NCBI RefSeq assembly: GCF_013315695.1 | Contig: NZ_CP054353.1 | Origin: Escherichia coli | GTDB lineage: Bacteria; Pseudomonadota; Gammaproteobacteria; Enterobacterales; Enterobacteriaceae | DNA length: 64,000 nucleotides | Direction: 5' to 3' (one strand) | Part shown: piece by piece, positions 1 to 64,000 of the stretch | How the letters are laid out: each line of letters starts with the position of its first letter | Position numbering within the stretch: position 1 is the first letter of the stretch | Program-made: the position numbers and the translations under genes | The notes under the pieces: generated by a model | What the model saw: the letters and a program-made list of their open reading frames with translations, nothing else | Databases searched by the model: none | What the model was told of the DNA's origin: nothing

Positions 1-609
1 GCTGCGTTCGTGCGCTTCGTCAATAATGATGGTGTCGTACTGCATCAGCAGGCGGTCTTGCTGGATCTCTGCCAGCAGGATACCGTCGGTCATCAGCTTG
101 ACCATCGTGTTATCACTTACGTGATCGCTGAAACGCACTTTGTAACCGATGCAACCGCCCGGCTCCGTTTTCAGCTCTTCCGCAATACGGTTAGCCACCG
201 TTCGTGCCGCCAGGCGACGCGGTTGGGTATGACCGATCAGCCCTTTAATACCGCGCCCCAGCTCCATACAGATTTTCGGTAGCTGAGTCGTTTTACCGGA
301 ACCGGTTTCCCCGGCGACGATCACCACCTGGTGATCACGAATCGCGTCGAGAATGTCCTGCTTTTTCTGACTAACCGGCAAATTGTCGGGATAAGTGATT
401 TCCGGTCGTGCCGCTTCACGCAGCAGTACTTTCCCTGCCGCCTGGTCAATCTCTTTCGCCATCTCCTGGAAAATGGCCTGTTGTGCATCAGGATTTTTAA
501 CCTTCTTAACACCGTGCAGACGGCAAGAAAAACGCTGTCTGTCGCGCAGCATCAGCGAATCCAGCCGCTGCTGCAAGGCCGTAAAGGTCAATTTTTGTTG
601 TTCTGTCAT
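1..609 (-). CDS. hrpA: ATP-dependent RNA helicase HrpA, N-terminal part (gene continues beyond window start)
   Basis: Reverse-strand translation from ATG at 607-609 reads MTEQQKLTFTALQQRLDSLMLRDRQRF... with the GETGSGKT Walker A motif; divergent from azoR as in K-12. Not in ORF track because it runs off the window edge. Confidence 0.9.
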   Translation of the reverse strand, partial: MTEQQKLTFTALQQRLDSLMLRDRQRFSCRLHGVKKVKNPDAQQAIFQEMAKEIDQAAGKVLLREAARPEITYPDNLPVSQKKQDILDAIRDHQVVIVAGETGSGKTTQLPKICMELGRGIKGLIGHTQPRRLAARTVANRIAEELKTEPGGCIGYKVRFSDHVSDNTMVKLMTDGILLAEIQQDRLLMQYDTIIIDEAHERS

Positions 610-800
610 AACGTTAGTGGGCAGTAGGCTGCCTGATTAATTTTCTTTTAAATGATAGATATAGAGTACCACATCGCGGCTTTCTATGCGTTGTTCAATA
701 AATTCGAACATAGGCTTCGATTTATTGCGCTATCTCTGTGGCAGGATTGTGAATAAAGTGTCAGCAAGCAACGGGGCATCGCCCATTCAAACATCTATAA

Positions 801-1415
<615 letters not shown>

Positions 1416-1432
1416 CCGGACACGATCTTGAT

Positions 1433-1456
1433 GTGGACTGTAGATATTCAGTCCAC
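1433..1456. terminator. Hairpin between convergent azoR and ynbD (possible bidirectional terminator)
   Basis: Inverted repeat gtggactg / agtccac with 9-nt loop immediately after the azoR stop; no strong T-tract. Confidence 0.3.
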
Positions 1457-1468
1457 ATCTCAATCCGC

Positions 1469-4532
<3,064 letters not shown>

Positions 4533-4547
4533 TTTCTCTATTTTCCT

Positions 4548-5444
4548 TCAGTAACAGCAGTAGCGAATAAAATAAAAAAATACCGGAGCGGTGAAAATTA
4601 ATGAGTCAATCCTGTCAAGGAGTCCGCCATGTCCTGGTAATAGTTTTCCACTATCTTTAACACCAATATCTCGTTTGATGGCTGACATCACTACATCGCC
4701 GCAAAAACCACTTACCCCAATCAGTAACCCCGCCAATAATGCCTGCCAGGCGTTTAAGGGTGTCAATAACGGTCCAATGATCATCGACGCTATCATGGTG
4801 GTGATTACGCCGCCCATCAGACCTTCCAGTGTTTTTCCCGGGCTGACTTTGGGGACCACTTTTCTTCTGCCGCAGGATTTTCCCCATAAATACTGTGCAA
4901 TATCGTTTGACTCGGTTAATGCCAAAAGAAATAACACCAGTAACGCCCCGCCCTGGATATTTGTGGTTGGCAACATTAATAACCAGGCGGCATGACTCAA
5001 GGCGAAAACGGTCATTATCCAGCCACAAAAAATGGCACTCACGGTATGCAGAAAACCAGAGGGGTCACCCACTAAAACTCGCCAGGTGGCTAATATCAGA
5101 AACCCAGCCAAAGGTATAAATAACAGAAACAGCTCAAAGCAATTAAAACCGATAAGCAAATAGTTAAGAGGAATACCCCAATATAACCAACGCGGAAAAT
5201 GTACGGATATAAGCGTACAATATTCTTTCAATGCCAGAAAACTTATCAGCGCAAAAAACGTCAACGTCATCCAGCGTGGACCTGAAATCACCATTGAAAA
5301 ACAAATGACGATGCCCCACCAGGTACGAATACGTAATGTAACCTCACCCCCTTTTCCCTCCGGTAACCGCCATATCAGAAAACGGTTTATCAGCGTTGCT
5401 AAAATTAACAACGCGAAAAGTGTTGCCAGAGATTTTTCCAGCAT
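4548..5444 (-). CDS. ynbB: CDP-diglyceride synthetase (CdsA)-like membrane protein
   Basis: 298-aa polytopic membrane ORF; ATG at 5442-5444 overlaps the ynbA stop by 1 nt (operon coupling). Confidence 0.85.
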   Translation of the reverse strand: MLEKSLATLFALLILATLINRFLIWRLPEGKGGEVTLRIRTWWGIVICFSMVISGPRWMTLTFFALISFLALKEYCTLISVHFPRWLYWGIPLNYLLIGFNCFELFLLFIPLAGFLILATWRVLVGDPSGFLHTVSAIFCGWIMTVFALSHAAWLLMLPTTNIQGGALLVLFLLALTESNDIAQYLWGKSCGRRKVVPKVSPGKTLEGLMGGVITTMIASMIIGPLLTPLNAWQALLAGLLIGVSGFCGDVVMSAIKRDIGVKDSGKLLPGHGGLLDRIDSLIFTAPVFFYFIRYCCY

Positions 5445-6049
5445 TATCTTTCAGCACTCATCAGGAGCACACTTCGACAACGATTAATCGCAGTCCAGAG
5501 AAGCAAAATTGAAGCAATGCTCCATAAAAGATTATTCCATTGCATCCACTGTGGATAAATGGCAACAGCCAGCCCCCACAACCCAAATATTAACGCACGA
5601 TCGCTTTTGCCGAATGGACCGGCATAACTGCGAATACCGTTAATCGTCTGCGCGAGTAAACCGCAAAACTCAGTTAATATGGTGCAAAATAACATGAGTA
5701 TTACGAGTGATGCGTTACTTTCCGGTAAAAATAAAAACGGTAAATAAAGCGCAATATCGGAAATAACATCGCCAGTTTCATTCAAAATCGCCCCAAGACG
5801 TGTTTGCTGATTGCACTCACGCGCCATCATGCCATCCAGCGCATTGAGCGCCATACGGATAAAAAGCACGATAGGCAATAGCAAAAAGAGGATGGGTTGT
5901 GCCACCAACATCAACAGCAATCCGGTAAGAAGAGAAAGCGCCAGTGCAGCAAGAGTGATGTGATTCGCTGTAACATGGTGCTTATTAAGCCAAAACATCG
6001 TCGGCCTTAACAGCGACTGAAAGAGCGGTTTTATCTGGTAGAGCGTCAT
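5444..6049 (-). CDS. ynbA: CDP-alcohol phosphatidyltransferase-family membrane protein
   Basis: ORF track 5444..6055; ATG at 6047-6049 gives 201 aa (MTLYQIKPL...); CDP-alcohol phosphatidyltransferase-like motif region DGMMARE. Confidence 0.8.
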   Translation of the reverse strand: MTLYQIKPLFQSLLRPTMFWLNKHHVTANHITLAALALSLLTGLLLMLVAQPILFLLLPIVLFIRMALNALDGMMARECNQQTRLGAILNETGDVISDIALYLPFLFLPESNASLVILMLFCTILTEFCGLLAQTINGIRSYAGPFGKSDRALIFGLWGLAVAIYPQWMQWNNLLWSIASILLLWTAINRCRSVLLMSAER

Positions 6050-6219
6050 TATCAATCCTTGATAATTCGGTTTGCGCTATGGTGCATCAATTCCCCTGAC
6101 GGAGATATCGCAACACGCCGCTTCATTAAAAATTCAGAATATATCAAGGTATTGGGGACTCACCGTCAGGAATGATTATCCCCAATAAATCAAGTGGTTA
6201 AAAATTATTACGCTGTTAT

Positions 6220-6597
6220 TCAATACAACTCATTAAGTTTTCTCATCGCTTGTTCCCGTATTGCGCGCGTCTTACCGTTAAGCGCCAGCTGGCGGACTAA
6301 ATCCAGTTCAGGGTTAACAAGCTCTAACGCCAGCAAAGGATCACGTTTCAGCCTCGCCTTCAATACATCAACTGGGAAACGGGGATCATTCATCGCCATA
6401 ATCCACCACTCGGGATCAATTTCTGCCGCTAGTGCCGCAGACGGTGTATGGCGATTGTTAAGTGCGCCGAACTTGAAAAATGTAAGATTGCTTTTCGCCA
6501 GCGTACTCCACCATATACGATCCGGTTGTTTTGCCAGTTTATCCAGTTGCGCTAATGCATCGGAGTCAAGTGCATAATAAACACGTAACGCTTCGTT
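6220..6597 (-). pseudogene. ydbD: 3-prime remnant of ydbD, truncated by IS1
   Basis: Reverse-strand frame is open from the IS1 boundary (6597) to TGA at 6220-6222 (...TNEALRVYYALDSDALAQLDKLAKQPDRIWW...KLNELY*), with no start codon; position matches the gene preceding ynbA in K-12. Confidence 0.6.
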
Positions 6598-6652
6598 GGT
6601 GATGCTGCCAACTTACTGATTTAGTGTATGATGGTGTTTTTGAGGTGCTCCA

Positions 6653-6928
6653 GTGGCTTCTGTTTCTATCAGCTGTCCCTCCTGTTCAGCTACTGACGGG
6701 GTGGTGCGTAACGGCAAAAGCACCGCCGGACATCAGCGCTATCTCTGCTCTCACTGCCGTAAAACATGGCAACTGCAGTTCACTTACACCGCTTCTCAAC
6801 CCGGTACGCACCAGAAAATCATTGATATGGCCATGAATGGCGTTGGATGCCGGGCAACAGCCCGCATTATGGGCGTTGGCCTCAACACGATTTTACGTCA
6901 CTTAAAAAACTCAGGCCGCAGTCGGTAA
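6653..6928 (+). CDS. insA: IS1 InsA (transposition inhibitor / N-terminal part of InsAB transposase)
   Basis: 91-aa [42 protein letters not shown]..., zinc-finger CxxC...CxxC; A6C slippery site ttaaaaaac near its 3-prime end. Confidence 0.95.
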
Positions 6929-7350
6929 CCTCGCGCATACAGCCGGGCAGTGACGTCATCGTCTGCGCGGAAATGGACGAACAGTGGGGCTATGTCGGGG
7001 CTAAATCGCGCCAGCGCTGGCTGTTTTACGCGTATGACAGGCTCCGGAAGACGGTTGTTGCGCACGTATTCGGTGAACGCACTATGGCGACGCTGGGGCG
7101 TCTTATGAGCCTGCTGTCACCCTTTGACGTGGTGATATGGATGACGGATGGCTGGCCGCTGTATGAATCCCGCCTGAAGGGAAAGCTGCACGTAATCAGC
7201 AAGCGATATACGCAGCGAATTGAGCGGCATAACCTGAATCTGAGGCAGCACCTGGCACGGCTGGGACGGAAGTCGCTGTCGTTCTCAAAATCGGTGGAGC
7301 TGCATGACAAAGTCATCGGGCATTATCTGAACATAAAACACTATCAATAA
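6847..7350 (+). CDS. insB: IS1 InsB frame (expressed as InsAB by -1 frameshift)
   Basis: 167-aa ORF in -1 frame relative to insA, ending ...HYLNIKHYQ. Confidence 0.9.
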
Positions 7351-7505
7351 GTTGGAGTCATTACCACTTGAACCGATAATAAACGCAGAAATTCTATTTT
7401 GTAGCTCATTGTTGCCTCCTGTGTGAATTGTTCGAATCTACCAGGCTGCGATGAAAGAAGTCGTGTAGTAGAGAGCTATACCCGCAACAAGCGGGGCAGA
7501 CGTTC

Positions 7506-7829
7506 TTATTTCTGTAACCATTTTCCGTTAATGCCCTGCACATATTCTCCTGATTTAGCGCGAGCTACGAGCTTTTGCCCGGCAAGTTTCGCGATATCAT
7601 CTACCGACACATTATTTTGCTTTGCCAGTTGTTGATAGCTCGCTTTACGTTCGGCATTAATGTCGGTTACTAATTTCTCTGTTTCAGCATCTGTTTTCAG
7701 CGCAACCAGATAACCATAAAATGTTTCCCCTACCCGCCCCTGAGTTCTGGCTTCATCCAGAGTCAATGCCATTACATTGCTGCTTACCAAGCCAACAAGA
7801 AATGCACAAAGAAGTAATGTTCTTTTCAT
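7506..7829 (-). CDS. ydbL: Periplasmic protein YdbL (DUF1318)
   Basis: ORF track 7506..7910; start set at MKRTLLLCAFLVG... signal peptide (107 aa), last gene of ydbH-ynbE-ydbL. Confidence 0.85.
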   Translation of the reverse strand: MKRTLLLCAFLVGLVSSNVMALTLDEARTQGRVGETFYGYLVALKTDAETEKLVTDINAERKASYQQLAKQNNVSVDDIAKLAGQKLVARAKSGEYVQGINGKWLQK

Positions 7830-7836
7830 CATCACC

Positions 7837-8022
7837 TCAAAAAAGATCGCTACGGGTCTCAAGCAGCTCTTCGACATCTTTGTCTGCCTTGATGATGATC
7901 TCATGCTCAATTTTAACGTTCATATTGATAGTGATCGGTTCCTTAGGTGCAGCGACTTCAATGCGAGGCGTACAGCCAACCAGCATAAAAGATGACGTCA
8001 ACGCAGCCAGTAAAATTTTCAT
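7837..8022 (-). CDS. ynbE: Lipoprotein YnbE
   Basis: 61-aa ORF MKILLAALTSSFMLVGC... with lipobox LVGC; overlaps the ydbH stop by 4 nt. Confidence 0.85.
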   Translation of the reverse strand: MKILLAALTSSFMLVGCTPRIEVAAPKEPITINMNVKIEHEIIIKADKDVEELLETRSDLF

Positions 8023-10658
8023 TGTTTTTCCTCACACTCTTTTCCTTGCGGACAGTCATTTCCCGGCAGACGCGCGTTCTGCTCCAGCCATGCCTGGAGA
8101 TTATCGCCAAAGCGTAAACTGCGCCACAGCGTAAAAATATTCTCTTCATGATGGTAATTAAGATTTACCGTACCGCTTTTACCATCAACGCGACTGGTAC
8201 CTGTAATGTTGGCCTGCATGGTTAATAAACCGAGATTATCTAAATTAATTTTTGTCGATGAACGGCTAATTTCCATATAGCGCAACCAGTTAATTGCTGA
8301 ACCCGCGGTCATATTGTCTTTCACCACCGCATCTGCGGTGTCTTTATCCAGCCGCAAGGTCATCGGCCCGCTATTTGCCAGCCAGCCGTCTTTCACTATC
8401 CATTTTTCGTTGTTTAGCCATAACGGCAATGCACCACTAAATGCCCCGGACATGGCGAATTGTTTCGGATTGACGGCGCTAACCAGTTCGCTGGAGGAAA
8501 GATTATTCAGCCGCAACAGCGCCGGGTCATGTTGCGGCATACGTAATTGTTTCATCAGCACGTTACCGCCTAACACATCAACGCTAACATCAGTCAACAG
8601 CAATGGTTCTTCTTCAGTCCACGGATAACGACCTTGCAAATCAGCCGTAATATTTTTCGCTGTCACCAGATTAATCACTTCGGCAATTCGCAACGTAACG
8701 GGGCCGCGAGTCCCCAGATGCCAGGCTCCATCGGCAAAACGGAAAGGCAGGACAAAATCGACACCGTTAACCTGATTATCTGGCATCCAGGCACTACCGC
8801 CTTTCAACACACCGTGCCCTCCCGCGCGGAATCCTTGTTCAGGCGCAGCAGAAAATGCGACCTGGGCATATAGTTCGCCATCGCGTAAGTTCATCTTCCA
8901 GTCGGGTGGCACCAGCGGCTGGAATACGGTCAGTGATTGTTTAGGCCACCAGGCGTTACCGCGCAGACGAATACCGTCCCAGCGACCATTTACCCGAACC
9001 GGGCCAATCTCACCAGCATGTAAATCGCCTTTAAAGAGGAAATACGTCGGATCGCGTCCATCGACGCTAAATTTTAAGGTTGATGGCGGTAACACACTGC
9101 CGCCAGTGAACAGCGTTTGCCCGGCGTCCAGTGACAGCGCGCCGCTAAAGGAGGGATGCTGTGCGTCACGTACCCAGACGACGGGCTTGTCGAGAATTAG
9201 TCGCGGCTTTTCAACCGTCATCGTACCGTATTGTAACTGGTCGAAACCGGTGGAGAGATCGGTCAGCGTAATCGTGCTGTCATGCCACTCACCCTTTCCT
9301 GCGACATCCCAGGTGGCATTCATCGGTGTAAAACTGCCTTTTCCCCAGTAGCGCCACTGCCAGCGGCCAGCGTCAGGGAGAAAATCATTCGCCAGTCCAT
9401 CCATATGCAGCACGAAATCGCCCAGTTCATTTTCATGCGCCTGCAAAATGGCCTGCAAACGTCCGTCAACACCACGTTGGGTGACTTTTACACCCGCTAA
9501 AGGCCAGCGGATTTCATCGATGTCCAGCGAATCAATGACTCTTCCCTTTGAACGAAGTAACGCGCCTGGCTCAAAGGTCAACGTTGGGTCAGACAGACTT
9601 CCACTTAGCTGCGCAGGTAAACGGGCATATAAAATGAGGTCCGCCTGTTTCGCTTCACCGGTCAGTTGCATAGGCAGCTGGCTGTTATCCATGCTTAATT
9701 TTCCTGGGCCAAAATTAAGCACCGCGTTGCCTTTACCCGCTTGCCCCTGGGTCAGCACACTCAGTCGTCCGCTGACCAGAGCGTTCTCGAGCCCTGCCTG
9801 CCAGTTGTCGACTTTGACACCCAGTCGGCCACTCAAAGGAAAACCTGCATACGGCCAGCTCCAGCGACCATCGCTTACGGTCAATTGTTGACGAGTAATT
9901 TGCCACGGCAAATCGAGCAACGGATCGCCGTTATCCCGTGCCAGCACGATCAATTGCCCGCTATTTTCCTGCCAGTCCAGCTCTGCATCCACCAGTGACG
10001 GTTCCTGCGGCAAGTTTAACGTCGCAGTAGCATGCCCACTTACCGGAAGTCCATCCGGCACGAGCGGCATAGTAAATTCCCCCTCCAGTTTAACCGGCGG
10101 CTGATTTTCAAACGCGACGACATCCAGTTCGCTGACTGTAAGTTGTTGCCCTTTCAGCTGGCCTTGAAATTTAACTTTTTCGCCCTGATAACGCAGTTGC
10201 TGGATATCGGAGGTTAATGCGAGAGAGAGTTTTCCCTGCCATTCCTGCCAGGGAGAAAAAATCAGTTTATCGATATTGATCCAAGTGTTAGGCAACATGG
10301 CCTGCCACTGCGCGAGGTTTTTTGGAGCGGCTGGCGATTGCTCCGTCTGCGGCAATTTCGCCAGACAAGTAGAATCAAGTTCTACCGTGCCGACGTTCAA
10401 TAACCAGCGGCTGGGATGTGAAAGGCTGGCGTTGGTGATATGCGCAAGCTGACAATCTCCCACCAGATAACGGAGATCGGGAATGATTAAACCTTTACGC
10501 GTAATGCGTGGGCTTTCATCTAATGCAATACGTGTCCCGAGCGGTAGCCAGATGCCCGCCAGCGTGGGAACCCACAGCCCGAGCGTCATCAGCAGCGTCA
10601 ACGGCACAAGAATAATCAGTAATAACAGCGCGAGAACGGCTTTATATTTACCCAGCAT
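8019..10658 (-). CDS. ydbH: AsmA/TamB-like large envelope protein YdbH
   Basis: 879-aa ORF with N-terminal TM anchor (MLGKYKAVLALLLLIILVPL...); divergent from ldhA as in K-12. Confidence 0.9.
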   Translation of the reverse strand: MLGKYKAVLALLLLIILVPLTLLMTLGLWVPTLAGIWLPLGTRIALDESPRITRKGLIIPDLRYLVGDCQLAHITNASLSHPSRWLLNVGTVELDSTCLAKLPQTEQSPAAPKNLAQWQAMLPNTWINIDKLIFSPWQEWQGKLSLALTSDIQQLRYQGEKVKFQGQLKGQQLTVSELDVVAFENQPPVKLEGEFTMPLVPDGLPVSGHATATLNLPQEPSLVDAELDWQENSGQLIVLARDNGDPLLDLPWQITRQQLTVSDGRWSWPYAGFPLSGRLGVKVDNWQAGLENALVSGRLSVLTQGQAGKGNAVLNFGPGKLSMDNSQLPMQLTGEAKQADLILYARLPAQLSGSLSDPTLTFEPGALLRSKGRVIDSLDIDEIRWPLAGVKVTQRGVDGRLQAILQAHENELGDFVLHMDGLANDFLPDAGRWQWRYWGKGSFTPMNATWDVAGKGEWHDSTITLTDLSTGFDQLQYGTMTVEKPRLILDKPVVWVRDAQHPSFSGALSLDAGQTLFTGGSVLPPSTLKFSVDGRDPTYFLFKGDLHAGEIGPVRVNGRWDGIRLRGNAWWPKQSLTVFQPLVPPDWKMNLRDGELYAQVAFSAAPEQGFRAGGHGVLKGGSAWMPDNQVNGVDFVLPFRFADGAWHLGTRGPVTLRIAEVINLVTAKNITADLQGRYPWTEEEPLLLTDVSVDVLGGNVLMKQLRMPQHDPALLRLNNLSSSELVSAVNPKQFAMSGAFSGALPLWLNNEKWIVKDGWLANSGPMTLRLDKDTADAVVKDNMTAGSAINWLRYMEISRSSTKINLDNLGLLTMQANITGTSRVDGKSGTVNLNYHHEENIFTLWRSLRFGDNLQAWLEQNARLPGNDCPQGKECEEKQ

Positions 10659-10865
10659 GGGTAGTTAATATCCTGATTTAGCGAAAAATTAAGCATTCAA
10701 TACGGGTATTGTGGCATGTTTAACCGTTCAGTTGAAGGTTGCGCCTACACTAAGCATAGTTGTTGATGAATTTTTCAATATCGCCATAGCTTTCAATTAT
10801 ATTTGAAATTTTGTAAGATATTTTTAGTAGCTTAAATGTGATTCAACATCACTGGAGAAAGTCTT

Positions 10866-11855
10866 ATGAAACTCGCCGTTTATAGCACAAAACAGTACGA
10901 CAAGAAGTACCTGCAACAGGTGAACGAGTCCTTTGGCTTTGAGCTGGAATTTTTTGACTTTCTGCTGACGGAAAAAACCGCTAAAACTGCCAATGGCTGC
11001 GAAGCGGTATGTATTTTCGTAAACGATGACGGCAGCCGCCCGGTGCTGGAAGAGCTGAAAAAGCACGGCGTTAAATATATCGCCCTGCGCTGTGCCGGTT
11101 TCAATAACGTCGACCTTGACGCGGCAAAAGAACTGGGGCTGAAAGTAGTCCGTGTTCCAGCCTATGATCCAGAAGCCGTTGCTGAACACGCCATCGGTAT
11201 GATGATGACGCTGAACCGCCGTATTCACCGCGCGTATCAGCGTACCCGTGACGCCAACTTCTCTCTGGAAGGTCTGACCGGCTTTACTATGTATGGCAAA
11301 ACGGCAGGCGTTATCGGTACCGGTAAAATCGGTGTGGCGATGCTGCGCATTCTGAAAGGTTTTGGTATGCGTCTGCTGGCGTTCGATCCGTATCCAAGTG
11401 CGGCGGCGCTGGAACTCGGTGTAGAGTATGTCGATCTGCCAACCCTGTTCTCTGAATCAGACGTTATCTCTCTGCACTGCCCGCTGACACCGGAAAACTA
11501 CCACCTGTTGAACGAAGCCGCCTTCGATCAGATGAAAAATGGCGTGATGATCGTCAATACCAGTCGCGGTGCATTGATTGATTCTCAGGCAGCAATTGAA
11601 GCGCTGAAAAATCAGAAAATTGGTTCGTTGGGTATGGACGTGTATGAAAACGAACGCGATCTGTTCTTTGAAGATAAATCCAACGACGTAATCCAGGATG
11701 ACGTATTCCGTCGTCTGTCTGCCTGCCACAACGTGCTGTTTACCGGGCACCAGGCATTCCTGACAGCAGAAGCTCTGACCAGTATTTCTCAGACTACGCT
11801 GCAAAACTTAAGCAATCTGGAAAAAGGCGAAACCTGCCCGAACGAACTGGTTTAA
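10866..11855 (+). CDS. ldhA: Fermentative D-lactate dehydrogenase (NAD-dependent)
   Basis: 329-aa ORF MKLAVYSTKQYDKKYLQQVNESFGFELEFF... with GxGxxG NAD-binding motif (GVIGTGKIG). Confidence 0.97.
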   Translation: MKLAVYSTKQYDKKYLQQVNESFGFELEFFDFLLTEKTAKTANGCEAVCIFVNDDGSRPVLEELKKHGVKYIALRCAGFNNVDLDAAKELGLKVVRVPAYDPEAVAEHAIGMMMTLNRRIHRAYQRTRDANFSLEGLTGFTMYGKTAGVIGTGKIGVAMLRILKGFGMRLLAFDPYPSAAALELGVEYVDLPTLFSESDVISLHCPLTPENYHLLNEAAFDQMKNGVMIVNTSRGALIDSQAAIEALKNQKIGSLGMDVYENERDLFFEDKSNDVIQDDVFRRLSACHNVLFTGHQAFLTAEALTSISQTTLQNLSNLEKGETCPNELV

Positions 11856-11863
11856 TCTTGCCG

Positions 11864-11890
11864 CTCCCCTGCATTCCAGGGGAGCTTATT
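11864..11890 (+). terminator. Putative ldhA terminator hairpin
   Basis: Stem ctcccctg / caggggag with 5-nt loop, 8 nt after the ldhA stop, followed by cttattc. Confidence 0.4.
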
Positions 11891-11965
11891 CAGATAATCC
11901 CCAAAGACCTTTCATCCTCTATTCTTAAAATAGCCCTGAGTCAGAAACTGTAATTGAGAACCACA

Positions 11966-12388
11966 ATGAAGAAAGTAGCCGCGTTTGTTGCGCTAAGCCT
12001 GCTGATGGCGGGATGTGTAAGTAATGACAAAATTGCTGTAACCCCAGAACAGCTACAGCATCATCGCTTTGTGCTGGAAAGCGTAAACGGTAAGCCCGTG
12101 ACCAGCGATAAAAATCCGCCAGAAATCAGCTTTGGTGAAAAAATGATGATTTCCGGCAGCATGTGTAACCGCTTTAGCGGTGAAGGCAAACTGTCTAATG
12201 GTGAACTGACAGCCAAAGGACTGGCAATGACCCGTATGATGTGCGCCAACCCACAGCTTAATGAACTCGATAACACCATTAGCGAAATGCTGAAAGAAGG
12301 TGCACAAGTGGATCTGACCGCGAACCAGTTAACGCTGGCGACCGCGAAACAGACATTAACTTATAAGCTGGCGGATTTAATGAATTAA
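11966..12388 (+). CDS. hslJ: Heat-shock lipoprotein HslJ
   Basis: ORF track 11954..12388; ATG at 11966 gives MKKVAAFVALSLLMAGC... (140 aa) with lipobox. Confidence 0.9.
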   Translation: MKKVAAFVALSLLMAGCVSNDKIAVTPEQLQHHRFVLESVNGKPVTSDKNPPEISFGEKMMISGSMCNRFSGEGKLSNGELTAKGLAMTRMMCANPQLNELDNTISEMLKEGAQVDLTANQLTLATAKQTLTYKLADLMN

Positions 12389-12651
12389 TAGCTGCCACAG
12401 CTCCCGGCGGCAAGTGACTGTTCGCTACAGCGTTTGCCGTTGGGTAATGCACACATCCCAATCGCCGTACCATCCAGTTGACGGGCAACAGAAAGCGAAC
12501 CGCCGATCATTGCACAATTTGCTTCTCCACTACTGGACATCGACGCTTTTAAACCTGGCGCTACGTGCGCCGCAGTCGCCTGCTGAACAGGTTCACTATT
12601 ACACGCCGACAATAATAAAGCGGCACACCCTACCCAAAACGCTGCTCGCAT
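12385..12651 (-). CDS. ydbJ: Small periplasmic/lipoprotein YdbJ (DUF333)
   Basis: 88-aa ORF MRAAFWVGCAALLLSACNSEPVQ...; convergent with hslJ, 4-nt overlap. Confidence 0.85.
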   Translation of the reverse strand: MRAAFWVGCAALLLSACNSEPVQQATAAHVAPGLKASMSSSGEANCAMIGGSLSVARQLDGTAIGMCALPNGKRCSEQSLAAGSCGSY

Positions 12652-12923
12652 CTTTTCTTCCTCTGATCTTCAAGCCAAACGACACCGCCATAAATAATAG
12701 GCAGCACAGAGGGCGACGTCGAGAGCTGTCCTGCGCGTTGCCCCGCATTTTTACTTTTTTATGGCTATTTTTTGCCCTCTGTTTGATCAAAACATTCATT
12801 ACGCTGATGTGGGGGACACAAAAGCGAAAATGCAGAAGAAAGCCATTTGCTAAAATTGAAGGATTACTACTGGGCGCGCAGCAATTTCGTGCGCCCCTCA
12901 TTTGCGCAATGTAAGGGTGTCAT

Positions 12924-15900
12924 ATGATTACTATTGACGGTAATGGCGCGGTTGCTTCGGTGGCGTTTCGCACCAGTGAAGTTATCGCCATCTACCCTAT
13001 TACCCCCAGTTCCACGATGGCAGAACAGGCTGATGCCTGGGCCGGAAACGGCTTGAAGAACGTTTGGGGAGACACACCACGCGTGGTTGAAATGCAGTCG
13101 GAAGCGGGTGCTATCGCTACCGTGCATGGCGCTTTGCAGACGGGTGCCCTTTCAACATCGTTTACGTCATCGCAGGGTTTGCTGCTGATGATCCCGACGC
13201 TGTACAAACTGGCAGGCGAACTGACGCCATTTGTCCTGCATGTAGCGGCACGTACCGTTGCCACACATGCACTCTCTATTTTTGGCGATCATTCCGACGT
13301 TATGGCGGTGCGCCAGACGGGTTGCGCGATGTTGTGTGCGGCTAACGTCCAGGAAGTGCAAGACTTTGCTCTCATTTCGCACATCGCAACGCTGAAGAGC
13401 CGCGTGCCATTTATTCATTTCTTTGATGGTTTCCGCACGTCCCACGAAATCAATAAAATTGTCCCGCTGGCCGATGACACTATTCTTGATCTCATGCCGC
13501 AGGCCGAAATTGATGCTCATCGCGCCCGGGCGCTCAACCCGGAACATCCGGTGATCCGCGGTACGTCCGCCAATCCTGACACTTATTTCCAGTCTCGCGA
13601 AGCCACCAACCCCTGGTACAACGCGGTCTATGACCATGTTGAACAGGCGATGAATGATTTCGCTGCCGCGACAGGTCGTCAGTATCAACCGTTTGAGTAT
13701 TATGGGCATCCGCAAGCGGAACGGGTGATTATCCTGATGGGCTCAGCCATTGGCACCTGTGAAGAAGTGGTTGATGAATTGCTAACCCGTGGCGAAAAAG
13801 TCGGCGTGCTGAAAGTTCGCCTGTACCGTCCCTTCTCCGCCAAACACTTGCTACAAGCTCTGCCGGGATCCGTACGCAGCGTGGCGGTACTGGACAGAAC
13901 CAAAGAACCCGGTGCCCAGGCAGAACCGCTCTATCTGGATGTGATGACCGCACTGGCAGAAGCCTTTAATAATGGCGAGCGCGAAACCCTGCCCCGTGTC
14001 ATTGGTGGGCGCTATGGTCTTTCATCCAAAGAATTTGGCCCGGACTGTGTACTGGCGGTATTTGCCGAGCTCAACGCGGCTAAACCGAAAGCGCGCTTTA
14101 CGGTTGGTATTTACGATGATGTGACCAATCTGTCACTGCCGTTGCCGGAAAACACCCTGCCAAACTCGGCGAAACTTGAAGCCTTGTTTTATGGCCTTGG
14201 TAGTGATGGCAGCGTTTCCGCGACCAAAAACAATATCAAGATTATCGGTAATTCCACGCCGTGGTACGCACAGGGCTATTTTGTTTACGACTCCAAAAAG
14301 GCGGGCGGCCTGACGGTTTCTCATCTTCGTGTGAGCGAACAGCCGATTCGTTCCGCTTATCTGATTTCCCAGGCTGATTTTGTTGGCTGCCACCAGTTGC
14401 AGTTTATCGATAAATATCAGATGGCTGAACGTTTAAAACCTGGCGGCATTTTCCTGCTCAACACGCCGTACAGCGCAGATGAAGTATGGTCGCGCTTGCC
14501 GCAGGAAGTTCAGGCCGTGTTAAACCAGAAAAAAGCGCGCTTCTATGTGATTAACGCGGCGAAAATCGCCCGCGAATGTGGCCTGGCGGCCCGTATTAAT
14601 ACCGTCATGCAGATGGCTTTTTTCCATCTTACGCAAATTCTGCCTGGCGATAGCGCCCTCGCAGAATTGCAGGGTGCGATTGCCAAAAGTTACAGTAGCA
14701 AAGGCCAGGATCTGGTGGAACGCAACTGGCAGGCTCTGGCGCTGGCACGTGAATCCGTAGAAGAAGTTCCGCTGCAACCAGTAAATCCGCACAGCGCCAA
14801 TCGACCGCCAGTGGTTTCCGATGCCGCCCCTGATTTCGTGAAAACCGTAACCGCGGCGATGCTCGCCGGGCTTGGTGATGCCCTCCCCGTTTCGGCGCTG
14901 CCGCCAGACGGCACCTGGCCGATGGGCACCACGCGCTGGGAAAAACGCAATATCGCCGAAGAGATCCCCATCTGGAAAGAGGAACTCTGCACCCAATGTA
15001 ACCACTGCGTCGCTGCTTGCCCACACTCAGCTATTCGCGCAAAAGTGGTACCGCCTGAAGCGATGGAAAACGCCCCTGCCAGCCTGCATTCGCTGGATGT
15101 GAAATCGCGTGATATGCGCGGGCAGAAATATGTCTTGCAGGTGGCTCCGGAAGATTGCACGGGTTGTAACCTGTGCGTCGAAGTTTGCCCGGCGAAAGAC
15201 CGTCAGGATCCAGAGATTAAAGCCATCAATATGATGTCGCGGCTGGAACATGTCGAGGAAGAGAAAATCAATTACGACTTCTTCCTGAATTTACCAGAAA
15301 TCGATCGCAGCAAACTGGAACGTATTGATATTCGTACATCGCAACTGATTACACCGCTGTTTGAATATTCAGGTGCTTGCTCTGGTTGTGGCGAGACGCC
15401 GTATATTAAATTGCTGACTCAGCTCTATGGCGATCGGATGTTGATCGCTAACGCTACGGGTTGTTCTTCAATTTATGGTGGTAACCTGCCCTCCACACCA
15501 TATACCACTGATGCCAACGGTCGTGGACCGGCATGGGCGAACTCGCTGTTTGAAGATAACGCCGAATTCGGCCTTGGTTTCCGCCTTACGGTCGATCAAC
15601 ACCGTGTCCGCGTGCTGCGTCTGCTGGATCAATTTGCCGATAAAATCCCGGCGGAATTACTGACTGCGTTGAAATCAGACGCTACGCCAGAGATTCGTCG
15701 TGAACAGGTTGCAGCTTTACGCCAGCAACTCAACGATGTTGCCGAAGCACATGAACTGCTACGTGACGCAGATGCTCTGGTGGAAAAATCAATCTGGCTG
15801 ATTGGTGGTGACGGCTGGGCTTACGATATCGGCTTTGGTGGTCTGGATCATGTATTGAGTTTGACGGAAAACGTCAACATTCTGGTGCTGGATACGCAAT

Positions 15901-16448
15901 GCTATTCCAACACCGGTGGTCAGGCGTCGAAAGCGACACCGCTGGGTGCAGTAACTAAGTTCGGCGAGCACGGCAAACGTAAAGCGCGTAAAGATCTTGG
16001 CGTCAGTATGATGATGTACGGTCATGTTTATGTGGCGCAGATTTCTCTCGGCGCGCAGCTGAACCAGACGGTGAAAGCGATTCAGGAAGCGGAAGCGTAT
16101 CCGGGACCATCGCTGATCATTGCTTATAGCCCGTGTGAAGAGCATGGTTACGATCTGGCTCTCAGCCACGACCAGATGCGCCAACTCACTGCTACCGGCT
16201 TCTGGCCGCTATATCGCTTCGATCCTCGTCGTGCCGATGAAGGCAAACTGCCGCTGGCGCTGGATTCACGCCCGCCGTCAGAAGCACTGGAAGAAACGTT
16301 ACTTCATGAGCAACGTTTCCGTCGTCTGAATTCGCAGCAGCCAGAAGTGGCAGAACAGTTATGGAAAGATGCTGCAGCTGATTTGCAAAAACGCTATGAC
16401 TTCCTGGCACAAATGGCCGGAAAAGCGGAAAAAAGCAACACCGATTAA
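12924..16448 (+). CDS. ydbK: Pyruvate:flavodoxin/ferredoxin oxidoreductase
   Basis: 1174-aa ORF with tandem 4Fe-4S ferredoxin motifs (CTQCNHCVAACP, CTGCNLCVEVCP) and a TPP-binding region; matches K-12 YdbK (Pfo) in length. Confidence 0.95.
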   Translation: MITIDGNGAVASVAFRTSEVIAIYPITPSSTMAEQADAWAGNGLKNVWGDTPRVVEMQSEAGAIATVHGALQTGALSTSFTSSQGLLLMIPTLYKLAGELTPFVLHVAARTVATHALSIFGDHSDVMAVRQTGCAMLCAANVQEVQDFALISHIATLKSRVPFIHFFDGFRTSHEINKIVPLADDTILDLMPQAEIDAHRARALNPEHPVIRGTSANPDTYFQSREATNPWYNAVYDHVEQAMNDFAAATGRQYQPFEYYGHPQAERVIILMGSAIGTCEEVVDELLTRGEKVGVLKVRLYRPFSAKHLLQALPGSVRSVAVLDRTKEPGAQAEPLYLDVMTALAEAFNNGERETLPRVIGGRYGLSSKEFGPDCVLAVFAELNAAKPKARFTVGIYDDVTNLSLPLPENTLPNSAKLEALFYGLGSDGSVSATKNNIKIIGNSTPWYAQGYFVYDSKKAGGLTVSHLRVSEQPIRSAYLISQADFVGCHQLQFIDKYQMAERLKPGGIFLLNTPYSADEVWSRLPQEVQAVLNQKKARFYVINAAKIARECGLAARINTVMQMAFFHLTQILPGDSALAELQGAIAKSYSSKGQDLVERNWQALALARESVEEVPLQPVNPHSANRPPVVSDAAPDFVKTVTAAMLAGLGDALPVSALPPDGTWPMGTTRWEKRNIAEEIPIWKEELCTQCNHCVAACPHSAIRAKVVPPEAMENAPASLHSLDVKSRDMRGQKYVLQVAPEDCTGCNLCVEVCPAKDRQDPEIKAINMMSRLEHVEEEKINYDFFLNLPEIDRSKLERIDIRTSQLITPLFEYSGACSGCGETPYIKLLTQLYGDRMLIANATGCSSIYGGNLPSTPYTTDANGRGPAWANSLFEDNAEFGLGFRLTVDQHRVRVLRLLDQFADKIPAELLTALKSDATPEIRREQVAALRQQLNDVAEAHELLRDADALVEKSIWLIGGDGWAYDIGFGGLDHVLSLTENVNILVLDTQCYSNTGGQASKATPLGAVTKFGEHGKRKARKDLGVSMMMYGHVYVAQISLGAQLNQTVKAIQEAEAYPGPSLIIAYSPCEEHGYDLALSHDQMRQLTATGFWPLYRFDPRRADEGKLPLALDSRPPSEALEETLLHEQRFRRLNSQQPEVAEQLWKDAAADLQKRYDFLAQMAGKAEKSNTD

Positions 16449-16476
16449 ATGCTCTGGATAAGGATCATCCAATTCT

Positions 16477-16581
16477 AAAAAAAAGCCCGGACGACGGTTC
16501 GGGCTTGTCTCATTATTTGTTGGATAAACAGTAACAAGGGTCCAACAGAAAATAATCTTTGTGACAATAAAGGCATATAAC
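16477..16581 (-). ncRNA. micC: MicC sRNA (Hfq-dependent repressor of ompC)
   Basis: Reverse complement reads GTTATATGCCTTTATTGTCAC... and ends in hairpin GCCCGAACCGTCGTCCGGGC plus T8; the 5-prime seed and terminator match MicC; lies between ydbK and ompN as in K-12. Confidence 0.8.
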
Positions 16582-16838
16582 CCGCGAAGAATAACGCATC
16601 ACTATTTAAATGTATAATTTTTATTTTGTATATGTCGCCAACAATATATTCACCAGACTTATTATCATTTCAGAAGAATTATTTGATTAAGGTTTTACTT
16701 AAGGCGTAACAAATAATATTTATCGTCTAACTGAACTTCTCCTTTAGGATGCTTTCACTCCCCGAAATGGGGATAAAAGGCAAGGTGATGCTGCCAACTT
16801 ACTGATTTAGTGTATGATGGTGTTTTTGAGGTGCTCCA

Positions 16839-17114
16839 GTGGCTTCTGTTTCTATCAGCTGTCCCTCCTGTTCAGCTACTGACGGGGTGGTGCGTAACGG
16901 CAAAAGCACCGCCGGACATCAGCGCTATCTCTGCTCTCACTGCCGTAAAACATGGCAACTGCAGTTCACTTACACCGCTTCTCAACCCGGTACGCACCAG
17001 AAAATCATTGATATGGCCATGAATGGCGTTGGATGCCGGGCAACAGCCCGCATTATGGGCGTTGGCCTCAACACGATTTTACGTCACTTAAAAAACTCAG
17101 GCCGCAGTCGGTAA
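16839..17114 (+). CDS. insA: IS1 InsA
   Basis: 91-aa ORF identical to the InsA of copy 1. Confidence 0.95.
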
Positions 17115-17536
17115 CCTCGCGCATACAGCCGGGCAGTGACGTCATCGTCTGCGCGGAAATGGACGAACAGTGGGGCTATGTCGGGGCTAAATCGCGCCAG
17201 CGCTGGCTGTTTTACGCGTATGACAGGCTCCGGAAGACGGTTGTTGCGCACGTATTCGGTGAACGCACTATGGCGACGCTGGGGCGTCTTATGAGCCTGC
17301 TGTCACCCTTTGACGTGGTGATATGGATGACGGATGGCTGGCCGCTGTATGAATCCCGCCTGAAGGGAAAGCTGCACGTAATCAGCAAGCGATATACGCA
17401 GCGAATTGAGCGGCATAACCTGAATCTGAGGCAGCACCTGGCACGGCTGGGACGGAAGTCGCTGTCGTTCTCAAAATCGGTGGAGCTGCATGACAAAGTC
17501 ATCGGGCATTATCTGAACATAAAACACTATCAATAA
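17033..17536 (+). CDS. insB: IS1 InsB frame
   Basis: 167-aa ORF identical to the InsB of copy 1. Confidence 0.9.
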
Positions 17537-17551
17537 GTTGGAGTCATTACC

Positions 17552-18357
17552 TCGATTACGGACGTAATTATGGCGTAATGTACGACATCGAAGGCTGGAC
17601 CGATATGCTGCCTGAATTTGGCGGTGACTCTTATACCAATGCAGACAACTTTATGACTGGTCGTGCCAACGGCGTCGCGACTTATCGTAATACTGATTTC
17701 TTCGGTCTGGTAAATGGTCTGAACTTCGCAGTGCAGTATCAAGGTAACAACGAAGGTGCCAGTAATGGTCAGGAAGGCACCAACAACGGACGTGATGTTC
17801 GCCATGAAAACGGTGACGGCTGGGGTCTTTCCACAACATATGATTTAGGCATGGGCTTTAGCGCTGGTGCGGCATACACCTCATCTGACCGCACCAATGA
17901 CCAGGTTAACCATACTGCGGCAGGTGGTGATAAAGCAGACGCGTGGACTGCTGGGCTAAAATACGATGCTAACAATATTTACCTGGCAACCATGTATTCA
18001 GAAACACGTAACATGACCCCGTTTGGCGACAGCGATTATGCAGTTGCGAACAAAACCCAGAACTTTGAAGTTACTGCACAGTACCAGTTTGATTTTGGTC
18101 TGCGTCCGGCAGTCTCTTTCCTGATGTCTAAAGGCCGTGACCTTCACGCTGCCGGTGGTGCAGACAACCCGGCAGGTGTTGATGATAAAGATCTGGTTAA
18201 ATACGCCGATGTTGGCGCGACTTACTATTTCAACAAAAATATGTCCACCTACGTTGACTATAAAATCAACCTGTTGGATGAAGATGACAGCTTCTACGCT
18301 GCCAACGGCATCTCTACCGATGATATTGTCGCTTTAGGTCTGGTTTATCAGTTCTAA
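17552..18357 (+). pseudogene. ompN: Outer-membrane porin OmpN, 5-prime-truncated by IS1 (about 110 N-terminal codons missing)
   Basis: Frame is open from the first base after IS1 (..[25 protein letters not shown]...LGLVYQF*), which aligns to the middle and C-terminus of OmpC-family porins; no signal peptide or promoter remains. Confidence 0.85.
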
Positions 18358-18365
18358 ATCCTCCT

Positions 18366-18390
18366 GCCCGCTGTTATGGCGGGCTTTTTC
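18366..18390 (+). terminator. Rho-independent terminator after ompN
   Basis: Stem gcccgc / gcgggc with 6-nt loop followed by TTTTT. Confidence 0.6.
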
Positions 18391-18416
18391 TGCTTATTCT
18401 TCCTCCTTTGATCTAA

Positions 18417-18932
<516 letters not shown>

Positions 18933-18939
18933 CACTAAC

Positions 18940-18965
18940 GCCCGCACATTGCTGCGGGCTTTTTG
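18940..18965 (+). terminator. Rho-independent terminator after uspF
   Basis: Stem gcccgca / tgcgggc with 6-nt loop followed by TTTTT. Confidence 0.6.
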
Positions 18966-19107
18966 ATTCATTTCGCAAATGTGCTGACATTTTCCCCTCT
19001 AATCCGTACCATACACGCCACAGTTTTTATATCAGATTTCTTATGCTGGGCGTTCCGGCATGACGCATACTCTTCTGATGCCATATAACGAATTGAGTCG
19101 CTTTTAA

Positions 19108-19161
19108 ATGTCGCAAAATCAAGAAATTAGTAAGAAAGAACAATACAACCTGAACAAGTAA
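19108..19161 (+). pseudogene. ttcC: ttcA-like 5-prime fragment marking the prophage attR
   Basis: ATG TCG CAA AAT CAA GAA ATT AGT AAG AAA GAA CAA TAC AAC CTG AAC AAG TAA encodes [17 protein letters not shown], a diverged copy of the TtcA N-terminus ([17 protein letters not shown]) at 33431. Confidence 0.7.
19132..19157. repeat. Prophage attachment core, right copy (26-bp direct repeat)
   Basis: aagaaagaacaatacaacctgaacaa, identical to 33455..33480 inside the ttcA start. Confidence 0.75.
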
Positions 19162-19257
19162 GGGCAAAAATCACAACTCTCTGACTCATAAGTATTTTAC
19201 TTATTTTTCAATGTGTTAAATATCATCAGCGACAACAATAAGCTACGATAACCCACT

Positions 19258-19310
19258 CTTTTTTTGCCCCTTTTTTGCCCCTTTTGCAGCGCTTTGCCCC
19301 ATTTTTGCCA
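19258..19310. repeat. Cluster of four TTTTGCC(CC) direct repeats
   Basis: tttttgcccc ttttttgcccc ttttgcagcgc tttgcccc atttttgcca; between attR and the sitA regulatory region. Confidence 0.4.
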
Positions 19311-19421
19311 TCAACAATTTTCCTCATCAAGTCATTTCAAAGCCTAATAGGTGCCCTACTTTTTTCCTCAGTACCACGTCGCCAGCAGGAAACAACCTAA
19401 TCCCGGTTCGGATCTAAAATT

Positions 19422-19440
19422 GCTAATGATAATCATTTTC
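19422..19440 (+). promoter_or_regulatory. Fur box upstream of sitA
   Basis: gctaatgataatcattttc matches the 19-bp Fur consensus GATAATGATAATCATTATC at 16/19 positions. Confidence 0.6.
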
Positions 19441-19462
19441 ATTTTGTATTGCTTATGCTATA

Positions 19463-19484
19463 AAACATAGCCGTTGCTATGTTT
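19463..19484 (+). promoter_or_regulatory. MntR operator upstream of sitA
   Basis: Perfect palindrome aaacatagc-cgtt-gctatgttt, the MntR-box architecture, 33 bp upstream of the sitA ATG. Confidence 0.7.
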
Positions 19485-19516
19485 GTTCTAATTTTGCTCA
19501 CTATAGGTACTAAATT

Positions 19517-20431
19517 ATGTACTCAATAAAAAAAGTAACCATGCTCTTGGGGTGCCTCGCCCTCACCTGCTCGATCGCATTTCAGGCGAGTGCAACTGAA
19601 AAATTCAAGGTCATTACAACATTTACCATCATCGCAGATATGGCCAAAAACGTGGCTGGAGATGCTGCAGAAGTCTCATCCATAACCAAGCCCGGTGCAG
19701 AAATTCATGAGTATCAGCCTACCCCTGGCGATATTAAACGTGCGCAGGAGGCACAACTGATTCTCGCCAATGGTATGAATCTGGAATTGTGGTTCCAACG
19801 CTTTTACCAGCATCTTAATGGGGTTCCAGAAGTAATTGTCTCTTCGGGTGTGACGCCAGTAGGGATCACTGAAGGCCCCTATGAGGGCAAACCTAACCCC
19901 CATGCCTGGATGTCGCCAGATAATGCTCTGATTTACGTCGATAATATTCGTGATGCGTTGATAAAATACGATCCGGCAAATGCACAAACCTACCAACGTA
20001 ATGCCGATACTTATAAAGCCAAGATTACCCAAACCCTTGCCCCCCTGCGTAAGCAGATTGCTGAACTCCCTGAGAATCAGCGATGGATGGTCACCAGTGA
20101 AGGGGCTTTTTCTTATCTCGCACGCGATTTGGGGCTAAAAGAGCTTTATCTGTGGCCGATTAATGCCGATCAACAAGGCACGCCGCAGCAGGTACGTAAG
20201 GTTGTTGATATGGTGAAGAAAAATCATATCCCGGCAGTCTTTAGCGAGAGTACGATTTCCGATAAACCAGCGCGTCAGGTTGCGCGTGAAACCGGCGCGC
20301 ACTACGGCGGTGTACTCTATGTCGATTCCCTGAGCACAGAAAACGGCCCGGTACCTACGTATATCGACCTTCTGAAGGTTACTACCAGTACGCTGGTACA
20401 GGGAATTAAAGCCGGGAAAAGGGAGAAATAA
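19517..20431 (+). CDS. sitA: Mn/Fe ABC transporter periplasmic substrate-binding protein SitA
   Basis: 304-aa ORF with signal peptide, cluster-9 metal-binding family (SitA/YfeA/MntC-like). Confidence 0.9.
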
Positions 20432-21258
20432 TGATGCAATCTGCGGGCATTGTCGTTAATGATGTTACTGTCACCTGGCGTAACGGGCACACAGCACTGC
20501 GCGATGCATCCTTCACAGTACCAAGTGGATCTATTGCCGCTCTGGTTGGGGTAAACGGTTCCGGAAAATCGACGTTGTTTAAAGCGATTATGGGATTTGT
20601 GCGTCTGACCAGCGGAAAGATATCTGTTCTGGGTATTCCCACGCGACAGGCGCTACAGAAAAACCTGGTTGCCTACGTCCCTCAGTCAGAAGAGGTTGAC
20701 TGGTCATTTCCTGTACTAGTGGAAGATGTGGTGATGATGGGCCGCTATGGGCACATGGGTATGTTGCGTATAGCCAAAAAGAGGGATCGTCAGATTGTCA
20801 CCGATGCGCTGGAACGTGTCGATATGGTGGATTTTCGCCATCGACAAATCGGCGAGCTTTCCGGTGGACAAAAGAAACGCGTCTTTCTGGCGAGAGCGAT
20901 TGCACAGCAGGGTGATGTGATCCTGCTGGATGAACCTTTTACCGGCGTTGATGTGAAAACCGAAGCGAAAATCATCAGCCTGTTGAGGGAGTTACGCGCG
21001 GAAGGCAAGACGATGCTTGTCTCAACGCACAATCTCGGCTCAGTCACGACATTTTGCGATTATACGGTCATGGTCAAAGGCACCGTCCTGGCAAGCGGGC
21101 CGACAGACACCACTTTTACAGCCGAGAACCTGGAGCTGGCTTTTAGCGGCGTACTGCGCCATGTCACACTTAACGCCTCGGAAGAAAGCATTATTACTGA
21201 CGATGAACACCCTTTTGTGGCACATCGACCGTCAGCGGTGCAGAGGGAAGCAAGATGA
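20431..21258 (+). CDS. sitB: Mn/Fe ABC transporter ATP-binding protein SitB
   Basis: 275-aa ORF with Walker [13 protein letters not shown] signature LSGGQKKR and Walker B ILLDEP. Confidence 0.9.
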
Positions 21259-22112
21259 ACGTGCTACTGGAACCCTTCAGCTATGAATATATGCTCAATG
21301 CGATGTGGGTCTCGGCGATGGTCGGCGGTCTCTGCGCTTTCCTGTCATGCTATCTGATGCTAAAAGGCTGGTCGCTGATTGGCGATGCGCTGTCGCACTC
21401 TATTGTCCCGGGTGTTGCGGGGGCATATATGCTGGGGCTTCCGTTTTCTCTGGGAGCCTTCTTTTCCGGCGGACTGGCAGCGGGCAGCATGCTGTTTCTT
21501 AACCAACGCACTCGCTTAAAAGAAGATGCCATCATCGGCCTGATCTTCTCCTCCTTTTTTGGCCTGGGGCTGTTTATGGTGTCATTGAACCCGACATCCG
21601 TGAACATTCAGACCATCGTCCTAGGCAATATTCTGGCAATCGATCCGGCGGATATCCTGCAACTCACTATCATTGGCATTCTCTCGATCATCGTGCTTTT
21701 TTTCAAATGGAAAGATCTTATGGTGACCTTTTTCGACGAGAATCACGCCCGTGCTATTGGATTGCATCCGGGCAGATTAAAAATCCTCTTCTTCACCCTG
21801 CTGTCGGTTTCGACCGTTGCGGCGCTGCAAACGGTTGGTGCCTTTCTGGTGATCTGTCTGGTGGTGACTCCCGGTGCAACAGCATGGTTGTTAACCGATC
21901 GTTTTCCCCGCCTGCTCATAATTGCTGTAACTATTGGCAGTGTAACCAGTTTCCTCGGCGCGTGGGTCAGTTACTTTCTGGACGGCGCGACAGGTGGAAT
22001 CATCGTGGTGGCGCAGACACTGCTGTTTCTTTTAGCATTTGTATTTGCGCCCACCCATGGGCTTTTGGCAAATCGTCGGCGTGCGCATAAAGCGCTGGAG
22101 GATCGCTCATGA
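21255..22112 (+). CDS. sitC: Mn/Fe ABC transporter permease SitC
   Basis: 285-aa polytopic membrane ORF; start overlaps the sitB stop. Confidence 0.9.
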
Positions 22113-22966
22113 TGGCATTATTACTGGAGCCACTGCAGTTCACCTTTATGAGTCACGCACTGCTGATTTCACTGGTAGTTTCCATACCCTGTGCGCTGCT
22201 GTCGGTCTTTCTGGTCCTGAAAGGTTGGGCACTGATGGGTGACGCGATGAGTCATGCGGTTTTTCCTGGCATCGTGCTTGCCTGGATTCTGGGGTTACCT
22301 CTGGCTACAGGGGCATTTATCGCCGGAGTATTCTGCGCGGTGGCGACGGGATACCTGAAAGACAACAGCCGAATCAAGCAAGATACAGTGATGGGGATTG
22401 TTTTTTCTGGCATGTTTGCCGCAGGTCTGATCTTGTATATTGCAGTCAAACCAGACATACATCTTGACCATATTCTTTTCGGCGACATGCTCGGGGTAAC
22501 CATCGGCGATATAATCCAGACGATGATTATTGCCGGGCTGGTTACACTTGTTATTAGCGTAAAATGGCGGGATTTTTTGCTGTTCAGCTTTGATTATCAA
22601 CAGGCGCAGGTAAGCGGTTTGCATACGCGATGGCTGCATTATGGGCTGCTGTGCATGGTTTCCCTGACCATTGTGGCGACGCTGAAAGCAGTAGGTATCA
22701 TTCTCTCCATTTCTCTGCTCATTGCGCCTGGCGCCATTGCGGTACTCCTGACACAACGCTTTCATATTGCACTCCTACTGGCGACTGGCATATCGGTAAT
22801 AGTCTCAATGACTGGTGTTTGGCTGTCCTTTTTTATCGACAGCGCACCCGCTCCGACGATTGTCGTCTTATTCGCGGTTGTGTTCATCATGACGTTTACC
22901 GTTATCAGTTTCAACGCACGCACAAAGGGAAACGCTCATAGACAGGATCTGTTATCCCCCAATTAG
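22109..22966 (+). CDS. sitD: Mn/Fe ABC transporter permease SitD
   Basis: 285-aa polytopic membrane ORF paralogous to SitC; start overlaps the sitC stop. Confidence 0.9.
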   Translation: MMALLLEPLQFTFMSHALLISLVVSIPCALLSVFLVLKGWALMGDAMSHAVFPGIVLAWILGLPLATGAFIAGVFCAVATGYLKDNSRIKQDTVMGIVFSGMFAAGLILYIAVKPDIHLDHILFGDMLGVTIGDIIQTMIIAGLVTLVISVKWRDFLLFSFDYQQAQVSGLHTRWLHYGLLCMVSLTIVATLKAVGIILSISLLIAPGAIAVLLTQRFHIALLLATGISVIVSMTGVWLSFFIDSAPAPTIVVLFAVVFIMTFTVISFNARTKGNAHRQDLLSPN

Positions 22967-23077
22967 CACAACATCCGAGGGCAGCATTGTCCGCTAGTAC
23001 ACTGCAGTCCAGAAAGTCATGGGCGGACGTTGGGAGGAGGCGCTAATCCTTTCATACAAAAAATATGTAAAATCAAT

Positions 23078-23150
23078 AACGGCTGTAAATCATTCAATAC
23101 TCGCACTATCGGAAGTTCACCAGCCAGCCGCAGCACGTTCTTGCATACGA
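23078..23150. repeat. Diverged direct repeat, left copy (3-prime end of a small membrane-protein gene plus downstream sequence)
   Basis: aatcattcaatactcgcactatcg matches 24557..24580 at 22/24; similarity continues through cttgcatacgacgtg. Reverse strand encodes ...LALSIVIGGLVKLKPQTRRMQERAAAGW* with no start codon. Confidence 0.5.
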
Positions 23151-23417
23151 CGTGTCTGCGGTTTCAACTTCACCAGTCCACCAATCACGATGGACAGTGC
23201 CAAGACAGCACTAGCAAAAACAGGAAATTAGCAGTCTCAGCAGAACACCGACCAGACGGTGAAGAAACAAAAAAGGATACGCAAAGGGGCCGCAGTTCCC
23301 GATTGATAAAAAAGCCAGCTTATGCGCTTTTTTTTCATGTATTATTAAGTATTGGTTAGCGTCTTTTTAATCAGAACTTTAAAGACAAGCCATTTGTAAG
23401 AAAACCGACAGATTCGG

Positions 23418-24233
23418 TTGACAAGCAGGAGTAATACTTTGGACATAAGAAAAGATTTGGAATCAGTAGCCCAATATATAAGTAGACTGTTATCGATAGG
23501 GTACGAATTTAGCCGTTTTGATAAAGACTGGGTCCATTTAAAAAATGAAGAGGATTTTCGTTTTATTTCAAGAATACCATTTGCAACACGGAATAAAGTG
23601 GAAGCAGTATATGCGGAAGGCAGAGATATGGCACTTTATATGTCTGATGAGTTACTATCCATTAATAGTGATTTCAGTAAATTTCCAACGTTGACAGCTA
23701 TTATCGAAAGATTCAAGGACACTTGGGTTTATGGTAATTATGATTCGGAAGTGCCAAATATAGCTAAAAAAACATGCGAAGAAAATGCAGTTCAGCTTTG
23801 GTCTGTAGAACAGATGTGTTCCTTATTCAAAAAGCAAGAACAACTATTAGCAGCAGTACGTATCACATTGCAGATGCTACAAGATAGTGACCTATACAAG
23901 ATGGAGAATGGTTTACCTCTTATGAAACAAGAAGCTAATATTCATGTCAGTGGAATTTCCGGTTCTAGTATCAATATACATTCTTCAGGTGCTACGGCAA
24001 CTACTACGACAAATTATAATGAGCCCACAATATTTAATGAAATGATTGAGGCAATAAAATCGAAAAACTTTGATGGCGCGACAGAATCACACCTTATAGA
24101 TAATGTACAGGCACTGGCAGCCAGTCACCAAAGCGGCTGTTTTAAAGAAGCATATAAGGACTTTATTAATAATGTATCTGCACACATTACAGTATTTACT
24201 CCATTTCTTGCTGGCATATCATCTTTACTATAA
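23418..24233 (+). CDS. Orphan hypothetical protein in AT-rich islet (function unknown)
   Basis: 271-aa ORF from the track; no in-frame ATG near the 5-prime end, likely start TTG at 23439 with AGGAG 8 nt upstream; AT-rich codon usage unlike flanking genes; C-terminal low-complexity Ser/Thr stretch and hydrophobic tail. Confidence 0.5.
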   Translation: MTSRSNTLDIRKDLESVAQYISRLLSIGYEFSRFDKDWVHLKNEEDFRFISRIPFATRNKVEAVYAEGRDMALYMSDELLSINSDFSKFPTLTAIIERFKDTWVYGNYDSEVPNIAKKTCEENAVQLWSVEQMCSLFKKQEQLLAAVRITLQMLQDSDLYKMENGLPLMKQEANIHVSGISGSSINIHSSGATATTTTNYNEPTIFNEMIEAIKSKNFDGATESHLIDNVQALAASHQSGCFKEAYKDFINNVSAHITVFTPFLAGISSLL

Positions 24234-24556
24234 AATAAGTGACAGATACATTAATACATAACGAAAAATCTTTTTAGCTACTCATTCATATCAATAGTGC
24301 CCTACCATAGGGCACATTATTCGTGGAACTCGTTTATGACAAAAGAATTTTGATGGTCTGCCTGATGCAACAGATATAATTCTGGGAGTGTTGAGTAAGA
24401 GTATTCACCGGCGCTCAACACAAATGCCAGCAAGCACGAGAAAGAGCAGGTAAGCCTGAGTGTTCAGGAAATGTTTGAAAAGGCTAATATGTGGCTGGTT
24501 TCAGATTAAACGCCTTGAACCGTCATATTACTTAAGTACAATCCGCCTAGACTAGC

Positions 24557-24630
24557 AATCATTCAATAGTAGCACTATCGAGCGCTCGCCAGTCGAGCGC
24601 AATCATGCTCCTTGCATACGGCGTGCAGCA
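24557..24630. repeat. Diverged direct repeat, right copy
   Basis: aatcattcaatagtagcactatcg ... cttgcatacggcgtg; partner of 23078..23150. Confidence 0.5.
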
Positions 24631-24778
24631 TATCACAAAACGATTACGCCATGACGGACTGCAGGCTACTCAATATCTGGCTCGATTAGCGTATTGGCAT
24701 GATTTAACAGACCCCGGCGCTTATTCCCAGCAACCTGAAGCGGCACCTCTTCCTGTGTTGCGTTTACAACTCCCTTTT

Positions 24779-25072
24779 TCACCCACGATTAACCAACAGC
24801 CAGACCAGCAGACAAGCCACCACCGGCACAGAAAAATCCATCAGGCTTGCCACATCCCACACGCGCGGATCAAAACCACCCCACCACGGCATATTCATAC
24901 GCTTGCCATGCCCGAACATTTCAATCCAGCGATATTCTGCCTGGGTATGTTCACGAGCAATGAAGAACGTACAACCGGCTATCGCCCCGTAAGCCCAGTT
25001 TCCGGTAAAAAGACCAACCAGTACCTGCGCAGCCACAGCACAAAGTGCATGAAGGAAAGGTGTTATATCCAT
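24779..25072 (-). CDS. Small hydrophobic (probable inner-membrane) protein, function unknown
   Basis: ORF track 24779..25087; ATG at 25070-25072 preceded by AGGA; MDITPFLHALCAVAAQVLVGLF... with about three predicted TM segments; its C-terminus is homologous to the fragment encoded by the left direct repeat. Confidence 0.5.
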   Translation of the reverse strand: MDITPFLHALCAVAAQVLVGLFTGNWAYGAIAGCTFFIAREHTQAEYRWIEMFGHGKRMNMPWWGGFDPRVWDVASLMDFSVPVVACLLVWLLVNRG

Positions 25073-25148
25073 TTTCATCCTACCCAATAAAACGAGGCGC
25101 TCGGCCCCTTAATATTATTTAGACGCAAGCGTCGGTAATGACTCCAAC

Positions 25149-25652
25149 TTATTGATAGTGTTTTATGTTCAGATAATGCCCGATGACTTTGTCATGCAGC
25201 TCCACCGATTTTGAGAACGACAGCGACTTCCGTCCCAGCCGTGCCAGGTGCTGCCTCAGATTCAGGTTATGCCGCTCAATTCGCTGCGTATATCGCTTGC
25301 TGATTACGTGCAGCTTTCCCTTCAGGCGGGATTCATACAGCGGCCAGCCATCCGTCATCCATATCACCACGTCAAAGGGTGACAGCAGGCTCATAAGACG
25401 CCCCAGCGTCGCCATAGTGCGTTCACCGAATACGTGCGCAACAACCGTCTTCCGGAGCCTGTCATACGCGTAAAACAGCCAGCGCTGGCGCGATTTAGCC
25501 CCGACATAGCCCCACTGTTCGTCCATTTCCGCGCAGACGATGACGTCACTGCCCGGCTGTATGCGCGAGGTTACCGACTGCGGCCTGAGTTTTTTAAGTG
25601 ACGTAAAATCGTGTTGAGGCCAACGCCCATAATGCGGGCTGTTGCCCGGCAT
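25149..25652 (-). CDS. insB: IS1 InsB frame
   Basis: 167-aa ORF identical to the other InsB copies. Confidence 0.9.
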
Positions 25653-25846
25653 CCAACGCCATTCATGGCCATATCAATGATTTTCTGGTGCGTACCGGGT
25701 TGAGAAGCGGTGTAAGTGAACTGCAGTTGCCATGTTTTACGGCAGTGAGAGCAGAGATAGCGCTGATGTCCGGCGGTGCTTTTGCCGTTACGCACCACCC
25801 CGTCAGTAGCTGAACAGGAGGGACAGCTGATAGAAACAGAAGCCAC
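25571..25846 (-). CDS. insA: IS1 InsA
   Basis: 91-aa ORF identical to the other InsA copies. Confidence 0.95.
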
Positions 25847-25925
25847 TGGAGCACCTCAAAAACACCATCATACACTAAATCAGTAAGTTGGCAGCATCAC
25901 CCCCGGCGTTAAGGGGAGAGATAAG

Positions 25926-26060
25926 ATGGTGCATTACGAAGTAGTTCAGTATTTGATGGATTGTTGCGGTATCACTTACAACCAGGCTGTGCAGGCTTTA
26001 CGCAGCAACGCCTGGGATCTCTGGCAGGCAGAAGTCGCTATACGTAGCAACAAGATGTGA
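25926..26060 (+). CDS. ydaG: Rac-prophage small protein (YdaG-like, 44 aa)
   Basis: Below the ORF-track cutoff; ATG 25926 to TGA 26058-26060 encodes MVHYEVVQYLMDCCGITYNQAVQALRSNAWDLWQAEVAIRSNKM; assigned by size and position next to sieB. Confidence 0.5.
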   Translation: MVHYEVVQYLMDCCGITYNQAVQALRSNAWDLWQAEVAIRSNKM

Positions 26061-26070
26061 GATTCGCAAA

Positions 26071-26226
26071 ATGCAAAAAATCGACCTCGGCAACAACGAA
26101 TCCCTGGTGTGCGGCGTGTTCCCCAACCAGGATGGAACGTTCACTGCCATGACGTATACCAAAAGCAAAACATTTAAAACCGAAACTGGTGCGCGCCGAT
26201 GGTTGGAGAAGCACACAGTAAGCTAA
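26071..26226 (+). CDS. ydaF: Rac-prophage small protein (YdaF-like, 51 aa)
   Basis: Below the ORF-track cutoff; ATG 26071 to TAA 26224-26226 encodes MQKIDLGNNESLVCGVFPNQDGTFTAMTYTKSKTFKTETGARRWLEKHTVS; convergent with sieB. Confidence 0.5.
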   Translation: MQKIDLGNNESLVCGVFPNQDGTFTAMTYTKSKTFKTETGARRWLEKHTVS

Positions 26227-26711
26227 CGATTAAAACGTCTACTCCTGCTGTTCCAGAATAACTTCATAAAATGGGAGTATTTTTCGGTGACGAGATAATA
26301 AGAACAGTTTGCGCTATCACTCTGATGTTGAATGATGCCCTTCCGTTCTAATTTTTTCATAACCGGGTTACGGCAAGGAGAAGTGATAATAAGATTTCCT
26401 GTTTTAAGGAAATCTTTAAATACAGCGATTTCTTTCTCAGATAAACGAAGCAATACTCGTTGCTCTGGTAGTAATGAATAATGCTTTTGAATATGTGCTC
26501 GCAATCTTGAGAAGGAAATGGCGACCACGAAAGAAAAGGCAAAAACGATAATCTGAAAGAGCCAAGGTATTTCAGTATAAGCATTGAATGCGACAGTAAA
26601 CTCTTTCGGTATCAGCCAGAGAGTGAGACCAAAAATGATAATCGTATACATAAGTCTTTCGAGTGGCTCGTTAGCAAAAAGTTTCAATAATGGAGTAGAT
26701 ACATCCAACAT
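26223..26711 (-). CDS. sieB: Superinfection exclusion protein B
   Basis: ORF track 26223..26834; ATG at 26709-26711 gives MLDVSTPLLKLFANEPLERLMYTIIIFGLTLWLIP... (162 aa) with two TM helices. Confidence 0.85.
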   Translation of the reverse strand: MLDVSTPLLKLFANEPLERLMYTIIIFGLTLWLIPKEFTVAFNAYTEIPWLFQIIVFAFSFVVAISFSRLRAHIQKHYSLLPEQRVLLRLSEKEIAVFKDFLKTGNLIITSPCRNPVMKKLERKGIIQHQSDSANCSYYLVTEKYSHFMKLFWNSRSRRFNR

Positions 26712-27151
26712 ATCAATAACTCTCAACTGTAAGGGTATTGAAATGTTAACACAAGCTCTCGCTGTAGGGGTATAGCCGAGACCACCGAAGCCCGGAGGTG
26801 GTGAAATAAAACCGGGCACAACACGAAGGCGCATTTCCGATATCCATAAAGAGTCGGTCTTGTCTGTTAAATTTAAATGGTGGGAGTGCGCCTCCGGTTG
26901 TAAATAACGACATTGCTGTGTGTAGTCCTGGCGGCATCAGTTTTTTCTTGAAGTTCGGCTGATGTCCGCCCTTTTTTAAGTGAATTTTGTGATGCGGTGA
27001 ATGCGGCTAAGCGCACGTGGCACAGTTAAAAGTCATGTTAGTCCTTATTGGTTTGGGTGGGAAAGCCGACTGTAATTGTTAACTGGTTGCAGTCACCTGG
27101 AGGCACCAGGCACCGCATCAACAAAGTTCATTTGTAAAAATGGAGATAATT

Positions 27152-27373
27152 ATGATTGCACATCACTTCGGAACTGATGAAATACCACGTCAGTGTGTGA
27201 CTCCTGGCGATTATGTTCTTCATGAAGGCCGGACATATATTGCCTCGGCAAACAATATTAAAAAGCGAAAACTATATATTCGTAACCTGACCACAAAAAC
27301 ATGCATTACTGACCGCATGATTAAAGTCTTCCTCGGTCGTGATGGTTTACCTGTAAAGGCGGAGTCATGGTGA
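27152..27373 (+). CDS. kilR: Rac-prophage killing protein KilR (FtsZ inhibitor)
   Basis: ORF track 27140..27373; ATG at 27152 after GGAG gives [42 protein letters not shown]... (73 aa). Confidence 0.9.
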
Positions 27374-27543
27374 TGACTAAGAAAATAAAATGTGCTTACC
27401 ACCTTTGCAAAAAAGACGTTGAAGAAAGCAAAGCTATTGAAAGAATGCTTCACTTCATGCACGGGATTTTATCAAAAGACGAACCGAGAAAATATTGCAG
27501 TGAATCTTGTGCCGAAAAAGACCAGATGGCACATGAACTTTAA
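27373..27543 (+). CDS. ydaE: Rac-prophage small zinc-binding protein YdaE
   Basis: Below the ORF-track cutoff; ATG overlaps the kilR TGA (TGATG); [56 protein letters not shown] (56 aa) with a Cys-rich motif. Confidence 0.7.
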   Translation: MTKKIKCAYHLCKKDVEESKAIERMLHFMHGILSKDEPRKYCSESCAEKDQMAHEL

Positions 27544-27617
27544 TTAATTGACTATTCGAAACTGAATTTATGCCAGAAATGGCAGGTATTCGCTCAACCT
27601 TAATTAAGGAGAAAAAC

Positions 27618-27893
27618 ATGATTACCAATTATGAAGCCACTGTTGTAACTACCGATGACATTGTTCACGAGGTGAATCTGGAAGGAAAGCGCATTGGCTA
27701 CGTAATTAAAACAGAAAATAAAGAAACCCCATTCACTGTGGTTGATATCGATGGTCCATCAGGCAACGTAAAAACACTTGATGAAGGTGTCAAAAAAATG
27801 TGCCTGGTGCATATCGGAAAGAATCTGCCCGCAGAAAAAAAAGCCGAATTTCTGGCAACTCTAATTGCAATGAAATTAAAAGGTGAAATCTGA
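27618..27893 (+). CDS. racC: Rac-prophage protein RacC
   Basis: ORF track 27570..27893; ATG at 27618 gives MITNYEATVVTTDDIVHEVNLEGKRIGYVIKTENKETPF... (91 aa). Confidence 0.85.
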   Translation: MITNYEATVVTTDDIVHEVNLEGKRIGYVIKTENKETPFTVVDIDGPSGNVKTLDEGVKKMCLVHIGKNLPAEKKAEFLATLIAMKLKGEI

Positions 27894-27994
27894 AAGAAAT
27901 AGCCTGCGTATGGCGCAGGCTATGAACAGTGTGTATCCGGCAAGATCATTCACTGAACAAAACGAATTTTAATCTGAGTTGAGGTTAAAAAACA

Positions 27995-30595
27995 ATGAGC
28001 ACAAAACCACTCTTCCTGTTACGGAAAGCGAAAAAATCATCCGGTGAACCTGACGTCGTCCTGTGGGCAAGCAACGATTTTGAATCGACCTGTGCCACTC
28101 TGGACTACCTGATCGTTAAGTCAGGTAAAAAACTGAGCAGCTATTTTAAAGCTGTTGCCACGAATTTTCCTGTCGTTAATGACCTGCCCGCTGAAGGTGA
28201 GATCGATTTTACCTGGAGTGAACGCTATCAACTCAGCAAAGACTCCATGACATGGGAACTAAAACCGGGAGCAGCACCAGACAACGCTCACTATCAAGGC
28301 AATACCAACGTCAACGGCGAAGACATGACTGAGATTGAGGAGAATATGCTACTCCCAATTTCTGGCCAGGAACTGCCCATTCGTTGGCTTGCTCAACACG
28401 GCAGCGAAAAACCGGTAACGCACGTTTCACGCGACGGACTCCAGGCATTACACATTGCTCGGGCTGAAGAACTACCGGCTGTTACTGCCCTGGCTGTTTC
28501 CCACAAAACCAGCCTGCTCGACCCGCTGGAAATTCGCGAACTCCACAAACTGGTTCGTGACACTGACAAAGTTTTCCCTAATCCTGGTAATTCAAACCTG
28601 GGACTGATAACTGCTTTTTTCGAAGCATACCTGAACGCTGACTACACCGATCGAGGACTGCTGACAAAAGAGTGGATGAAGGGTAATCGTGTTTCACACA
28701 TCACTCGCACGGCTTCCGGTGCTAATGCTGGCGGCGGAAACCTCACCGATCGCGGCGAAGGTTTCGTACACGATCTGACGTCACTGGCGCGCGACGTAGC
28801 CACTGGCGTACTGGCCCGTTCAATGGATCTGGACATCTATAACCTTCATCCGGCACACGCTAAACGCATTGAGGAAATTATCGCTGAAAATAAACCGCCC
28901 TTTTCTGTTTTCCGCGACAAATTCATCACCATGCCTGGCGGGCTGGATTATTCCCGCGCCATCGTGGTTGCGTCCGTAAAAGAAGCACCAATTGGGATCG
29001 AGGTCATCCCCGCGCACGTCACTGAATATCTGAACAAAGTACTGACTGAAACCGATCATGCCAACCCTGATCCGGAAATCGTGGATATTGCCTGCGGTCG
29101 CTCCTCTGCCCCGATGCCGCAGCGAGTAACAGAAGAAGGAAAACAGGATGATGAAGAAAAACCGCAACCATCTGGAACAACGGCAGTTGAACAGGGAGAG
29201 GCTGAAACAATGGAACCGGACGCAACTGAACATCATCAGGACACGCAGCCGCTGGATGCTCAGTCACAGGTAAATTCTATTGATGCGAAATATCAGGAAC
29301 TGCGGGCAGAACTCCATGAAGCCCGGAAAAACATTCCATCAAAAGATCCTGTCGATGCCGATAAATTGCTTGCTGCATCACGTGGTGAATTTGTTGACGG
29401 AATTAGCGACCCGAACGATCCGAAATGGGTAAAGGGGATCCAGACTCGCGATTGTGTGTACCAGAACCAGCCAGAAACGGAAAAAACCAGCCCGGATATG
29501 AATCAACCTGAGCCAGTAGTGCAACAGGAACCGGAAATAGCCTGCAATGCCTGCGGCCAGACTGGCGGGGATAACTGCCCTGACTGTGGTGCGGTGATGG
29601 GCGACGCAACATACCAGGAAACATTCGATGAAGAGAGTCAGGTTGAAGCTAAGGAAAATGATCCGGAGGAAATGGAAGGCGCTGAACATCCGCACAATGA
29701 GAATGCTGGCAGCGATCCGCATCGCGATTGCAGTGATGAAACTGGCGAAGTCGCAGATCCCGTAATCGTAGAAGACATAGAGCCAGGTATTTATTACGGA
29801 ATTTCGAATGAGAATTACCACGCGGGTCCCGGTGTCAGTAAGTCTCAGCTCGATGACATTGCTGATACTCCGGCACTATATTTGTGGCGTAAAAATGCCC
29901 CCGTTGACACCACAAAGACAAAAACGCTCGATTTAGGAACCGCTTTCCACTGCCGGGTACTTGAACCGGAAGAATTCAGTAACCGCTTTATCGTAGCACC
30001 TGAATTTAACCGCCGTACAAACGCCGGAAAAGAAGAAGAGAAAGCGTTTCTGATGGAATGCGCAAGCACAGGAAAAACAGTTATCACTGCGGAAGAAGGC
30101 CGGAAAATTGAACTCATGTATCAAAGCGTTATGGCTTTGCCGCTGGGGCAATGGCTTGTTGAAAGCGCCGGACACGCTGAATCATCAATTTACTGGGAAG
30201 ATCCTGAAACAGGAATTTTGTGTCGGTGCCGTCCGGACAAAATTATCCCTGAATTTCACTGGATCATGGACGTGAAAACTACGGCGGATATTCAACGATT
30301 CAAAACCGCTTATTACGACTACCGCTATCACGTTCAGGATGCATTCTACAGTGACGGTTATGAAGCACAGTTTGGAGTGCAGCCAACTTTCGTTTTTCTG
30401 GTTGCCAGCACAACTATTGAATGCGGACGTTATCCGGTTGAAATTTTCATGATGGGCGAAGAAGCAAAACTGGCAGGTCAACAGGAATATCACCGCAATC
30501 TGCGAACCCTGTCTGACTGCCTGAATACCGATGAATGGCCAGCTATTAAGACATTATCACTGCCCCGCTGGGCTAAGGAATATGCAAATGACTAA
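27995..30595 (+). CDS. recE: Exodeoxyribonuclease VIII (RecE)
   Basis: 866-aa [44 protein letters not shown]...; full length with the C-terminal nuclease domain; overlaps the recT start by 8 nt. Confidence 0.95.
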
Positions 30596-31397
30596 GCAAC
30601 CACCAATCGCAAAAGCCGATCTGCAAAAAACTCAGGGAAACCGTGCACCAGCAGCAGTTAAAAATAGCGACGTGATTAGTTTTATTAACCAGCCATCAAT
30701 GAAAGAGCAACTGGCAGCAGCTCTTCCACGCCATATGACGGCTGAACGTATGATCCGTATCGCCACCACAGAAATTCGTAAAGTTCCGGCGTTAGGAAAC
30801 TGTGACACTATGAGTTTTGTCAGTGCGATCGTACAGTGTTCACAGCTCGGACTTGAGCCAGGTAGCGCCCTCGGTCATGCATATTTACTGCCTTTTGGTA
30901 ATAAAAACGAAAAGAGCGGTAAAAAGAACGTTCAGCTAATCATTGGCTATCGCGGCATGATTGATCTGGCTCGCCGTTCTGGTCAAATCGCCAGCCTGTC
31001 AGCCCGTGTTGTCCGTGAAGGTGACGAGTTTAGCTTCGAATTTGGCCTTGATGAAAAGTTAATACACCGCCCGGGAGAAAACGAAGATGCCCCGGTTACC
31101 CACGTCTATGCTGTCGCAAGACTGAAAGACGGAGGTACTCAGTTTGAAGTTATGACGCGCAAACAGATTGAGCTGGTGCGCAGCCTGAGTAAAGCTGGTA
31201 ATAACGGGCCGTGGGTAACTCACTGGGAAGAAATGGCAAAGAAAACGGCTATTCGTCGCCTGTTCAAATATCTGCCCGTATCAATTGAGATCCAGCGTGC
31301 AGTATCAATGGATGAAAAGGAACCACTGACAATCGATCCTGCAGATTCCTCTGTATTAACCGGGGAATACAGTGTAATCGATAATTCAGAGGAATAA
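30588..31397 (+). CDS. recT: Single-strand annealing recombinase RecT
   Basis: ORF track 30531..31397; ATG at 30588 gives [35 protein letters not shown]... (269 aa). Confidence 0.95.
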
Positions 31398-31453
31398 TTC
31401 AGCCTGGCGGTGTAATGCACCGCCAACTTGAAATATTTTTTATGAGAAAAATT

Positions 31454-31648
31454 ATGAGATATGACAATGTTAAACCATGTCCATTTTGTGGTTGTCCATC
31501 AGTAACGGTGAAAGTCATTTCAGGATATTACCGAGCGAAGTGTAACGGATGCGAATCCCGAACCGGTTATGGTGGAAGTGAAAAAGAAGCACTCGAAAGA
31601 TGGAATAAACGAACCACTGGAAATAATAACGGAGGTGTTCATGTATAA
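31454..31648 (+). CDS. ralR: Restriction-alleviation protein / type I toxin RalR (Lar)
   Basis: ORF track 31415..31648; ATG at 31454 gives MRYDNVKPCPFCGCPSVTVKVISGYYRAKCNGCESRTGYGG... (64 aa). Confidence 0.85.
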   Translation: MRYDNVKPCPFCGCPSVTVKVISGYYRAKCNGCESRTGYGGSEKEALERWNKRTTGNNNGGVHV

Positions 31649-31829
31649 AATTACCGCCACTATTGAAAAGGAAGGTGGCACTCCTACTAACTGGACAAGA
31701 TATTCAAAATCTAAACTAACGAAATCAGAATGCGAAAAAATGCTCTCAGGTAAAAAAGAAGCAGGCGTTTCCAGAGAGCAGAAAGTAAAACTGATAAATT
31801 TTAATTGCGAGAAACTTCAGTCCTCGTGA
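31641..31829 (+). CDS. ydaC: Rac-prophage protein YdaC
   Basis: ORF track 31569..31829; ATG at 31641 (GGAGG upstream) gives MYKITATIEKEGGTPTNWTRYSKSKL... (62 aa); overlaps the ralR 3-prime end by 8 nt. Confidence 0.7.
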   Translation: MYKITATIEKEGGTPTNWTRYSKSKLTKSECEKMLSGKKEAGVSREQKVKLINFNCEKLQSS

Positions 31830-31928
31830 ATTGCATTGTATTCAAATTAAAACTTCATAGCTGATTATTAATAATCAACATCGGGCGTCAATTTCAGTCT
31901 AACATTGGCGCCTGCCAGAGGTGATGCG

Positions 31929-32144
31929 ATGGCACAAGTAATCTTTAATGAAGAGTGGATGGTTGAATACGGCCTGATGCTTCGCACTGGTCTGGGGGCC
32001 AGACAAATTGAAGCATACCGCCAGAACTGTTGGGTGGAGGGCTTCCACTTCAAACGAGTATCTCCTTTAGGTAAGCCAGACAGCAAACGAGGGATTATCT
32101 GGTACAACTATCCAAAGATAAATCAGTTTATCAAAGACTCATGA
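31929..32144 (+). CDS. xisR: Rac-prophage excisionase
   Basis: ORF track 31905..32144; ATG at 31929 gives [44 protein letters not shown]... (71 aa); stop overlaps the intR start region. Confidence 0.8.
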
Positions 32145-32145
32145 T

Positions 32146-33379
32146 ATGTCTAAATTACCAACAGGTGTCGAGATTAGAGGTAGATACATTCGCATCTGGT
32201 TCATGTTTCGAGGAAAACGATGTCGGGAAACATTAAAAGGCTGGGAGATTACAAACAGTAATATTAAAAAGGCCGGAAATTTAAGAGCGCTGATAGTTCA
32301 TGAAATAAACTCCGGTAAATTTGAGTATTTAAGACGTTTTCCCCAGTCCAGCACTGGGGCAAAAATGGTGATAACGAGAGTCATAAAAACGTTCGGAGAG
32401 CTTTGTGATATCTGGACAAAAATTAAAGAGACAGAGTTAACAACAAACACAATAAAGAAAACGAAATCACAATTAAAAACACTCAGAATAATAATTTGTG
32501 AAAGTACCCTGATATCACATATTCGTTATAGCGATATCTTAAACTACCGGAATGAACTGCTGCATGGAGAAACGCTTTACCTGGATAATCCAAGATCCAA
32601 CAAAAAAGGAAGAACCGTGCGCACAGTTGATAACTATATCGCCCTGCTCTGTTCGCTGTTACGTTTTGCGTATCAGTCGGGATTTATATCAACCAAACCA
32701 TTTGAAGGAGAAAAAATTACAGCGAAACAGAATAAAGCCTGATCCGTTATCTAAAACAGAATTCAATGCATTAATGGAAAGTGAAAAAGGACAGAGCCAG
32801 AACATGTGGAAATTTGCAGTTTACTCAGGACTTCGTCACGGGGAACTGGCAGCTCTGGCGTGGGAGGATGTGGATCTCGAAAAGGGAATAGTGAATGTCA
32901 GAAGAAACCTGACGATACTTGATATGTTCGGTCCCCCAAAAACAAATGCCGGGATCCGGACAGTAACACTACTGCAGCCTGCTCTTGAAGCACTGAAGGA
33001 GCAATACAAACTGACCGGGCATCATCGCAAAAGCGAAATCACCTTTTATCATCGGGAGTACGGCAGAACCGAAAAGCAAAAACTGCATTTTGTTTTCATG
33101 CCCAGGGTGTGTAACGGAAAACAAAAACCTTATTACTCGGTAAGCAGTTTGGGGGCAAGGTGGAATGCAGCAGTAAAACGTGCTGGTATTCGCCGCCGTA
33201 ATCCGTACCATACGCGGCATACTTTTGCCTGCTGGCTGTTGACGGCAGGAGCGAACCCGGCATTTATAGCCAGCCAAATGGGGCATGAAACTGCGCAGAT
33301 GGTGTATGAAATTTACGGTATGTGGATTGATGACATGAACGACGAACAGATAGCCATGTTGAATGCGCGGTTATCATAG
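32146..33379 (+). pseudogene. intR: Rac-prophage tyrosine integrase, apparently split by a +/-1 frameshift near 32709-32716
   Basis: ORF 32146..32742 (198 aa, ...STKPFEGEKITAKQNKA*) and ORF 32552..33379 carry the N- and C-terminal parts (catalytic ...HTRHTFACWLL...) in adjacent frames; frames switch in the run gagaaaaaatt; the sum of the parts is about 411 codons. Confidence 0.7.
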
Positions 33380-33430
33380 TTGCAAAGTTTGCCCCCAATT
33401 TGCCCCATTTAGTACCAGAGAACTGAAATA

Positions 33431-34366
33431 ATGCAAGAAAATCAACAAATTACAAAGAAAGAACAATACAACCTGAACAAATTACAAAAACGTCTGCGTC
33501 GTAACGTGGGCGAAGCCATTGCTGACTTCAATATGATTGAAGAAGGCGATCGCATCATGGTTTGCCTCTCCGGGGGTAAAGACAGCTATACCATGCTGGA
33601 AATTCTGCGCAATTTGCAGCAAAGCGCGCCAATCAATTTTTCGCTGGTGGCTGTTAACCTCGATCAAAAACAACCGGGCTTCCCGGAACACGTTCTGCCC
33701 GAGTATCTTGAAAAGCTGGGCGTTGAGTACAAGATTGTGGAAGAGAACACTTACGGTATCGTGAAAGAGAAGATTCCGGAGGGCAAAACCACTTGCTCAC
33801 TGTGTTCTCGTCTTCGTCGCGGTATCCTTTATCGCACCGCAACGGAACTGGGGGCGACGAAGATCGCGTTGGGTCACCATCGTGACGATATCCTGCAAAC
33901 GCTGTTCTTAAATATGTTCTACGGCGGCAAGATGAAAGGTATGCCTCCGAAACTGATGAGCGATGATGGCAAACATATCGTGATTCGCCCGCTGGCCTAC
34001 TGCCGCGAGAAAGATATTCAGCGCTTTGCCGATGCAAAAGCGTTCCCGATTATTCCGTGCAACCTGTGCGGTTCACAGCCTAACCTGCAACGTCAGGTGA
34101 TTGCTGACATGTTGCGTGACTGGGATAAACGTTATCCGGGGCGTATCGAGACGATGTTCAGCGCGATGCAGAATGTGGTGCCATCGCATCTGTGCGATAC
34201 CAACCTGTTCGATTTCAAAGGCATTACCCACGGTTCTGAAGTGGTTAACGGGGGTGATCTGGCGTTTGATCGCGAAGAGATCCCTCTACAACCGGCGGGT
34301 TGGCAGCCTGAAGAAGATGAAAATCAGTTGGATGAGTTACGACTGAATGTGGTTGAAGTGAAATAA
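33431..34366 (+). CDS. ttcA: tRNA 2-thiocytidine(32) synthetase TtcA
   Basis: 311-aa ORF with PP-loop SGGKDS and CxxC motifs; the att core lies inside its first 50 nt. Confidence 0.95.
33455..33480. repeat. Prophage attachment core, left copy (26-bp direct repeat)
   Basis: aagaaagaacaatacaacctgaacaa, identical to 19132..19157. Confidence 0.75.
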
Positions 34367-34371
34367 CCCGG

Positions 34372-34450
34372 ATAGCGCCCGATGCGCAAGCTTATCGGGC
34401 TACTCTTATGGAGGCCGGAGAAGACGCGGCCAGCGTCGCATCCGGCAATC
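34372..34450. repeat. REP/BIME-type extragenic palindromes
   Basis: cccgatgcgcaagcttatcgggc and gcggccagcgtcgcatccggc resemble REP consensus units in opposite orientations, between convergent ttcA and dbpA. Confidence 0.5.
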
Positions 34451-34494
34451 CCGAAGAAGATGTTTACTCTTGCACCCGGCAATTCAACATTTCA

Positions 34495-35868
34495 TTATTT
34501 TAATAACCGCACCCGGCACGTTTTTCCTTTAATCTTCCCGCCCTGTAACTGTTTCCATGCTTTATGAGCAACAGCCTGACGCACCGCGACATAGACATGC
34601 GCCGGATGCACGGCGATTTTGCCAATATCTGCGCCATCAAGCCCGATGTCTCCTGTCAGCGCACCTAATACATCACCCGGGCGCATTTTGGCTTTTTTCC
34701 CGCCATCGATACATAACGTTGCCATTTCTGCTTCCAGCGGCACAATGGAACTATTAACTGGCGGCGTTTGCCAGTTAAGTTTTATCTGCAACATGTCAGA
34801 AATGATATTGGCCCGCTGTGCTTCTTCCGGGGCACAGAAACTGATCGCCAGACCGCTATTTCCTGCACGAGCTGTACGGCCGATGCGATGTACATGAACT
34901 TCAGGGTCCCACGCCAGCTCAAAGTTCACCACCAGCTCAAGCGATTTTATATCCAGACCACGCGCAGCAACATCAGTCGCGACCAGTACACGGGCGCTAC
35001 CGTTAGCAAAACGGACCAGGGTCTGATCGCGATCACGTTGCTCCAGATCGCCGTGTAACGACAATGCACTTTGCCCTACTTCATTCAGCGCGTCGCAGAC
35101 AGCCTGGCAATCTTTTTTGGTATTGCAAAACACCACGCAAGAGGATGGCTGATGCAAACTTAATAACCGTTGCAACAGCGGAATTTTGCCTTTGCTGGAT
35201 GTCTCATAAAATTGTTGTTCAATGGGAGGCAGAGCATCTGTTGAGTCAATTTCAATCGCCAATGGATCGCGTTGCACTCGTCCGCTGATTGCGGTGATGG
35301 CTTCCGGCCAGGTTGCCGAAAACAGAAGCGTCTGTCGAGATGCTGGCGCAAAACGGATAACATCATCAATGGCATCGCTAAATCCCATATCCAGCATGCG
35401 ATCGGCTTCATCCATCACCAGCATATTCAACGCATCCAGTGATACCGTGCCTTTTTGCAGATGGTCCAGCAAACGACCCGGGGTTGCCACGATAATATGC
35501 GGCGCATGTTGCAACGAATCACGCTGCATACCGAACGGTTGACCACCGCACAACGTCAAAATTTTGGTATTTGGCAGAAAACGCGCCAGCCGACGCAATT
35601 CACCTGCTACCTGATCCGCCAGTTCACGCGTAGGACACAGCACTAAAGCCTGGGTTTGAAATAGCGACGCATCAATTTGCTGTAACAAGCCGAGGCCAAA
35701 AGCCGCCGTTTTGCCACTGCCGGTTTTCGCCTGCACGCGAACATCTTTTCCGGCAAGGATCGCCGGAAGCGCGGCGGCCTGCACCGGCGTCATGGTTAAA
35801 TAACCCAACTCATTAAGGTTCGTGAGTTGGGCGGGAGGCAAAACATTCAGGGTAGAAAAAGCGGTCAC
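34495..35868 (-). CDS. dbpA: ATP-dependent 23S rRNA helicase DbpA (DEAD-box)
   Basis: 457-aa ORF with AKTGSGKT, DEAD and SAT motifs. Confidence 0.95.
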   Translation of the reverse strand: MTAFSTLNVLPPAQLTNLNELGYLTMTPVQAAALPAILAGKDVRVQAKTGSGKTAAFGLGLLQQIDASLFQTQALVLCPTRELADQVAGELRRLARFLPNTKILTLCGGQPFGMQRDSLQHAPHIIVATPGRLLDHLQKGTVSLDALNMLVMDEADRMLDMGFSDAIDDVIRFAPASRQTLLFSATWPEAITAISGRVQRDPLAIEIDSTDALPPIEQQFYETSSKGKIPLLQRLLSLHQPSSCVVFCNTKKDCQAVCDALNEVGQSALSLHGDLEQRDRDQTLVRFANGSARVLVATDVAARGLDIKSLELVVNFELAWDPEVHVHRIGRTARAGNSGLAISFCAPEEAQRANIISDMLQIKLNWQTPPVNSSIVPLEAEMATLCIDGGKKAKMRPGDVLGALTGDIGLDGADIGKIAVHPAHVYVAVRQAVAHKAWKQLQGGKIKGKTCRVRLLK

Positions 35869-35897
35869 AATCTATTCTCGTGGTCATCGACGCAAAG

Positions 35898-36071
35898 TCA
35901 GCAGGCACGTATCCTCGCAGATCTACGCTCACGATGCGACAATTTAATCGGTTCTTCATCGGGGGGTGGGTCAGGCATGGGTTGCGGGCGAGGGATCGGA
36001 TCGGGCACAGGAACAGGATCGCCAGGAATCGGTTCAGGGACAGGAATTTGCAAATAAATGAGTGTCGTCAT
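35898..36071 (-). CDS. Candidate proline-rich small protein (57 aa), unannotated
   Basis: Below the ORF-track cutoff; ATG at 36069-36071 preceded by GGAGGG; encodes MTTLIYLQIPVPEPIPGDPVPVPDPIPRPQPMPDPPPDEEPIKLSHRERRSARIRAC*; co-oriented with zntB, fnrS and dbpA. Confidence 0.35.
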   Translation of the reverse strand: MTTLIYLQIPVPEPIPGDPVPVPDPIPRPQPMPDPPPDEEPIKLSHRERRSARIRAC

Positions 36072-36128
36072 ATTTCCCTCCGGTCATTGGGTGGACTCTT
36101 AAAGGGTAGACGCTGATATATAACAGGC

Positions 36129-36250
36129 AAAAAAAAGCCGACTCATCAAAGTCGGCGTCGTACGAATCAATTGTGCTATGCAGTAATTCAAAAAAGGAAG
36201 TAAGACAATATGGAGCGCAACGCCCATCGCTTGACGTTGCATTCACCTGC
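36129..36250 (-). ncRNA. fnrS: FnrS sRNA (FNR-activated, Hfq-dependent)
   Basis: Reverse complement starts GCAGGTGAATGCAACGTCAAGCGATGGGCG... and ends in hairpin GCCGACTTTGATGAGTCGGC plus T8; 122 nt; lies between zntB and dbpA as in K-12. Confidence 0.8.
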
Positions 36251-36285
36251 AAGGGAGATATTGCCCTGAATGGGTAGAGAGTTTA

Positions 36286-36299
36286 TTGACTTCGCTCAA
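36286..36299. promoter_or_regulatory. FNR binding site of the fnrS promoter
   Basis: ttgacttcgctcaa (TTGAT-N4-ATCAA type), centred about 42 bp upstream of the inferred FnrS 5-prime end. Confidence 0.6.
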
Positions 36300-36345
36300 A
36301 CTTTGCGGCGTTTTTGTATACAGACAGCCGGGAAAATTGCTTTTG

Positions 36346-37350
<1,005 letters not shown>

Positions 37351-37583
37351 TTATTTTGTAGTCTAGCCTTCTGGCCCTGTTACGCAACATCTCATCACCC
37401 CATTACCCTGAAATGATTAATAAAATTCTGTCTAAATTGAATACAAAAAGCAAAATGCTTTTCCATATACAAACCGTGTGAAGTGTTAAATAGCGTCTAT
37501 CATTATCAGAATTATCTGATCATATGACGTGGCTTTTTTGCGATCGGATAGCAACAAAAATTGATAAAAATAACGGGATCTCA

Positions 37584-38816
37584 ATGATTACGCACAACTT
37601 CAATACCCTGGACTTACTCACCAGTCCTGTCTGGATCGTTTCGCCCTTTGAGGAACAGTTAATTTATGCCAACAGCGCGGCGCGACTGTTGATGCAAGAC
37701 CTCACGTTTAGTCAGCTACGAACCGGTCCCTATTCCGTCTCCTCACAAAAAGAACTGCCGAAATACCTCTCCGATCTGCAAAACCAACACGATATTATCG
37801 AAATCCTCACCGTTCAACGTAAAGAAGAGGAAACAGCATTAAGCTGTCGGCTTGTTTTGCGAGAGCTGACAGAAGCAGAACCGGTGATTATTTTCGAAGG
37901 TATCGAAGCGCCGGCAACGCTGGGTTTAAAAGCCAGTCGCTCGGCAAATTATCAGCGCAAAAAACAAGGTTTTTATGCGAGCTTTTTTCTGACTAACTCT
38001 GCACCAATGTTGTTGATTGCCCCCTCACGAGATGGCCAAATCGTTGATGCTAACCTCGCCGCGCTCAATTTCTATGGTTATAACCATGAAACGATGTGCC
38101 AGAAACATACCTGGGAAATAAATATGCTCGGGCGTCGCGTCATGCCTATCATGCATGAAATTTCGCATTTACCCGGTGGCCATAAGCCTTTGAATTTTGT
38201 TCATAAACTGGCGGATGGTTCGACTCGTCATGTGCAGACCTATGCCGGTCCGATTGAAATTTATGGCGACAAGCTCATGTTATGTATTGTGCATGATATT
38301 ACTGAGCAAAAACGGCTGGAGGAGCAGCTGGAACATGCTGCCCACCATGACGCGATGACCGGATTACTGAATCGGCGACAGTTTTATCACATTACCGAGC
38401 CAGGCCAAATGCAGCACCTCGCCATCGCTCAGGATTACAGCTTGTTGCTCATCGACACCGATCGTTTTAAACACATTAACGATCTCTATGGGCATTCTAA
38501 AGGTGATGAGGTGTTATGCGCCCTCGCCCGCACCCTCGAAAGTTGCGCTCGCAAAGGCGATTTGGTGTTTCGTTGGGGAGGCGAAGAGTTTGTCTTATTG
38601 CTACCAAGAACCCCACTGGATACCGCGCTTTCGCTGGCTGAAACTATCCGCGTAAGCGTGGCAAAAGTGAGTATTTCGGGCTTACCACGCTTTACCGTCA
38701 GCATTGGTGTGGCGCATCACGAAGGAAATGAAAGCATCGATGAGCTGTTTAAACGCGTTGATGATGCTTTGTATCGGGCGAAAAATGATGGACGCAACCG
38801 CGTGCTGGCGGCATAA
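37584..38816 (+). CDS. dgcM: Diguanylate cyclase DgcM (PAS-PAS-GGDEF)
   Basis: ORF track 37524..38816; ATG at 37584 gives MITHNFNTLDLL... (410 aa) with an intact RWGGEEF active-site motif. Confidence 0.9.
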   Translation: MITHNFNTLDLLTSPVWIVSPFEEQLIYANSAARLLMQDLTFSQLRTGPYSVSSQKELPKYLSDLQNQHDIIEILTVQRKEEETALSCRLVLRELTEAEPVIIFEGIEAPATLGLKASRSANYQRKKQGFYASFFLTNSAPMLLIAPSRDGQIVDANLAALNFYGYNHETMCQKHTWEINMLGRRVMPIMHEISHLPGGHKPLNFVHKLADGSTRHVQTYAGPIEIYGDKLMLCIVHDITEQKRLEEQLEHAAHHDAMTGLLNRRQFYHITEPGQMQHLAIAQDYSLLLIDTDRFKHINDLYGHSKGDEVLCALARTLESCARKGDLVFRWGGEEFVLLLPRTPLDTALSLAETIRVSVAKVSISGLPRFTVSIGVAHHEGNESIDELFKRVDDALYRAKNDGRNRVLAA

Positions 38817-38836
38817 GCCGCGGATGCGTCTCGAGA

Positions 38837-39400
38837 TCAACGACTGCGCTTAGCGTGGCGCTCCCAGTTTTCTTGCTTTGCCTGTGCCGTTTTACGTAGT
38901 GCGACGTAACACGCCCCGCTGCCGCCATGATGCGGTAGCGCGGTACAATATGCCTGGACATCATCAAATTCGGTCAACCAGCGCGCCACATAGCTGCGGA
39001 CAATATTGGCATGTGATTTATCTTCCCGCCCTTTACCATGAATAATCAGCACATTACGCAAACCATCCGCCAGGGCTTGTTGAATGAAACTGAACACCAT
39101 TTTGCGGCACTCTTCCACCGGCTGGCGCAAAAGATTCAGGCTCGCCTGTTGCGGATATTTACCACTGCGCAGCTTATCCAGCACCCCATGTTGCAACCCT
39201 TCCCGCCGAAACTCCAGCGGCTGAGTTAGCGGGATGATGTCGAGAAATCCAGTGGTGAGGAAATTATCAAGTTGCAGCGTGTCGATACGCTGCGGCGCAC
39301 GTTGGTTACGCGTGGGATGCCAGTGGACATCTGTAGCATGTTTCAGCGGCTGGACATCTTCCATGGCGTCAAGAAACAGCGATTTGTCGTCAAGGTTCAT
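38837..39400 (-). CDS. smrA: Smr-domain DNA endonuclease SmrA
   Basis: 187-aa ORF with C-terminal Smr domain (...LIIHGKGREDKSHANIVRSYVARWL...). Confidence 0.9.
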   Translation of the reverse strand: MNLDDKSLFLDAMEDVQPLKHATDVHWHPTRNQRAPQRIDTLQLDNFLTTGFLDIIPLTQPLEFRREGLQHGVLDKLRSGKYPQQASLNLLRQPVEECRKMVFSFIQQALADGLRNVLIIHGKGREDKSHANIVRSYVARWLTEFDDVQAYCTALPHHGGSGACYVALRKTAQAKQENWERHAKRSR

Positions 39401-39627
39401 GTTACATCCTCCCGCAATTAAGAGCGCGATATGATAACCAGACCGGGCTGGTCCAACAACGTATTACCCAAATTTCCAGTAATAAGTTCCAAATGTTGCC
39501 GATATTTTAAGCAAAATGCTTATGCATGATTATTCATTCACTATATTAATAATGTAACTTATATTTTCGTGAAATCTGTCACTGAAGAAAATTGGCAACT
39601 AAAGGTTAAAACCGTTATAACACAGTC

Positions 39628-39722
39628 ACCGGCGCAGAGGAGACCATGCCGGATTTAAGACGCGGATGCACTGCTGTGTGTACTGTAGAGTCTGGCGGAT
39701 GTCGACAGACTCTATTTTTTTA
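39628..39722 (+). ncRNA. mcaS: McaS (IsrA) sRNA
   Basis: ACCGGCGCAGAGGAGACCATGCCGGATTTAAGACGCGGATGCACTGCTGTGTGTACTGTAGAGTCTGGCGGATGTCGACAGACTCTATTTTTTT; matches McaS and its terminator; lies between smrA and abgR as in K-12. Confidence 0.8.
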
Positions 39723-39729
39723 TGCAGTT

Positions 39730-40638
39730 TTAACTTTGCAGATAGCCGCATTCTCGCCGAAATTGCGTGATTAATGACGCGGTCAGTGGTGTCTGGCGAC
39801 TATCACGCCGCTGAATCAAATAATAGGTCGCTTTCGGTAAAATTTCGCTAACCGGCAACATCACCAGCCCCTGTCCGTGCAAGGGATCGCAGCCCATTTC
39901 TTCAGGTAGTATGCTGAGAAAATCGCTTTTTGCCACCAGACTGATACAGGCTGAGAACGTCTCGCAGACTACGCCGACCTGTGGCGTTTGCGCCTGCTCG
40001 TCAAGCAATTCACTCAACTGTTTGTAGTAGCTGCCGTGTGGCGTCGGCATTGTCCAGCTGTAGTCCAGTAACTGTTTGATCGAACGGGCACCAATGGCGG
40101 GATGTCCCGGGCGGCAAAAGATCGCGAATTGCTTTTCCAGTAATTTCTCAAAAGTAAATTCGTGGTCGTAGGGTCCCTGATAATAGGTATTGATGGTGAA
40201 ATCCAGTTCTCCCTGGCGCAATTCATTAATCATCGACACCAGTTGCCCTTCCATAATGCGTACTTTTACCTGTGGATGCTGCTGATGAAAACGAGATATG
40301 ACAGCTGGCATCAGACTGCGGGAAATACTGGCCCCCATGCCGATATTAATTTGCCCTGCCAGTTGCCCTTGTCGTTGGCGAATATCCTCTTGCGCTGCGC
40401 GCAGCTCTTCAAGAATAAGACTGGCGTGCTGATAAAAACTTTCACCGGCATCAGTTAACGTCACGCCTTTACTACGGCGAAAAAAGAGTTGCGCCGCTAA
40501 CCCTTCTTCCAGCTCCTGAATAGATTTACTCAGTGCCGGTTGCGACATATTCAACATTCGGCTCGCTCCGCGAATGCTGCCCTGACGAGCCACTTCAACA
40601 AAAGCCCGAATTTGATGAATTTTTACCTGAAAAGCCAT
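39730..40638 (-). CDS. abgR: LysR-family regulator of the abg operon
   Basis: 302-aa ORF with N-terminal helix-turn-helix; divergent from abgA. Confidence 0.9.
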   Translation of the reverse strand: MAFQVKIHQIRAFVEVARQGSIRGASRMLNMSQPALSKSIQELEEGLAAQLFFRRSKGVTLTDAGESFYQHASLILEELRAAQEDIRQRQGQLAGQINIGMGASISRSLMPAVISRFHQQHPQVKVRIMEGQLVSMINELRQGELDFTINTYYQGPYDHEFTFEKLLEKQFAIFCRPGHPAIGARSIKQLLDYSWTMPTPHGSYYKQLSELLDEQAQTPQVGVVCETFSACISLVAKSDFLSILPEEMGCDPLHGQGLVMLPVSEILPKATYYLIQRRDSRQTPLTASLITQFRRECGYLQS

Positions 40639-40813
40639 GACGCCACCGATAACCGTTATTTATCAGACCAAAGAAACTGGCATCTACTTTAATGCAGATG
40701 ATTGTGTCAGGGTAATTTATGAACGGTTAAAACTGTGAAAAATCAGTTAGTGATAAGTAAAAACTATCGCTACGTGAACCGGGTCACACTTTTTACTGAT
40801 GACGGGAAAGGTT

Positions 40814-42124
40814 ATGGAGTCTTTGAATCAATTTATTAATTCGCTTGCCCCAAAATTATCGCACTGGCGACGTGATTTTCACCACTATGCAGAGTCTGGC
40901 TGGGTGGAATTCCGCACTGCCACCGTTGTTGCGGAAGAATTGCACCAGCTCGGTTATTCACTGGCGCTGGGCCGCGAAGTCGTTAATGAAAGTAGCCGGA
41001 TGGGATTACCTGATGAATTCACTCTACAACGCGAATTCGAGCGCGCTCGTCAACAGGGGGCGCTAGAACAATGGATTGCGGCTTTTGAAGGCGGTTTCAC
41101 TGGCATCGTCGCTACCCTGGATACCGGTCGCCCCGGTCCGGTGATGGCTTTCCGTGTCGATATGGACGCGCTGGATCTCAGTGAAGAGCAGGATGTCAGC
41201 CATCGCCCCTACCGCGACGGTTTTGCGTCATGTAACGCCGGAATGATGCATGCCTGTGGTCATGATGGACATACCGCCATTGGGCTTGGGCTGGCGCATA
41301 CCCTTAAACAGTTCGAGTCCGGACTACATGGCGTCATCAAACTGATTTTTCAACCTGCAGAGGAAGGTACGCGTGGCGCGCGGGCGATGGTCGATGCAGG
41401 AGTAGTGGATGATGTTGATTATTTTACTGCCGTGCACATTGGCACTGGCGTACCTGCGGGCACCGTGGTGTGCGGCAGTGATAATTTTATGGCAACCACC
41501 AAATTTGACGCGCACTTCACCGGAACCGCCGCTCACGCAGGCGCAAAACCAGAAGACGGTCACAATGCCTTGTTGGCTGCAGCACAAGCAACTCTTGCAC
41601 TGCATGCAATCGCCCCGCACAGCGAAGGAGCTTCCAGAGTAAACGTGGGCGTTATGCAGGCAGGAAGCGGTCGTAATGTTGTTCCTGCCTCGGCGTTGCT
41701 GAAAGTGGAAACACGCGGGGCCAGCGACGTCATTAATCAATATGTTTTTGAACGTGCACAACAAGCGATTCAGGGCGCAGCAACCATGTATGGTGTCGGC
41801 GTTGAAACTCGTCTGATGGGTGCAGCTACCGCCAGTTCTCCTTCGCCGCAATGGGTCGCATGGTTGCAAAGTCAGGCGGCTCAGGTCGCGGGGGTCAATC
41901 AGGCCATTGAACGTGTTGAAGCGCCTGCGGGTTCCGAAGATGCCACATTAATGATGGCCCGCGTGCAGCAACATCAAGGGCAAGCCTCCTATATGGTGTT
42001 TGGCACACAGCTGGCGGCAGGTCATCACAACGAAAAATTCGATTTTGACGAGCAGGTTCTCGCTATTGCCGTCGAAACGCTGGCGCGCACCGCGCTCAAT
42101 TTTCCCTGGACGCGAGGTATCTGA
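40814..42124 (+). CDS. abgA: p-Aminobenzoyl-glutamate hydrolase subunit A (M20 peptidase)
   Basis: ORF track 40799..42124; ATG at 40814 gives MESLNQFINSLAPKL... (436 aa). Confidence 0.9.
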   Translation: MESLNQFINSLAPKLSHWRRDFHHYAESGWVEFRTATVVAEELHQLGYSLALGREVVNESSRMGLPDEFTLQREFERARQQGALEQWIAAFEGGFTGIVATLDTGRPGPVMAFRVDMDALDLSEEQDVSHRPYRDGFASCNAGMMHACGHDGHTAIGLGLAHTLKQFESGLHGVIKLIFQPAEEGTRGARAMVDAGVVDDVDYFTAVHIGTGVPAGTVVCGSDNFMATTKFDAHFTGTAAHAGAKPEDGHNALLAAAQATLALHAIAPHSEGASRVNVGVMQAGSGRNVVPASALLKVETRGASDVINQYVFERAQQAIQGAATMYGVGVETRLMGAATASSPSPQWVAWLQSQAAQVAGVNQAIERVEAPAGSEDATLMMARVQQHQGQASYMVFGTQLAAGHHNEKFDFDEQVLAIAVETLARTALNFPWTRGI

Positions 42125-43569
42125 TGCAGGAAATCTATCGTTTTATCGACGATGCGATTGAAGCCGATCGCCAACGTTATACCGATATTGCCGATCAAAT
42201 CTGGGATCATCCAGAAACACGTTTTGAAGAGTTCTGGTCAGCGGAGCATCTGGCTTCGGCGCTGGAGTCTGCAGGCTTCACCGTTACCCGCAACGTAGGC
42301 AATATCCCAAATGCCTTTATTGCTTCGTTTGGTCAAGGCAAACCGGTTATCGCCCTGCTGGGGGAATATGACGCCCTGGCAGGTTTAAGTCAGCAAGCAA
42401 GTTGCGCGCAACCTACATCCGCGACGCCCGGTGAAAATGGTCACGGTTGCGGACACAATTTGCTGGGAACCGCCGCCTTTGCCGCAGCAATAGCCGTCAA
42501 GAAATGGCTGGAACAATATGGGCAAGGCGGCACGGTGCGCTTTTATGGTTGTCCTGGCGAAGAAGGCGGCTCGGGTAAAACGTTCATGGTCCGCGAGGGG
42601 GTATTTGATGATGTGGATGCGGCACTCACCTGGCACCCGGAAGCCTTTGCCGGTATGTTCAATACCCGCACGCTGGCAAACATTCAGGCATCATGGCGCT
42701 TTAAAGGGATCGCAGCACATGCCGCGAATTCCCCTCATTTGGGACGCAGCGCCCTTGATGCCGTAACGTTGATGACCACTGGCACCAACTTCCTCAACGA
42801 ACATATTATTGAAAAAGCGCGCGTACACTATGCCATCACAGAGAGCGGCGGGATCTCGCCCAACGTGGTCCAGGCGCAGGCAGAAGTGCTTTATCTTATC
42901 CGCGCCCCCGAAATGACCGACGTGCAGCATATTTATGATCGGGTCGCCAAAATCGCCGAAGGTGCGGCATTGATGACCGAAACCACGGTTGAATGCCGCT
43001 TCGACAAAGCCTGTTCCAGTTATCTCCCGAATCGCACCTTAGAAAATGCCATGTACCAGGCCCTATCCCATTTTGGTACTCCGGAATGGAACTGCGAAGA
43101 ACTGGCTTTTGCGAAACAAATTCAGGCTACGCTCACCCCCAACGATCGGCAAAACAGTCTGAATAATATCGCTGCAACCGGTGGCGAAAACGGCAAGGCT
43201 TTTGCACTACGTCATCGTGAAACGGTACTGGCGAATGAAGTCGCTCCATATGCCGCCACCGATAACGTGCTTGCGGCATCGACTGATGTCGGCGACGTCA
43301 GTTGGAAACTGCCTGTTGCCCAGTGTTTCAGCCCCTGCTTTGCCGTCGGTACCCCGCTACATACGTGGCAACTGGTTAGCCAGGGGCGAACATCTATTGC
43401 TCATAAAGGAATGCTGCTGGCGGCGAAAACTATGGCAGCAACCACACTTAATCTCTTCATTGATTCAGGGCTATTGCAAGAATGCCAACAAGAGCATCAG
43501 CAAGTTACGGACACGCAACCGTATCACTGCCCTATCCCGAAAAACGTGACACCGTCACCTTTAAAATAA
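42124..43569 (+). CDS. abgB: p-Aminobenzoyl-glutamate hydrolase subunit B (M20 peptidase)
   Basis: 481-aa ORF; start overlaps the abgA stop. Confidence 0.9.
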   Translation: MQEIYRFIDDAIEADRQRYTDIADQIWDHPETRFEEFWSAEHLASALESAGFTVTRNVGNIPNAFIASFGQGKPVIALLGEYDALAGLSQQASCAQPTSATPGENGHGCGHNLLGTAAFAAAIAVKKWLEQYGQGGTVRFYGCPGEEGGSGKTFMVREGVFDDVDAALTWHPEAFAGMFNTRTLANIQASWRFKGIAAHAANSPHLGRSALDAVTLMTTGTNFLNEHIIEKARVHYAITESGGISPNVVQAQAEVLYLIRAPEMTDVQHIYDRVAKIAEGAALMTETTVECRFDKACSSYLPNRTLENAMYQALSHFGTPEWNCEELAFAKQIQATLTPNDRQNSLNNIAATGGENGKAFALRHRETVLANEVAPYAATDNVLAASTDVGDVSWKLPVAQCFSPCFAVGTPLHTWQLVSQGRTSIAHKGMLLAAKTMAATTLNLFIDSGLLQECQQEHQQVTDTQPYHCPIPKNVTPSPLK

Positions 43570-43605
43570 CAACAACAACGCAAACACAACAAACGAGGAA
43601 TGCCC

Positions 43606-45132
43606 ATGAGTATGTCATCCATACCGTCGTCCTCCCAATCCGGGAAGCTCTATGGCTGGGTCGAAAGAATTGGTAACAAGGTTCCCCATCCTTTTTTGCT
43701 CTTTATCTATTTGATTATCGTACTCATGGTGACGACGGCAATTTTGTCGGCCTTTGGCGTCAGTGCGAAAAACCCGACCGATGGTACGCCGGTGGTGGTG
43801 AAAAACCTGCTCAGTGTGGAAGGATTACACTGGTTTTTACCCAATGTTATTAAAAACTTTAGCGGTTTTGCTCCACTTGGCGCGATCCTGGCGCTGGTTT
43901 TAGGTGCCTGTCTGGCGGAGCGCGTCGGCTTACTGCCAGCGTTGATGGTTAAAATGGCATCGCATGTGAATGCCCGCTACGCCAGTTATATGGTGCTGTT
44001 TATTGCTTTTTTCAGCCACATTTCTTCCGATGCGGCGTTAGTGATCATGCCACCGATGGGTGCGCTAATTTTTCTGGCGGTGGGCAGGCATCCAGTTGCA
44101 GGTTTACTGGCTGCCATTGCAGGCGTAGGTTGCGGTTTTACGGCTAATTTACTGATTGTCACAACCGACGTGTTGCTGTCGGGGATCAGCACGGAGGCTG
44201 CGGCTGCGTTCAATCCGCAAATGCACGTCAGTGTAATTGATAACTGGTATTTTATGGCCAGCTCCGTAGTCGTACTGACGATTGTTGGCGGCCTGATAAC
44301 CGACAAAATCATTGAGCCACGTTTAGGTCAATGGCAGGGAAACAGCGATGAGAAACTGCAGACATTGACCGAAAGTCAGCGTTTTGGTTTACGCATAGCA
44401 GGTGTCGTATCGCTACTTTTTATTGCTGCGATTGCGCTGATGGTGATCCCGGAAAACGGGATATTGCGCGATCCGATTAATCACACCGTGATGCCATCAC
44501 CCTTTATTAAAGGTATCGTGCCACTGATCATTCTTTTTTTCTTTGTGGTCTCGCTGGCTTATGGCATCGCTACCCGCACAATTCGACGTCAGGCGGATTT
44601 ACCGCATTTAATGATTGAACCGATGAAAGAGATGGCGGGATTTATCGTGATGGTTTTTCCCCTCGCCCAGTTTGTCGCCATGTTTAACTGGAGCAACATG
44701 GGGAAATTCATCGCCGTGGGGCTGACCGATATACTGGAAAGTTCAGGGCTTAGCGGCATCCCGGCGTTTGTCGGTCTGGCGTTGCTTTCCTCTTTCTTAT
44801 GCATGTTTATCGCCAGCGGTTCCGCAATCTGGTCGATTCTGGCCCCCATTTTCGTACCAATGTTTATGCTACTTGGCTTTCACCCGGCATTTGCGCAAAT
44901 CCTCTTTCGTATTGCCGACTCATCCGTATTGCCTTTAGCACCAGTATCTCCTTTTGTTCCACTGTTTCTTGGATTCCTGCAACGCTACAAACCAGACGCG
45001 AAACTGGGTACTTACTATTCGTTAGTTTTGCCCTATCCACTTATCTTTTTGGTGGTATGGCTGCTGATGTTGCTGGCGTGGTATCTTGTCGGTCTGCCGA
45101 TAGGTCCGGGGATTTACCCACGTTTGTCTTAA
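43606..45132 (+). CDS. abgT: p-Aminobenzoyl-glutamate transporter
   Basis: ORF track 43600..45132; [30 protein letters not shown]...; polytopic AbgT-family membrane protein. Confidence 0.9.
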
Positions 45133-45142
45133 GAGAGAACGG

Positions 45143-45658
45143 ATGCTGAGATTACTTGAAGAAAAAATTGTCACGCCACTGGGTCCACTGTGGGTGATTT
45201 GCGATGAGCAATTTCGCCTGCGGGCGGTTGAATGGGAAGAGTACAGCGAACGCATGGTGCAGCTGCTGGACATCCATTACCGCAAAGAAGGCTATGAACG
45301 CATTTCTGCCACCAACCCAGGTGGTTTAAGTGACAAGCTTCGTGAATATTTTGCCGGTAATCTTAGCATTATTGATACGCTTCCCACTGCCACGGGGGGG
45401 ACGCCATTTCAGCGCGAAGTCTGGAAAACACTACGTACTATCCCCTGCGGGCAGGTAATGCATTACGGCCAACTGGCTGAACAATTGGGCCGCCCCGGTG
45501 CGGCGCGTGCCGTAGGTGCGGCAAATGGATCGAATCCCATCAGCATTGTTGTGCCTTGTCATCGGGTCATTGGCAGAAACGGTACCATGACCGGATATGC
45601 AGGCGGAGTTCAGCGAAAAGAGTGGTTATTACGCCACGAAGGTTATCTTTTGCTGTAA
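45143..45658 (+). CDS. ogt: O6-alkylguanine-DNA alkyltransferase
   Basis: 171-aa ORF with active-site PCHRV motif. Confidence 0.95.
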
Positions 45659-45819
45659 ACATTAAACAATTTGTGCCAGCTTGTTCACACTTTTATGTAA
45701 AGTCACCCTTAACAACTTAAGGGTTTTCAAATAGATAGACATATATTTACATCTAATATCGGAATTCTCTGCTGTTAAGGTTTGCTTAGACTTACTTGCT
45801 CCCTAAAAAGATGTTAAAA

Positions 45820-45833
45820 TTGACAAATATCAA
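45820..45833. promoter_or_regulatory. FNR autoregulatory site in the fnr promoter
   Basis: ttgacaaatatcaa (TTGAT-N4-ATCAA), 20 bp upstream of the fnr ATG. Confidence 0.6.
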
Positions 45834-45852
45834 TTACGGCTTGAGCAGACCT

Positions 45853-46605
45853 ATGATCCCGGAAAAGCGAATTATACGGCGCATTCAGTCTGGCGGTTGT
45901 GCTATCCATTGCCAGGATTGCAGCATCAGCCAGCTTTGCATCCCGTTCACACTCAACGAACATGAGCTTGATCAGCTTGATAATATCATTGAGCGGAAGA
46001 AGCCTATTCAGAAAGGCCAGACGCTGTTTAAGGCTGGTGATGAACTAAAATCGCTTTATGCCATCCGCTCCGGTACGATTAAAAGTTATACCATTACTGA
46101 GCAAGGCGACGAGCAAATCACTGGTTTCCATTTAGCTGGTGACCTGGTGGGATTTGATGCAATCGGCAGCGGTCATCACCCGAGCTTCGCGCAGGCGCTG
46201 GAAACCTCGATGGTATGTGAAATCCCGTTCGAAACGCTGGACGATTTGTCCGGTAAAATGCCGAATCTGCGTCAGCAGATGATGCGTCTGATGAGCGGTG
46301 AAATCAAAGGCGATCAGGACATGATCCTGCTGTTGTCGAAGAAAAATGCCGAGGAACGTCTGGCTGCATTCATCTACAACCTGTCCCGTCGTTTTGCCCA
46401 ACGCGGCTTCTCCCCTCGTGAATTCCGCCTGACGATGACTCGTGGCGATATCGGTAACTATCTGGGCCTGACGGTAGAAACCATCAGCCGTCTGCTGGGT
46501 CGCTTCCAGAAAAGCGGTATGCTAGCAGTCAAAGGTAAATACATCACCATCGAAAATAACGATGCGCTGGCCCAGCTTGCTGGTCACACGCGTAACGTTG
46601 CCTGA
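45853..46605 (+). CDS. fnr: Anaerobic global regulator FNR
   Basis: ORF track 45796..46605; ATG at 45853 gives [32 protein letters not shown]... (250 aa) with the Cys cluster and C-terminal helix-turn-helix. Confidence 0.97.
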
Positions 46606-46625
46606 TTCTTCCGCATAACTCACTA

Positions 46626-46674
46626 TCCTTCTGTCATATCATTAAATTTTTCTGATTTATTGATCTGACAGAAG
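46626..46674. repeat. Perfect 10-bp inverted repeat with a 29-bp AT-rich spacer downstream of fnr
   Basis: ccttctgtca (46626-46635) ... tgacagaagg (46665-46674). Confidence 0.4.
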
Positions 46675-46756
46675 GTTCATCACTGTTTCATTCACCAGAT
46701 ATGGGTTAATCTTTTAATTACAAACTGCGTTGACAGTTGTTGTAAGGAGACCCTGT

Positions 46757-47707
46757 ATGGCTATGTATCAGAACATGCTCGTTGTTATCGATCCTAACCA
46801 GGACGACCAACCAGCATTGCGGCGAGCTGTTTATTTACATCAACGGATTGGTGGCAAAATTAAAGCCTTTTTGCCGATCTATGACTTCTCATACGAAATG
46901 ACCACCCTGCTCTCTCCGGACGAACGTACCGCTATGCGTCAGGGCGTCATCAGCCAGCGTACAGCCTGGATCCACGAGCAGGCAAAATATTATCTCAATG
47001 CTGGCGTTCCCATTGAAATTAAAGTGGTCTGGCATAACCGTCCTTTCGAAGCCATCATTCAGGAAGTGATCAGCGGCGGGCACGATTTGGTGCTAAAAAT
47101 GGCGCACCAACATGACCGTCTGGAAGCGGTGATTTTTACGCCAACGGACTGGCATCTGTTACGCAAATGCCCAAGCCCCGTGTGGATGGTGAAAGACCAG
47201 CCGTGGCCGGAAGGGGGTAAGGCGCTGGTGGCGGTGAATCTCGCCAGTGAAGAGCCGTACCATAATGCGCTCAATGAAAAACTGGTCAAAGAGACGATCG
47301 AACTGGCGGAACAAGTCAACCATACCGAAGTTCATCTGGTTGGCGCTTATCCGGTAACGCCAATTAATATCGCGATTGAACTGCCGGAATTTGATCCGAG
47401 CGTTTATAACGATGCCATTCGTGGGCAACATTTGCTGGCAATGAAAGCCCTGCGGCAGAAATTCGGCATTAATGAAAACATGACGCACGTAGAAAAAGGT
47501 CTGCCAGAAGAGGTGATTCCTGATTTGGCGGAGCACTTACAGGCGGGGATTGTGGTTCTGGGCACGGTCGGACGTACCGGTATTTCAGCAGCATTCCTCG
47601 GCAACACGGCGGAACAGGTGATTGATCATCTTCGCTGCGACCTGCTGGTCATTAAACCTGACCAGTATCAAACACCCGTTGAACTGGATGACGAAGAAGA
47701 CGATTAA
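46757..47707 (+). CDS. uspE: Universal stress protein E (tandem Usp domains)
   Basis: ORF track 46730..47707; ATG at 46757 (GGAGA upstream) gives [25 protein letters not shown]... (316 aa). Confidence 0.9.
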
Positions 47708-47727
47708 CGACTCTTCAATAACTGACA

Positions 47728-47756
47728 AGGCCCGAGTTATCGGGCCTATTTTTTAC
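47728..47756 (+). terminator. Rho-independent terminator after uspE
   Basis: Stem aggcccg / cgggcct with 6-nt loop followed by ATTTTTT; abuts the ynaJ stop. Confidence 0.6.
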
Positions 47757-48014
47757 TTACTGCTCTTCGCCGCCAAGAAAATAAATTCCCAACGGTATTG
47801 CCAGCAACACAGTAAAGACCAGGCTATAAACAAAAATCATCGATGACTGAATCACATACATTGATGTCGTCCACTCAGACAGCGGAATATTGTACTGTTC
47901 TATAACGCCGCCGATGGTCGCGCGAGTCACAACCGACGCCGCAATAATGAAAACCGCCAACAAACCAAAGAGAAATTTCTTCCCTTTCGCTGACTTCAGT
48001 TTCGCCATAATCAT
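47757..48014 (-). CDS. ynaJ: Small inner-membrane protein YnaJ
   Basis: 85-aa ORF MIMAKLKSAKGKKFLFGLLAVFIIAASVV... with two TM helices. Confidence 0.85.
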   Translation of the reverse strand: MIMAKLKSAKGKKFLFGLLAVFIIAASVVTRATIGGVIEQYNIPLSEWTTSMYVIQSSMIFVYSLVFTVLLAIPLGIYFLGGEEQ

Positions 48015-48257
48015 GATGTAATCCTTGTGCAGACAAATTTCTTGTTACCTAAACGTAACAATACCATGACATTTCACTCTTGTCTGCTCTGAAAACCTCA
48101 CCTCTTAGCTGGATTTACAATCAATGCATTGATTTGTTAGCTAATGTTGCTACTTACTTCCCTGACTATTGATGATCTGAATGAATTGTCGCGGTAAAAT
48201 AGCCCCGCCAGGGGTTTCCGGCATGACGACAATTATCTGGAGGAGCCTGATAAAACA

Positions 48258-49289
48258 ATGATCGCTGAACTGTTTACAAATAATGCGCTTAATCTGGTCA
48301 TTATTTTCGGTAGCTGCGCAGCATTGATTCTGATGAGCTTTTGGTTTCGCCGTGGAAATCGTAAAAGAAAAGGATTTTTATTCCATGCGGTGCAATTTTT
48401 AATCTACACCATAATTATTAGTGCTGTTGGTAGCATCATTAACTATGTTATAGAAAACTATAAACTCAAATTTATCACCCCAGGCGTTATCGATTTTATC
48501 TGTACGTCCCTGATTGCGGTTATTCTGACGATTAAGCTATTTCTGCTGATTAATCAGTTTGAAAAACAGCAGATTAAAAAAGGTCGCGATATCACCAGTG
48601 CGCGGATCATGTCGCGCATTATCAAAATCACCATTATTGTGGTGCTTGTTCTGCTTTATGGCGAACATTTCGGCATGAGCCTTTCTGGCTTGTTGACCTT
48701 TGGTGGTATTGGTGGTCTGGCTGTCGGTATGGCCGGTAAAGATATTCTGAGTAACTTCTTTTCCGGGATTATGCTCTATTTCGACCGTCCTTTCAGTATT
48801 GGCGACTGGATCCGTTCACCGGACAGAAATATCGAAGGTACAGTAGCGGAAATTGGCTGGCGAATTACCAAAATTAAGACCTTTGATAATCGTCCATTGT
48901 ACGTACCGAACTCGCTGTTTTCGTCGATCAGCGTAGAAAATCCTGGACGAATGACCAACCGGCGCATTACCACGACCATTGGTTTACGTTATGAGGATGC
49001 GGCAAAAGTGGGCGTTATTGTCGAAGCCGTACGTGAGATGCTGAAAAATCACCCGGCCATCGACCAGCGACAAACCTTACTGGTTTATTTCAACCAGTTT
49101 GCTGATTCGTCATTAAATATTATGGTTTATTGCTTTACCAAAACCACGGTATGGGCTGAATGGCTTGCTGCACAGCAAGACGTTTATTTGAAGATTATCG
49201 ATATTGTACAGTCACACGGCGCGGACTTTGCCTTCCCCAGCCAGACGCTGTATATGGATAACATTACACCGCCGGACCAGGGTCGCTAA
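48258..49289 (+). CDS. ynaI: MscS-family mechanosensitive channel YnaI
   Basis: 343-aa ORF with N-terminal TM helices and the MscS beta-domain. Confidence 0.9.
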
Positions 49290-49339
49290 ATCAGACATCA
49301 CTGGCGTTATCCACAAGGGTAACGCCAGTTCCCATCACA

Positions 49340-50953
49340 TCAATGCTTCACAATATACATAGTCCGACTGTACGCCACATCTTCAGGGTTATTAATGGGA
49401 TAACCTTTCAGCCACGGCTTGATTAATCGTCCATTGGTATATTGATAAATTGGTGCAATCGGTGCTTGCTCCATGAGGATTTTTTCTGCCGCGTTGTAAT
49501 CGGCATTACGCGCTTTAACGGTATTTTCCATCGATGCCTGGGCCAGAACTTTGTCATATGCCGGATTGTTAAAGCGTGAAATATTCCCGGAATGCGTTGA
49601 CGTTAATAATGTCAGGAAAGTGGAGGGTTCATTATAATCCCCTACCCACGAGGCTCGGATAACATCAAAATTGCCGGTGTTACGGCTATCGATATAGGTT
49701 TTCCATTCCTGATTTTGCAATTTAACATCTACGCCAAGGTTCTTTTTCCACATTGATGCTACAGCAATCGCAATTTTTTGATGGTTTTCTGAAGTGTTAT
49801 ACAAAAGCGTCAGCTTCAGCGGTTTTTGCGGACCATAACCAGCTGCGCTCAACAAAGTTTTTGCCTGCGCATTCAGTTCTTCCTGACTCATTTGTTCAAA
49901 CGGCGAAGGTTCCGGCGTAAATCCCGCGGTAACATCTGGTGTAAAATGCCACGCTGGCTTTTCGCCCGTCCCCAACACTTTTTCGGTCATCAGGCGGCGA
50001 TCTATCGTCATACTTAATGCCAGACGAACGCGCTGATCTGCCGTCGGCCCTTTTTGCGTGTTAAACGCATAATAATAGGTCCCGAGCTGCGGCGGCGTAT
50101 AAACCTGCCCCGGAATATCCTTCAACAGCTTCTGATACATATTTTTCGGGAAGGATTCGGTGATATCAATATCCCCCGCGAGGTAACGCTTAGTGGCTGC
50201 GGATTCCTGATTAATTGGCAGGAAGGTCACTTTTTGCAGTACCGTTTTGGCGTTATCCCAATAATGGGTATTCGGCACCACGACCAGTTTTTCATTGACT
50301 ACGCGCTCTTTAAGAACATAAGCGCCATTGCCGATCAGATTTCCGGGTTTCGTCCACTCTTTACTGCTTTCTACGTTGGCTTTTTGCACCGGGAAGAAGG
50401 CAAAGTTAGCGGTTAAATTCACAAACCACGGCAACGGTTTATCAAGCTGGATTTTCAAAGTATGGGCATCAACTGCGGTGACGCCAAGCTGGTCAGGCGC
50501 GGCTTTACCATCAATAATCGCCTGTGCGTTGTTGATTCCCGCCAGCGCGGCAAACCATGCAAATGGCGATAGCGTTTTCGGGTCCACCAGACGTTGCCAG
50601 CTGTAGACAAAATCTTGCGCCGTTACCGGTGTGCCATCCGCCCATTTTGCGTTATCGCGCAGGGTAAAAGTCCAGATACGGTTGTCATTACTTTTCCACT
50701 GAGTCGCAACGCCGGGGACAATCTCCCCTTTCTCGTTCTGATTCACCAGTCCTTCAAACAGATCGCGAATGACCTGAATCTCTGGCAGACCCACGGCTTT
50801 AGCGGGATCCAGCGACGCTGGCTCATCTTTAATGTGGCGCACCAGCTCCTGCTTCTCTGCCAGTACTGTGCCGCTCGGAACTTCAGCAGCATACGAAAGA
50901 GAAATGCTGCTGACCAACAGCGCACAACACGTGACTGAAACAGAGTGCTTCAT
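49340..50953 (-). CDS. mppA: Murein tripeptide ABC-transporter periplasmic binding protein
   Basis: ORF track 49340..50974; ATG at 50951-50953 gives MKHSVSVTCCALLVSSISLSYA... (537 aa), OppA-like. Confidence 0.9.
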   Translation of the reverse strand: MKHSVSVTCCALLVSSISLSYAAEVPSGTVLAEKQELVRHIKDEPASLDPAKAVGLPEIQVIRDLFEGLVNQNEKGEIVPGVATQWKSNDNRIWTFTLRDNAKWADGTPVTAQDFVYSWQRLVDPKTLSPFAWFAALAGINNAQAIIDGKAAPDQLGVTAVDAHTLKIQLDKPLPWFVNLTANFAFFPVQKANVESSKEWTKPGNLIGNGAYVLKERVVNEKLVVVPNTHYWDNAKTVLQKVTFLPINQESAATKRYLAGDIDITESFPKNMYQKLLKDIPGQVYTPPQLGTYYYAFNTQKGPTADQRVRLALSMTIDRRLMTEKVLGTGEKPAWHFTPDVTAGFTPEPSPFEQMSQEELNAQAKTLLSAAGYGPQKPLKLTLLYNTSENHQKIAIAVASMWKKNLGVDVKLQNQEWKTYIDSRNTGNFDVIRASWVGDYNEPSTFLTLLTSTHSGNISRFNNPAYDKVLAQASMENTVKARNADYNAAEKILMEQAPIAPIYQYTNGRLIKPWLKGYPINNPEDVAYSRTMYIVKH

Positions 50954-51135
50954 AAGTTTCCCTCTAACCGACATTAAAATTGATGCGTAATTATTTGTTT
51001 CGCCTTAAAGAAATGCAAACAACTTCCATCAAAAAAGTGATACAAGATCGATAACATAGCGTTGAAGAAAAGGATTTGATAATCCGCAAAATTTGCACAA
51101 CACTGCCTGTAATACTTCCTGAACCAGAGACGATC

Positions 51136-51864
51136 ATGACCGTAACTCGCCCACGCGCCGAACGCGGCGCATTTCCGCCCGGTACAGAACATTACGGACG
51201 TTCATTATTGGGCGCGCCGTTAATCTGGTTTCCGGCCCCTGCAGCCAGTCACGAAAGTGGTTTGATTCTGGCTGGCACTCACGGTGATGAAAACTCTTCG
51301 ATCGTCACGCTCTCCTGTGCTCTGCGGACTTTGACACCGTCTTTGCGCCGCCATCATGTGGTGCTGTGTGTGAATCCTGACGGCTGCCAGTTAGGGTTAC
51401 GGGCCAATGCTAATGGTGTGGATTTAAACCGAAACTTTCCGGCAGCGAACTGGAAGGAAGGTGAAACAGTTTATCGCTGGAACAGCGCCGCTGAAGAACG
51501 TGATGTCGTTTTACTGACAGGTGGCAAACCTGGCTCCGAACCTGAAACCCAGGCGCTGTGCCAACTTATACACCGCATTCAACCTGCCTGGGTGGTCTCA
51601 TTCCACGATCCGCTGGCCTGTATTGAAGATCCCAGACACAGCGAATTAGGTGAATGGCTGGCCCAGGCGTTTGAATTGCCTCTGGTAACCAGCGTCGGTT
51701 ATGAAACACCTGGCTCTTTCGGCAGTTGGTGTGCAGATCTCAACTTGCATTGCATCACCGCAGAGTTTCCACCCATCTCCTCCGACGAAGCCAGCGAAAA
51801 ATATCTCTTTGCGATGGCAAACTTGCTGCGCTGGCATCCTAAAGATGCAATTCGCCCGTCGTGA
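51136..51864 (+). CDS. mpaA: Murein peptide amidase A (gamma-D-Glu-Dap amidase, M14 family)
   Basis: ORF track 51076..51864; ATG at 51136 gives MTVTRPRAERGAFPPGTEHYGRSLLG... (242 aa) with zinc-ligand HGDE motif. Confidence 0.9.
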   Translation: MTVTRPRAERGAFPPGTEHYGRSLLGAPLIWFPAPAASHESGLILAGTHGDENSSIVTLSCALRTLTPSLRRHHVVLCVNPDGCQLGLRANANGVDLNRNFPAANWKEGETVYRWNSAAEERDVVLLTGGKPGSEPETQALCQLIHRIQPAWVVSFHDPLACIEDPRHSELGEWLAQAFELPLVTSVGYETPGSFGSWCADLNLHCITAEFPPISSDEASEKYLFAMANLLRWHPKDAIRPS

Positions 51865-52804
51865 ACTGAAGCGCCGGTTCCACATCTACCGCCAGCCAGG
51901 TCGGTCCGTCAAGATCGGCGAAACTGACCTGCGGCACCAGCGGTAAAGCGGCGCTAATGGCACGAGAGGTACACAACATGCAGCCCAGCATCAGACGAAA
52001 ACCTTGTGCACGCGCTTCAGTCGCCAGCGCCAGCGCTTCCGTCAGACCACCGGTTTTATCAAGCTTAATGTTAACCATCTCATAGCGCCCTTTCAGCGCC
52101 TTCAGATTGCTACGAGTATGACAACTTTCATCAGCACAAATCGGTAACGGATGAATAAAATTCTCCAGCGCCGCATCGTCCTGCGCAGAAAGCGGTTGTT
52201 CAAGCATCGCAACGCCTAAATCTGCCAATAGCTGGCAACGCGCCGCCAACCCTTCTGCACGCCAGGATTCATTTGCATCAACGATCAGCGTCGCATCGGG
52301 CACAGCGGTGCGAATTGCCACCATCCGCTCACTGATAAGATGGTTATCCAGCTTCACTTTCAGTAATTTCGCGCCTGCCTGCCAGAGTGTTGATGCACTA
52401 TTGGCCATCTGATCAGGCGTACCGATGACTATCGTCTGTGCCGTGGTGACTGTCTCGGGAAGCGTTATGCCGATCAAAGCAGCCAGCGATTGCTGCTGTT
52501 TTCGCGCCGCCAGATCCCACAATGCACAATCCAGCGCATTACGTGCTGCGCCGGCAGGGAGGATTTTTTGCAACTCCTCCCGTGTCAGCCCTTTCTCTAA
52601 TTGCGGCACGACGCTCATAATTTGCGCCATTACCGAGGCATCACTTTCTCCATAACGCGGATACGGCGTGCATTCACCGGTGCCTTTAATACCTTCTTCT
52701 TCCAGTTCAACCACCACCACGCGCGCTTCACTGCGACTTCCCCGAGCAATCACAAACGGGGTATGTAAGGGCCAGGCCTCCTCAAATACCTTAACGGTTC
52801 TCAT
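51839..52804 (-). CDS. ycjG: L-Ala-D/L-Glu epimerase (enolase superfamily)
   Basis: ORF track 51839..52846; ATG at 52802-52804 gives MRTVKVFEEAWPLHTPFVIARGSR... (321 aa); 26-nt convergent overlap with mpaA. Confidence 0.9.
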   Translation of the reverse strand: MRTVKVFEEAWPLHTPFVIARGSRSEARVVVVELEEEGIKGTGECTPYPRYGESDASVMAQIMSVVPQLEKGLTREELQKILPAGAARNALDCALWDLAARKQQQSLAALIGITLPETVTTAQTIVIGTPDQMANSASTLWQAGAKLLKVKLDNHLISERMVAIRTAVPDATLIVDANESWRAEGLAARCQLLADLGVAMLEQPLSAQDDAALENFIHPLPICADESCHTRSNLKALKGRYEMVNIKLDKTGGLTEALALATEARAQGFRLMLGCMLCTSRAISAALPLVPQVSFADLDGPTWLAVDVEPALQFTTGELHL

Positions 52805-52922
52805 CTTTACTCCTTGTTGTCGCGGTGGTCTGCGGATTAAGCGCAAATAGCGTTTGCTGTGTTATTGACAGTTAGCATAAACTAGGTGTGACGTTAACTA
52901 TATGTAAACAGGAAAGATAATC

Positions 52923-53429
52923 ATGTCACAAACCGTTCATTTCCAGGGCAACCCGGTTACAGTCGCCAATTCCATCCCGCAGGCGGGTAGCAAAGCGCAG
53001 ACTTTTACTCTCGTGGCAAAAGATCTGTCTGACGTCACCCTCGGTCAGTTTGCGGGTAAACGCAAAGTGCTGAACATTTTCCCGAGTATTGATACCGGTG
53101 TTTGCGCCGCATCAGTACGTAAGTTTAACCAACTGGCAACCGAGATCGACAACACCGTTGTGCTGTGTATCTCTGCCGATCTGCCGTTCGCCCAGTCTCG
53201 TTTCTGCGGCGCAGAAGGTCTGAACAACGTTATCACCCTCTCCACTTTCCGTAACGCTGAATTCCTGCAAGCCTACGGTGTGGCAATTGCTGATGGCCCA
53301 CTGAAAGGTCTGGCAGCGCGTGCCGTTGTGGTTATTGATGAAAATGACAATGTGATTTTCAGCCAGCTGGTGGATGAAATCACCACCGAGCCGGATTACG
53401 AAGCAGCTCTGGCTGTACTGAAAGCATAA
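52923..53429 (+). CDS. tpx: Thiol peroxidase (atypical 2-Cys peroxiredoxin)
   Basis: 168-aa [22 protein letters not shown]... with peroxidatic Cys in IDTGVC. Confidence 0.97.
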
Positions 53430-53432
53430 GTT

Positions 53433-53468
53433 AATATGCCTGATGGTGTTGCACCATCAGGCATATTC
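53433..53468. terminator. Bidirectional terminator between tpx and tyrR
   Basis: 15-bp perfect stem atatgcctgatggtg / caccatcaggcatat with 3-nt loop. Confidence 0.6.
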
Positions 53469-53472
53469 ACGC

Positions 53473-55014
53473 TTACTCTTCGTTCTTCTTCTGACTCAGA
53501 CCATATTCCCGCAACTTATTGGCAATCGCGGTATGTGAAACGCCGAGACGTTTTGCCAGTTTGCGCGTGCTGGGATAATTGCGATAAAGCTGGGTTAATA
53601 CCGAGCGTTCAAAACGGCTGGTGATTTCGTCCAGCGAACCTTCCATCGCATCTTCGCCCACGGCTACCGTTGCGGCGTCATAATCCGGCAACAAAATATC
53701 CTGTGGACGCAGCTCATAACCGTCCAGTTGTGTCAGTGCACGATAGATAGCGTTCTTTAACTGCCGCACATTTCCCGGCCACGCATAACGCGTAAGTACA
53801 GTATTCAGATCAGCGGCCAGTTTCGGACGCGGCACGCCCTGCTCGTCGGCAAAGCGGGCGACGAACAGCTCGGTTAACGGCATGATGTCCTGCGGACAGT
53901 CACGTAGCGGCGGCAGATTGAGCGTCAACACGTTCAGACGATAATAGAGATCTTCACGGAACACGCCTTTTTGCACCAGTTCGACCAGATTCTTCTGCGT
54001 AGCACAAATCACCCGCACATCGACATGCACCTCATGGTCTTCGCCAACCCGACGGAAGGTGCCATCATTAAGGAAACGCAGTAATTTCGCCTGCATCCGT
54101 GGTGACATTTCCCCTATTTCATCCAACAGCACCGAACCACCGTTCGCCTGCTCAAAGAACCCTTTCTTCCCTTCCGGAGCATGACCAAACAGTTCACTCT
54201 CGACCGCATCTTCCGGTATGGACGCACAGTTCAGCGCCAGGTAAGGTTTGCTCGCTCTGGGGCTTGCCTGATGACAGGCGTAGGCAAAGAGATCTTTTCC
54301 GGTGCCGGTATCACCCGTAATCAGCAGTGGCGCGCTTAGCATCGCCAGTTTCTGCGCCTGTTCGACAACATGCTTCATTTTCGGGCTGACGGCGACAATT
54401 TGACTAAAGGCGCTGACGTCCTGGGCAGCGACATTTTGCAACTGACGGCCCATACGAATCGTTGATCGCAGCATCACCACCGCACCGGTCAGGACGTGTT
54501 GATCATTTTCATCCTGAAGATAAACAGGCGTAATCTCCATCAGGAAATTCTGCCCATTAATAACGACATGCTCGTTATGCGAATCTTGCGGTTCGCTTTC
54601 CAGCCAGCGTAAAAAATTAAAGCCGTTAATCAATTGCGCGGCGGTATGGTTGCGCAGGCGATCCAATTTTTGCCCAAAAAGCTGACAGCTCGCCGGGTTC
54701 GCCATATCCACTTTGCTTTTCATATCGACAGAAAGCACAGGTTCAGGCAACGCCTCCAGTAACGCGCTCAACGCCAGATGCTCACGTTCGGAAGGCATCC
54801 ACGGGACAGTACGCACATCGGTAACACCTGCAATACGGCGTATTTCGGCCATCAGAGTGCTGAAACTCTCAAACTCCAGTTCAGCAAAATTGAGGTAGAT
54901 TCGCCCAATGGGGTCAATCTCAATACCGCGTAAATCAATGCCTCTTAGCACGAGTAGATCGAGTAATTCGCGGGTCAGACCGAGTCGGTCTTCACAAAAG
55001 ACTTCCAGACGCAT
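53473..55014 (-). CDS. tyrR: Aromatic amino-acid regulator TyrR (sigma-54-type AAA+ domain)
   Basis: ORF track 53473..55041; ATG at 55012-55014 gives MRLEVFCEDRLGLTRELLDLLVLRGIDL... (513 aa). Confidence 0.95.
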   Translation of the reverse strand: MRLEVFCEDRLGLTRELLDLLVLRGIDLRGIEIDPIGRIYLNFAELEFESFSTLMAEIRRIAGVTDVRTVPWMPSEREHLALSALLEALPEPVLSVDMKSKVDMANPASCQLFGQKLDRLRNHTAAQLINGFNFLRWLESEPQDSHNEHVVINGQNFLMEITPVYLQDENDQHVLTGAVVMLRSTIRMGRQLQNVAAQDVSAFSQIVAVSPKMKHVVEQAQKLAMLSAPLLITGDTGTGKDLFAYACHQASPRASKPYLALNCASIPEDAVESELFGHAPEGKKGFFEQANGGSVLLDEIGEMSPRMQAKLLRFLNDGTFRRVGEDHEVHVDVRVICATQKNLVELVQKGVFREDLYYRLNVLTLNLPPLRDCPQDIMPLTELFVARFADEQGVPRPKLAADLNTVLTRYAWPGNVRQLKNAIYRALTQLDGYELRPQDILLPDYDAATVAVGEDAMEGSLDEITSRFERSVLTQLYRNYPSTRKLAKRLGVSHTAIANKLREYGLSQKKNEE

Positions 55015-55084
55015 GGGAACCTTCACCTGAAAAAAGAACAATTAATATGATGATATGACACTATTTGGATAGCAGGAAGGTTTC

Positions 55085-55102
55085 TGTCAACAATCATTGA
55101 CA
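55085..55102. promoter_or_regulatory. Candidate TyrR box in the tyrR promoter
   Basis: tgtcaacaatcattgaca resembles TGTAAA-N6-TTTACA, about 70 bp upstream of the tyrR start. Confidence 0.4.
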
Positions 55103-55161
55103 CAAAGACGGAAAAACGGGCACTTCGGCGTAAAGATATCCGGTCAGCACCCGATATTGCA

Positions 55162-64000: not shown

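Follow-up and report, generated by a model that had tools for sequence, protein, structure and literature searches.

An IS1A element without a target duplication marks a 9,135-bp deletion of pdxI, a bigA/ydbA-family autotransporter gene and most of ydbD in a clinical clone of Escherichia coli

Introduction

What has become of the DNA between ydbD and ydbL at a chromosomal site of Escherichia coli where a complete IS1 now stands between a fragment of the first gene and an intact copy of the second? The site lies in a 64,000-nucleotide stretch of contig NZ_CP054353.1 (assembly GCF_013315695.1). That whole stretch is called the window here, and coordinates given without another source refer to it. 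The usual causes of an absent target duplication, which is the condition of this IS1, are adjacent deletion and recombination between IS copies (PMC11708052), and both IS1 and Tn9 make adjacent deletions through intramolecular transposition (PMC9330008). The paa/ydbA interval, between ydbH-ynbE-ydbL and ynbC-ynbD-azoR, is a region of heterogeneity in E. coli (PMC4951805). The question is how much DNA, and which genes, gave way to the IS1, and by what route.

Results

The element is a complete IS1A of 768 bp on the + strand at 6598..7365, recognized from its inverted repeats, ORFs, family-model matches and flanks. Its imperfect terminal inverted repeats, of about 23 bp, are IRL at 6598-6620 and IRR at 7343-7365; taken as arms of 24 nt (6597-6620 and 7343-7366) they are 79% complementary. 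In the ORF list insA (6653-6928) and insB' (6847-7350) overlap in the -1 frame, and the A6C frameshift motif AAAAAAC, the slippery site, lies at 6904-6910. The NCBIfam IS1 transposase model NF033558 matches each of the two ORFs (E values of 7.5e-26 and 1.8e-42), over profile positions 1-81 and 75-199 respectively. The length of about 768 bp, the inverted repeats, the -1 programmed frameshift and the family-model match are those of IS1A, and PGAP names the feature 'IS1A family transposase, programmed frameshift' in the genomes that are identical here. The 9-mers on either side, CGCTTCGTT and ACTTGAACC, are unrelated, as the first-pass annotation of this DNA had noticed, so the 9-bp target duplication is absent. 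Such a duplication reflects how a copy was inserted and is no trait of the IS1 element itself.

On its left the element abuts the 3' remnant of ydbD, the gene of a DUF2773/bactofilin-like protein. The remnant (6220..6597, - strand, 378 nt) comprises the last 125 codons and the stop, the 126 codons counted in the first pass, and meets IRL exactly. Its translation is identical to the C-terminus of the 711-residue YdbD of strain AF10, the relative used as reference below, and similar to K-12 YdbD; in the two RefSeq genomes that are identical here PGAP annotates it as a DUF2773 pseudogene without an N-terminus. Downstream of it an intact ynbA (5444..6049, - strand) forms the left boundary of the affected region. 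On the right, IRR is followed by 140 bp (7366..7505, no strand), the surviving stretch of a lineage-specific spacer between ydbL and bigA (ydbA), which reaches the ydbL stop; the 140 bp reported earlier for this distance agrees with the measurement. Next comes ydbL (7506..7829, - strand), the last gene of ydbH-ynbE-ydbL, which is intact according to ORFs, RefSeq annotation and alignment. The RefSeq annotation of the two identical genomes gives the same feature list, DUF2773 pseudogene, IS1A transposase and ydbL. An NCBIfam profile search assigned no family to the YdbD remnant or to YdbL, and both are identified by alignment to K-12 and AF10 and by the RefSeq annotation. A terminator and promoter scan of 6100-7900 returned nothing exceeding shuffle expectation. 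In the 50 bp to each side, GC content is 29% for the right IS1 junction and 47% for the left. AT-richness was considered as a pointer to the original insertion site and dropped, because the transposase picks both ends whichever the order.

The segment 5900-8100 was compared by megablast with 5,426 complete E. coli genomes. Only two of them have the whole configuration: NZ_OZ547117.1 (AF3, UK, blood culture) and NZ_LR898874.1 (MSB1_4I, Australia, rectal swab). When 240-bp queries centred on each junction were run against the same genomes, single uninterrupted matches were again confined to AF3 and MSB1_4I, with both junctions in each; this is the outcome of the survey of relatives that the first-pass annotation had recommended. 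Eighteen other matches at 80% coverage or more have IS1 at different positions in ydbD. The precursor that marks an adjacent deletion, a simple insertion with IS1 and its duplication at just one junction, was found for the ydbD site in none of the 5,426 genomes. The window as a whole is identical to no complete RefSeq E. coli genome. It is 100% identical to MSB1_4I over the parts compared, except for a 362-bp deletion at ompN, and differs from AF3 by the same deletion and by 7 substitutions in 49.6 kb. Since it lacks 362 bp that are present in both AF3 and MSB1_4I, the window represents a third member of the clone. The junction is a clonal marker common to the UK and Australian isolates and the window strain, and its anatomy and clonal inheritance are established. 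The clone is an IS1-rich clinical lineage, with at least 40 places per genome occupied by IS1.

The closest genomes without IS1 at this site are NZ_OZ546911.1 (AF10) and NZ_OZ546925.1, which are 99.9% identical to the window over 18.5 kb of right flank. In the orientation of the window, the AF10 genes are ynbB, ynbA (interrupted by IS3), ydbD, pdxI, a bigA-like gene, a 452-bp spacer and ydbL. The left flank of the IS1 is 100% identical to AF10 up to L004 35575, and the right flank is 99.94% identical from L004 44711 onward. The deletion relative to AF10, a close relative with private IS events and not the literal ancestor, is therefore exactly 9,135 bp (AF10 L004 35576-44710), between the junctions 35575/35576 and 44710/44711. 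The IS is intact and the missing DNA starts exactly at its terminus, as in an adjacent deletion. With no duplication, and with complete IS1 ends abutting sites that are 9,135 bp apart in AF10, the earlier view that this is an IS1-associated deletion and not a simple insertion is upheld. The private IS events of AF10 (L004 33086-35027 and L010 6153-8063) are an IS3 splitting ynbA, an IS1 within ompN and an IS1 truncating recE.

The missing AF10 interval contains 1,758 bp (586 codons) of the 2,136-bp ydbD, pdxI, a 5,934-bp autotransporter gene and 312 bp upstream of the latter. The 5,934-bp gene is annotated 'pectate lyase-fold' in AF10 and is elsewhere named autotransporter adhesin BigA or BigA/YdbA. 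The genes lost are the 5' part of ydbD, pdxI (ydbC) and a ydbA/bigA-family autotransporter gene; this content, like the end points relative to the nearest relative, is directly observed. The deleted block occurs at 100% identity only in AF10 and NZ_OZ546925.1, so it has not been relocated elsewhere in AF3 or MSB1_4I.

A larger loss had been proposed from comparison with K-12, where the first-pass annotation placed about 40 kb between the two points and held that IS1 had replaced a ydbD-to-feaR block containing paa, tynA, feaB and feaR. The real distance in K-12, from the ydbL stop to the ydbD breakpoint at 1,477,073, is 30,866 bp. Aligning the flanks to K-12, as had been advised, yields this figure but is unusable for the true loss, because the right-hand 152 bp have no K-12 counterpart, and K-12 was dropped as the reference for deletion size. 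Homology to K-12 ends 12 bp within ydbL, at 7518, and not at the IS1 end; across the first 148 bp of common ydbL sequence the 3' end of the gene is about 91% identical to that of K-12. The boundary of the variable fea-tynA-paa island falls within the last codons of ydbL (7506-7520; the AF10 stretch considered with it is L004 44399-44850).

The 140 bp at 7366-7505 are 100% identical to AF10 L004 44711-44850, the ydbL-proximal part of the ydbL-bigA spacer. They have no match in K-12 1,440,000-1,482,000, even at 7-nt words, and none in the fea/paa-positive loci of MS 69-1 or LR-28 or in TUM9757. Had IS1 cut a K-12-like ydbL-feaR spacer, that spacer would remain here, and none does. The AF10-type sequence in its place means that ydbL adjoined bigA, not feaR, before the deletion. 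The annotation of the AF10 locus likewise contains no feaR, feaB, tynA or paa genes, so that neither a ydbL-feaR spacer next to ydbL nor a feaR...paaY block in the closest relatives, both presupposed by the larger deletion, is found. Adjacency of ydbL and bigA occurs in 42 of the 5,426 complete genomes, including SMS-3-5, and the K-12-type adjacency of ydbL and feaR in 4,160. The island feaR-feaB-tynA-paa is carried by MS 69-1, a more distant relative (98.6% identical), and is lacking in AF10; it is therefore variable among related strains and absent from the immediate background of the clone. As judged from the spacer and from AF10, the phenylacetate (paa/fea) genes were already absent from the site in this lineage when IS1 acted. 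A lineage that never carried the block had been named in the first pass as grounds for abandoning its reading, and this is largely what is found. Its interpretation holds as to an IS1-mediated deletion and fails as to the replaced paa/tynA/fea block, the loss being 9,135 bp and not 30-40 kb; in its list of lost genes, measured against the gene content of AF10, ydbC and ydbA stand and paa, tynA, feaB and feaR do not. In some genomes (e.g. strain 4/4 and LR-28) a feaR fragment is fused beside paaY.

The window contains two other IS1 copies, and all three are 100% identical to one another. The second (16784-17551) lies upstream of ompN, whose remnant occupies about 17552-18357. Its site is empty in AF10. 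In AF3 and MSB1_4I the element stands 34 bp upstream of ompN between the two copies of a perfect 9-bp duplication, AAAAGGCAA; the window lacks the 362 bp that begin exactly at IRR, and with them the second copy of the duplication, the ompN start and about 109 codons. At ompN a one-ended adjacent deletion can be seen together with its precursor. No target duplication flanks the third copy (25134-25901, - strand; GCAAGCGTC / CCCGGCGTT). On its left, just 19 bp are left of a prophage tail-fibre gene, which both MS 69-1 and AF10 have complete, and its right flank leads to ydaF-sieB-kilR-racC-recE of a Rac-like prophage remnant. This copy is probably the mark of a further IS1-linked deletion, in which prophage late genes were lost.

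Several features of the neighbourhood vary among relatives. MS 69-1 has an oppositely oriented IS1 between nifJ and ompN (L009 23254-23951), and across three related genome types this interval has IS1 at three different positions. The Rac-type integrase gene intR (about 32146-33379) is frameshifted in the AF3 annotation and intact in AF10. The stretch from uspF to the prophage remnant contains a chromosomal sitABCD iron/manganese transporter, at about 19500-23000. The window coordinates of intR and sitABCD are AF3 positions minus the 362-bp offset.

The ydbD-pdxI-ydbA region is eroded in other strains as well. GF60 has a duplication-less IS1 in ydbD with 101 bp missing within the gene. In LR-28 a duplication-less IS1 accompanies a loss of about 2.7 kb that begins in ydbD and ends in the pdxI-ydbA spacer, and separate IS-free deletions have removed ydbA and the stretch from paaX to feaR. 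In TUM9757 a duplication-less IS1 lies between ydbD and a K-12-like ydbL, with its ydbL junction 4 bp short of the stop. Measured on K-12, that deletion spans about 29.7 kb; it is the type of event imagined in the first pass, in a different strain. Counting the present 9.1 kb, independent IS1-linked deletions starting in ydbD thus run from 101 bp through 2.7 kb to as much as about 30 kb in unrelated strains. The ydbA/bigA gene is interrupted by IS2 and IS30 in K-12, by IS1414 in GF60 and by an annotated IS1 in TUM1586. About 14 near-identical genomes (labelled 042, Ec-042-T…, AR…) and two others have IS1 in ydbD a few hundred bp away from the present position, and an IS5 lies within the ydbD-pdxI-ydbA/bigA interval of another strain.

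Discussion

The 9,135-bp loss is best explained, with somewhat better than even confidence, by one-ended adjacent deletion from a pre-existing IS1. The ancestral order would have been ydbL, the 452-bp spacer, the bigA/ydbA-family autotransporter gene, pdxI (ydbC), ydbD and ynbA, with no fea-tynA-paa island. IS1 would have inserted at one of the present junctions, either behind codon 586 of ydbD or within the AT-rich spacer, at 140 bp from ydbL. One end of the element would then have attacked the other site on the same chromosome, by the intramolecular replicative transposition that constitutes adjacent deletion, and the intervening DNA would have been lost, leaving IS1 intact and no matching target duplication. 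Such a course would remove the autotransporter gene and pdxI and reduce ydbD to a promoterless stub of 125 codons. At the reciprocal junctions, IRR would be followed by AACCTGCGC and IRL preceded by TTATTATTTT.

The main competitor, a real but clearly smaller likelihood, has two IS1 copies of like orientation insert independently into ydbD and into the ydbL-bigA spacer, after which RecA-dependent homologous recombination removes the 9.1 kb and one IS1. Exactly the anatomy seen is predicted, since a single IS1 would remain between the outer halves of two different target duplications, and recombination between IS copies is a recognized cause of absent duplications (PMC11708052). The genome, with its 40 or more IS1 places, would supply the elements, and the repeated strikes of IS1 on ydbD in other strains make two insertions 9 kb apart plausible. 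Three events are required, however, against two for adjacent deletion, neither single insertion was found among the 5,426 genomes, and at ompN the same clone demonstrably makes one-ended adjacent deletions. A hybrid IS1 was sought as a trace of recombination and is uninformative: with all three window copies 100% identical, a recombinant IS1 would look no different. What favours adjacent deletion is the smaller number of events and its direct appearance at the ompN IS1 of the clone, and we infer the order of events, and one-ended transposition over recombination between two IS1 copies, as the most likely course.

Other explanations carry far less weight. Capture of IS1 at a double-strand break, in a single-step IS-independent deletion without target cleavage by transposase, would account for the absence of both duplication and precursor, and is a published hypothesis proposed for some IS5 and IS481 events (PMC11708052). 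Even there the mechanism is unproven, and it has not been shown for IS1; both IS1 ends at ydbD are base-exact, and the ompN element displays the conventional stepwise route in this clone, which together make break capture improbable. Still less credible is the loss of a K-12-like block of 30-40 kb from feaR to ydbD, and with it of phenylacetate/phenylethylamine catabolism. It can draw on the prevalence of the feaR-ydbL adjacency, on the island in MS 69-1 and on the IS1 junction of TUM9757, which fits such a large deletion in that strain. It founders on the 140 bp of AF10 spacer, which have no counterpart in K-12, MS 69-1, LR-28 or TUM9757, on the lack of fea/paa at the AF10 locus despite flanks that are 99.9-100% identical, and on K-12 homology that stops inside ydbL rather than at IS1. 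An assembly artefact, in which repeats collapsed at IS1 and joined non-adjacent regions, deserves mention because IS1 is highly repeated in the genome and repeats are classic misassembly points. Its probability is negligible: two independently sequenced complete genomes from different countries have the same junction as the window, three independent sequences that rule such an artefact out, and the missing block did not turn up at another place in AF3 or MSB1_4I.

The event is a textbook outcome of IS1 activity. Classic IS1-mediated deletions in the gal region of E. coli K-12 were reportedly described by Reif and Saedler in 1975. Those deletions, and IS1 and Tn9 transposition, share with the present case an intact element, a start at the IS1 terminus, a variable distal end, no duplication spanning the element and a size in the kilobase range. 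There is no mechanistic difference; the present event is natural and clonally inherited in clinical isolates, and its precursor was not found among the 5,426 genomes. An IS3-family case in laboratory populations is also alike, in that insertion came first, an IS-adjacent deletion followed and no duplication was left, and the ompN IS1 of the window forms the same stepwise series across sister genomes. The IS3-family case was followed in time-resolved laboratory samples, whereas here the element is IS1, the isolates are natural and no intermediate was seen at ydbD. A literature search for ydbD together with IS1 returned no papers, and this particular junction seems to be undescribed, yet unsurprising.

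The locus falls in the same interval as the region of heterogeneity described earlier (PMC4951805), and the two accounts have in common variable carriage of paa and of full-length ydbA, multiple independent deletions and the IS interruptions of ydbA in MG1655. The earlier cases concern phylogroup A and deletions inside paa, whereas here the whole fea-paa island is absent from the lineage and the event takes out bigA/ydbA, pdxI and most of ydbD. Selection against BigA/YdbA or YdbD may have driven convergent gene loss at ydbD-pdxI-ydbA/bigA in host-associated E. coli, usually by means of IS1, but this is a doubtful proposition; the same pattern may equally fit a neutral hotspot, dispensable DNA near an IS1-prone target. 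If loss were selected, shedding a large surface adhesin or antigen could benefit bloodstream or gut-colonizing clones.

The practical value of the junction is modest, that of a clean clonal marker. As the case shows, when K-12 is the sole comparison for a clinical strain, the list of lost genes comes out wrong. This event did not cost the clone its phenylacetate/phenylethylamine catabolism, and growth on those substrates would therefore be uninformative about it. Gone instead are a BigA/YdbA-family autotransporter, PdxI, which is the pyridoxal reductase, and YdbD, which is bactofilin-like. The deletion and the two further IS1 copies of the window, which likewise lack a duplication, point to a lineage rich in IS1 that loses DNA step by step through adjacent deletion.

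Follow-up and report, generated by a model that had tools for sequence, protein, structure and literature searches.

Two identical IS1 elements in direct orientation enclose a stretch of Escherichia coli chromosome in the 64,000-nucleotide DNA analysed here (the window), and the question is whether the elements and the DNA between them form a mobile or amplifiable unit or have come to lie near each other through independent insertions. Our analysis indicates that the pair very probably arose as a side effect of two separate IS1 events in a clinical lineage rich in IS1. The enclosed 9.4 kb never moved, and is core chromosome lying between the two copies by chance.

A repeat search of the window finds three IS1 copies of 768 bp each, namely copy 1 at 6598-7365 and copy 2 at 16784-17551, both on the plus strand, and copy 3 at 25134-25901 on the minus strand. 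Over 768 nt, copies 1 and 2 both match the complement of the inverted copy 3 at 100%, which makes all three copies identical. The sequence-only reading had reported two identical elements in the same orientation 10.2 kb apart, which agrees with a direct pair matching at 100% over 768 bp and spaced by 10,186 bp from start to start. The elements have the length of IS1, its imperfect terminal inverted repeats of ~23 bp, and insA and insB' frames connected through a -1 frameshift at an A6C motif. In copy 1, which is intact by the repeat search and by its sequence features, IRL (GGTGATGCTGCCAACTTACTGAT) occupies 6598-6620, insA (91 aa) 6653-6928 and the overlapping insB' frame (167 aa) 6847-7350, with the slippery site AAAAAAC at 6904 and the imperfect repeat IRR at 7343-7365 (reverse complement GGTAATGACTCCAACTTATTGAT). 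All three copies are complete: the ends, insA/insB' and the A6C site are intact in each. The identical copies in strain MSB1_4I carry the RefSeq label 'IS1A family transposase, programmed frameshift', and the IS1 of the window is 99.0-99.9% identical to the IS1A-family copies of K-12, FDAARGOS_1285 and 042.

Within the chromosome IS1 transposes replicatively, and its insertions produce target-site duplications (TSDs) of 8 or 9 bp (PMC12428005). A comparison of the flanks in the window gave no 8- or 9-bp TSD at any of the three copies. The six 9-bp flanks were also cross-matched in direct and reverse-complement orientation, which was meant to reveal reciprocal recombination or inversion between the copies, and no matching pair was found. 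The missing TSDs are secondary, through deletion, as copy 2 has its TSD in MSB1_4I, and therefore they are no evidence against the IS1 identity of the elements.

Over 64 kb the window differs from MSB1_4I by three substitutions and a 362-bp deletion, and the near-clonal strains MSB1_4I and AF3 both carry copies 1 and 2 at the same positions with unique flanks. MSB1_4I has IS1 in at least 33 places; the median among 5,426 complete E. coli genomes is 11 places per genome. The IS1-rich clinical lineage of the window probably belongs to phylogroup F, because it shares a variant with CE10 and SMS-3-5, two phylogroup F strains. A literature search for strain MSB1_4I returned no paper on the strain.

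The enclosed block (7366-16783) consists of 9,418 bp of native core chromosome from ydbL to micC, plus the micC-proximal intergenic DNA. It encodes ydbL (7506-7829, minus strand), ynbE (7837-8022, minus), ydbH (8019-10658, minus), ldhA (10866-11855, plus), hslJ (11966-12388, plus), ydbJ (12385-12651, minus), the pyruvate:flavodoxin oxidoreductase gene ydbK/nifJ (12924-16448, plus) and the small RNA gene micC (16469-16584, minus), the last matching the full-length Rfam model RF00121 with 104.1 bits against a gathering score of 90. The protein-coding gene names were transferred from the 100%-identical MSB1_4I annotation and agree with the list of open reading frames; together with the Rfam match they confirm the gene content ydbL-ynbE-ydbH, ldhA, hslJ, ydbJ, ydbK and micC proposed earlier from the letters alone. 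Of the 5,426 complete E. coli genomes, 5,409 hold at least 80% of the block in one place, and the median number of places per genome is one. MS 21-1 and AF10 carry it at the same position, 99.95-99.96% identical, with IS1 at neither site. A comparison with 72,556 plasmids gave no genuine plasmid copy and no IS1-flanked copy of the block. The hits in this collection are mislabelled chromosomes or non-mobilizable chromosome fragments with at most 97.7% identity, and Klebsiella and Salmonella homologues of about 80%.

We used MS 21-1, which has no IS1 at the sites of copies 1 and 2, as the comparator for copy 1, and give its positions as coordinates of the comparator locus (L010). Window positions 1834-6597 align with L010 1-4764 and window positions 7366-16783 with L010 14001-23418; L010 4765-14000, a segment of 9,236 bp, is missing from the window and copy 1 stands in its place. 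The lost content comprises the 5' part of ydbD, pdxI and a BigA-like autotransporter gene, while MS 21-1 and AF10 keep an intact ydbD-pdxI-autotransporter-ydbL stretch. What is left of ydbD is the 3'-terminal 378 bp of a DUF2773/bactofilin gene (6220-6597, minus strand), severed by copy 1. In MSB1_4I this remnant is annotated as 'DUF2773, incomplete, missing N-terminus' at positions 12621-12998 of the matching locus (L001; window position + 6401), and the gene is full-length in MS 21-1 (L010 4387-6687). Copy 1 is flanked by CGCTTCGTT on the left and ACTTGAACC on the right, with no TSD. Its junction with the ydbD remnant occurs in two of the 5,426 genomes, MSB1_4I and AF3, and no undeleted IS1-bearing intermediate was found among the genomes compared. 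CE10 was also considered as the ancestral comparator for copy 1 and dropped, having IS3-family insertions of its own and being neither as close nor as clean as MS 21-1 and AF10.

Copy 2 lies between micC and ompN, at the ompN end of the intergenic region. The 9-bp sequence AAAAGGCAA immediately to its left (16775-16783, plus strand) is the surviving left copy of its target duplication. In MSB1_4I the same 9 bp stand on both sides of copy 2 as a perfect TSD, and in the IS1-free MS 21-1 they are present in a single copy at L010 23410-23418. In MSB1_4I and AF3 copy 2 is thus a clean insertion 34 bp upstream of an intact ompN; MS 21-1 and AF10 have no IS1 at this site and an intact micC-ompN region, and the ompN gene is intact with 1,134 bp in MSB1_4I, AF3 and MS 21-1. 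The 5' end of micC faces copy 2, with 199 bp of upstream DNA kept. The primer SD1 of the K-12 micC promoter fragment (PMC5745476) matches window positions 16746-16765 with one mismatch, to the left of the IS1. IS1 is found within about 1 kb of micC-ompN in 17 of the 5,426 genomes besides the lineage of the window, and we do not claim the region as an IS1 hotspot, with roughly a dozen such genomes expected by chance in a rough calculation from a genome of ~5 Mb, the median of 11 IS1 places and 5,426 genomes.

The window itself has lost DNA to the right of copy 2. Window positions 1-17551 align with L001 6402-23952 and positions 17552-30000 with L001 24315-36763, both at 100%, and L001 23953-24314 is gone. 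The 362-bp deletion (junction 17551/17552) starts exactly at the IRR of copy 2, its first lost base being the first base after IRR, and it took the right copy of the TSD, 25 bp of the ompN leader and nucleotides 1-328 of ompN. No microhomology was found at its edges, and the IS1-ompN junction of the window occurs in none of the 5,426 genomes. The remnant of ompN (17552-18357, plus strand) runs from codon 110 to the stop, and its frame-3 translation aligns with the full-length OmpN of MS 21-1, starting at residue 111. Having no start codon, ribosome-binding site or promoter, it is a pseudogene.

These comparisons show a history in three steps. In the first, read from the alignment with MS 21-1, the common ancestor of MSB1_4I, AF3 and the window genome acquired an IS1 between ydbD and ydbL and lost 9,236 bp, an outcome that left one IS1 without a target duplication. 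In the second, read from the intact state in the sister genomes, a second IS1 inserted conservatively between micC and ompN in the same ancestor, 34 bp upstream of the ompN ATG, making the 9-bp duplication and cutting ompN off from the shared regulatory region. In the third, which the alignment places in the window genome only, 362 bp reaching from the right end of copy 2 into ompN were deleted. The mechanism of this last step would most likely be intramolecular replicative transposition of IS1, the classical 'adjacent deletion', in which the IS is kept and the DNA between its end and the target is removed.

Adjacent deletions start precisely at the end of the element, and IS1/Tn9 is named among those causing intramolecular rearrangements of this type (PMC9330008). 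The scar at copy 2 has these features: it starts at the exact terminus, the IS is kept, the TSD is lost on the deleted side, and MSB1_4I and AF3 provide the undeleted state. At copy 1, L010 4765-14000 is absent next to the element and the IS1-free MS 21-1 is the undeleted comparator. The mechanism is not readable from the end product, as recombination between two IS1 copies gives the same junction and would be indistinguishable from an adjacent deletion. The scars could accordingly have come about through RecA-dependent recombination between two direct IS1 copies rather than through transposase, an alternative that we regard as unlikely. On this route each lost segment would first have gained a second IS1 at its other end, and recombination would then have left one hybrid IS1 without TSD. 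Recombination between identical ISs is a documented and frequent cause of missing TSDs (PMC11708052), and with at least 33 IS1 copies in the lineage new insertions are common. With 20% G+C, the copy-1 deletion is AT-rich at its right edge, and IS1 favours AT-rich targets, which fits either route. Against recombination, each scar would need two events instead of one, and an intermediate with two IS1 copies is seen in no sequenced relative within the 5,426-genome collection. For copy 2 in particular, the three substitutions that separate the window from MSB1_4I in 64 kb leave little time for an insertion followed by recombination. We prefer adjacent deletion by transposase as the origin of the scars.

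The sequence-only reading had further proposed the pair as a ready substrate for RecA-mediated deletion or tandem amplification, and as a legitimate substrate it is well founded, by precedent and by 768-bp direct repeats that are 100% identical. Since both copies are intact and identical, they form a passive substrate for RecA-dependent deletion or duplication of the block, and we see no sign that either has taken place. Direct IS1 pairs of the Tn9/R100 type support amplification too. An IS1-flanked segment of the R100 type is excised in a recA-dependent manner as a circle with one IS1 (PMC7986276). IS-flanked regions amplify under selection, and the rate of gene duplication in bacteria is about 10^-3 to 10^-5 per cell per division (PMC4322709).

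These precedents, duplication rates and recA-dependent excision alike, give some ground to the idea that the block is amplified or deleted in a sub-population of the isolate, with a changed dosage of ldhA, ydbK or micC. Strain PA11, which lacks ydbH' through abgA, further indicates that loss of most of the block is viable. But the window and the two sister assemblies each hold the block once, no recombinant junction is present in the collection, and a selective benefit is not known, so we consider a sub-population of this kind very improbable. With the pair in only three genomes, this absence of recombination products has low power and says little about rates; as the junction of copy 1 with the ydbD remnant occurs only in MSB1_4I and AF3, the collection holds no single-IS1 deletion derivative. 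We give scarcely any credence to the broader proposal that the block is an incipient Tn9-like translocatable unit, or heterogeneously amplified or deleted, in an adaptive remodelling of fermentation and porin regulation. If true, it would combine a shift in ldhA, ydbK and MicC dosage with a knock-out of ompN and a split of the micC-ompN control in a clinical lineage.

Short-read assemblies are classically prone to misjoins at repeats of this kind, 768 bp long and present more than 30 times, and one or both IS1 copies could in principle be a misplaced or collapsed repeat. This is hardly credible here, as the four junctions between IS1 and unique DNA at copies 1 and 2 are base-for-base the same in two complete assemblies of independent origin (Australia and the UK), barring the 362-bp deletion, and a misplaced repeat would not account for the 9,236 bp missing at copy 1, a real structural difference from MS 21-1.

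The composite-transposon-like description given earlier stands for the geometry, two intact identical direct IS1 copies, but not for an origin as a composite transposon, given the absence of a TSD and the native core block, and the resemblance is architectural only. Although a passenger is bracketed, as in Tn9 and the R100 r-determinant, by outer ends that are intact (IRL in copy 1, IRR in copy 2), there is next to no chance that the 10,954-bp IS1-block-IS1 segment is a genuine Tn9-like transposon that moved into this locus or is being mobilised from it, as its outer flanks CGCTTCGTT and TCGATTACG show no duplication, its passenger is core rather than foreign DNA, which practically every E. 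coli carries at the native position and which the IS1-free relatives MS 21-1 and AF10 have at the same place, its IS1 copies have separate histories with copy 2 having its own TSD in the sister genomes, and the unit was found at no second location in the 5,426 genomes and on no real plasmid. Past transposition of the unit is effectively refuted; it could formally act as a Tn9-like unit, and we see no evidence that it has.

Copy 3 has the opposite orientation to copies 1 and 2, lies at the junction of a prophage remnant and is flanked by GCAAGCGTC and CCCGGCGTT, with no TSD. Copies 2 and 3, which are 7,582 bp apart, and copies 1 and 3 are substrates for inversion, of which we likewise see no sign. 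The third copy, the absence of TSDs, the deletion scar at copy 1 and the 5' truncation of ompN had gone unmentioned in the sequence-only reading.

The pair, a result of two separate IS1 events, is ordinary wear and tear by IS1 and implies no new biology. It is of little importance beyond the strain, and is a clean and fully resolved case of IS1 expansion eroding the chromosome of a clinical E. coli. Its three steps are dated: a 9.2-kb loss, a simple insertion at micC-ompN and a 362-bp deletion, probably an adjacent deletion, that is very recent. The lineage and the isolate can be recognised by the 362-bp junction and by the two IS1 junctions, and the direct and inverted IS1 copies mark the likeliest spots for future deletions, duplications, inversions and assembly errors.

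Other lineages have acquired IS1 independently in the same neighbourhoods. It lies in ynbB in 042 and in the 3' part of ompN in AF10; in LR-28 it separates the ydbD remnant from paaY, and SCZE5 and many others have it between ynbC' and ydbL. Their positions, orientations, variants and deletion extents all differ from those of the window, and none of these IS1-bearing lineages has two direct copies around the ydbL-micC block. Like Tn9 and the r-determinant of R100/NR1, the segment has two intact identical direct IS1 copies around several kb; unlike them, it has a native core passenger, no flanking TSD and no resistance or other selectable cargo, and no plasmid copies or recombinant products of it were found. 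The scars can also be compared with the IS1-adjacent nfsB deletions of 11-66 kb in clinical E. coli, which immediately adjoin IS1 (PMC10569738). The copy-2 deletion differs from the nfsB deletions in being small (362 bp), in lying in the quiescent porin gene ompN and in having its mechanism read from the scar; like IS1-mediated adjacent deletions, it starts at the exact terminus, keeps the IS, has lost the TSD, shows no microhomology and lies in the chromosome of a clinical E. coli.

The DNA around the first two IS1 copies of the window is best explained by two IS1 events that were independent of each other and came with adjacent deletions, rather than by a composite transposon. Scanning all 64 kb for repeats turned up three identical 768-bp elements, copy 1 at 6598-7365 (+), copy 2 at 16784-17551 (+) and copy 3 at 25134-25901 (-), all of them complete IS1 with the terminal inverted repeats GGTGATGCTGCCAACTTACTGAT and GGTAATGACTCCAACTTATTGAT. 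In copy 1, insA lies at 6653-6928 and the insB' frame at 6847-7350, with the A6C frameshift site at 6904. The starts of copies 1 and 2, which are direct repeats, lie 10,186 bp apart, and this confirms the identical same-orientation pair about 10.2 kb apart described in the sequence-only reading. The segment between them (7366-16783; 9,418 bp) carries ydbL (7506-7829, -), ynbE (7837-8022, -), ydbH (8019-10658, -), ldhA (10866-11855, +), hslJ (11966-12388, +), ydbJ (12385-12651, -), ydbK/nifJ (12924-16448, +) and, by Rfam, MicC (16469-16584, -). The coordinates from ydbL to ydbK/nifJ are those annotated in a RefSeq genome that is 100% identical, and the ORF list of the window agrees with them; the gene content claimed earlier, from ydbL to micC, is correct.

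Public genomes already contain this arrangement, with annotation. Over 64 kb, three substitutions and one 362-bp deletion set the window apart from Escherichia coli MSB1_4I (NZ_LR898874.1; rectal swab, Australia), and AF3 (NZ_OZ547117.1; blood culture, UK) is nearly as close over the 29 kb compared. The three IS1 copies occupy the same positions in the complete assemblies of both sister genomes, so that the concern about an assembly artefact is answered as far as possible without reads, and the window is almost certainly correctly assembled. Copy 1 with both its flanks was found in two of 5,426 complete E. coli genomes, MSB1_4I and AF3 only. The 152 bp to the right of copy 1 are a variant of 46 genomes, among them CE10 and SMS-3-5, which we take to be phylogroup F strains; the lineage of the window is thus probably phylogroup F. 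MSB1_4I has IS1 in at least 33 places.

The history of copy 2 can be followed step by step. A simple IS1 insertion makes an 8- or 9-bp target duplication (PMC12428005). Copy 2 in MSB1_4I and AF3 is such an insertion, with the perfect 9-bp duplication AAAAGGCAA on both sides, and the target site is single-copy in the IS1-free relatives (23410-23418 of L010, the MS 21-1 stretch). In both sister genomes ompN is intact (1,134 bp), starting 34 bp past the right end of copy 2. The window lacks the 362 bp at 23953-24314 of L001, a stretch of MSB1_4I, and the first missing base directly follows the right terminal inverted repeat. Lost with this deletion are the right copy of the target duplication, the 25-bp ompN leader and ompN nucleotides 1-328, so internal ompN coding sequence stands directly right of copy 2. 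The remnant (17552-18357) runs from codon 110 onward without promoter or start. We found no microhomology between the edges of the deletion, and its junction occurs in none of the 5,426 genomes of the collection; this truncation is the only part of the arrangement specific to the window. An IS adjacent deletion by definition starts at the terminus of an element that is kept, as the deletion at copy 2 does, and we infer this mechanism here. IS1/Tn9 is among the elements listed as causing intramolecular rearrangements of this type (PMC9330008), and in clinical E. coli, deletions of 11-66 kb that directly adjoin IS1 have been observed as they arose (PMC10569738).

In K-12 a 227-nt intergenic control region is common to micC and ompN, and the two genes are co-regulated (PMC5745476). 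Copy 2 sits at the ompN-proximal end of this region, and in the sister genomes 777 bp separate ompN from it. The primer used for the K-12 micC promoter fragment (PMC5745476) matches 16746-16765, left of copy 2, and hence micC probably keeps its promoter. The truncated ompN of the window is a pseudogene, probably at small phenotypic cost since OmpN is described as a quiescent porin (PMC5745476).

Copy 1 marks a larger loss. The enclosed block is at least 99.9% identical in three genomes without the copy-1 junction, two of which, MS 21-1 and AF10, were examined. Both have ydbD, pdxI, a BigA-like autotransporter gene and ydbL uninterrupted, and an intact micC-ompN intergenic region. Window 1834-6597 aligns with L010 1-4764 and window 7366-16783 with L010 14001-23418, leaving L010 4765-14000 unmatched; copy 1 thus stands in place of 9,236 bp: 1.9 kb at the 5' end of ydbD, pdxI, the autotransporter gene and, upstream of the latter, another 312 bp. 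The scar fits both an adjacent deletion and recombination between two IS1 copies, which cannot be told apart from it, and no intermediate genome was found.

A comparison of the window flanks gave no target duplication for copy 1 (CGCTTCGTT left, ACTTGAACC right), copy 2 (AAAAGGCAA left, TCGATTACG right) or copy 3 (GCAAGCGTC left, CCCGGCGTT right), and cross-pairing the flanks of all three, direct and reverse-complement, gave zero matches. Copy 3, inverted relative to the other two and also without a duplication, lies between a prophage tail-fibre remnant/hypothetical gene and the Rac-like prophage genes ydaF-sieB-kilR-racC-recE; in AF10 both the IS1 event and the deletion at this site are different ones. 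The Rac-type integrase gene intR carries a frameshift in the MSB1_4I annotation (31749-32982 of its stretch L008; window ~32.1-33.4 kb), which probably leaves the prophage remnant immobile. At Rfam gathering score we also found RalA, the RalR antitoxin sRNA of this remnant (31647-31825, -), FnrS (36133-36250, -) and McaS (39628-39723, +). Between uspF and the prophage remnant lies a sitABCD iron/manganese transporter island (window ~19.9-23.3 kb), which MSB1_4I, AF3, AF10 and 042 carry and MS 21-1 and CE10 lack; in the latter two, ttcA comes directly after uspF. The ycj sugar-utilisation cluster (window ~61.5-63.3 kb; L008 1850-3604) has an IS-less internal deletion; in the MSB1_4I annotation, a truncated piece of an ABC permease gene runs directly into ycjT (kojibiose phosphorylase), which lacks its 5' part.

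Many unrelated E. coli lineages have IS1 insertions and deletions of their own in ynbB, ynbC, ydbD or beside ydbL, and the genes next to the IS1 are often truncated. Such IS1 copies lie in ynbB of 042, between the ydbD remnant and paaY in LR-28, and between truncated ynbC and ydbL in SCZE5 and others. AF10 has one in the 3' part of ompN, and 17 genomes have IS1 within ~1 kb of micC-ompN. Given IS1 copy numbers, no clear excess over chance is seen in this neighbourhood. CE10 has ydbL-ldhA bracketed independently by two inverted copies of an IS3-family element (18681-19894 and 24691-25904 of L007), one upstream of ydbL and the other truncating hslJ.

The pair had also been proposed as a ready substrate for RecA-mediated deletion or amplification. 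By precedent it is one: circles with one IS1 form in a recA-dependent way from the R100.1 r-determinant, which direct IS1 copies flank (PMC7986276), and selection amplifies IS-flanked chromosomal regions (PMC4322709). The inverted copy 3 adds inversion substrates with copy 2 (7,582 bp between arms) and copy 1 (17,768 bp). The available genomes hold no recombinant product. The window, MSB1_4I and AF3 each have one copy of the block, and the ydbD'-IS1 junction, which a deletion derivative should keep, was found in MSB1_4I and AF3 alone besides the window, a weak negative with just three genomes carrying the pair. The recombination potential is generic and unrealised in these genomes. In PA11 (NZ_CP119187.1) a large IS-less deletion joins mid-ydbH straight to mid-abgA (8077-8082 of L009), taking ldhA, hslJ, ydbJ, ydbK, micC, ompN, uspF and all up to abgA; losing most of the block is hence viable in nature and the whole region dispensable.

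Movement of the unit as a composite transposon is rejected, as the outer flanks in the window carry no duplication around it, the block is core DNA found single-copy at its own locus in 5,409 of 5,426 complete genomes and in exactly the same place in the closest IS1-free relatives, the histories of copies 1 and 2 are demonstrably separate, and searches of plasmids gave only chromosome-sized or non-mobilizable records (at most 97.7% identity) or distant Klebsiella and Salmonella homologues. Two independent IS1 events, each with an adjacent deletion, in an IS1-rich lineage would account for the structure. The earlier description as composite-transposon-like survives for the architecture, in which copies 1 and 2, a direct IS1 pair with intact outer ends, resemble Tn9 and the R100 r-determinant.

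Follow-up and report, generated by a model that had tools for sequence, protein, structure and literature searches.

A ydbH-ynbE-ydbL operon lies intact in its chromosomal position between two IS1 copies in an Escherichia coli strain

The 64-kb window examined in this study (that is, the whole stretch of DNA analysed) contains the genes ydbH, ynbE and ydbL, all on the minus strand, which together span 7506-10658 exactly, bounded by the ydbL stop and the ydbH start (Table 1). Zero frameshifts or internal stops were found when the three open reading frames (ORFs) were checked, and ydbH and ynbE have the same lengths as in K-12. The stop codon of ydbH (TGA) and the start codon of ynbE (ATG) share the motif ATGA, giving a 4-nt overlap at 8019-8022, whereas the ynbE stop (7837-7839) and the ydbL ATG (7829) are separated by a 7-nt gap; the original prediction had described overlapping stop and start codons for the module, and this description fits ydbH/ynbE only. 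A second in-frame ATG is available to ydbL at 7832, which would shorten the gap to 4 nt. The co-orientation of the three genes, their order, the ATGA coupling and the 7-nt gap all match the layout of the operon in K-12 (b1381-b1383).

Table 1. Positions of the operon, its flanking regions and the IS1 copies in the window
Feature	Position	Strand	Description
IS1 copy 1	6598-7365	+	768 bp, insA/insB; convergent with the operon; 140 bp past the ydbL stop
3' flank, ydbL stop to IS1	7366-7505	-	140 bp; runs collinear with both IAI39 and MS 21-1 until the IS1 end is reached
ydbL	7506-7829	-	107 aa (PGAP-style start at 7829); periplasmic DUF1318 chaperone-like protein
ynbE	7837-8022	-	61 aa; intact ORF; outer-membrane lipoprotein, predicted to extend the YdbH groove
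ydbH	8019-10658	-	879 aa; intact ORF; inner-membrane-anchored AsmA-like beta-groove protein
Divergent ldhA-ydbH intergenic region	10659-10865		207 bp; promoter side of the operon
IS1 copy 2	16784-17551	+	direct repeat of copy 1; between micC and ompN
IS1 copy 3	25134-25901	inverted	768 bp; identical to copies 1 and 2

The family assignments that had been proposed from the letters of the sequence were borne out by full-length profile matches, and nothing was found that contradicts the identification of the three genes. Across residues 14-862, YdbH gave a match to PF11739 ('Intermembrane phospholipid transport protein YdbH') that covers 1-892 of the 893 profile positions, with E 9.9e-291 and a score of 968.1 bits (cutoff 26.3), and it also matched the NCBIfam equivalog NF007971 (1398.6 bits; cutoff 824); this family belongs to the AsmA-like clan. 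At the sequence level, YdbH also has an N-terminal transmembrane anchor, its most hydrophobic 19-mer being residues 8-26 (VLALLLLIILVPLTLLMTL; mean Kyte-Doolittle 2.95). YnbE matched PF13617 (E 3e-16; 59.3 bits; cutoff 25.8) and carries the lipobox LVGC at residues 14-17 with the lipoprotein cysteine at Cys17, together with the beta-strand I30-I38; the whole protein is 100% identical to that of K-12, and the 3 nucleotide differences in ynbE are all synonymous. YdbL matched PF07027, the DUF1318 profile (E 9.5e-31; 106.6 bits; cutoff 27), and, over residues 22-107, the solved structure PDB 28oj_A, 'Probable chaperone-like protein YdbL' (E 3.2e-49).

The suggestion that this module is implicated in phospholipid transport to the outer membrane agrees with published work on K-12 (PMC8593681, PMC11126948, bioRxiv 10.64898/2026.03.16.712125). 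The synthetic lethality of tamB, yhdP and ydbH, which had been put forward as a check of the prediction, was reported in K-12 in 2021, where loss of YdbH is lethal in a delta-tamB delta-yhdP background (PMC8593681); the YdbH-YnbE bridge was shown in K-12 in 2024 (PMC11126948), and the YdbL crystal structure and its YnbE interface followed in 2026 (PDB 28oj; bioRxiv 10.64898/2026.03.16.712125). According to this K-12 work, an N-terminal helix anchors YdbH in the inner membrane while its long hydrophobic beta-groove reaches into the periplasm. YdbH by itself falls short of the outer membrane; the beta-strand I30-I38 of the outer-membrane lipoprotein YnbE joins the C-terminal end of the groove, and self-stacking of YnbE completes the bridge from inner to outer membrane. 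Periplasmic YdbL binds the C-terminal helix of YnbE and curbs its runaway multimerisation. Phospholipids are thought to slide along this bridge from one membrane to the other, a role in which YhdP and TamB are redundant with it, although phospholipid transport by the YdbH-YnbE bridge is a proposal for which biochemical demonstration is lacking according to PMC11126948. By analogy with the K-12 literature, we infer that the same bridge may form and transport lipids in the strain studied here. Like YdbH, TamB (with TamA) and YhdP are inner-membrane-anchored AsmA-like beta-groove proteins with a proposed role in moving phospholipids to the outer membrane, and they are jointly essential with YdbH (PMC8593681, PMC11126948). 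However, TamB docks on the beta-barrel TamA, whereas YdbH has a small multimerising lipoprotein as its partner, and YdbH is shorter, at about 180 A compared to a periplasm of about 250 A, such that YnbE is required to span the distance (PMC11126948).

YdbH shares 873 of its 879 residues with the K-12 protein (97.95% nucleotide identity for the gene), and the 6 amino acid differences all fall within residues 97-493 (positions 97, 114, 192, 196, 330 and 493). The codon differences in ydbH comprise 47 synonymous and 6 nonsynonymous changes, a ratio that indicates purifying selection. The changes A97T, T114N and V192E were found in neither K-12 nor IAI39, and V192E is a non-conservative change. 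Residues 190, 192, 194 and 196 (K, V>E, E and A>T) alternate with L191, G193, F195 and M197, a pattern suggesting that positions 192 and 196 may both face the polar side of a strand. A continuous hydrophobic repeating beta-groove fold is expected for this YdbH from its 99.3% identity to the K-12 protein, for which an AlphaFold model is given in PMC11126948; a search for a solved YdbH structure found none. The C-terminal part of YdbH, which binds YnbE, has zero changes beyond residue 493. The possibility of a natural gain-of-function YdbH allele was considered and rejected, as the variant sites miss the K-12 suppressor positions 303, 305, 308 and 456, all of which are wild type here.

Differences in YdbL relative to K-12 consist of K3R, A55T, P93S, V105L and R106Q, together with the absence of F108 (107 versus 108 aa), such that the protein ends in ...WLQK here and in ...WVRKF in K-12. 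All 16 of the 16 YdbL residues tested by mutagenesis were kept (L24, R28, E35, Y40, N58, E60, R61, Y65, L68, N72, I79, K86, L87, R90, W104 and K107; list of functional residues from bioRxiv 10.64898/2026.03.16.712125), including W104 and K107 of the C-terminal region that is predicted in the same work to contact YdbH. No residue known to matter is changed in this copy of the operon. Damage to the YdbL C-terminus by IS1 was ruled out, since IAI39, which has no IS1 at this place, likewise encodes a 107-aa YdbL ending in ...KWLQK; the allele is thus a lineage trait.

The three IS1 copies in the window are identical to one another, with the ends GGTGATGCTGCCAACTTACTGAT... and ...ATCAATAAGTTGGAGTCATTACC and with insA/insB ORFs, and annotation of the element in sister genomes places it in the IS1A family. 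Copies 1 and 2 are 100% identical direct repeats whose starts are 10,186 bp apart, so that the bracketing of the module by IS1 is real. The bracketed block contains ydbL-ynbE-ydbH, ldhA, hslJ, ydbJ, ydbK/nifJ and micC. A 9-bp target-site duplication is absent at all three IS1 copies in the window, which is consistent with adjacent deletions or rearrangements. IS1 copy 1 marks a 9,236-bp deletion and, relative to MS 21-1, stands in place of L004 23501-32736, an interval that carries bigA (a pseudogene), pdxI and the initial 1,923 bp of ydbD; the last 378 bp of ydbD remain. At IS1 copy 2, ompN is intact in sister strains, which show the 9-bp duplication AAAAGGCAA, whereas the window has an extra adjacent deletion of 362 bp that extends into ompN and truncates it at the 5' end. 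The surroundings had been described as eroded, which is accurate at the IS1 borders (ydbD, bigA, pdxI and ompN); however, ldhA, hslJ, ydbJ, ydbK/nifJ and micC inside the block and ynbA-D outside it are all intact. This IS1 activity, which removed 9.2 kb on one side and truncated ompN on the other, is the sole strain-specific content of the region. It is a record of genome reduction by IS1 that is still under way in this clone, and the direct-repeat pair could in turn delete or amplify the block.

Of 5426 complete E. coli genomes, 5409 have the region at a coverage of at least 80%, with a median of 1 and a maximum of 2 places per genome, while the junction between IS1 and ydbL was found in only 2 of the 5426. 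MS 21-1 has a sequence 99.958% identical to the 9,418-bp block (4 mismatches) without either bracketing IS1, which indicates that the IS1 events are recent and at the level of the strain. Since these events are very recent and fell outside the operon, its intactness is the default expectation, and the idea that a near-universal region had been specially preserved in eroded surroundings is not upheld. A Shigella-like origin, suspected from the density of IS1, was also rejected, as positions 1-17551 of the window are 100% identical to the sister strain E. coli MSB1_4I (NZ_LR898874.1); another sister, AF3 (NZ_OZ547117.1), differs from the same stretch by one base. We consider it highly probable (approximately 95%) that the region is the ordinary ydbH-ynbE-ydbL operon on the chromosome of a human-associated strain of E. 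coli, situated in its ancestral, K-12-syntenic position and intact because both recent IS1 events fell outside it. The original prediction is therefore correct in its interpretation but adds nothing new to a system that was already known, and the significance of the locus is slight beyond its correct annotation, as this is a core E. coli operon already dissected genetically and structurally.

On the ldhA side, the flank of the operon is the same as in K-12, and the ldhA-ydbH intergenic region is identical to that of K-12 at 205 of 207 positions with no indel. A sigma-70 consensus scan of the minus strand of this region found no site, with overall counts not above those of shuffled sequences. 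Downstream of ydbL the two differ, as K-12 has feaR-feaB-tynA-paa, whereas the ancestral arrangement in this lineage is bigA-pdxI-ydbD, in whose place IS1 now stands. No convincing intrinsic terminator was found between ydbL and IS1 (fold z-score 0.06); therefore, transcripts may run into IS1, and the convergent orientation of the element could in principle allow antisense transcription of the operon. A search for other RNA elements in 6000-18000 found MicC alone. In addition, an unannotated 16-codon ORF starts within the 140-bp flank and is clipped by IS1.

There are several potential alternatives to the reading of the region as an ordinary operon. The direct IS1 pair might make the 9.4-kb block a Tn9-like unit that can be transposed, lost by IS1-IS1 recombination or tandemly amplified, with a resulting change in YdbH dose. 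Two identical direct copies of IS1 flanking a segment are the architecture of IS1-flanked composite transposons, a feature shared with Tn9-type transposons, and dose can matter, as the defects of delta-tamB delta-yhdP K-12 are suppressed when the ydbH-ynbE-ydbL locus is present in additional copies. However, unlike in Tn9-type transposons, the segment here consists of ancestral chromosomal DNA that has kept its original position, in ancestral synteny relative to K-12, IAI39 and MS 21-1; target-site duplications are missing around the composite as well as around either IS1; and copy 2 is, in sister strains, a simple independent insertion with a duplication of its own. The number of places per genome also argues against such a unit, and the block was found neither at a second location nor on a plasmid. 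Mobilisation of the block on plasmids was rejected, since the five plasmid matches in PLSDB (4.8-4.9-Mb or non-mobilizable 250-385-kb records; 96.7-97.8% identity) are read as mislabelled pieces of chromosome, a conclusion settled by megabase size for three and probable for the other two. A Tn9-like unit is thus very unlikely, and there is equally little chance that IS1-IS1 recombination changes how many copies this lineage carries of the YdbH-YnbE-YdbL bridge and, with it, of ldhA, ydbK and micC. If it did, amplification could adaptively alter outer-membrane lipid homeostasis or bile resistance.

It is also conceivable, though highly improbable, that the ORFs are whole while the module is weakened or silenced, either by V192E, T114N or A97T in YdbH, by the ...WLQK end of YdbL, or by convergent transcription from the IS1 140 bp downstream. 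The non-conservative nature of V192E, the restricted occurrence of the three YdbH changes, the differences beside YdbL W104 and K107 and the lack of a terminator between ydbL and IS1 would fit such a loss of function. However, every tested YdbL residue is kept, the YdbL end shared with IAI39 is an old lineage variant, ydbH shows purifying selection, the YnbE-binding part of YdbH is unchanged and the promoter side is nearly identical to that of K-12; in addition, the same YdbH protein (WP_000900998.1) is common to three independent isolates. Least probable of all is that the module was spared beside the IS1 deletions as indispensable in this strain, for example through damage to yhdP or tamB elsewhere (both genes lie outside the 64-kb window), with deletions that invaded it being lethal. 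The lethality of YdbH loss in delta-tamB delta-yhdP K-12 and the fact that both IS1-adjacent deletions end short of the block are compatible with this, but the deletions run away from the block, so selection need not have limited them. The genes ldhA, hslJ, ydbJ and ydbK, which are non-essential, are just as intact, and the IS1 events are too recent for a signal of decay, given the 4 mismatches in 9.4 kb relative to the IS1-free MS 21-1.

The interval from 7506 to 10658 is filled exactly by three co-oriented ORFs, all of them full length, and the ydbH-ynbE-ydbL operon is intact in this strain as originally predicted. The gene identities were likewise borne out by database matches, and the interpretation is supported. 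YdbH matched PF11739 ("Intermembrane phospholipid transport protein YdbH"; Pfam, E = 9.9e-291, profile positions 1-892 of 893) and the NCBIfam equivalog NF007971 (1398.6 bits; cutoff, 824), YnbE matched PF13617 ("YnbE-like lipoprotein"; Pfam, E = 3e-16), and YdbL matched PF07027/DUF1318 (Pfam, E = 9.5e-31) and, among solved structures, 28oj ("Probable chaperone-like protein YdbL", E = 3.2e-49); for YdbH itself no structure has been solved. YdbH has an N-terminal hydrophobic segment (residues 8-26), while YnbE carries an LVGC lipobox with Cys17. Overlapping stop and start codons had been claimed; this holds for ydbH and ynbE (TGA and ATG overlap as ATGA) but not for ynbE and ydbL, where ggtgatgATG comes directly after the ynbE stop (7837-7839), leaving a gap of 7 nt, or of 4 nt should ydbL start at the in-frame ATG further upstream, at 7832.

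Coordinates of the operon, the IS1 copies and neighbouring features in the window
Feature	Position	Strand	Details
ydbH	8019-10658	-	879 aa (ORF list)
ynbE	7837-8022	-	61 aa (ORF list)
ydbL	stop 7506, K-12/PGAP-equivalent start ATG 7829	-	107 aa
YdbL C-terminal allele	7506-7520	-	
16-codon ORF 3' of ydbL	7361-7408	-	unannotated; MS 21-1 sequence L004, 23458-23508
IS1 copy 1	6598-7365	+	repeat finding
IS1 copy 2	16784-17551	+	repeat finding
IS1 third copy	25134-25901	-	repeat finding
MicC sRNA gene	16469-16584	-	Rfam RF00121, 104.1 bits
IS1 copy 2/ompN	16784-18719		junction 17551/17552
Region between uspF and ttcA	~19158-33437		~14 kb
ycjT/ABC permease fusion	~61524-63278		junction near 63053

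The system is already known, and the copy in the window is unremarkable. In K-12, RefSeq names b1381 "putative intermembrane phospholipid transport protein YdbH" and b1382 as the corresponding lipoprotein YnbE. The synthetic-lethality check proposed with the original prediction is an experiment already found in Ruiz et al. 2021 (PMC8593681), where YhdP depletion bears out the lethality. According to Kumar et al. 2024 (PMC11126948), YdbH (~180 A) is too short to span the periplasm (~250 A); it cross-links in vivo to YnbE, an outer-membrane lipoprotein whose strand I30-I38 lengthens the groove of YdbH through beta-strand augmentation, and YnbE forms multimers, a tendency restrained by YdbL. By those authors' own account, biochemical evidence for lipid transport is still missing. 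De'Ath et al. 2026 (bioRxiv 10.64898/2026.03.16.712125) added a YdbL crystal structure at 2.12 A, an NMR map of its interface with the YnbE C-terminal helix, and a list of residues where substitution abolishes or weakens YdbL function.

At the nucleotide level ydbH shares 97.95% identity with K-12 MG1655; of the codon differences, 47 are synonymous and 6 nonsynonymous (A97T, T114N, V192E, A196T, L330M and I493V). The YnbE protein is unchanged, and YdbL differs by K3R, A55T, P93S, V105L and R106Q and is without the terminal F108. These alleles leave the known functional residues untouched. All 16 tested YdbL residues are kept (L24, R28, E35, Y40, N58, E60, R61, Y65, L68, N72, I79, K86, L87, R90, W104 and K107), YdbH positions 303, 305, 308 and 456 are wild type, and the YnbE-binding C-terminal end of YdbH is unchanged, since no substitutions lie beyond residue 493. 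The sole non-conservative YdbH change, V192E, lies in the context ...KLEGEFTMPL..., where residues 190, 192, 194 and 196 (K, E, E, T) alternate with 191, 193, 195 and 197 (L, G, F, M), and because of this pattern positions 192 and 196 probably lie on a strand's solvent-facing side. It is very improbable that the operon is silently impaired, a reading against which the conservation of every tested residue, the purifying-selection statistics and the occurrence of the allele in three isolates all argue.

The YdbL C-terminus comes in two E. coli alleles: this strain and IAI39 have ...KWLQK* (107 aa), and K-12 has ...KWVRKF* (108 aa). Their differences adjoin W104 and K107, residues predicted to contact YdbH. 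IS1 damage was ruled out as the source of the ...KWLQK C-terminus, as IAI39, which has no IS1 at the locus, shares both length and ending; the allele is thus a lineage trait.

A Shigella origin of the window was rejected in favor of E. coli: positions 1-17551 are 100% identical to E. coli MSB1_4I (rectal swab, Australia). AF3, from a UK blood culture, shows a single-base difference over that span and remains collinear through 64000 (99.985%). The block has the K-12 gene order (ompN-micC-ydbK-ydbJ-hslJ-ldhA-ydbH-ynbE-ydbL) and occupies its ancestral position. MS 21-1, a close relative that has neither of the bracketing IS1 copies, shows 4 mismatches in 9,418 bp and shares the protein accessions of YdbH, YnbE and YdbL. 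On the promoter side of the operon, the 207 bp between ldhA and ydbH match K-12 at 205 positions. Of 5426 complete genomes, 5409 carry the operon region at a coverage of at least 80%, and 2 contain the IS1/ydbL junction. Intactness is thus to be expected by default of a core operon beside very recent IS events, and ldhA, hslJ, ydbJ, ydbK and micC in the block are equally intact. A second small correction to the original observation is that the surroundings are eroded only where IS1 borders the block. That the operon is indispensable in this strain's background is the least credible of the readings considered.

The predicted IS1 bracket is real, with copies 1 and 2 forming direct repeats around 7366-16783. 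This architecture fits a composite transposon or amplifiable unit, yet such a reading is highly unlikely: the block is still in place, no duplication flanks it, IS1 copy 2 in the sister strains AF3 and MSB1_4I is a simple insertion of independent origin, and the sole "plasmid" matches appear to be mislabelled chromosome records. Repeat finding and direct comparison showed three mutually identical (100%) copies of 768 bp each. No target-site duplication was found at any of the three in the window, which implies that each is tied to deletion or rearrangement rather than simple insertion. Copy 1, fitting an IS1-associated deletion in this respect, replaces 9,236 bp of MS 21-1 comprising bigA (frameshifted already), pdxI and the initial 1,923 bp of ydbD. 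Copy 1 sits 140 bp past the stop codon of ydbL, in convergent orientation to the operon. Because those 140 bp yielded no intrinsic terminator, ydbL transcripts could possibly read through into IS1, or antisense transcription could occur. Copy 1 also clips the 16-codon ORF MSYKIEFLRLLSVQVK, whose frame runs on into the IS1 end. This ORF has a well-spaced upstream AGGAGG Shine-Dalgarno sequence. MS 21-1 carries it intact, IAI39 has its start, and K-12 lacks it.

Copy 2 lies directly against the interior of ompN, and the gene is 5'-truncated. Because AF3 and MSB1_4I show a clean insertion 25-34 bp upstream of the ATG, with a 9-bp duplication (AAAAGGCAA) and ompN intact, the window carries an extra 362-bp IS1-adjacent deletion that removed the RBS together with the initial 328 nt of ompN. 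Among the matches listed from 5426 complete E. coli genomes, the IS1/ompN junction was not found as a single contiguous piece; in 15 genomes an IS1 lies a few hundred bp or less from the same segment, a possible sign of an insertion hot spot. The MicC gene, intact, lies 200 bp from copy 2, and its divergent neighbor ompN is without its 5' end.

Elsewhere, the region between uspF and ttcA is absent from MS 21-1 and, by AF3 annotation, contains sitABCD, for iron/manganese uptake, as well as the remnant of a Rac-like prophage (sieB, kilR, racC, recE, recT, ralR, xisR and a frameshifted intR), within which the third IS1 copy lies. In addition, the AF3 annotation has ycjT without its N-terminus, fused to a partial ABC permease, a deletion scar in the ycj sugar-utilisation cluster.

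Follow-up and report, generated by a model that had tools for sequence, protein, structure and literature searches.

What separated the porin gene ompN from its 5' end at this locus, and what became of the small RNA gene micC on the other side of the break? We addressed these questions in a window of 64 kb (one stretch of 64,000 nucleotides from an Escherichia coli genome, to whose numbering all coordinates refer), in which an IS1 element lies directly against the ompN reading frame and micC lies to the left of the element. Our answer, drawn from sequence comparison and held with high confidence, is that the quiescent porin gene ompN was inactivated in two steps, both driven by IS1.

Layout of the micC-ompN locus

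The closest genome to the window is that of E. coli MSB1_4I (NZ_LR898874.1), from a human rectal swab in Australia. The features of the locus, and the evidence on which each was placed, are as follows.

12924 to 16448, plus strand: nifJ/ydbK (pyruvate:flavodoxin oxidoreductase), intact; 1174-aa ORF, the same sequence being annotated nifJ in MSB1_4I
~16477 to 16581, minus strand: micC sRNA gene, 105 nt; 5' end at 16581, end of the terminator U-run at 16477; Rfam RF00121
16582 to 16783, no strand: the 202 bp still present of the original 227 bp between micC and ompN; K-12 alignment; 32% G+C
16775 to 16783, no strand: AAAAGGCAA, left copy of the 9-bp IS1 target-site duplication; found on both flanks of the same IS1 in MSB1_4I
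16784 to 17551, plus strand: complete IS1 (IS1A-like), 768 bp; terminal inverted repeats, ORFs, and MSB1_4I annotation
17551 to 17552, no strand: new junction at which the right end of IS1 meets ompN codon 110 and a 362-bp deletion ends; MSB1_4I alignment
17552 to 18357, plus strand: ompN 3' remnant (pseudogene), comprising two bases of codon 110, codons 111 to 377, and the stop; translation compared with MSB1_4I OmpN
18498 to 18932, plus strand: uspF, intact, the right neighbor; ORF ending at 18932, with the ATG placed at 18498 from the same 435-bp uspF in MSB1_4I

The spacer between nifJ/ydbK and the start of the micC match at 16469 is 20 bp. Between uspF and a Rac prophage remnant farther right lies the sitABCD iron/manganese transporter operon (19517 to 22966); the corresponding interval of K-12 contains only ttcC'/Rac.

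The element itself is a complete IS1. Its ends, GGTGATGCTGCCAACTTACTGAT on the left and GGTAATGACTCCAACTTATTGAT on the right (reverse complement), form imperfect terminal inverted repeats, in keeping with an IS1 of ~768 bp and repeats of ~23 bp. Within it, insA occupies 16839 to 17114 and the insB' frame ends at 17536; the A6C motif TTAAAAAAC at ~17088 is that of the -1 frameshift between insA and insB'. The identical copy in MSB1_4I is annotated as [quoted passage not shown]

A first-pass annotation of this DNA had described IS1 as adjoining ompN at an internal codon, and the junction at 17551/17552 does fall within codon 110, after the first base of that codon. Translation of 17552 to 18357 yields OmpN residues 111 to 377, identical to WP_000837933.1, the 377-aa OmpN of MSB1_4I. 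In this frame a start codon first appears at M119 (17578), and the signal peptide is absent; a functional gene, with the full 377-aa frame, its start codon, and a signal peptide, is not found here. Judged by its sequence, the remnant is a pseudogene from which an exportable porin cannot be made, and a tblastn search with full-length OmpN returned no other OmpN-like sequence in the 64-kb window. We also considered a fusion frame running from IS1 into the remnant and rejected it: insB terminates at 17536, and within IS1, 21 codons upstream, the ompN frame meets a stop. The remnant is 98.5% identical to its K-12 counterpart; for nifJ the figure is 94.7%. For annotation, these results mean that 17552 to 18357 should be entered as an ompN pseudogene and micC placed on the minus strand.

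OmpN has been described as a "quiescent" porin, repressed by H-NS and the sigma-E pathway and undetectable under normal laboratory conditions, and its transcription start has never been mapped (PMC5745476). In K-12, OmpN comes to light in an hns mutant or on depletion of sigma-E (PMC5745476). The promoter presumably lies within the 202 bp to the left of IS1 and now points into the element. It had been proposed that the promoter was gone, but only the last 25 of the 227 bp of the intergenic region are missing. Because the other 202 bp are kept to the left of IS1, the promoter region is, on sequence grounds, cut off from the gene by the element and not removed.

Order of events at the IS1-ompN junction

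MSB1_4I is collinear with the whole 64-kb window and differs from it by three SNPs and one indel; there are no mismatches over positions 1 to 17551 and three SNPs over 17552 to 64000. All three IS1 copies in the window are common to both genomes. The sole structural difference is a segment of 362 bp (2423076 to 2423437 in the MSB1_4I record) that MSB1_4I carries in addition, directly to the right of this IS1, a value close to the ~0.4 kb that had been estimated as removed beside the element. In MSB1_4I, the left junction is that of the window, and the insertion lies 25 bp before ompN, which is annotated there as an intact gene of 1134 bp. The 362 bp absent from the window consist of the right copy of the target-site duplication, the 25-bp leader, and 328 nt of ompN. 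The last of these amount to 109 codons plus 1 nt, in agreement with the earlier description of a gene without its signal peptide and first ~110 codons.

One of the three SNPs, at 39633, falls at position 6 of the McaS sRNA (39628 to 39723), where the window has C and MSB1_4I has T; the K-12 base at this position we take to be C. The other two are at 41524 and 59946.

IS1 target duplications are 8 or 9 bp long (PMC12428005). No such duplication surrounds the IS1 in the window, where the flanks are GATAAAAGGCAA on the left (ending in AAAAGGCAA) and TCGATTACGGAC on the right (starting with TCGATTACG). The same insertion in MSB1_4I is bounded by a perfect 9-bp duplication, AAAAGGCAA. Because MSB1_4I combines the same left junction with this duplication and an intact ompN, the left junction is taken as original and the right junction as derived, and the missing duplication in the window is, by this comparison of sequences, secondary and caused by the deletion.

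These observations show the following order of events. In the first step, IS1 entered the AT-rich ompN leader 25 bp before the ATG, generating the 9-bp duplication AAAAGGCAA and placing itself between ompN and both its promoter region and any transcription reading through from nifJ/ydbK. OZ547117 has the resulting arrangement in common with E. coli MSB1_4I. An IS1 insertion exerts strong polarity whichever way it is oriented, and with IS1 lying between the promoter region and the gene, ompN was probably silenced already in the MSB1_4I state, receiving transcription neither from its own promoter nor as read-through from nifJ. In the second step, confined to the lineage of the window, a 362-bp deletion ran rightward from the exact right end of IS1. 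It took away the right copy of the duplication, the 25-bp leader in which the ribosome-binding site lay, and codons 1 to 109 of ompN, start codon and signal peptide included. This later loss of the 5' end was probably neutral.

The distribution of the junction bears on the age of the second step. As a single piece, the IS1/ompN junction of the window occurred in none of 5,426 complete E. coli genomes and in no GTDB representative genome; the matches at 100% identity in the 5,426 genomes are two separate pieces, IS1 and ompN. The deleted 362-bp segment is kept in 5,409 of the 5,426 (median, one copy), and genomes in this set with more than one copy of the deleted ompN segment are rare, the maximum being two per genome. 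Relatives with the same rare micC allele and an IS1-free site, such as MS 21-1, also exist. Because such relatives exist, the segment is so widely kept, and the junction was seen in none of these genomes, the deletion is a derived, very recent, and lineage-specific state.

By what route was the segment lost? Alignment with MSB1_4I reveals the pattern of an IS-mediated adjacent deletion: the IS is kept, the left junction is unchanged, and the gap begins at the first base past the IS1 right end. The most likely route for the second step would be intramolecular replicative transposition by IS1 ("adjacent deletion"), and we assign the event to the transposase with moderate confidence. We regard as possible, though somewhat unlikely, that ompN codon 110 received a second IS1, oriented like the first, and that RecA-dependent recombination then removed one IS1 together with the 362 bp between the two. 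The product would match the window: a single IS1 would remain, bordered on the left by the flank of the first insertion and on the right by that of the second, so that the borders would share no duplication; indeed, both routes give the same sequence. IS1 is found within ompN at nearby sites in other E. coli strains (GN03590, ~16 bp away, as well as TBE6 and UTME-14), and the annotation of one genome shows a split ompN along with two copies of IS1. Recombination, however, calls for one event more and for two IS1 elements only 362 bp apart, and an intermediate with IS1 at both sites was seen in none of the 5,426 genomes, a count that is not decisive.

It is very improbable that the 362-bp gap is an assembly artifact at a repeat boundary and that the strain really has the MSB1_4I structure. 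The gap does start at the exact end of a multicopy repeat, and the junction is in no other public complete E. coli genome. A start at the exact IS end is, however, also expected of a genuine IS-mediated deletion, and collapse errors usually drop repeat copies, not unique sequence. The three identical IS1 copies are spanned unbroken in the window, implying a long-read or hybrid assembly, and the flanks are otherwise identical base for base. Least probable of all is an IS1 that first inserted within ompN at codon 110 and then deleted leftward into the intergenic region: the window alone, with no duplication at either junction, does not reveal the direction, but the MSB1_4I IS1 at the exact left junction, with its perfect 9-bp duplication and intact ompN on the right, rules it out.

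IS1 insertion followed by rightward adjacent deletion, our preferred reading, makes this locus a clean, datable case of the two events in succession, with a sister genome only three SNPs apart in 64 kb. It also shows that loss of ompN, a gene carried by >99% of complete E. coli genomes, can leave micC untouched. The window strain would offer a natural ompN-null, micC-positive allele beside an isogenic strain, MSB1_4I, that has IS1 upstream of ompN, and the pair could be used to ask if micC needs the part of the shared control region toward ompN for its expression.

micC and its control region

The Rfam model RF00121 matches the minus strand of the window at 16469 to 16584 with 104.1 bits (gathering score, 90), over model positions 1 to 123 of 123. 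The gene lies between nifJ (end at 16448) and the ompN remnant and is transcribed away from ompN, as in K-12. Its K-12-equivalent +1 is at 16581, 202 bp from IS1, where a distance of ~200 bp had been given; the left flank of the element had been called AT-rich intergenic DNA, which its composition bears out (32% G+C at 16582 to 16783, compared with 49% for the window).

The first 22 nt of MicC, the seed that pairs with ompC, are identical to those of K-12. The body carries substitutions and is 6 nt shorter overall, and the terminator folds into a hairpin with the K-12 stem, one changed loop base, and a U8 tail. The seed and terminator are thus as intact as the first-pass annotation had held, and alignment with K-12 uncovered no disrupting changes in either. 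A simple terminator scan missed this terminator, which we count as a false negative because folding and the Rfam match both show it.

We then compared the allele and its target across genomes. The micC allele of the window is in the minority, being matched at ≥95% identity in ~500 of 5,404 genomes, with matches of 80 to 90% in 4,798; on this distribution it is a natural minority allele and not the result of damage. The divergence extends over micC and its promoter region (16469 to 16790), which are 80 to 90% identical to those of most E. coli strains, with the seed and terminator as conserved islands. MicC nt 1 to 40 are predicted to pair with positions -28 to -14 of the K-12 ompC leader, and with bases farther upstream, in a duplex of -30.6 kcal/mol; the value for K-12 MicC is -32.0 kcal/mol. 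Of 5,371 genomes with an ompC leader, 5,358 match the K-12 leader at ≥99% identity, and the target is almost certainly present in the window strain as well. Because micC, transcribed away from IS1, keeps its promoter fragment, seed, and terminator, repression of ompC translation by MicC is expected to go on.

The promoter fragment can be placed precisely. Dam et al. (2017, PMC5745476) drove a micC-lacZ fusion in K-12 from a 184-nt promoter fragment (primers SD1/SD2). The equivalent fragment, 16582 to 16765 in the window, is wholly kept, and IS1 starts 18 bp beyond it. Since the promoter region of the window has several substitutions relative to K-12, the K-12 promoter data carry over by homology only. 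In an hns mutant, micC- and ompN-lacZ fusions rose 6- to 11-fold (PMC5745476). IS1, 202 bp upstream of the micC start, lies within this H-NS-repressed region, and for this reason it could alter micC transcription, either up or down.

A bolder, quite unlikely proposal, made by analogy, is that IS1 in this H-NS-silenced control region did change micC output and that selection, not neutral decay, later removed the 5' end of ompN. IS1 and IS5 insertions are known to activate the bgl operon, and IS1 may in the same way disrupt an H-NS filament here. If this were true, OmpC and outer-membrane permeability would be lower in this clone, which is rich in IS1 and most closely matched by an isolate from a human rectal swab, and selection might have acted, for example, to remove a de-silenced porin or receptor. 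We retain the simpler reading, in which the loss was probably neutral.

IS1 insertions in the region and comparison with known systems

To place the insertion among others of its kind, we compiled the IS1 elements at this locus in other E. coli genomes. IS1 occurs at seven different micC-ompN sites across eight genomes; the six sites besides that of the window are given here, each with its genome.

YZMc3-1: IS1 in the micC body
TUM13064: IS1 across the micC +1 and seed
ES6: IS1 in the micC promoter, ~-18 to -26
UTME-14: IS1 in ompN, at ~codon 21
TBE6: IS1 in ompN, at ~codon 83
GN03590: IS1 in ompN, at ~codon 103

Three of these six sites disrupt micC itself or its promoter, and the strains concerned (YZMc3-1, TUM13064, and ES6) are natural candidates for micC-null or micC-down strains with an intact ompN. 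All of the insertions at the other sites have duplications of 8 to 10 bp. They are simple insertions with nothing deleted, whereas the window is the only case found in which the 5' end of ompN has been lost at this junction. We rejected the idea that the micC-ompN locus is an IS1 hot spot. A rough estimate, from a median of ~10 IS1-matching places per ~5-Mb genome and a locus of 1.6 kb, predicts ~17 insertions in the 5,426 genomes, and at most 35 were observed, a number that includes clonal duplicates and copies outside the locus; this is no convincing enrichment.

Within the window, the IS1 at 16784 to 17551 is 100% identical to the two other copies, at 6598 to 7365 (plus strand) and 25134 to 25901 (minus strand). 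Because the element is complete and identical to these copies, and because at least 39 places in MSB1_4I match IS1, the sequences indicate that IS1 is abundant in this clone and has been active recently. None of the three copies in the window has a target-site duplication; each therefore probably marks a deletion or rearrangement.

Copy 1 (6598 to 7365) is flanked by TAACGCTTCGTT and ACTTGAACCGAT, with no duplication. It adjoins a 5'-truncated DUF2773 gene (6220 to 6597) on one side, and ydbL is near the other side. In K-12, the interval between ydbL and ynbA presumably holds the feaRB-tynA-paa cluster and ydbA to ydbD; if this gene content is right, copy 1 is the mark of a much larger deletion, common to MSB1_4I. 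Copy 3 (25134 to 25901, minus strand) lies within the Rac prophage remnant, between ydaF and the genes on the sit side, and is also present in MSB1_4I. Its flanks, GACGCAAGCGTC and CCCGGCGTTAAG, have no duplication, which suggests another IS1-associated deletion or rearrangement.

The region holds other damaged genes as well. At ~63053, a partial ABC permease gene (probably ycjO) is joined directly to a 5'-truncated ycjT, according to the matching annotation of MSB1_4I, which suggests that an internal part of the ycjM-ycjV sugar cluster was deleted; no IS lies at this junction. Further signs of gene decay in the region are intR, the gene for the Rac integrase (32146 to 33379), and a DinI-like gene (24323 to 24509), both annotated as frameshifted in MSB1_4I, which is identical in sequence there.

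The locus as a whole has the gene order and orientation of the K-12 ompN-micC-ydbK locus (Chen et al. 2004; Dam et al. 2017, PMC5745476), and the intergenic length of 227 bp in K-12 is also the original length in the window (202 plus 25 bp). The two differ in that the ompN of the window is interrupted and lacks its 5' 328 nt, whereas that of K-12 does not. The element, the mechanism, and the genes are all already known, and the case is one of ordinary gene decay, of very recent date, in a clone of E. coli that is rich in IS1. Deletions adjacent to IS1 were first seen at the gal region of E. coli, and the replicative (adjacent) deletions of IS1 were reportedly analyzed by Turlan and Chandler in 1995. 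An insertion followed by an IS-adjacent deletion with loss of the duplication is documented in the Lenski long-term lines (PMC11708052). The classic IS1 adjacent deletions and the Lenski-line events resemble the window in that the IS is kept, one junction is that of the progenitor, the duplication is lost, and the deletion extends from the exact IS terminus, with insertion coming first and deletion second. The deletion in the window is of the same kind as the classic ones; it differs from them in being small (362 bp) and in having removed part of a gene that was probably silenced already.

Follow-up and report, generated by a model that had tools for sequence, protein, structure and literature searches.

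In this study, we analyzed a window of 64,000 nucleotides of Escherichia coli DNA and found that a 14.3-kb segment within it is, with a probability of about 0.9, a single element: a decayed Rac-type lambdoid prophage at the 5' end of ttcA that carries sitABCD as ordinary cargo. This figure applies to the whole reading, namely IntR-type integration, native cargo, an IS1-linked deletion, loss of intR and a remnant locked in place. Between the two att cores lie sitABCD, a small orphan module, an IS1 copy and then the genes from ydaG through intR (Table 1). The gene list given in an earlier note on this DNA was confirmed by the RefSeq annotation of strains MSB1_4I and AF3, whose sequence is identical over window 19000-34000, with two exceptions: intR was a frameshifted pseudogene, an inactivation which that note had missed, and the 'ydaC' of the note was a 62-aa DUF1187 allele of rcbA/ydaC.

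First, both boundaries of the element were those of Rac. The 26-mer AAGAAAGAACAATACAACCTGAACAA was present as an exact copy in each core, and the positions that the earlier note had proposed, one within a ttcA-like fragment of 17 codons and the other within the ttcA start, were confirmed by coordinates and by comparison with the empty-site strain SCU-313. The same 26-mer bounds both ends of the 'cryptic prophage Rac' feature in K-12 MG1655, which also upheld the identification of these repeats as Rac att cores; the K-12 counterpart of the 17-codon fragment is annotated as the ttcC pseudogene. The repeat extended to 43 nt with 93% identity (19115-19157 versus 33438-33480), an exact 26-mer pair would be expected by chance in 64 kb at approximately 5e-7 (our own arithmetic), and comparison with K-12 Rac revealed only two Rac att cores in the window. 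In SCU-313, uspF was followed directly by ttcA, with the start MSQNQEISKKEQ. This empty site matched the left copy in the window at 249/250 nt to the core end and then at only 16/60 nt; against the right copy, 225/226 nt agreed from the core on. Empty-site homology stopped exactly at the core. The N-terminus of TtcA differed from the empty-site form by four amino acids, and these differences matched those described in PMC4632033. The phage entered by IntR-type site-specific recombination into the ttcA 5' end and, as the comparison shows, provided a substitute ttcA start while the original 17 codons were stranded beside uspF. Immediately inside the att on the uspF side, 152 bp were common to K-12 Rac, and the sit cassette started directly after them. 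In addition, five of the eight copies of TTTGCCCC in the window adjoined the two cores; these repeats are probably arm-type integrase sites, and phage 21 has annotated arm sites at the equivalent place.

Table 1. Features of the decayed prophage and its borders, in window coordinates
Feature	Position	Strand	Basis or remark
ttcC' fragment, original ttcA 5' end (17 codons + stop)	19108..19161	+	equals SCU-313 ttcA start; ttcC pseudogene in K-12
uspF-side att core (attR, K-12 naming)	19132-19157		within ttcC'
Distal Rac backbone end, common to K-12 Rac	19158..19310	.	K-12 match 17552-19310, 98.5% identity
Three TTTGCCCC repeats	19263-19300		within distal Rac backbone end
sit promoter region	19422..19484	+	Fur box and MntR-type palindrome
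sitA	19517-20431	+
sitB	20431-21258	+
sitC	21255-22112	+
sitD	22109-22966	+
45-nt imperfect direct repeat, copy 1	23088..23132	+
Orphan 264-aa gene	23439..24233	+	36-37% GC
DinI-like pseudogene, frameshifted	24323..24509	+	RefSeq annotation of identical sequence
45-nt imperfect direct repeat, copy 2	24557-24601
97-aa phage membrane protein (phrog_1443)	24779..25072	-	adjoins side tail-fibre genes in phage 21 and full-length prophages
Tail-fibre gene, last 19 bp (left deletion edge)	25115..25133	-	comparison with 98205
IS1A copy C, 768 bp, at deletion scar	25134..25901	-	no 9-bp target duplication
Rac early-left region	25902..32144	+ except sieB (-)	RefSeq annotation; one 10.1-kb HSP, 99.1% identity to K-12 Rac
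ydaG	25926-26060	+
ydaF	26071-26226	+
sieB	26223-26711	-
kilR	27152-27373	+
ydaE	27373-27543	+
racC	27618-27893	+
recE	27995-30595	+
recT	30588-31397	+
ralR	31454-31648	+
DUF1187/ydaC-like	31641-31829	+
RalA antitoxin sRNA (RalR/RalA type I toxin-antitoxin)	31647..31825	-	Rfam RF02694, 225 bits, E 1e-53
xisR, full length	31929-32144	+
intR pseudogene	32146..33379	+	alignment with K-12 intR; RefSeq 'frameshifted'
Two TTTGCCCC repeats, between intR and ttcA	33388..33406	+
ttcA with phage-supplied 5' end	33431..34366	+	annotation of identical sequence; SCU-313 comparison
int-side att core (attL)	33455-33480		within ttcA start

Second, the gene content between the cores was of the Rac type. Both intR (as a pseudogene) and xisR adjoin the ttcA-side att, and the early-left genes follow in the order ralR-recT-recE-racC-ydaE-kilR-sieB-ydaF-ydaG. 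The window was 99.1% identical to K-12 Rac from ydaG to intR, and the same identity through dbpA bore out the Rac-like character that had been claimed for the integrase-proximal half. The two elements also share the integration site, the 26-bp core, the ttcC' fragment, the four-residue TtcA change and the 152 bp on the distal att side. They differ in that K-12 Rac lacks sit but has retained the stretch from racR to the tail-fibre genes, whereas sitABCD with the orphan module, the IS1 scar and the frameshifted intR are found only in the window. Alignment against the prophage of strain 98205 showed that the immunity region (racR/ydaS/ydaT), replication genes and late genes are absent from the window; since these were deleted, the element should be regarded as a remnant and not as a non-member of the Rac type.

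The remnant is grounded, and virion production is impossible. Two base pairs are missing from intR between 32710 and 32711, so that the reading frame is lost near codon 189 of 411 and the protein is truncated ahead of its catalytic half; apart from this, nine mismatches to K-12 intR were observed. As the alignment shows, this small deletion is a further decay step that inactivated intR. Excision in cis is predicted to be defective because intR is frameshifted, and self-excision has probably been lost, even though xisR and the two att sites are intact. It is conceivable, albeit unlikely, that the remnant is still mobilisable, with IntR from another Rac-like prophage acting in trans to excise a 14.3-kb sitABCD circle and restore the ancestral ttcA. 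The intact cores, their flanking repeats and the full-length xisR would suit such an event, and K-12 Rac excises upon overproduction of Xis and Int (PMC4632033). However, the integrase resident in the element is broken, and the resulting circle would have neither replication nor packaging genes. Under the preferred reading, sitABCD, recET, kilR, sieB and ralR/RalA would be retained as fixed chromosomal genes.

Third, the missing part of the element could be recognized in strain 98205, which has a near-complete Rac-type prophage of 53,772 bp between the same two cores (NZ_CP173546.1, 1864256-1918053). In this prophage, sitABCD and an identical orphan module (264-aa orphan, DinI and 97-aa genes) adjoin the uspF-side att, directly beyond the genes for the tail fibres, and there is no IS1. 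Its identity to the window was 99.7% over 17552-25134 and 98.6% over 25902-35427, the latter value for the early region indicating a relative rather than a direct ancestor. Only record positions 1870259-1910472 of 98205 (40,214 bp) were missing from the window. They comprise genes for immunity, including racR/ydaS/ydaT, for replication, for lysis and for heads and tails, as well as trkG; at its edges, the deletion has left 24 bp in front of ydaG and the final 19 bp of a tail-fibre gene. Because sitABCD and the orphan module lie between the same cores in 98205, they are native cargo of the phage lineage; by this comparison only the IS1 is secondary, marking what would be a single 40.2-kb internal deletion.

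The earlier note had correctly placed sitABCD inside a prophage att frame, as the coordinates between both cores demonstrate, and had explained this by an independent sitABCD island that joined Rac by fusion or took the place of its distal half, giving two origins in one frame. Such a history would fit the absence of sit from K-12 Rac, whose distal half (racR through tfaR, pinR and ynaE) is unmatched in the window, and the location of the IS1 exactly at the border of the two halves. On the other hand, 98205 already holds sit and the orphan module in the same frame with no IS1, the same att-sitA junction was present in 494 of the 5,426 complete E. coli genomes, the cores number just two, and free phages such as phage 21 hold sit in the same slot. 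A fusion is highly improbable in the face of these observations.

With native cargo as the preferred reading, an IS1-associated event would later have excised the 40.2 kb in one deletion, either by a deletion adjacent to IS1 or by two IS1 copies recombining with each other. Both junctions of the IS1 at the scar occurred in 2 of the 5,426 complete genomes. When each junction was searched in this set, the same two genomes were obtained and no intermediate with just one junction was found; thus, the two routes are not distinguishable. Many genomes seemingly shared the stretch from IS1 to ttcA, which proved to be false; in one that was checked, the IS1 lay between xisR and intR.

The two IS1 copies that bracket sit (16784-17551 and 25134-25901) are inverted and 100% identical, and could be read as the ends of a 9.1-kb composite transposon carrying ompN'-uspF-att-sitABCD-orphan. 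We rejected this reading as exceedingly improbable: the outer flanks of the pair have no common 9-bp duplication, the left copy, which in sister strains lies upstream of ompN, a core gene, is there a simple insertion with its own 9-bp duplication (AAAAGGCAA), and the uspF-att-sitA arrangement is present in hundreds of genomes lacking these IS1 copies. In the genomes that matched 80% or more of the region, no such IS1-bounded unit was found elsewhere or on a plasmid. Finally, a misassembly joining the sit and Rac halves through IS1, a 768-bp repeat with three copies in the window, has a practically negligible chance, as the whole structure, with identical junctions, is present in two complete genomes of independent origin (Australia and the UK) and both halves are in their expected place on the chromosome, between uspF and ttcA; this, together with the 494 genomes sharing the att-sitA junction, excluded the assembly chimera that the earlier note had allowed for.

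The four genes of sitABCD (19517..22966, +) are intact and, according to ORFs and RefSeq names, encode a periplasmic binding protein, an ATPase and two permeases. SitA matched Mn/Zn substrate-binding families with scores below the curated cut-offs, and the 97-100% identity of the operon to published sit operons suggests that SitABCD is an Mn2+/Fe2+ ABC importer. The consensus sequences of Fur and MntR sites are well established. A Fur box upstream of sitA (19422-19440) had 17 of 19 matches to consensus and was the sole site with no more than four mismatches in the 64-kb window, and a perfect MntR-type palindrome, AAACATAGC-N4-GCTATGTTT, was located at 19463-19484. Judging from these motifs, the host may turn on sit under iron or manganese limitation. 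A terminator scan gave no convincing terminator after sitD.

Comparison with other phages showed sitABCD to be usual cargo in this family of phages. Relative to K-12 Rac, where the backbone resumes on either side, the sit cassette spans ~19311-23123; it lies inside the phage genome between late genes and att and is dispensable for the phage cycle, as is typical of a moron. The full-length sit-bearing Rac-type prophages (98205 and the ON032529.1 region) share the att cores, sitABCD and the early-left region with the window, but retain the 40.2 kb and an intact intR. The order in ON032529.1 ('Salmonella phage SPF_0923') is trkG-heads-tails-tail fibres-tfa-sitDCBA-uspF-ompN, and that in phage 21 is side tail fibre, 97-aa gene, sitDCBA, attP and int. 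In phage 21, in Perceval of LF82 and in infant-gut Lambda_ev phages, whose sit genes are 97-98% identical to those in the window, sit is in the same slot before attP/int, in the same orientation to the tail genes and with a Fur box upstream; these phages differ in having other integrases and att sites (icd for phage 21), functional virions and no 264-aa insert. As the comparison shows, the cargo slot of the lineage lies between the side tail-fibre genes and att. The cassette borders are mosaic, as a 133-bp piece downstream of sitD here is on the opposite side of sit in phage 21. Overall, sitABCD was carried by 2,336 of the 5,426 genomes. It has been reported on 70% of gut lambda phages, with a fur box upstream of the phage-borne operon (PMC6969025), and as a moron of phage Perceval (PMC9928086). 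Therefore, a virulence operon in a prophage frame, which had implicitly been taken as a surprise, is commonplace in published work. A search for literature specific to sitABCD in a Rac prophage, to which Fisher et al. (2009) was external, found none.

The remaining cargo is less familiar. A 1.45-kb insert, containing the 264-aa gene and the DinI-like pseudogene, is present in a subset of genomes only and is flanked by the two 45-nt repeats, which are 76% identical; window positions 23162-24611 are missing from strain E01 and phage 21. The AF2 model of the 264-aa protein was confident (pLDDT 86.5), with a helical N-domain (1-156) connected by a disordered linker to a small C-domain (197-262) that is also helical, and Foldseek matched it to an AbiTii-domain protein (E 4.6e-8). 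The Pfam AbiTii domain itself matched neither this protein nor any of 41 family members scanned at E<=0.001. No significant match to the 264-aa protein was found in Pfam, none in PHROG or NCBIfam, and nothing in PDB by sequence or fold search; PADLOC gave a weak candidate match only (PDC-M14B, E 0.0017). Among the 41 longer relatives scanned, the N-domain was fused to effectors in several TIR-type proteins (six matching TIR_2), two CHAT proteins and one PNP_UDP protein, and an architecture of such an N-terminal module with a variable effector is described in PMC3710099. The gene neighbourhoods of three homologues were not conserved, and no partner gene emerged from them. The gene is a candidate anti-phage, abortive-infection-like moron. 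A more specific proposal, which we regard as tentative and rather doubtful, is that it encodes an undescribed single-gene abortive-infection or defence protein, with the AbiTii-like N-domain as a phage sensor and the helical C-domain of ~70 aa as a new effector, on a module of 1.45 kb that would have been inserted between sitD and the tail-fibre genes.

In Shigella flexneri and E. coli, the 'PAI sit' of Fisher et al. (2009) is described, in the summary given by PMC7545054, as sit in deletion-prone, phage-like, IS-rich DNA, and to that extent it resembles the sit operon embedded in phage-like, IS-rich DNA here. At the present locus, the 'pathogenicity island sit' is a decayed Rac-type prophage. 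In one respect this has little significance past correct annotation. It is also a clean case of a phage-borne fitness operon turning into a fixed chromosomal island: the phage would have delivered sitABCD, the IS1-associated deletion would have stripped dangerous or costly genes (the toxic ydaS/ydaT, the repressor racR, lysis and virion genes), and the integrase frameshift would have closed the exit route. The orphan 264-aa candidate defence gene is the only item here that could open new biology; if its proposed role is true, one phage cargo slot would hold a metal-uptake operon plus an immunity gene.

Both borders of the element indicated site-specific integration at ttcA. A 26-mer, AAGAAAGAACAATACAACCTGAACAA, occurs in two exact copies, the left one within a 17-codon ORF and the right one within the ttcA start, and repeat likeness reaches 43 nt at 93% around both cores. 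In K-12 MG1655, the identical 26-mer is carried by both ends of the annotated 'cryptic prophage Rac' (1411899-1434958), and the 17-codon piece is annotated as pseudogene ttcC. In genomes with an empty site, left-flank homology ended precisely at the core end (19157), within an intact ttcA; these two observations uphold the suggestion in the earlier note that the 26-bp repeats are the Rac att cores. In the empty-site strain SCU-313, uspF is directly followed by ttcA, whose start reads MSQNQEISKKEQ; up to the core end, its DNA agreed with the window's left copy at 249/250 nt, falling to 16/60 nt beyond it, and from the core on it agreed with the right copy at 225/226 nt. Thus, ttcA originally began with what is now the left fragment, and its present start was supplied by the phage. 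The resulting TtcA residue differences, Q2S, E3Q, Q6E and T8S, are the four reported for K-12 Rac excision (PMC4632033).

The earlier note had also described a sit island fused with Rac, whose distal half had been replaced. This view had to be abandoned, since strain 98205 (NZ_CP173546.1) contains sitABCD and the orphan module (the three genes beyond sitD) in a prophage that is bounded by these two cores as well and measures 53,772 bp from one core start to the other. It runs uspF, att, sitABCD, the window's 264-aa gene, DinI-like pseudogene and 97-aa gene, then tail fibres, Lom, tail genes, tape measure, ydaY, head genes, terminase, a ParB-like gene, trkG, lysis genes, late regulators, ydaV, ydaT, a repressor pair, ydaF, sieB, kilR, recE, recT, ralR, xisR, intR, att and ttcA. 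The 98205 prophage and the window were 99.7% identical over 17552-25134 and 98.6% over 25902-35427, and the window lacked only record positions 1870259-1910472 (40,214 bp), whose place is occupied by a 768-bp IS1 (copy C). At the left edge of this deletion the final 19 bp of a tail-fibre gene were retained, and the right edge lies 24 bp upstream of ydaG, with all sequence beyond it removed; no 9-bp target duplication was found at the flanks of copy C. The same late region is present in 'Salmonella phage SPF_0923' (GenBank), which ends tfa-sitDCBA-uspF-ompN-nifJ, and strain E01 also has sit in this position, with an IS1-linked deletion of its own. Based on these comparisons, the phage lineage natively carries sitABCD and the orphan module as cargo at its tail-fibre/att end, and one IS1-associated deletion explains the short element. 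Such a deletion may have arisen by IS1 adjacent deletion or by IS1 x IS1 recombination. It removed racR, ydaS and ydaT together; in K-12, loss of racR alone is lethal because ydaS and ydaT are derepressed. In addition, intR has a 2-bp deletion following nucleotide 565 (window 32710/32711), which shifts the frame at about codon 189 of 411, so that the C-terminal half is lost. The element would probably no longer be able to excise by itself.

Over positions 19000-34000, identity was 100% with the E. coli MSB1_4I chromosome (NZ_LR898874.1) and nearly complete with the chromosome of isolate AF3 (NZ_OZ547117.1); outside these positions, the window tracks MSB1_4I except for one 362-bp deletion. The gene order was taken from the RefSeq annotation of the identical sequence.

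Features of the element and its surroundings (window positions; genes of the element in order)
Feature	Position	Remark
IS1A copy A	6598-7365	
MicC	16469-16584	core sRNA gene
IS1A copy B	16784-17551	upstream of ompN
ompN	17552-18357	
Left att core	19132-19157	
sit cassette	19311-23123	insertion relative to K-12 Rac
Predicted Fur box	19422-19440	upstream of sitA; 17/19 matches to consensus
Perfect MntR-type palindrome	19463-19484	upstream of sitA
sitA, sitB, sitC, sitD		first in element order; RefSeq
133-bp segment	23013-23145	downstream of sitD
1.45-kb insert	23162-24611	contains the 264-aa gene
264-aa hypothetical protein	23439-24233	after sitD; RefSeq
Frameshifted DinI-like gene, 97-aa hypothetical protein		next in order; RefSeq
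IS1A copy C	25134-25901	between 97-aa gene and ydaG; RefSeq
ydaG, ydaF, sieB, kilR, ydaE, racC, recE, recT, ralR, DUF1187 (ydaC-like), xisR		after IS1A; RefSeq
RalA antitoxin sRNA	31647-31825	Rfam
Frameshifted intR, then ttcA		last in element order; RefSeq
Right att core	33455-33480	
FnrS	36133-36250	core sRNA gene
McaS	39628-39723	core sRNA gene

Against K-12, window 25902-36000 aligned as a single block from ydaG to dbpA (99.1% identity), and 17552-19310 aligned to ompN-uspF-ttcC and on into Rac for its first 152 bp. Compared with K-12 Rac, the sit cassette is a ~3.8-kb insertion that begins directly after the shared 152 bp, and the K-12 backbone resumes at 23124-23169. The 64-kb window has eight copies of the repeat TTTGCCCC, of which five adjoin the cores, three in the shared piece and two in the gap from intR to ttcA. 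Compared with phage 21, where arm sites P1-P3 are annotated, these five are by analogy putative arm-type integrase sites. The operon, whose G+C content is higher than that of its flanks, points away from att and toward the tail-fibre genes, which lie on the other strand. The Fur box was the sole site in the window with at most four mismatches to consensus, and sit may be under Fur/MntR control. The 133-bp segment has a counterpart in phage 21 (4375-4506, 80% identity) that lies on the att/int side of sit; this opposite placement suggests that the cassette borders are recombination-prone or mosaic.

Some other observations concern nearby loci. The three IS1 copies in the window were identical across 768 bp. 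In MSB1_4I and AF3, copy B is a simple insertion with a 9-bp duplication, AAAAGGCAA. Beside it, 362 bp are missing from the window, among them the right-hand duplication copy and ~328 bp at the start of ompN, which is therefore 5'-truncated; this is consistent with an IS1 adjacent deletion. The difference also shows that the window belongs to neither of these two genomes but to a third, very close relative. Copy A was without a target duplication and borders a ydbD that is truncated at its 5' end; compared with K-12, the window is missing 30.9 kb there (1446191-1477074; feaR, feaB, tynA, the paa cluster, ydbA, pdxI and most of ydbD). At ~63053/63054, a partial ABC permease gene is joined straight to a 5'-truncated ycjT (kojibiose phosphorylase; RefSeq), which suggests that the ycj sugar operon has undergone an internal deletion. 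The SPF_0923 record (ON032529.1) is 98% identical to the window's E. coli locus, and its end (32177-35262) holds uspF, ompN and nifJ, which are core genes of E. coli; it has the look of an excised prophage region plus flanking host DNA, and its host label is probably wrong. The core sRNA genes were ordinary and at expected positions.

The 264-aa gene (G+C 36-37%) belongs to an insert that strain E01 and phage 21 lack and that has an imperfect 45-nt direct repeat on both sides. Its protein had no significant Pfam match, no PHROG or NCBIfam match, only a weak candidate match in PADLOC, and no match among solved structures. Homologues (32-76% identity) are patchy over Gammaproteobacteria and occur in mobile settings, for example within a primase/DUF927 island (Pseudomonas) or prophage DNA (Enterobacter). 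The AlphaFold model (pLDDT 86.5, confident) comprises a helical N-domain, a disordered linker and a small helical C-domain, and predicted-structure matches included AbiTii-domain proteins, a 'restriction endonuclease' and a TIR-type protein. A profile search gave 1,372 cluster representatives, many joining residues 1-160 to other C-termini; among 41 longer relatives scanned, TIR_2 was found in six, other TIR-type families in further members, CHAT in two and PNP_UDP in one. This pattern of an 'N-terminal module plus swappable effector' is known for AbiTii and AbiJ N-domains (PMC3710099). Given these N-domain fusions, the gene appears to be a reasonable candidate for a single-gene phage-defence protein.

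Finally, at least 80% of sitABCD was present in 2,336 of the 5,426 complete E. coli genomes (1,682 chromosomal and 1,060 plasmid places). The uspF-att-sitA junction as in the window occurred in 494 of these genomes, at least 80% of the stretch from the sitD end to IS1 copy C (containing the orphan module) in 103, and the junctions of copy C in two. Phage 21, Perceval and many Lambda_ev phages carry a 97% identical cassette, always in the slot from the side tail-fibre genes to attP/int. Previous studies have already called sit a moron, present on 70% of infant-gut lambda phages with a fur box each (PMC6969025), and listed it among the morons of LF82 prophage Perceval (PMC9928086), and 'PAI sit' has been reviewed as unstable and rich in phage and IS DNA (PMC7545054). 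The feature is a decayed Rac-type prophage with the usual sit moron, an element of a kind already known.

Follow-up and report, generated by a model that had tools for sequence, protein, structure and literature searches.

Predicted arm-type integrase binding sites in a tandem-repeat array at the outer end of a Rac-type prophage attachment arm in Escherichia coli

The locus studied here is a 14.3-kb Rac-type prophage remnant inserted in the ttcA gene of an Escherichia coli chromosome. Its features are collected in Table 1, where all positions refer to the window, i.e. the whole 64,000-nucleotide stretch of DNA that was analysed, read 5' to 3' on one strand. The element that we take to be IS1, recognised from its InsA/InsB sequences, lies within the remnant between sitD and the Rac early region, and may mark a deletion of the late genes. 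The 2-bp deletion in intR splits the gene into open reading frames of 198 and 275 amino acids.

Table 1. Features of the prophage remnant and its attachment-site arms (positions in the window)
Feature	Coordinates	Strand	Remarks
uspF	ends 18932		
ttcA 5' fragment, displaced	19109-19162		
26-bp identity block (att core region), first copy	19132..19157	+	uspF-side junction; inside displaced ttcA fragment; direct read
P arm, inner part, integrase-distal	19158..19258	+	empty-site genomes match only to 19157
First tandem pair, candidate arm-type sites, P arm	19259..19281	+	cTTTTTTTGCCCC TTTTTTGCCCC; TTTGCCCC at 19263-19270 and 19274-19281, 11 bp apart
Spacer/degenerate unit between pairs	19282..19292	+	TTTTGCAGCGC; motif-free spacers in phi315 and Fels-1
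Second tandem pair, candidate arm-type sites	19293..19310	+	TTTGCCCC at 19293-19300; TTTGCCA at 19304-19310; outer end of att arm
sitABCD	19517-22966		
IS1 (presumed)	25149-25846		InsA/InsB-like ORFs
recE and recT	about 28.0-31.4 kb		
xisR, excisionase gene, DUF1233 family	31929..32144	+	coordinates derived from K-12 gene length
intR, cognate tyrosine integrase, pseudogene	32146..33379	+	2-bp deletion near 32710 vs K-12
Tandem motif pair, integrase-proximal (P') arm	33388..33406	+	TTTGCCCCC AA TTTGCCCC
ttcA, intact	33431-34366		
26-bp identity block, second copy	33455..33480	+	inside intact ttcA

A preliminary description of this DNA had noticed a TTTTGCC(CC) direct-repeat array between the uspF-side att site and the sitA promoter. 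Both the array and its position were borne out. The plus strand of 19259-19310, read directly from the 64-kb window, is cTTTTTTTGCCCC TTTTTTGCCCC TTTTGCAGCGC TTTGCCCC ATTTTTGCCA, and units of the TTTGCCCC type are indeed present. The same description had counted four copies phased 10-11 bp apart; the four T-tract plus GCCCC units were confirmed (starts at 19263/19274 and 19293/19304) but the even phasing was not, as the spacing of 11, 19 and 11 bp resolves them into two tandem pairs. Three units carry exact TTTGCCCC, at 19263, 19274 and 19293, and the fourth, at 19304, is a degenerate TTTGCCA. A poor fifth unit, TTTTGCAGCG (19282-19291), lies between the pairs. It was rejected as a site, since the spacers of relatives at that position, in phi315 (CAAACAACCACAC) and in Fels-1, carry no motif; this unit is thus probably a mere spacer. 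In the K-12 naming used by Liu et al. 2015 (PMC4632033), the uspF-side att site is called attR.

Comparison of genomes placed the array in phage DNA. Genomes with an empty site align only as far as 19157, while the Rac prophage of K-12 (DH1) aligns through 19310 and no further, and in K-12 the array adjoins ynaM, ydfK and pinR, a sit operon being absent there. Thus, the array is part of the phage arm rather than of sit. It is absent from the empty bacterial site and forms the outer part of a 153-bp integrase-distal arm, termed P by the lambda convention, 105-153 bp out, in DNA common to K-12 Rac. The array lies about 200 bp upstream of sitA, where operator or UP-like elements regulating sitABCD might be sought. 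However, at least five different sequences adjoin the array on its right, among them that of K-12 Rac; the sit promoters of plasmids and of CFT073 lack it, though the plasmids keep a remnant of the last unit; and a promoter and terminator scan found nothing at the array. An Rfam scan of 18800-19700 likewise matched no RNA family there. Its association with different neighbours in other strains excludes sit regulation, the probability of which we put at practically nil.

The sit region itself was compared in other replicons. In plasmid pQnrS1_035148 (aligned to 19301-19520) homology upstream of sit starts at the last repeat unit, TTTGCCAT, and in the second sit copy of CFT073 it does not start before about 19331. 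A copy at the prophage end may have given rise to the plasmid copy. The sequence GCTAATGATAATCATTTTC at 19417-19445 resembles a Fur box, and AAACATAGC-N4-GCTATGTTT at 19463-19484 is a perfect palindrome at the position expected for MntR in a sit promoter. Both elements are conserved in the plasmid and CFT073 copies.

The motif is also present in the opposite arm. The sequence that immediately follows the intR stop codon is TTGCAAAG TTTGCCCCC AA TTTGCCCC ATTTAG, with copies at 33388 and 33399 that are 11 bp apart and in the same orientation as the array. This P' pair begins 9 bp after the stop codon, ends 48 bp before the identity block, and is identical in sequence in K-12. The motif is thus found in both arms, always on the plus strand (19263/19274/19293 and 33388/33399), and is distinct from the core, AAGAAAGAACAATACAACCTGAACAA. 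When joined, the two ends give a reconstructed attP with a 75-bp P' arm, a 26-bp core and a 153-bp P arm. On its int side two sites are separated from the core by 48 bp; on the other side four sites, as two pairs, are 105-153 bp away from it.

We determined how often such an arrangement arises by chance. Exact TTTGCCCC was found eight times on both strands of the 64-kb window against 3.24 expected from shuffles, and five of the eight copies fall within the two prophage arms, about 235 bp in total. A Poisson estimate gave about 0.012 exact copies expected in the arms, and a probability of about 2e-12 for five or more. With a weight matrix built from 20 non-Rac sites of other phages, tandem pairs (10-11 bp apart) were detected only at 19266/19277 and 33391/33402 in the whole window, whereas 200 dinucleotide shuffles scored at 9 bits yielded a mean of 0.02 pairs. 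Single matches of at least 9 bits are common, with 27 in the window. Since the motif is short and its single matches are common, the case rests on clustering together with comparative conservation.

The cognate integrase has a domain suited to such sites. Residues 4-68 of IntR match the Pfam family PF12167 (Arm-DNA-bind_2; E value 3.8e-26) and its catalytic domain matches PF00589; the integrase of phi315 (933W-type) also carries PF12167. According to passages of the classification paper PMC8138268, the PF12167 arm-binding domain defines the IntBPP-1 subgroup of tyrosine recombinases, which includes the integrases of BPP-1, Stx2a phage and Gifsy-2, termed "putative integrases" by the authors, and which is predicted to bind arm sites. 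The 933W type, Fels-1 and Rac are members of this subgroup. The paper classifies proteins, and the passages seen give no DNA motif for the arm sites.

Relatives of IntR were collected by tblastn against phage genomes, which gave a set of 42-44% identity and, in addition, phiCTX at 31%. The att regions of the 42-44% relatives are unrelated to that of Rac in sequence and carry the same TGCCCCA motif in the same layout, with two sites at the 3' end of int, followed by a further two or four located 100-135 bp past the crossover region. In phi315 (933W-like, 44%) the two sites at the int 3' end read CGTGCCCCAGACGTGCCCCAAA, and four GCCCCA units spaced 11, 20 and 11 bp follow about 190 bp on. Fels-1 (43%) has two sites at the int 3' end and four distal ones, spaced 10, 20 and 11 bp, about 114 bp past its 17-bp core. 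In Klebsiella phage RothC (42%) the two int-proximal sites, TGCCCCATCCATGCCCCAT, recur as an identical 19-mer with two sites 207 bp later, and Yersinia phage 210.17 (42.5%) has two sites in either place. The comparison with the attP arms of Rac-type phages, which had been proposed as a check, was thus positive. In phiCTX, which integrates at a tRNA-Ser gene, the layout is kept but the motif is changed: one pair of GTTCCCA copies lies at the 3' end of int and a second pair beyond the tRNA-Ser core. These tandem pairs (2120-2145 and 2290-2315 of its locus, L090) provide a candidate arm-site motif for the phiCTX integrase. No such motif was found downstream of int in phage LLS, the integrase of which is 31% identical. 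Among relatives that integrate in ttcA, with 65-71% integrase identity, the P' pair is present at an unchanged offset despite differing flanks.

The int-proximal pair of the 933W-like, RothC, Fels-1 and Yersinia phages is part of the int coding sequence (2740-2761 in L005, 2721-2739 in L006, 62-77 in L093 and 76-87 in L095). There it encodes a C-terminal ..AP..P.. tail that IntR does not have, so that one and the same DNA specifies the tail of the integrase and the sites it is proposed to bind.

A wider sample was taken from IMG/VR. Among the loci of IntR relatives, 75 of 80 are prophage predictions cut 3-6 bp past the int stop, and the P' arm could be compared in the remaining five only. A reverse scan with the pattern TGCCCCN{4,6}TGCCCCN{12,16}TGCCCC recovered further four-site arrays among the matches listed, where a family integrase match, weak at 23-28% identity, was nearby in only 4 of 80. 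As so few family integrases lie near these loci, the reverse scan is no test of specificity. One G+C-rich metagenome contig (L112, minus strand, about 680-870) carries GTGCCC/GTGCCCC units in a contiguous 2+4 layout, adjoining a tyrosine recombinase whose identity to IntR is just 23.5%; the 2+4 layout may extend far beyond enterobacterial phages.

The comparison with other phages also bears on DNA bending and nucleoid-protein binding, two further options raised in the preliminary description. Phased A-tracts should bend DNA, att arms need bending, and the array does contain tracts of T7, T6, T4, T3 and T5 every 10-11 bp or so; it could then be an intrinsically curved segment, or a Fis, H-NS or IHF site, with no specific integrase contact. 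Phased T-tracts are indeed present in Rac, yet they are not the feature that is conserved, as the relatives keep GCCCC(A) and not the T-tracts (RothC AATGCCCCATCCATGCCCCATCA; phi315 TATGCCCCAAA and AGCGCCCCAAA). Moreover, GCCCC is G+C-rich and not the type of target used by H-NS or IHF, and in phiCTX the motif changes along with the integrase. Neither option agrees with what the relatives conserve, and we assign this explanation only a small probability.

Of 5426 complete E. coli genomes, 1512 carry the arm, which is annotated in hardly any of them. Column statistics over six divergent E. coli variants of the arm gave 57% invariant columns and 80% mean pairwise identity for the inner arm (19158-19258), 85% and 92% for the array (19259-19310), and 9% and 44% for the 35 bp beyond it (19311-19345). 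Within E. coli no other block of the arm is as well conserved as the array. In the same six variants the four site cores jointly are invariant at 28 of 31 columns and the spacer at 7 of 11. The array could alternatively be low-complexity DNA born by slippage, without function and conserved because the prophage is young. Slippage does happen, and strain 23CRST038 (aligned to 19260-19270) is short of exactly one 11-bp array unit, a loss consistent with slippage between tandem copies. However, the array is better conserved than the neighbouring arm DNA, where variants differ by up to 33% pairwise, and motif and geometry recur in the unrelated attP of five other phages. We consider a functionless origin very improbable.

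At the outer end, ATTTTTGCCA is kept in all eight variants and inter-variant homology ends right after it, with at least five different sequences abutting the array at 19310/19311. The loci compared at this edge were the window, L002, L087, L143 and L219-L221, and the neighbours past ATTTTTGCCA are sit, the ynaM side of K-12, and those of O111, ETEC6334, UMNF18 (L143) and STEC711. As judged from these alignments, the att arm ends on its outer side in a mosaic junction with variable cargo.

Tandem direct repeats in the P arm of phage lambda are typical of Xis sites, and it was pertinent to ask if the repeats were instead sites for XisR, the recombination directionality factor, comparable to lambda X1, X1.5 and X2. 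XisR does shift an attR fragment of 294 bp in which the array is included (PMC4632033; the primers were mapped onto K-12 here). However, the AttM control probe of that study (3260-3550 of L002) holds the whole array (3362-3413 of L002) and gave no shift with XisR (PMC4632033). Since both probes hold the array and XisR shifts only AttR, the array alone is no XisR site. Besides, the motif occurs in the int-proximal arm too, where Xis sites are not expected. Four relatives have their int-proximal sites within the coding sequence of int, at a distance of 45-70 bp from the core, where P'1-P'3 lie in lambda. The repeats are thus neither confined to one arm nor bound by XisR on their own, and we see only a slim chance that they are excisionase sites.

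Some elements nearer the core were also noted. The inner P arm holds a core-proximal AAAAATCAC at 19166-19174. The inverted copy GGGCAAAAA (19162-19170), beside the core, was rejected as an arm site because its GGGC varies in O111 and ETEC6334; the adjoining AAAAATCAC is conserved in both variants. At 19166-19174, directly past the crossover region, AAAAATCA(C) is common to several attP of the family (about 2826-2834 in L006, and the arms of Fels-1, L135 and L160). Together with the XisR mobility shifts, positive for AttR and negative for AttM, this suggests a core-proximal site, for core-type Int or XisR, straddling 19158. Between the P' pair and the core, AATCAACAAATTA at 33440..33452 (+) matches the IHF consensus WATCAANNNNTTR exactly, one of 14 exact matches on both strands of the whole window. 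In the inner P arm, TTTCAATGTGTTA at 19206-19218 is IHF-like with one mismatch, and this TTTTCAAT..GTTA element is conserved in the attP of phi315 and RothC. Both IHF candidates are matches to the consensus only.

The remaining option of the preliminary description, arm-type recombinase sites, received strong support, and we consider it likely that the array consists of arm-type binding sites for the Rac-type IntR in the P arm. This prediction draws on the position of the array in the phage arm, the presence of the motif in both arms, the arm-binding domain of IntR, the motif and geometry shared across the family with the concerted change in phiCTX, and the selective conservation within E. coli. 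In the mechanism proposed, the N-terminal domain of IntR (residues about 4-68) would recognise the TGCCCC(A) units, while these protomers would contact the 26-bp ttcA crossover region through their core-binding and catalytic domains. IHF would probably bend the DNA separating the arm sites from the core, at the two consensus-like sequences (33440-33452 and 19206-19218), allowing Int to bridge arm and core, and a lambda-like recombination complex would assemble. Different subsets of sites may serve integration and excision, as in lambda. That IntR actually binds, that IHF takes part and that subsets of sites are used we infer here.

Arm-type sites are a textbook kind of element, and the attP of lambda, with P1, P2 and P'1-P'3, resembles the Rac-type attP in size and geometry, about 250 bp overall. 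In both, sites lie in the phage arms on either side of a short crossover region and serve (in Rac, are proposed to serve) a separate N-terminal domain of a heterobivalent tyrosine integrase. Common to both are also int-proximal tandem copies about 10-11 bp apart and 45-75 bp from the core, distal-arm sites 105-150 bp out, and IHF-like sites, candidates only in Rac, between arm sites and core. The two differ in the arm motif, C/AAGTCACTAT in lambda and TGCCCCA in the Rac type, and in the arm-binding domain, which is PF12167 in Rac and not of the lambda type. Lambda P1 and P2 are separated and mutually inverted, whereas the distal arm of Rac has two tandem pairs, all direct. The motifs of the arm-binding direct repeats in P2 and 186 attP (tgTGGaCa and tgccGCCActt) differ from that of Rac, as does the integrase subgroup, and their distal arms have two sites as against four in Rac, 933W and Fels-1. 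A literature search found no binding or mutational evidence for IntR at the array sequences and no description of arm sites for the Rac, 933W, Fels-1 or phiCTX integrases, most subscription journals being outside that search. The array would be an ordinary, known kind of element, and it is the DNA motif for IntBPP-1 integrases that is proposed here.

We lean, if only somewhat, towards a general arm-site code for the PF12167 (IntBPP-1) integrases, comprising a tandem TGCCCCA pair at the 3' end of int together with two or four further units, placed 100-135 bp past the crossover region, and with the outer edge of the distal array as a preferred junction for cargo such as sitABCD. If this is true, attP limits and prophage ends would be predictable from sequence alone, and the PF12167/IntBPP-1 subgroup, Shiga-toxin phages included, would have a testable DNA motif. 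For Rac-type elements, the predicted arm sites would set the functional limits of the attachment site at about 254 bp (33380-33480 joined to 19158-19310) and would explain why the homology of the mosaic prophages stops exactly at 19310. As intR is frameshifted in the present strain, the array sites would be relics here, unless a Rac-type Int acts in trans. Self-excision of the remnant has probably been lost, and sitABCD would thereby be fixed at the locus. The frameshifted intR next to intact sites would thus mark a locked-in remnant, with the SitABCD iron/manganese transporter fixed beside uspF.

Follow-up and report, generated by a model that had tools for sequence, protein, structure and literature searches.

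A probable Fur- and MntR-controlled promoter of the sitABCD operon at a prophage end in Escherichia coli

How is the sitABCD operon of this E. coli genome regulated, and did its regulation arrive with the operon or evolve in the host afterwards? The question is raised by the DNA just upstream of sitA in the stretch of 64,000 nucleotides analysed here (the window), where an initial annotation had proposed sites for two metal-responsive repressors, Fur and MntR. What lies there is very probably the promoter of the operon for the SitABCD manganese/iron ABC importer, under the dual control of these two proteins. Below we describe the operon and its surroundings, the sequence elements upstream of sitA, their conservation, and the other readings that the elements might allow.

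The operon is intact (19517-22966), with overlapping stops and starts of successive open reading frames, and has the make-up of a SitABCD/YfeABCD-type importer. Its genes are as follows.

19517-20431, + strand: sitA, periplasmic Mn/Fe-binding protein, 304 aa; belongs to Mn/Fe substrate-binding-protein families and is called sitA by PGAP in a 99.8% identical locus
20431-21258, + strand: sitB, ABC ATPase, 275 aa; matches the equivalog NF011630 with 589.8 bits against a cutoff of 393
21255-22112, + strand: sitC, permease, 285 aa; belongs to metal ABC permease families and is annotated as sitC in the 99.8% identical locus
22109-22966, + strand: sitD, permease, 285 aa; belongs to metal ABC permease families and is annotated as sitD in the 99.8% identical locus

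The locus used for these comparisons is that of E. coli 7/2, to which the window is 99.8% identical from 17552 to 25134; there PGAP calls sitA, sitB, sitC and sitD, and a lambdoid prophage comes next. The genes upstream of sit are uspF, which ends about 530 bp upstream, and ompN, which is interrupted by IS1. E. coli K-12 is without sit: homology to K-12 ends at about 19310-19317, and in K-12 uspF is followed by the right end of the Rac prophage. The transporter had been described as acquired, and the surroundings bear this out, sit being cargo at the end of a prophage, beside uspF.

The neighborhood has some further features. Three copies of IS1 are present in the window, one at 16784-17551 and two represented by transposase reading frames at 6847-7350 and 25149-25652, a pattern typical of an IS1-rich E. 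coli or Shigella-like lineage. Compared with E. coli 7/2, the ompN region with its IS1 lacks about 354 bp. The IS1 at about 25135 cuts short the prophage that carries sit and connects the remnant to the Rac genes sieB, racC, kilR and recE. At 19260-19309, close to the uspF/sit junction and on its K-12-homologous side, is a tandem array of the 11-bp unit TTTTTTGCCCC (2.4 perfect and about 4.8 degenerate copies), which may have a connection with the attachment junction of the prophage. Downstream of sitD, two open reading frames (23418-24233, 271 aa, and 24605-25090, 161 aa) have no NCBIfam match; in E. coli 7/2 the counterpart of the 271-aa frame is a "hypothetical protein," followed by a frameshifted DinI-like gene. 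Both frames are probably prophage cargo.

Between the uspF junction and the sitA start codon, the elements that matter for regulation lie close together and in part overlap.

19422-19440: candidate Fur box, GCTAATGATAATCATTTTC, 17/19 against the consensus GATAATGATAATCATTATC
19436-19441, + strand: inferred -35 element, TTTTCA (4/6), inside the 3' end of the Fur box and 17 bp upstream of TATAAA
19448-19461: upstream MntR-type palindrome (P1), degenerate, ATTGC-TTAT-GCTAT, 9/10 of the ATAGC-N4-GCTAT core
19456-19464, + strand: inferred extended -10 element, TGcTATAAA, with the hexamer (5/6) at 19459-19464
19463-19484: downstream palindrome (P2), candidate MntR operator, whole site AAACATAGCCGTTGCTATGTTT, that is, AAACATAGC-CGTT-GCTATGTTT, with its core at 19467-19480
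19469-19472 (near 19471), + strand: predicted transcription start, about 7 nt past the -10 element and inside P2, placed from the position of the -10 element only
19505-19507, + strand: Shine-Dalgarno-like AGG, 10 nt before the ATG, read from the sequence

The Fur box answers to each of the descriptions by which an enterobacterial Fur operator is recognized, the 19-bp consensus and either hexamers or 7-1-7 repeats. The classical F-F-x-R hexamers read GCTAAT-GATAAT-C-ATTTTC, with scores of 5/6, 6/6 and 5/6, and two overlapping 7-1-7 motifs are present, TGCTAATgATAATCA at 19421 (12/14) and TGATAATcATTTTCA at 19427 (13/14). Allowing up to three mismatches, the consensus has a single match in the 64-kb window, where 0.06 would be expected. 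The sequence and coordinates of the box had been given exactly in the initial annotation; its score had been put at 16/19 and is 17/19. The box begins 95 bp upstream of the sitA ATG (19517) and P2 begins 54 bp upstream of it, which agrees with the claim that both sites start within 100 bp of the gene.

P2 had been described as a perfect MntR palindrome, again with the correct sequence and coordinates, and the 9-4-9 structure is confirmed: the arms are perfectly complementary over 9 + 9 bp around a 4-bp spacer, with no complementarity beyond. P2 thus has the inverted repeat expected of an enterobacterial MntR operator. Against the pattern AAACATAGC-N4-GCTATGTTT it scores 18/18 arm positions and is the sole match in 64 kb (expected, 0.02). 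A literature search with the operator string AACATAGC returned nothing relevant.

A close known counterpart is found upstream of mntH in K-12. This gene was reportedly placed under dual repression by Fe-Fur and Mn-MntR by Patzer and Hantke in 2001. Its upstream region reads ...aatttgataatcattctcg...AAACATAGCAAAGGCTATGTTTtagaggcacaagATG and contains the palindrome AAACATAGCAAAGGCTATGTTT, which we take to be the MntR operator. The reverse complement of P2, AAACATAGCAACGGCTATGTTT, is identical to it at 21 of 22 positions, with identical arms, and as at sitA a Fur box precedes the palindrome of the form AAACATAGC-N4-GCTATGTTT. The two promoters are not alike in all respects: mntH has one full palindrome and an upstream CATAGC half-site, whereas at sitA there is a pair of palindromes with a 19-bp phasing. 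Reviews credit mntH with two further controls, an OxyR site in E. coli and, in Salmonella, a Mn riboswitch (PMC9315381 for the riboswitch); neither is detectable at the sitA promoter of the window. A search of 19000-19700 gave no match to the yybP-ykoY Mn riboswitch or to any other Rfam family at E up to 1.

The position of the core promoter relative to these sites was assigned by manual reading and by conservation. A generic sigma-70 consensus scan called no promoter on the + strand, that of sitA included; the scanner missed the extended -10 element because position 6 of the hexamer is A. The -35, -10 and start positions therefore stand here as inferred from sequence, and what recommends them is how they sit in the orthologues. 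The -10 element takes its TAT from the right arm of P1, and the T at position 4 of the P1 spacer, which creates the TGn of the extended -10 element, is conserved in most orthologues. The equivalent of the -35 element, where it can be recognized, keeps its place in the ungapped alignment and reads TTTTCA, TTTGCA, TTGTCA or TTGCCA; it is not recognizable in Erwinia mallotivora and Erwinia persicina. Downstream of P2 the sequence is not conserved, which argues against a promoter there.

With the promoter so placed, repression could proceed as follows. Fe(II)-Fur bound to the box at 19422-19440, which overlaps the -35 element as inferred from sequence and conservation, would occlude that element. 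Mn(II)-MntR bound to P2 at 19463-19484 would cover the transcription start, and MntR bound also to the weaker P1 at 19448-19461, as is probable, would fill the spacer and the -10 region. Since the repressor sites cover the whole of the core promoter, sitABCD would be transcribed only when iron and/or manganese is scarce. The Fe/Mn-responsive repression of sitA predicted in the initial annotation is supported by the sequence as well as by reviews of the sit operons of Salmonella and Shigella.

P1 was missed earlier; the sitA promoter has not one MntR-type palindrome but two in tandem, and their spacing appears to be a fixed property of the promoter. We compared 26 sitA promoters of Enterobacterales, 20 of them from outside E. 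coli (Enterobacter, Lelliottia, Pluralibacter, Shimwellia, Citrobacter, Cedecea, Klebsiella, Erwinia and Pantoea), drawn from a genome scan at one genome per species among the loci listed (at least 80). The comparison stands apart from the Salmonella promoter, there being no Salmonella among the best 120 protein-search matches or the listed scan loci. P1 precedes P2 by exactly 19 bp in the window, and a palindrome scoring at least 8/10 is found at exactly this distance in all 26 promoters examined. In the 20 non-E. coli promoters two ATAGC-N4-GCTAT palindromes are exactly 19 bp apart without exception, and there is not one insertion or deletion across the promoter block, whose ungapped consensus is AAATGAnAATTATTTnCATTT-N5-ATAGCnTnTGCTAT-N5-ATAGC-N4-GCTAT. 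A Fur-like box is recognizable 26-27 bp upstream of the first palindrome in 16 of the 20 (the four others being Erwinia mallotivora, Erwinia persicina, Pantoea 1.19 and Pantoea Mb-10), and where present it follows the consensus AAATGAnAATTATTTnCATTT and keeps a constant distance to the palindromes. The palindromes are absent from the more distant sitA promoters examined, those of alpha-proteobacteria (rhizobia), Pseudomonas and others.

The pattern of conservation within the palindromes is informative. In the P2 core, four of the five pair positions never vary in the orthologues and the spacer does. The ATAGC/GCTAT cores show no compensatory changes, the bases outside them are non-complementary in the orthologues, and the spacers are free. 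The arms behave as a protein-binding site, with the sequence conservation that one would look for in an MntR operator.

Within E. coli the same module is found in very different company. Seven sit alleles, 86-100% identical to one another, occur in at least four insertion contexts, on chromosomes and on plasmids (ColV-type). Between the Fur box and the ATG hardly any position varies among them, while further upstream they are divergent or unrelated, from which it would follow that the regulatory module moves with the operon. The homology common to all sit alleles starts about 135 bp upstream of the ATG (at about 19383), some 35 bp before the Fur box, which suggests that the mobile unit consists of the promoter-operator module and the four genes only. 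Of 5426 complete E. coli genomes, 2348 contain the 121-bp promoter, which occupies 1679 places on chromosomes and 990 on plasmids.

These distributions bear on the second half of our opening question. The acquired transporter had been said to be under the control of host regulators. As far as the regulators go this is probably apt: fur is a core E. coli gene, and mntR is found in 5421 of the 5426 complete genomes, although neither gene is inside the 64-kb window. It is not apt for the operators, which came with the mobile cassette rather than being imposed later by the host. As they are part of that cassette and are common to orthologues in other genera, the regulation was probably inherited with the DNA and did not evolve in the host after acquisition.

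What the second palindrome might add is a more delicate matter. P1 is probably bound by MntR, as a second and weaker site, and binding to P1 and P2 may be cooperative. The right arm of P1 also serves as the -10 element, so that part of the conservation of P1 could reflect constraint on the promoter instead of MntR binding. The alleles of E. coli each have one perfect site and one site of 9/10, and they differ in which of the two is weakened. The mismatch in the P1 of the window (ATTGC) is unique to this allele; other chromosomal E. coli alleles have ATAGG in P1, and in the common ColV-type plasmid allele (pTHO-010-3) P1 is perfect and P2 is 9/10 (ATAGT). The chromosomal alleles thus weaken P1 and those of the pTHO-010-3 type weaken P2. 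In the Citrobacter-type promoters, too, the upstream palindrome is the weaker one (8-9/10), and the downstream palindrome has the spacer AAAG. Tentatively, and at less than even chances, the Fur box and the two MntR palindromes 19 bp apart may constitute a fixed module throughout the Enterobacterales, in which two MntR dimers bind cooperatively and make the response to manganese steeper, or its threshold lower, than at mntH; the weakening of P1 or P2 could then tune the manganese sensitivity of chromosomal versus plasmid copies. We found no description of the tandem 19-bp arrangement in the literature searched, where the original sit promoter papers were represented by reviews. The conserved tandem of MntR-type palindromes and its allele-specific weakening is the sole point of this analysis that is possibly new, and it is a minor refinement.

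A further likeness is found at mntS (rybA) of K-12, the promoter of which was reportedly found to be MntR-repressed by Waters et al. in 2011. The mntS promoter contains ATAGCCTGTGCTAT, which is the same as the perfect P1 of many sitA promoters and agrees base for base with the upstream sitA palindrome of Enterobacter, Lelliottia, Pluralibacter, Shimwellia and Erwinia persicina; in the window P1 is degenerate (ATTGC). Unlike sitA, mntS lacks both a Fur box and a second palindrome at +19. It has been proposed that mntS descended from the 5' end of sitA and kept its MntR control (bioRxiv 10.1101/2023.06.02.543501). The presence of ATAGCCTGTGCTAT in both promoters would be independent support for this origin, from a cis-element.

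Could the palindromes belong to another regulator? They might be bound by OxyR or by some other protein that recognizes ATAG/CTAT, or Fur alone might mediate the responses to both iron and manganese, as at yfe of Yersinia, leaving MntR without a role. The OxyR consensus, too, includes ATAG/CTAT elements. A review places OxyR elements in the sit promoter of Salmonella (PMC9315381), and in Yersinia, which is without MntR, Fur represses yfeABCD with both metals (PMC3852070). In the window, however, the best score of the OxyR motif ATAGnTnnnAnCTAT-N7-ATAGnTnnnAnCTAT between 19300 and 19500 is 12/20, a score that occurs about 50 times over the whole window, and a phasing of 19 bp is at odds with the 22-bp repeat of OxyR. 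An OxyR site at the sitA promoter was rejected, its best score being that of the background. The near identity of P2 to the mntH palindrome and the core status of mntR in E. coli likewise speak against a regulator other than MntR, and the reviews assign the manganese repression of the Salmonella and Shigella sit operons to MntR (PMC3852070, PMC8970401). We consider this reading very improbable, if a shade less so than the two that follow.

The 9-4-9 palindrome could in principle work as RNA, in a hairpin that terminates or attenuates transcription from upstream or that structures the 5' UTR, and not as a DNA operator. In a terminator scan, 19463-19484 was picked out as a stem-loop with GTTCTAATTT after it, and the minimum free energy fold of 19455-19520 includes the hairpin. 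The stem, however, has only three G-C pairs in nine, the tail GTTCTAATTT is not a run of T, and the fold is ordinary for its composition (z = -1.0, with 32 of 200 shuffles folding equally well); a rho-independent terminator was rejected on these grounds, for a stem that is not G+C-rich, the lack of a U run, and a fold no better than that of shuffles. The conservation runs the other way from that of an RNA stem, the inner 5 bp being kept in sequence without compensatory changes and the outer complementarity being lost. Moreover, with the predicted start inside P2 the transcript would carry only half of the palindrome, and the end of uspF is about 530 bp upstream. The hairpin has only the slightest chance of being the right reading.

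Equally slight is the chance that the motifs are inherited relics, non-functional in this IS1-rich genome, with the operon constitutive or silent: the locus does lie amid IS1 insertions and deletions that have disrupted ompN and truncated the prophage, and the P1 mismatch is unique to this allele, but the promoter and the four genes are intact and 99.8% identical to those of E. coli 7/2, 324 records contain the 121-bp promoter at 99% identity or more, and the Fur box and P2 of the window match as well as or better than those of any orthologue.

The reading that we favor, a sitABCD promoter repressed by both Fur and MntR, is also what would be expected from relatives. The sitABCD promoter of S. 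Typhimurium is said to be the subject of Ikeda et al. 2005 (J Bacteriol 187:912), and that of Shigella flexneri of Runyen-Janecky et al. 2006 (Infect Immun 74:4666). The Citrobacter-type promoters of our comparison may be the nearest available relatives of the Salmonella sitA promoter. Per reviews, the operon is the same in Salmonella enterica serovar Typhimurium and Shigella flexneri and is under the same dual control by Fe-Fur and Mn-MntR, exerted at promoter sites (PMC3852070, PMC9315381, PMC8970401). Mn-MntR represses MntH and SitABCD (PMC3852070, citing Patzer and Hantke, 2001; Ikeda, 2005, for Salmonella; Runyen-Janecky, 2006, for Shigella flexneri). The Salmonella sit promoter has MntR and Fur elements and sit is Fur-regulated (PMC9315381); in a Salmonella fur mutant sitA is up 53.8-fold, with MntR listed as a co-regulator (PMC3212961). 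With a sitA-lacZ fusion in an rpoS background, full expression was seen only when both fur and mntR were deleted (PMC8970401), and sitABCD has been described as a member of the MntR mini-regulon that is also regulated by Fur (PMC8432900). The window has the E. coli/Shigella-type sit allele, beside uspF at a prophage end, and no substantive difference from the Salmonella and Shigella promoters is known, the likeness being drawn via the reviews.

In closing, the interpretation of the Fur and MntR sites at sitA is right and is already known: as Fur/MntR control of sitABCD had been published in the same or close organisms, the earlier prediction is a re-derivation. The value of the present analysis is mainly one of annotation, with nothing new on regulation. 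Judged from its sequence, the sit operon of this genome would have an intact, canonical metal-responsive switch, at a virulence-associated Mn/Fe importer that is found in 43% of complete E. coli genomes. Two points of modest value go beyond the single locus. A tandem MntR-type site is conserved in all the Enterobacterales promoters examined, and the regulatory module travels with the cassette between prophages, plasmids and genera.
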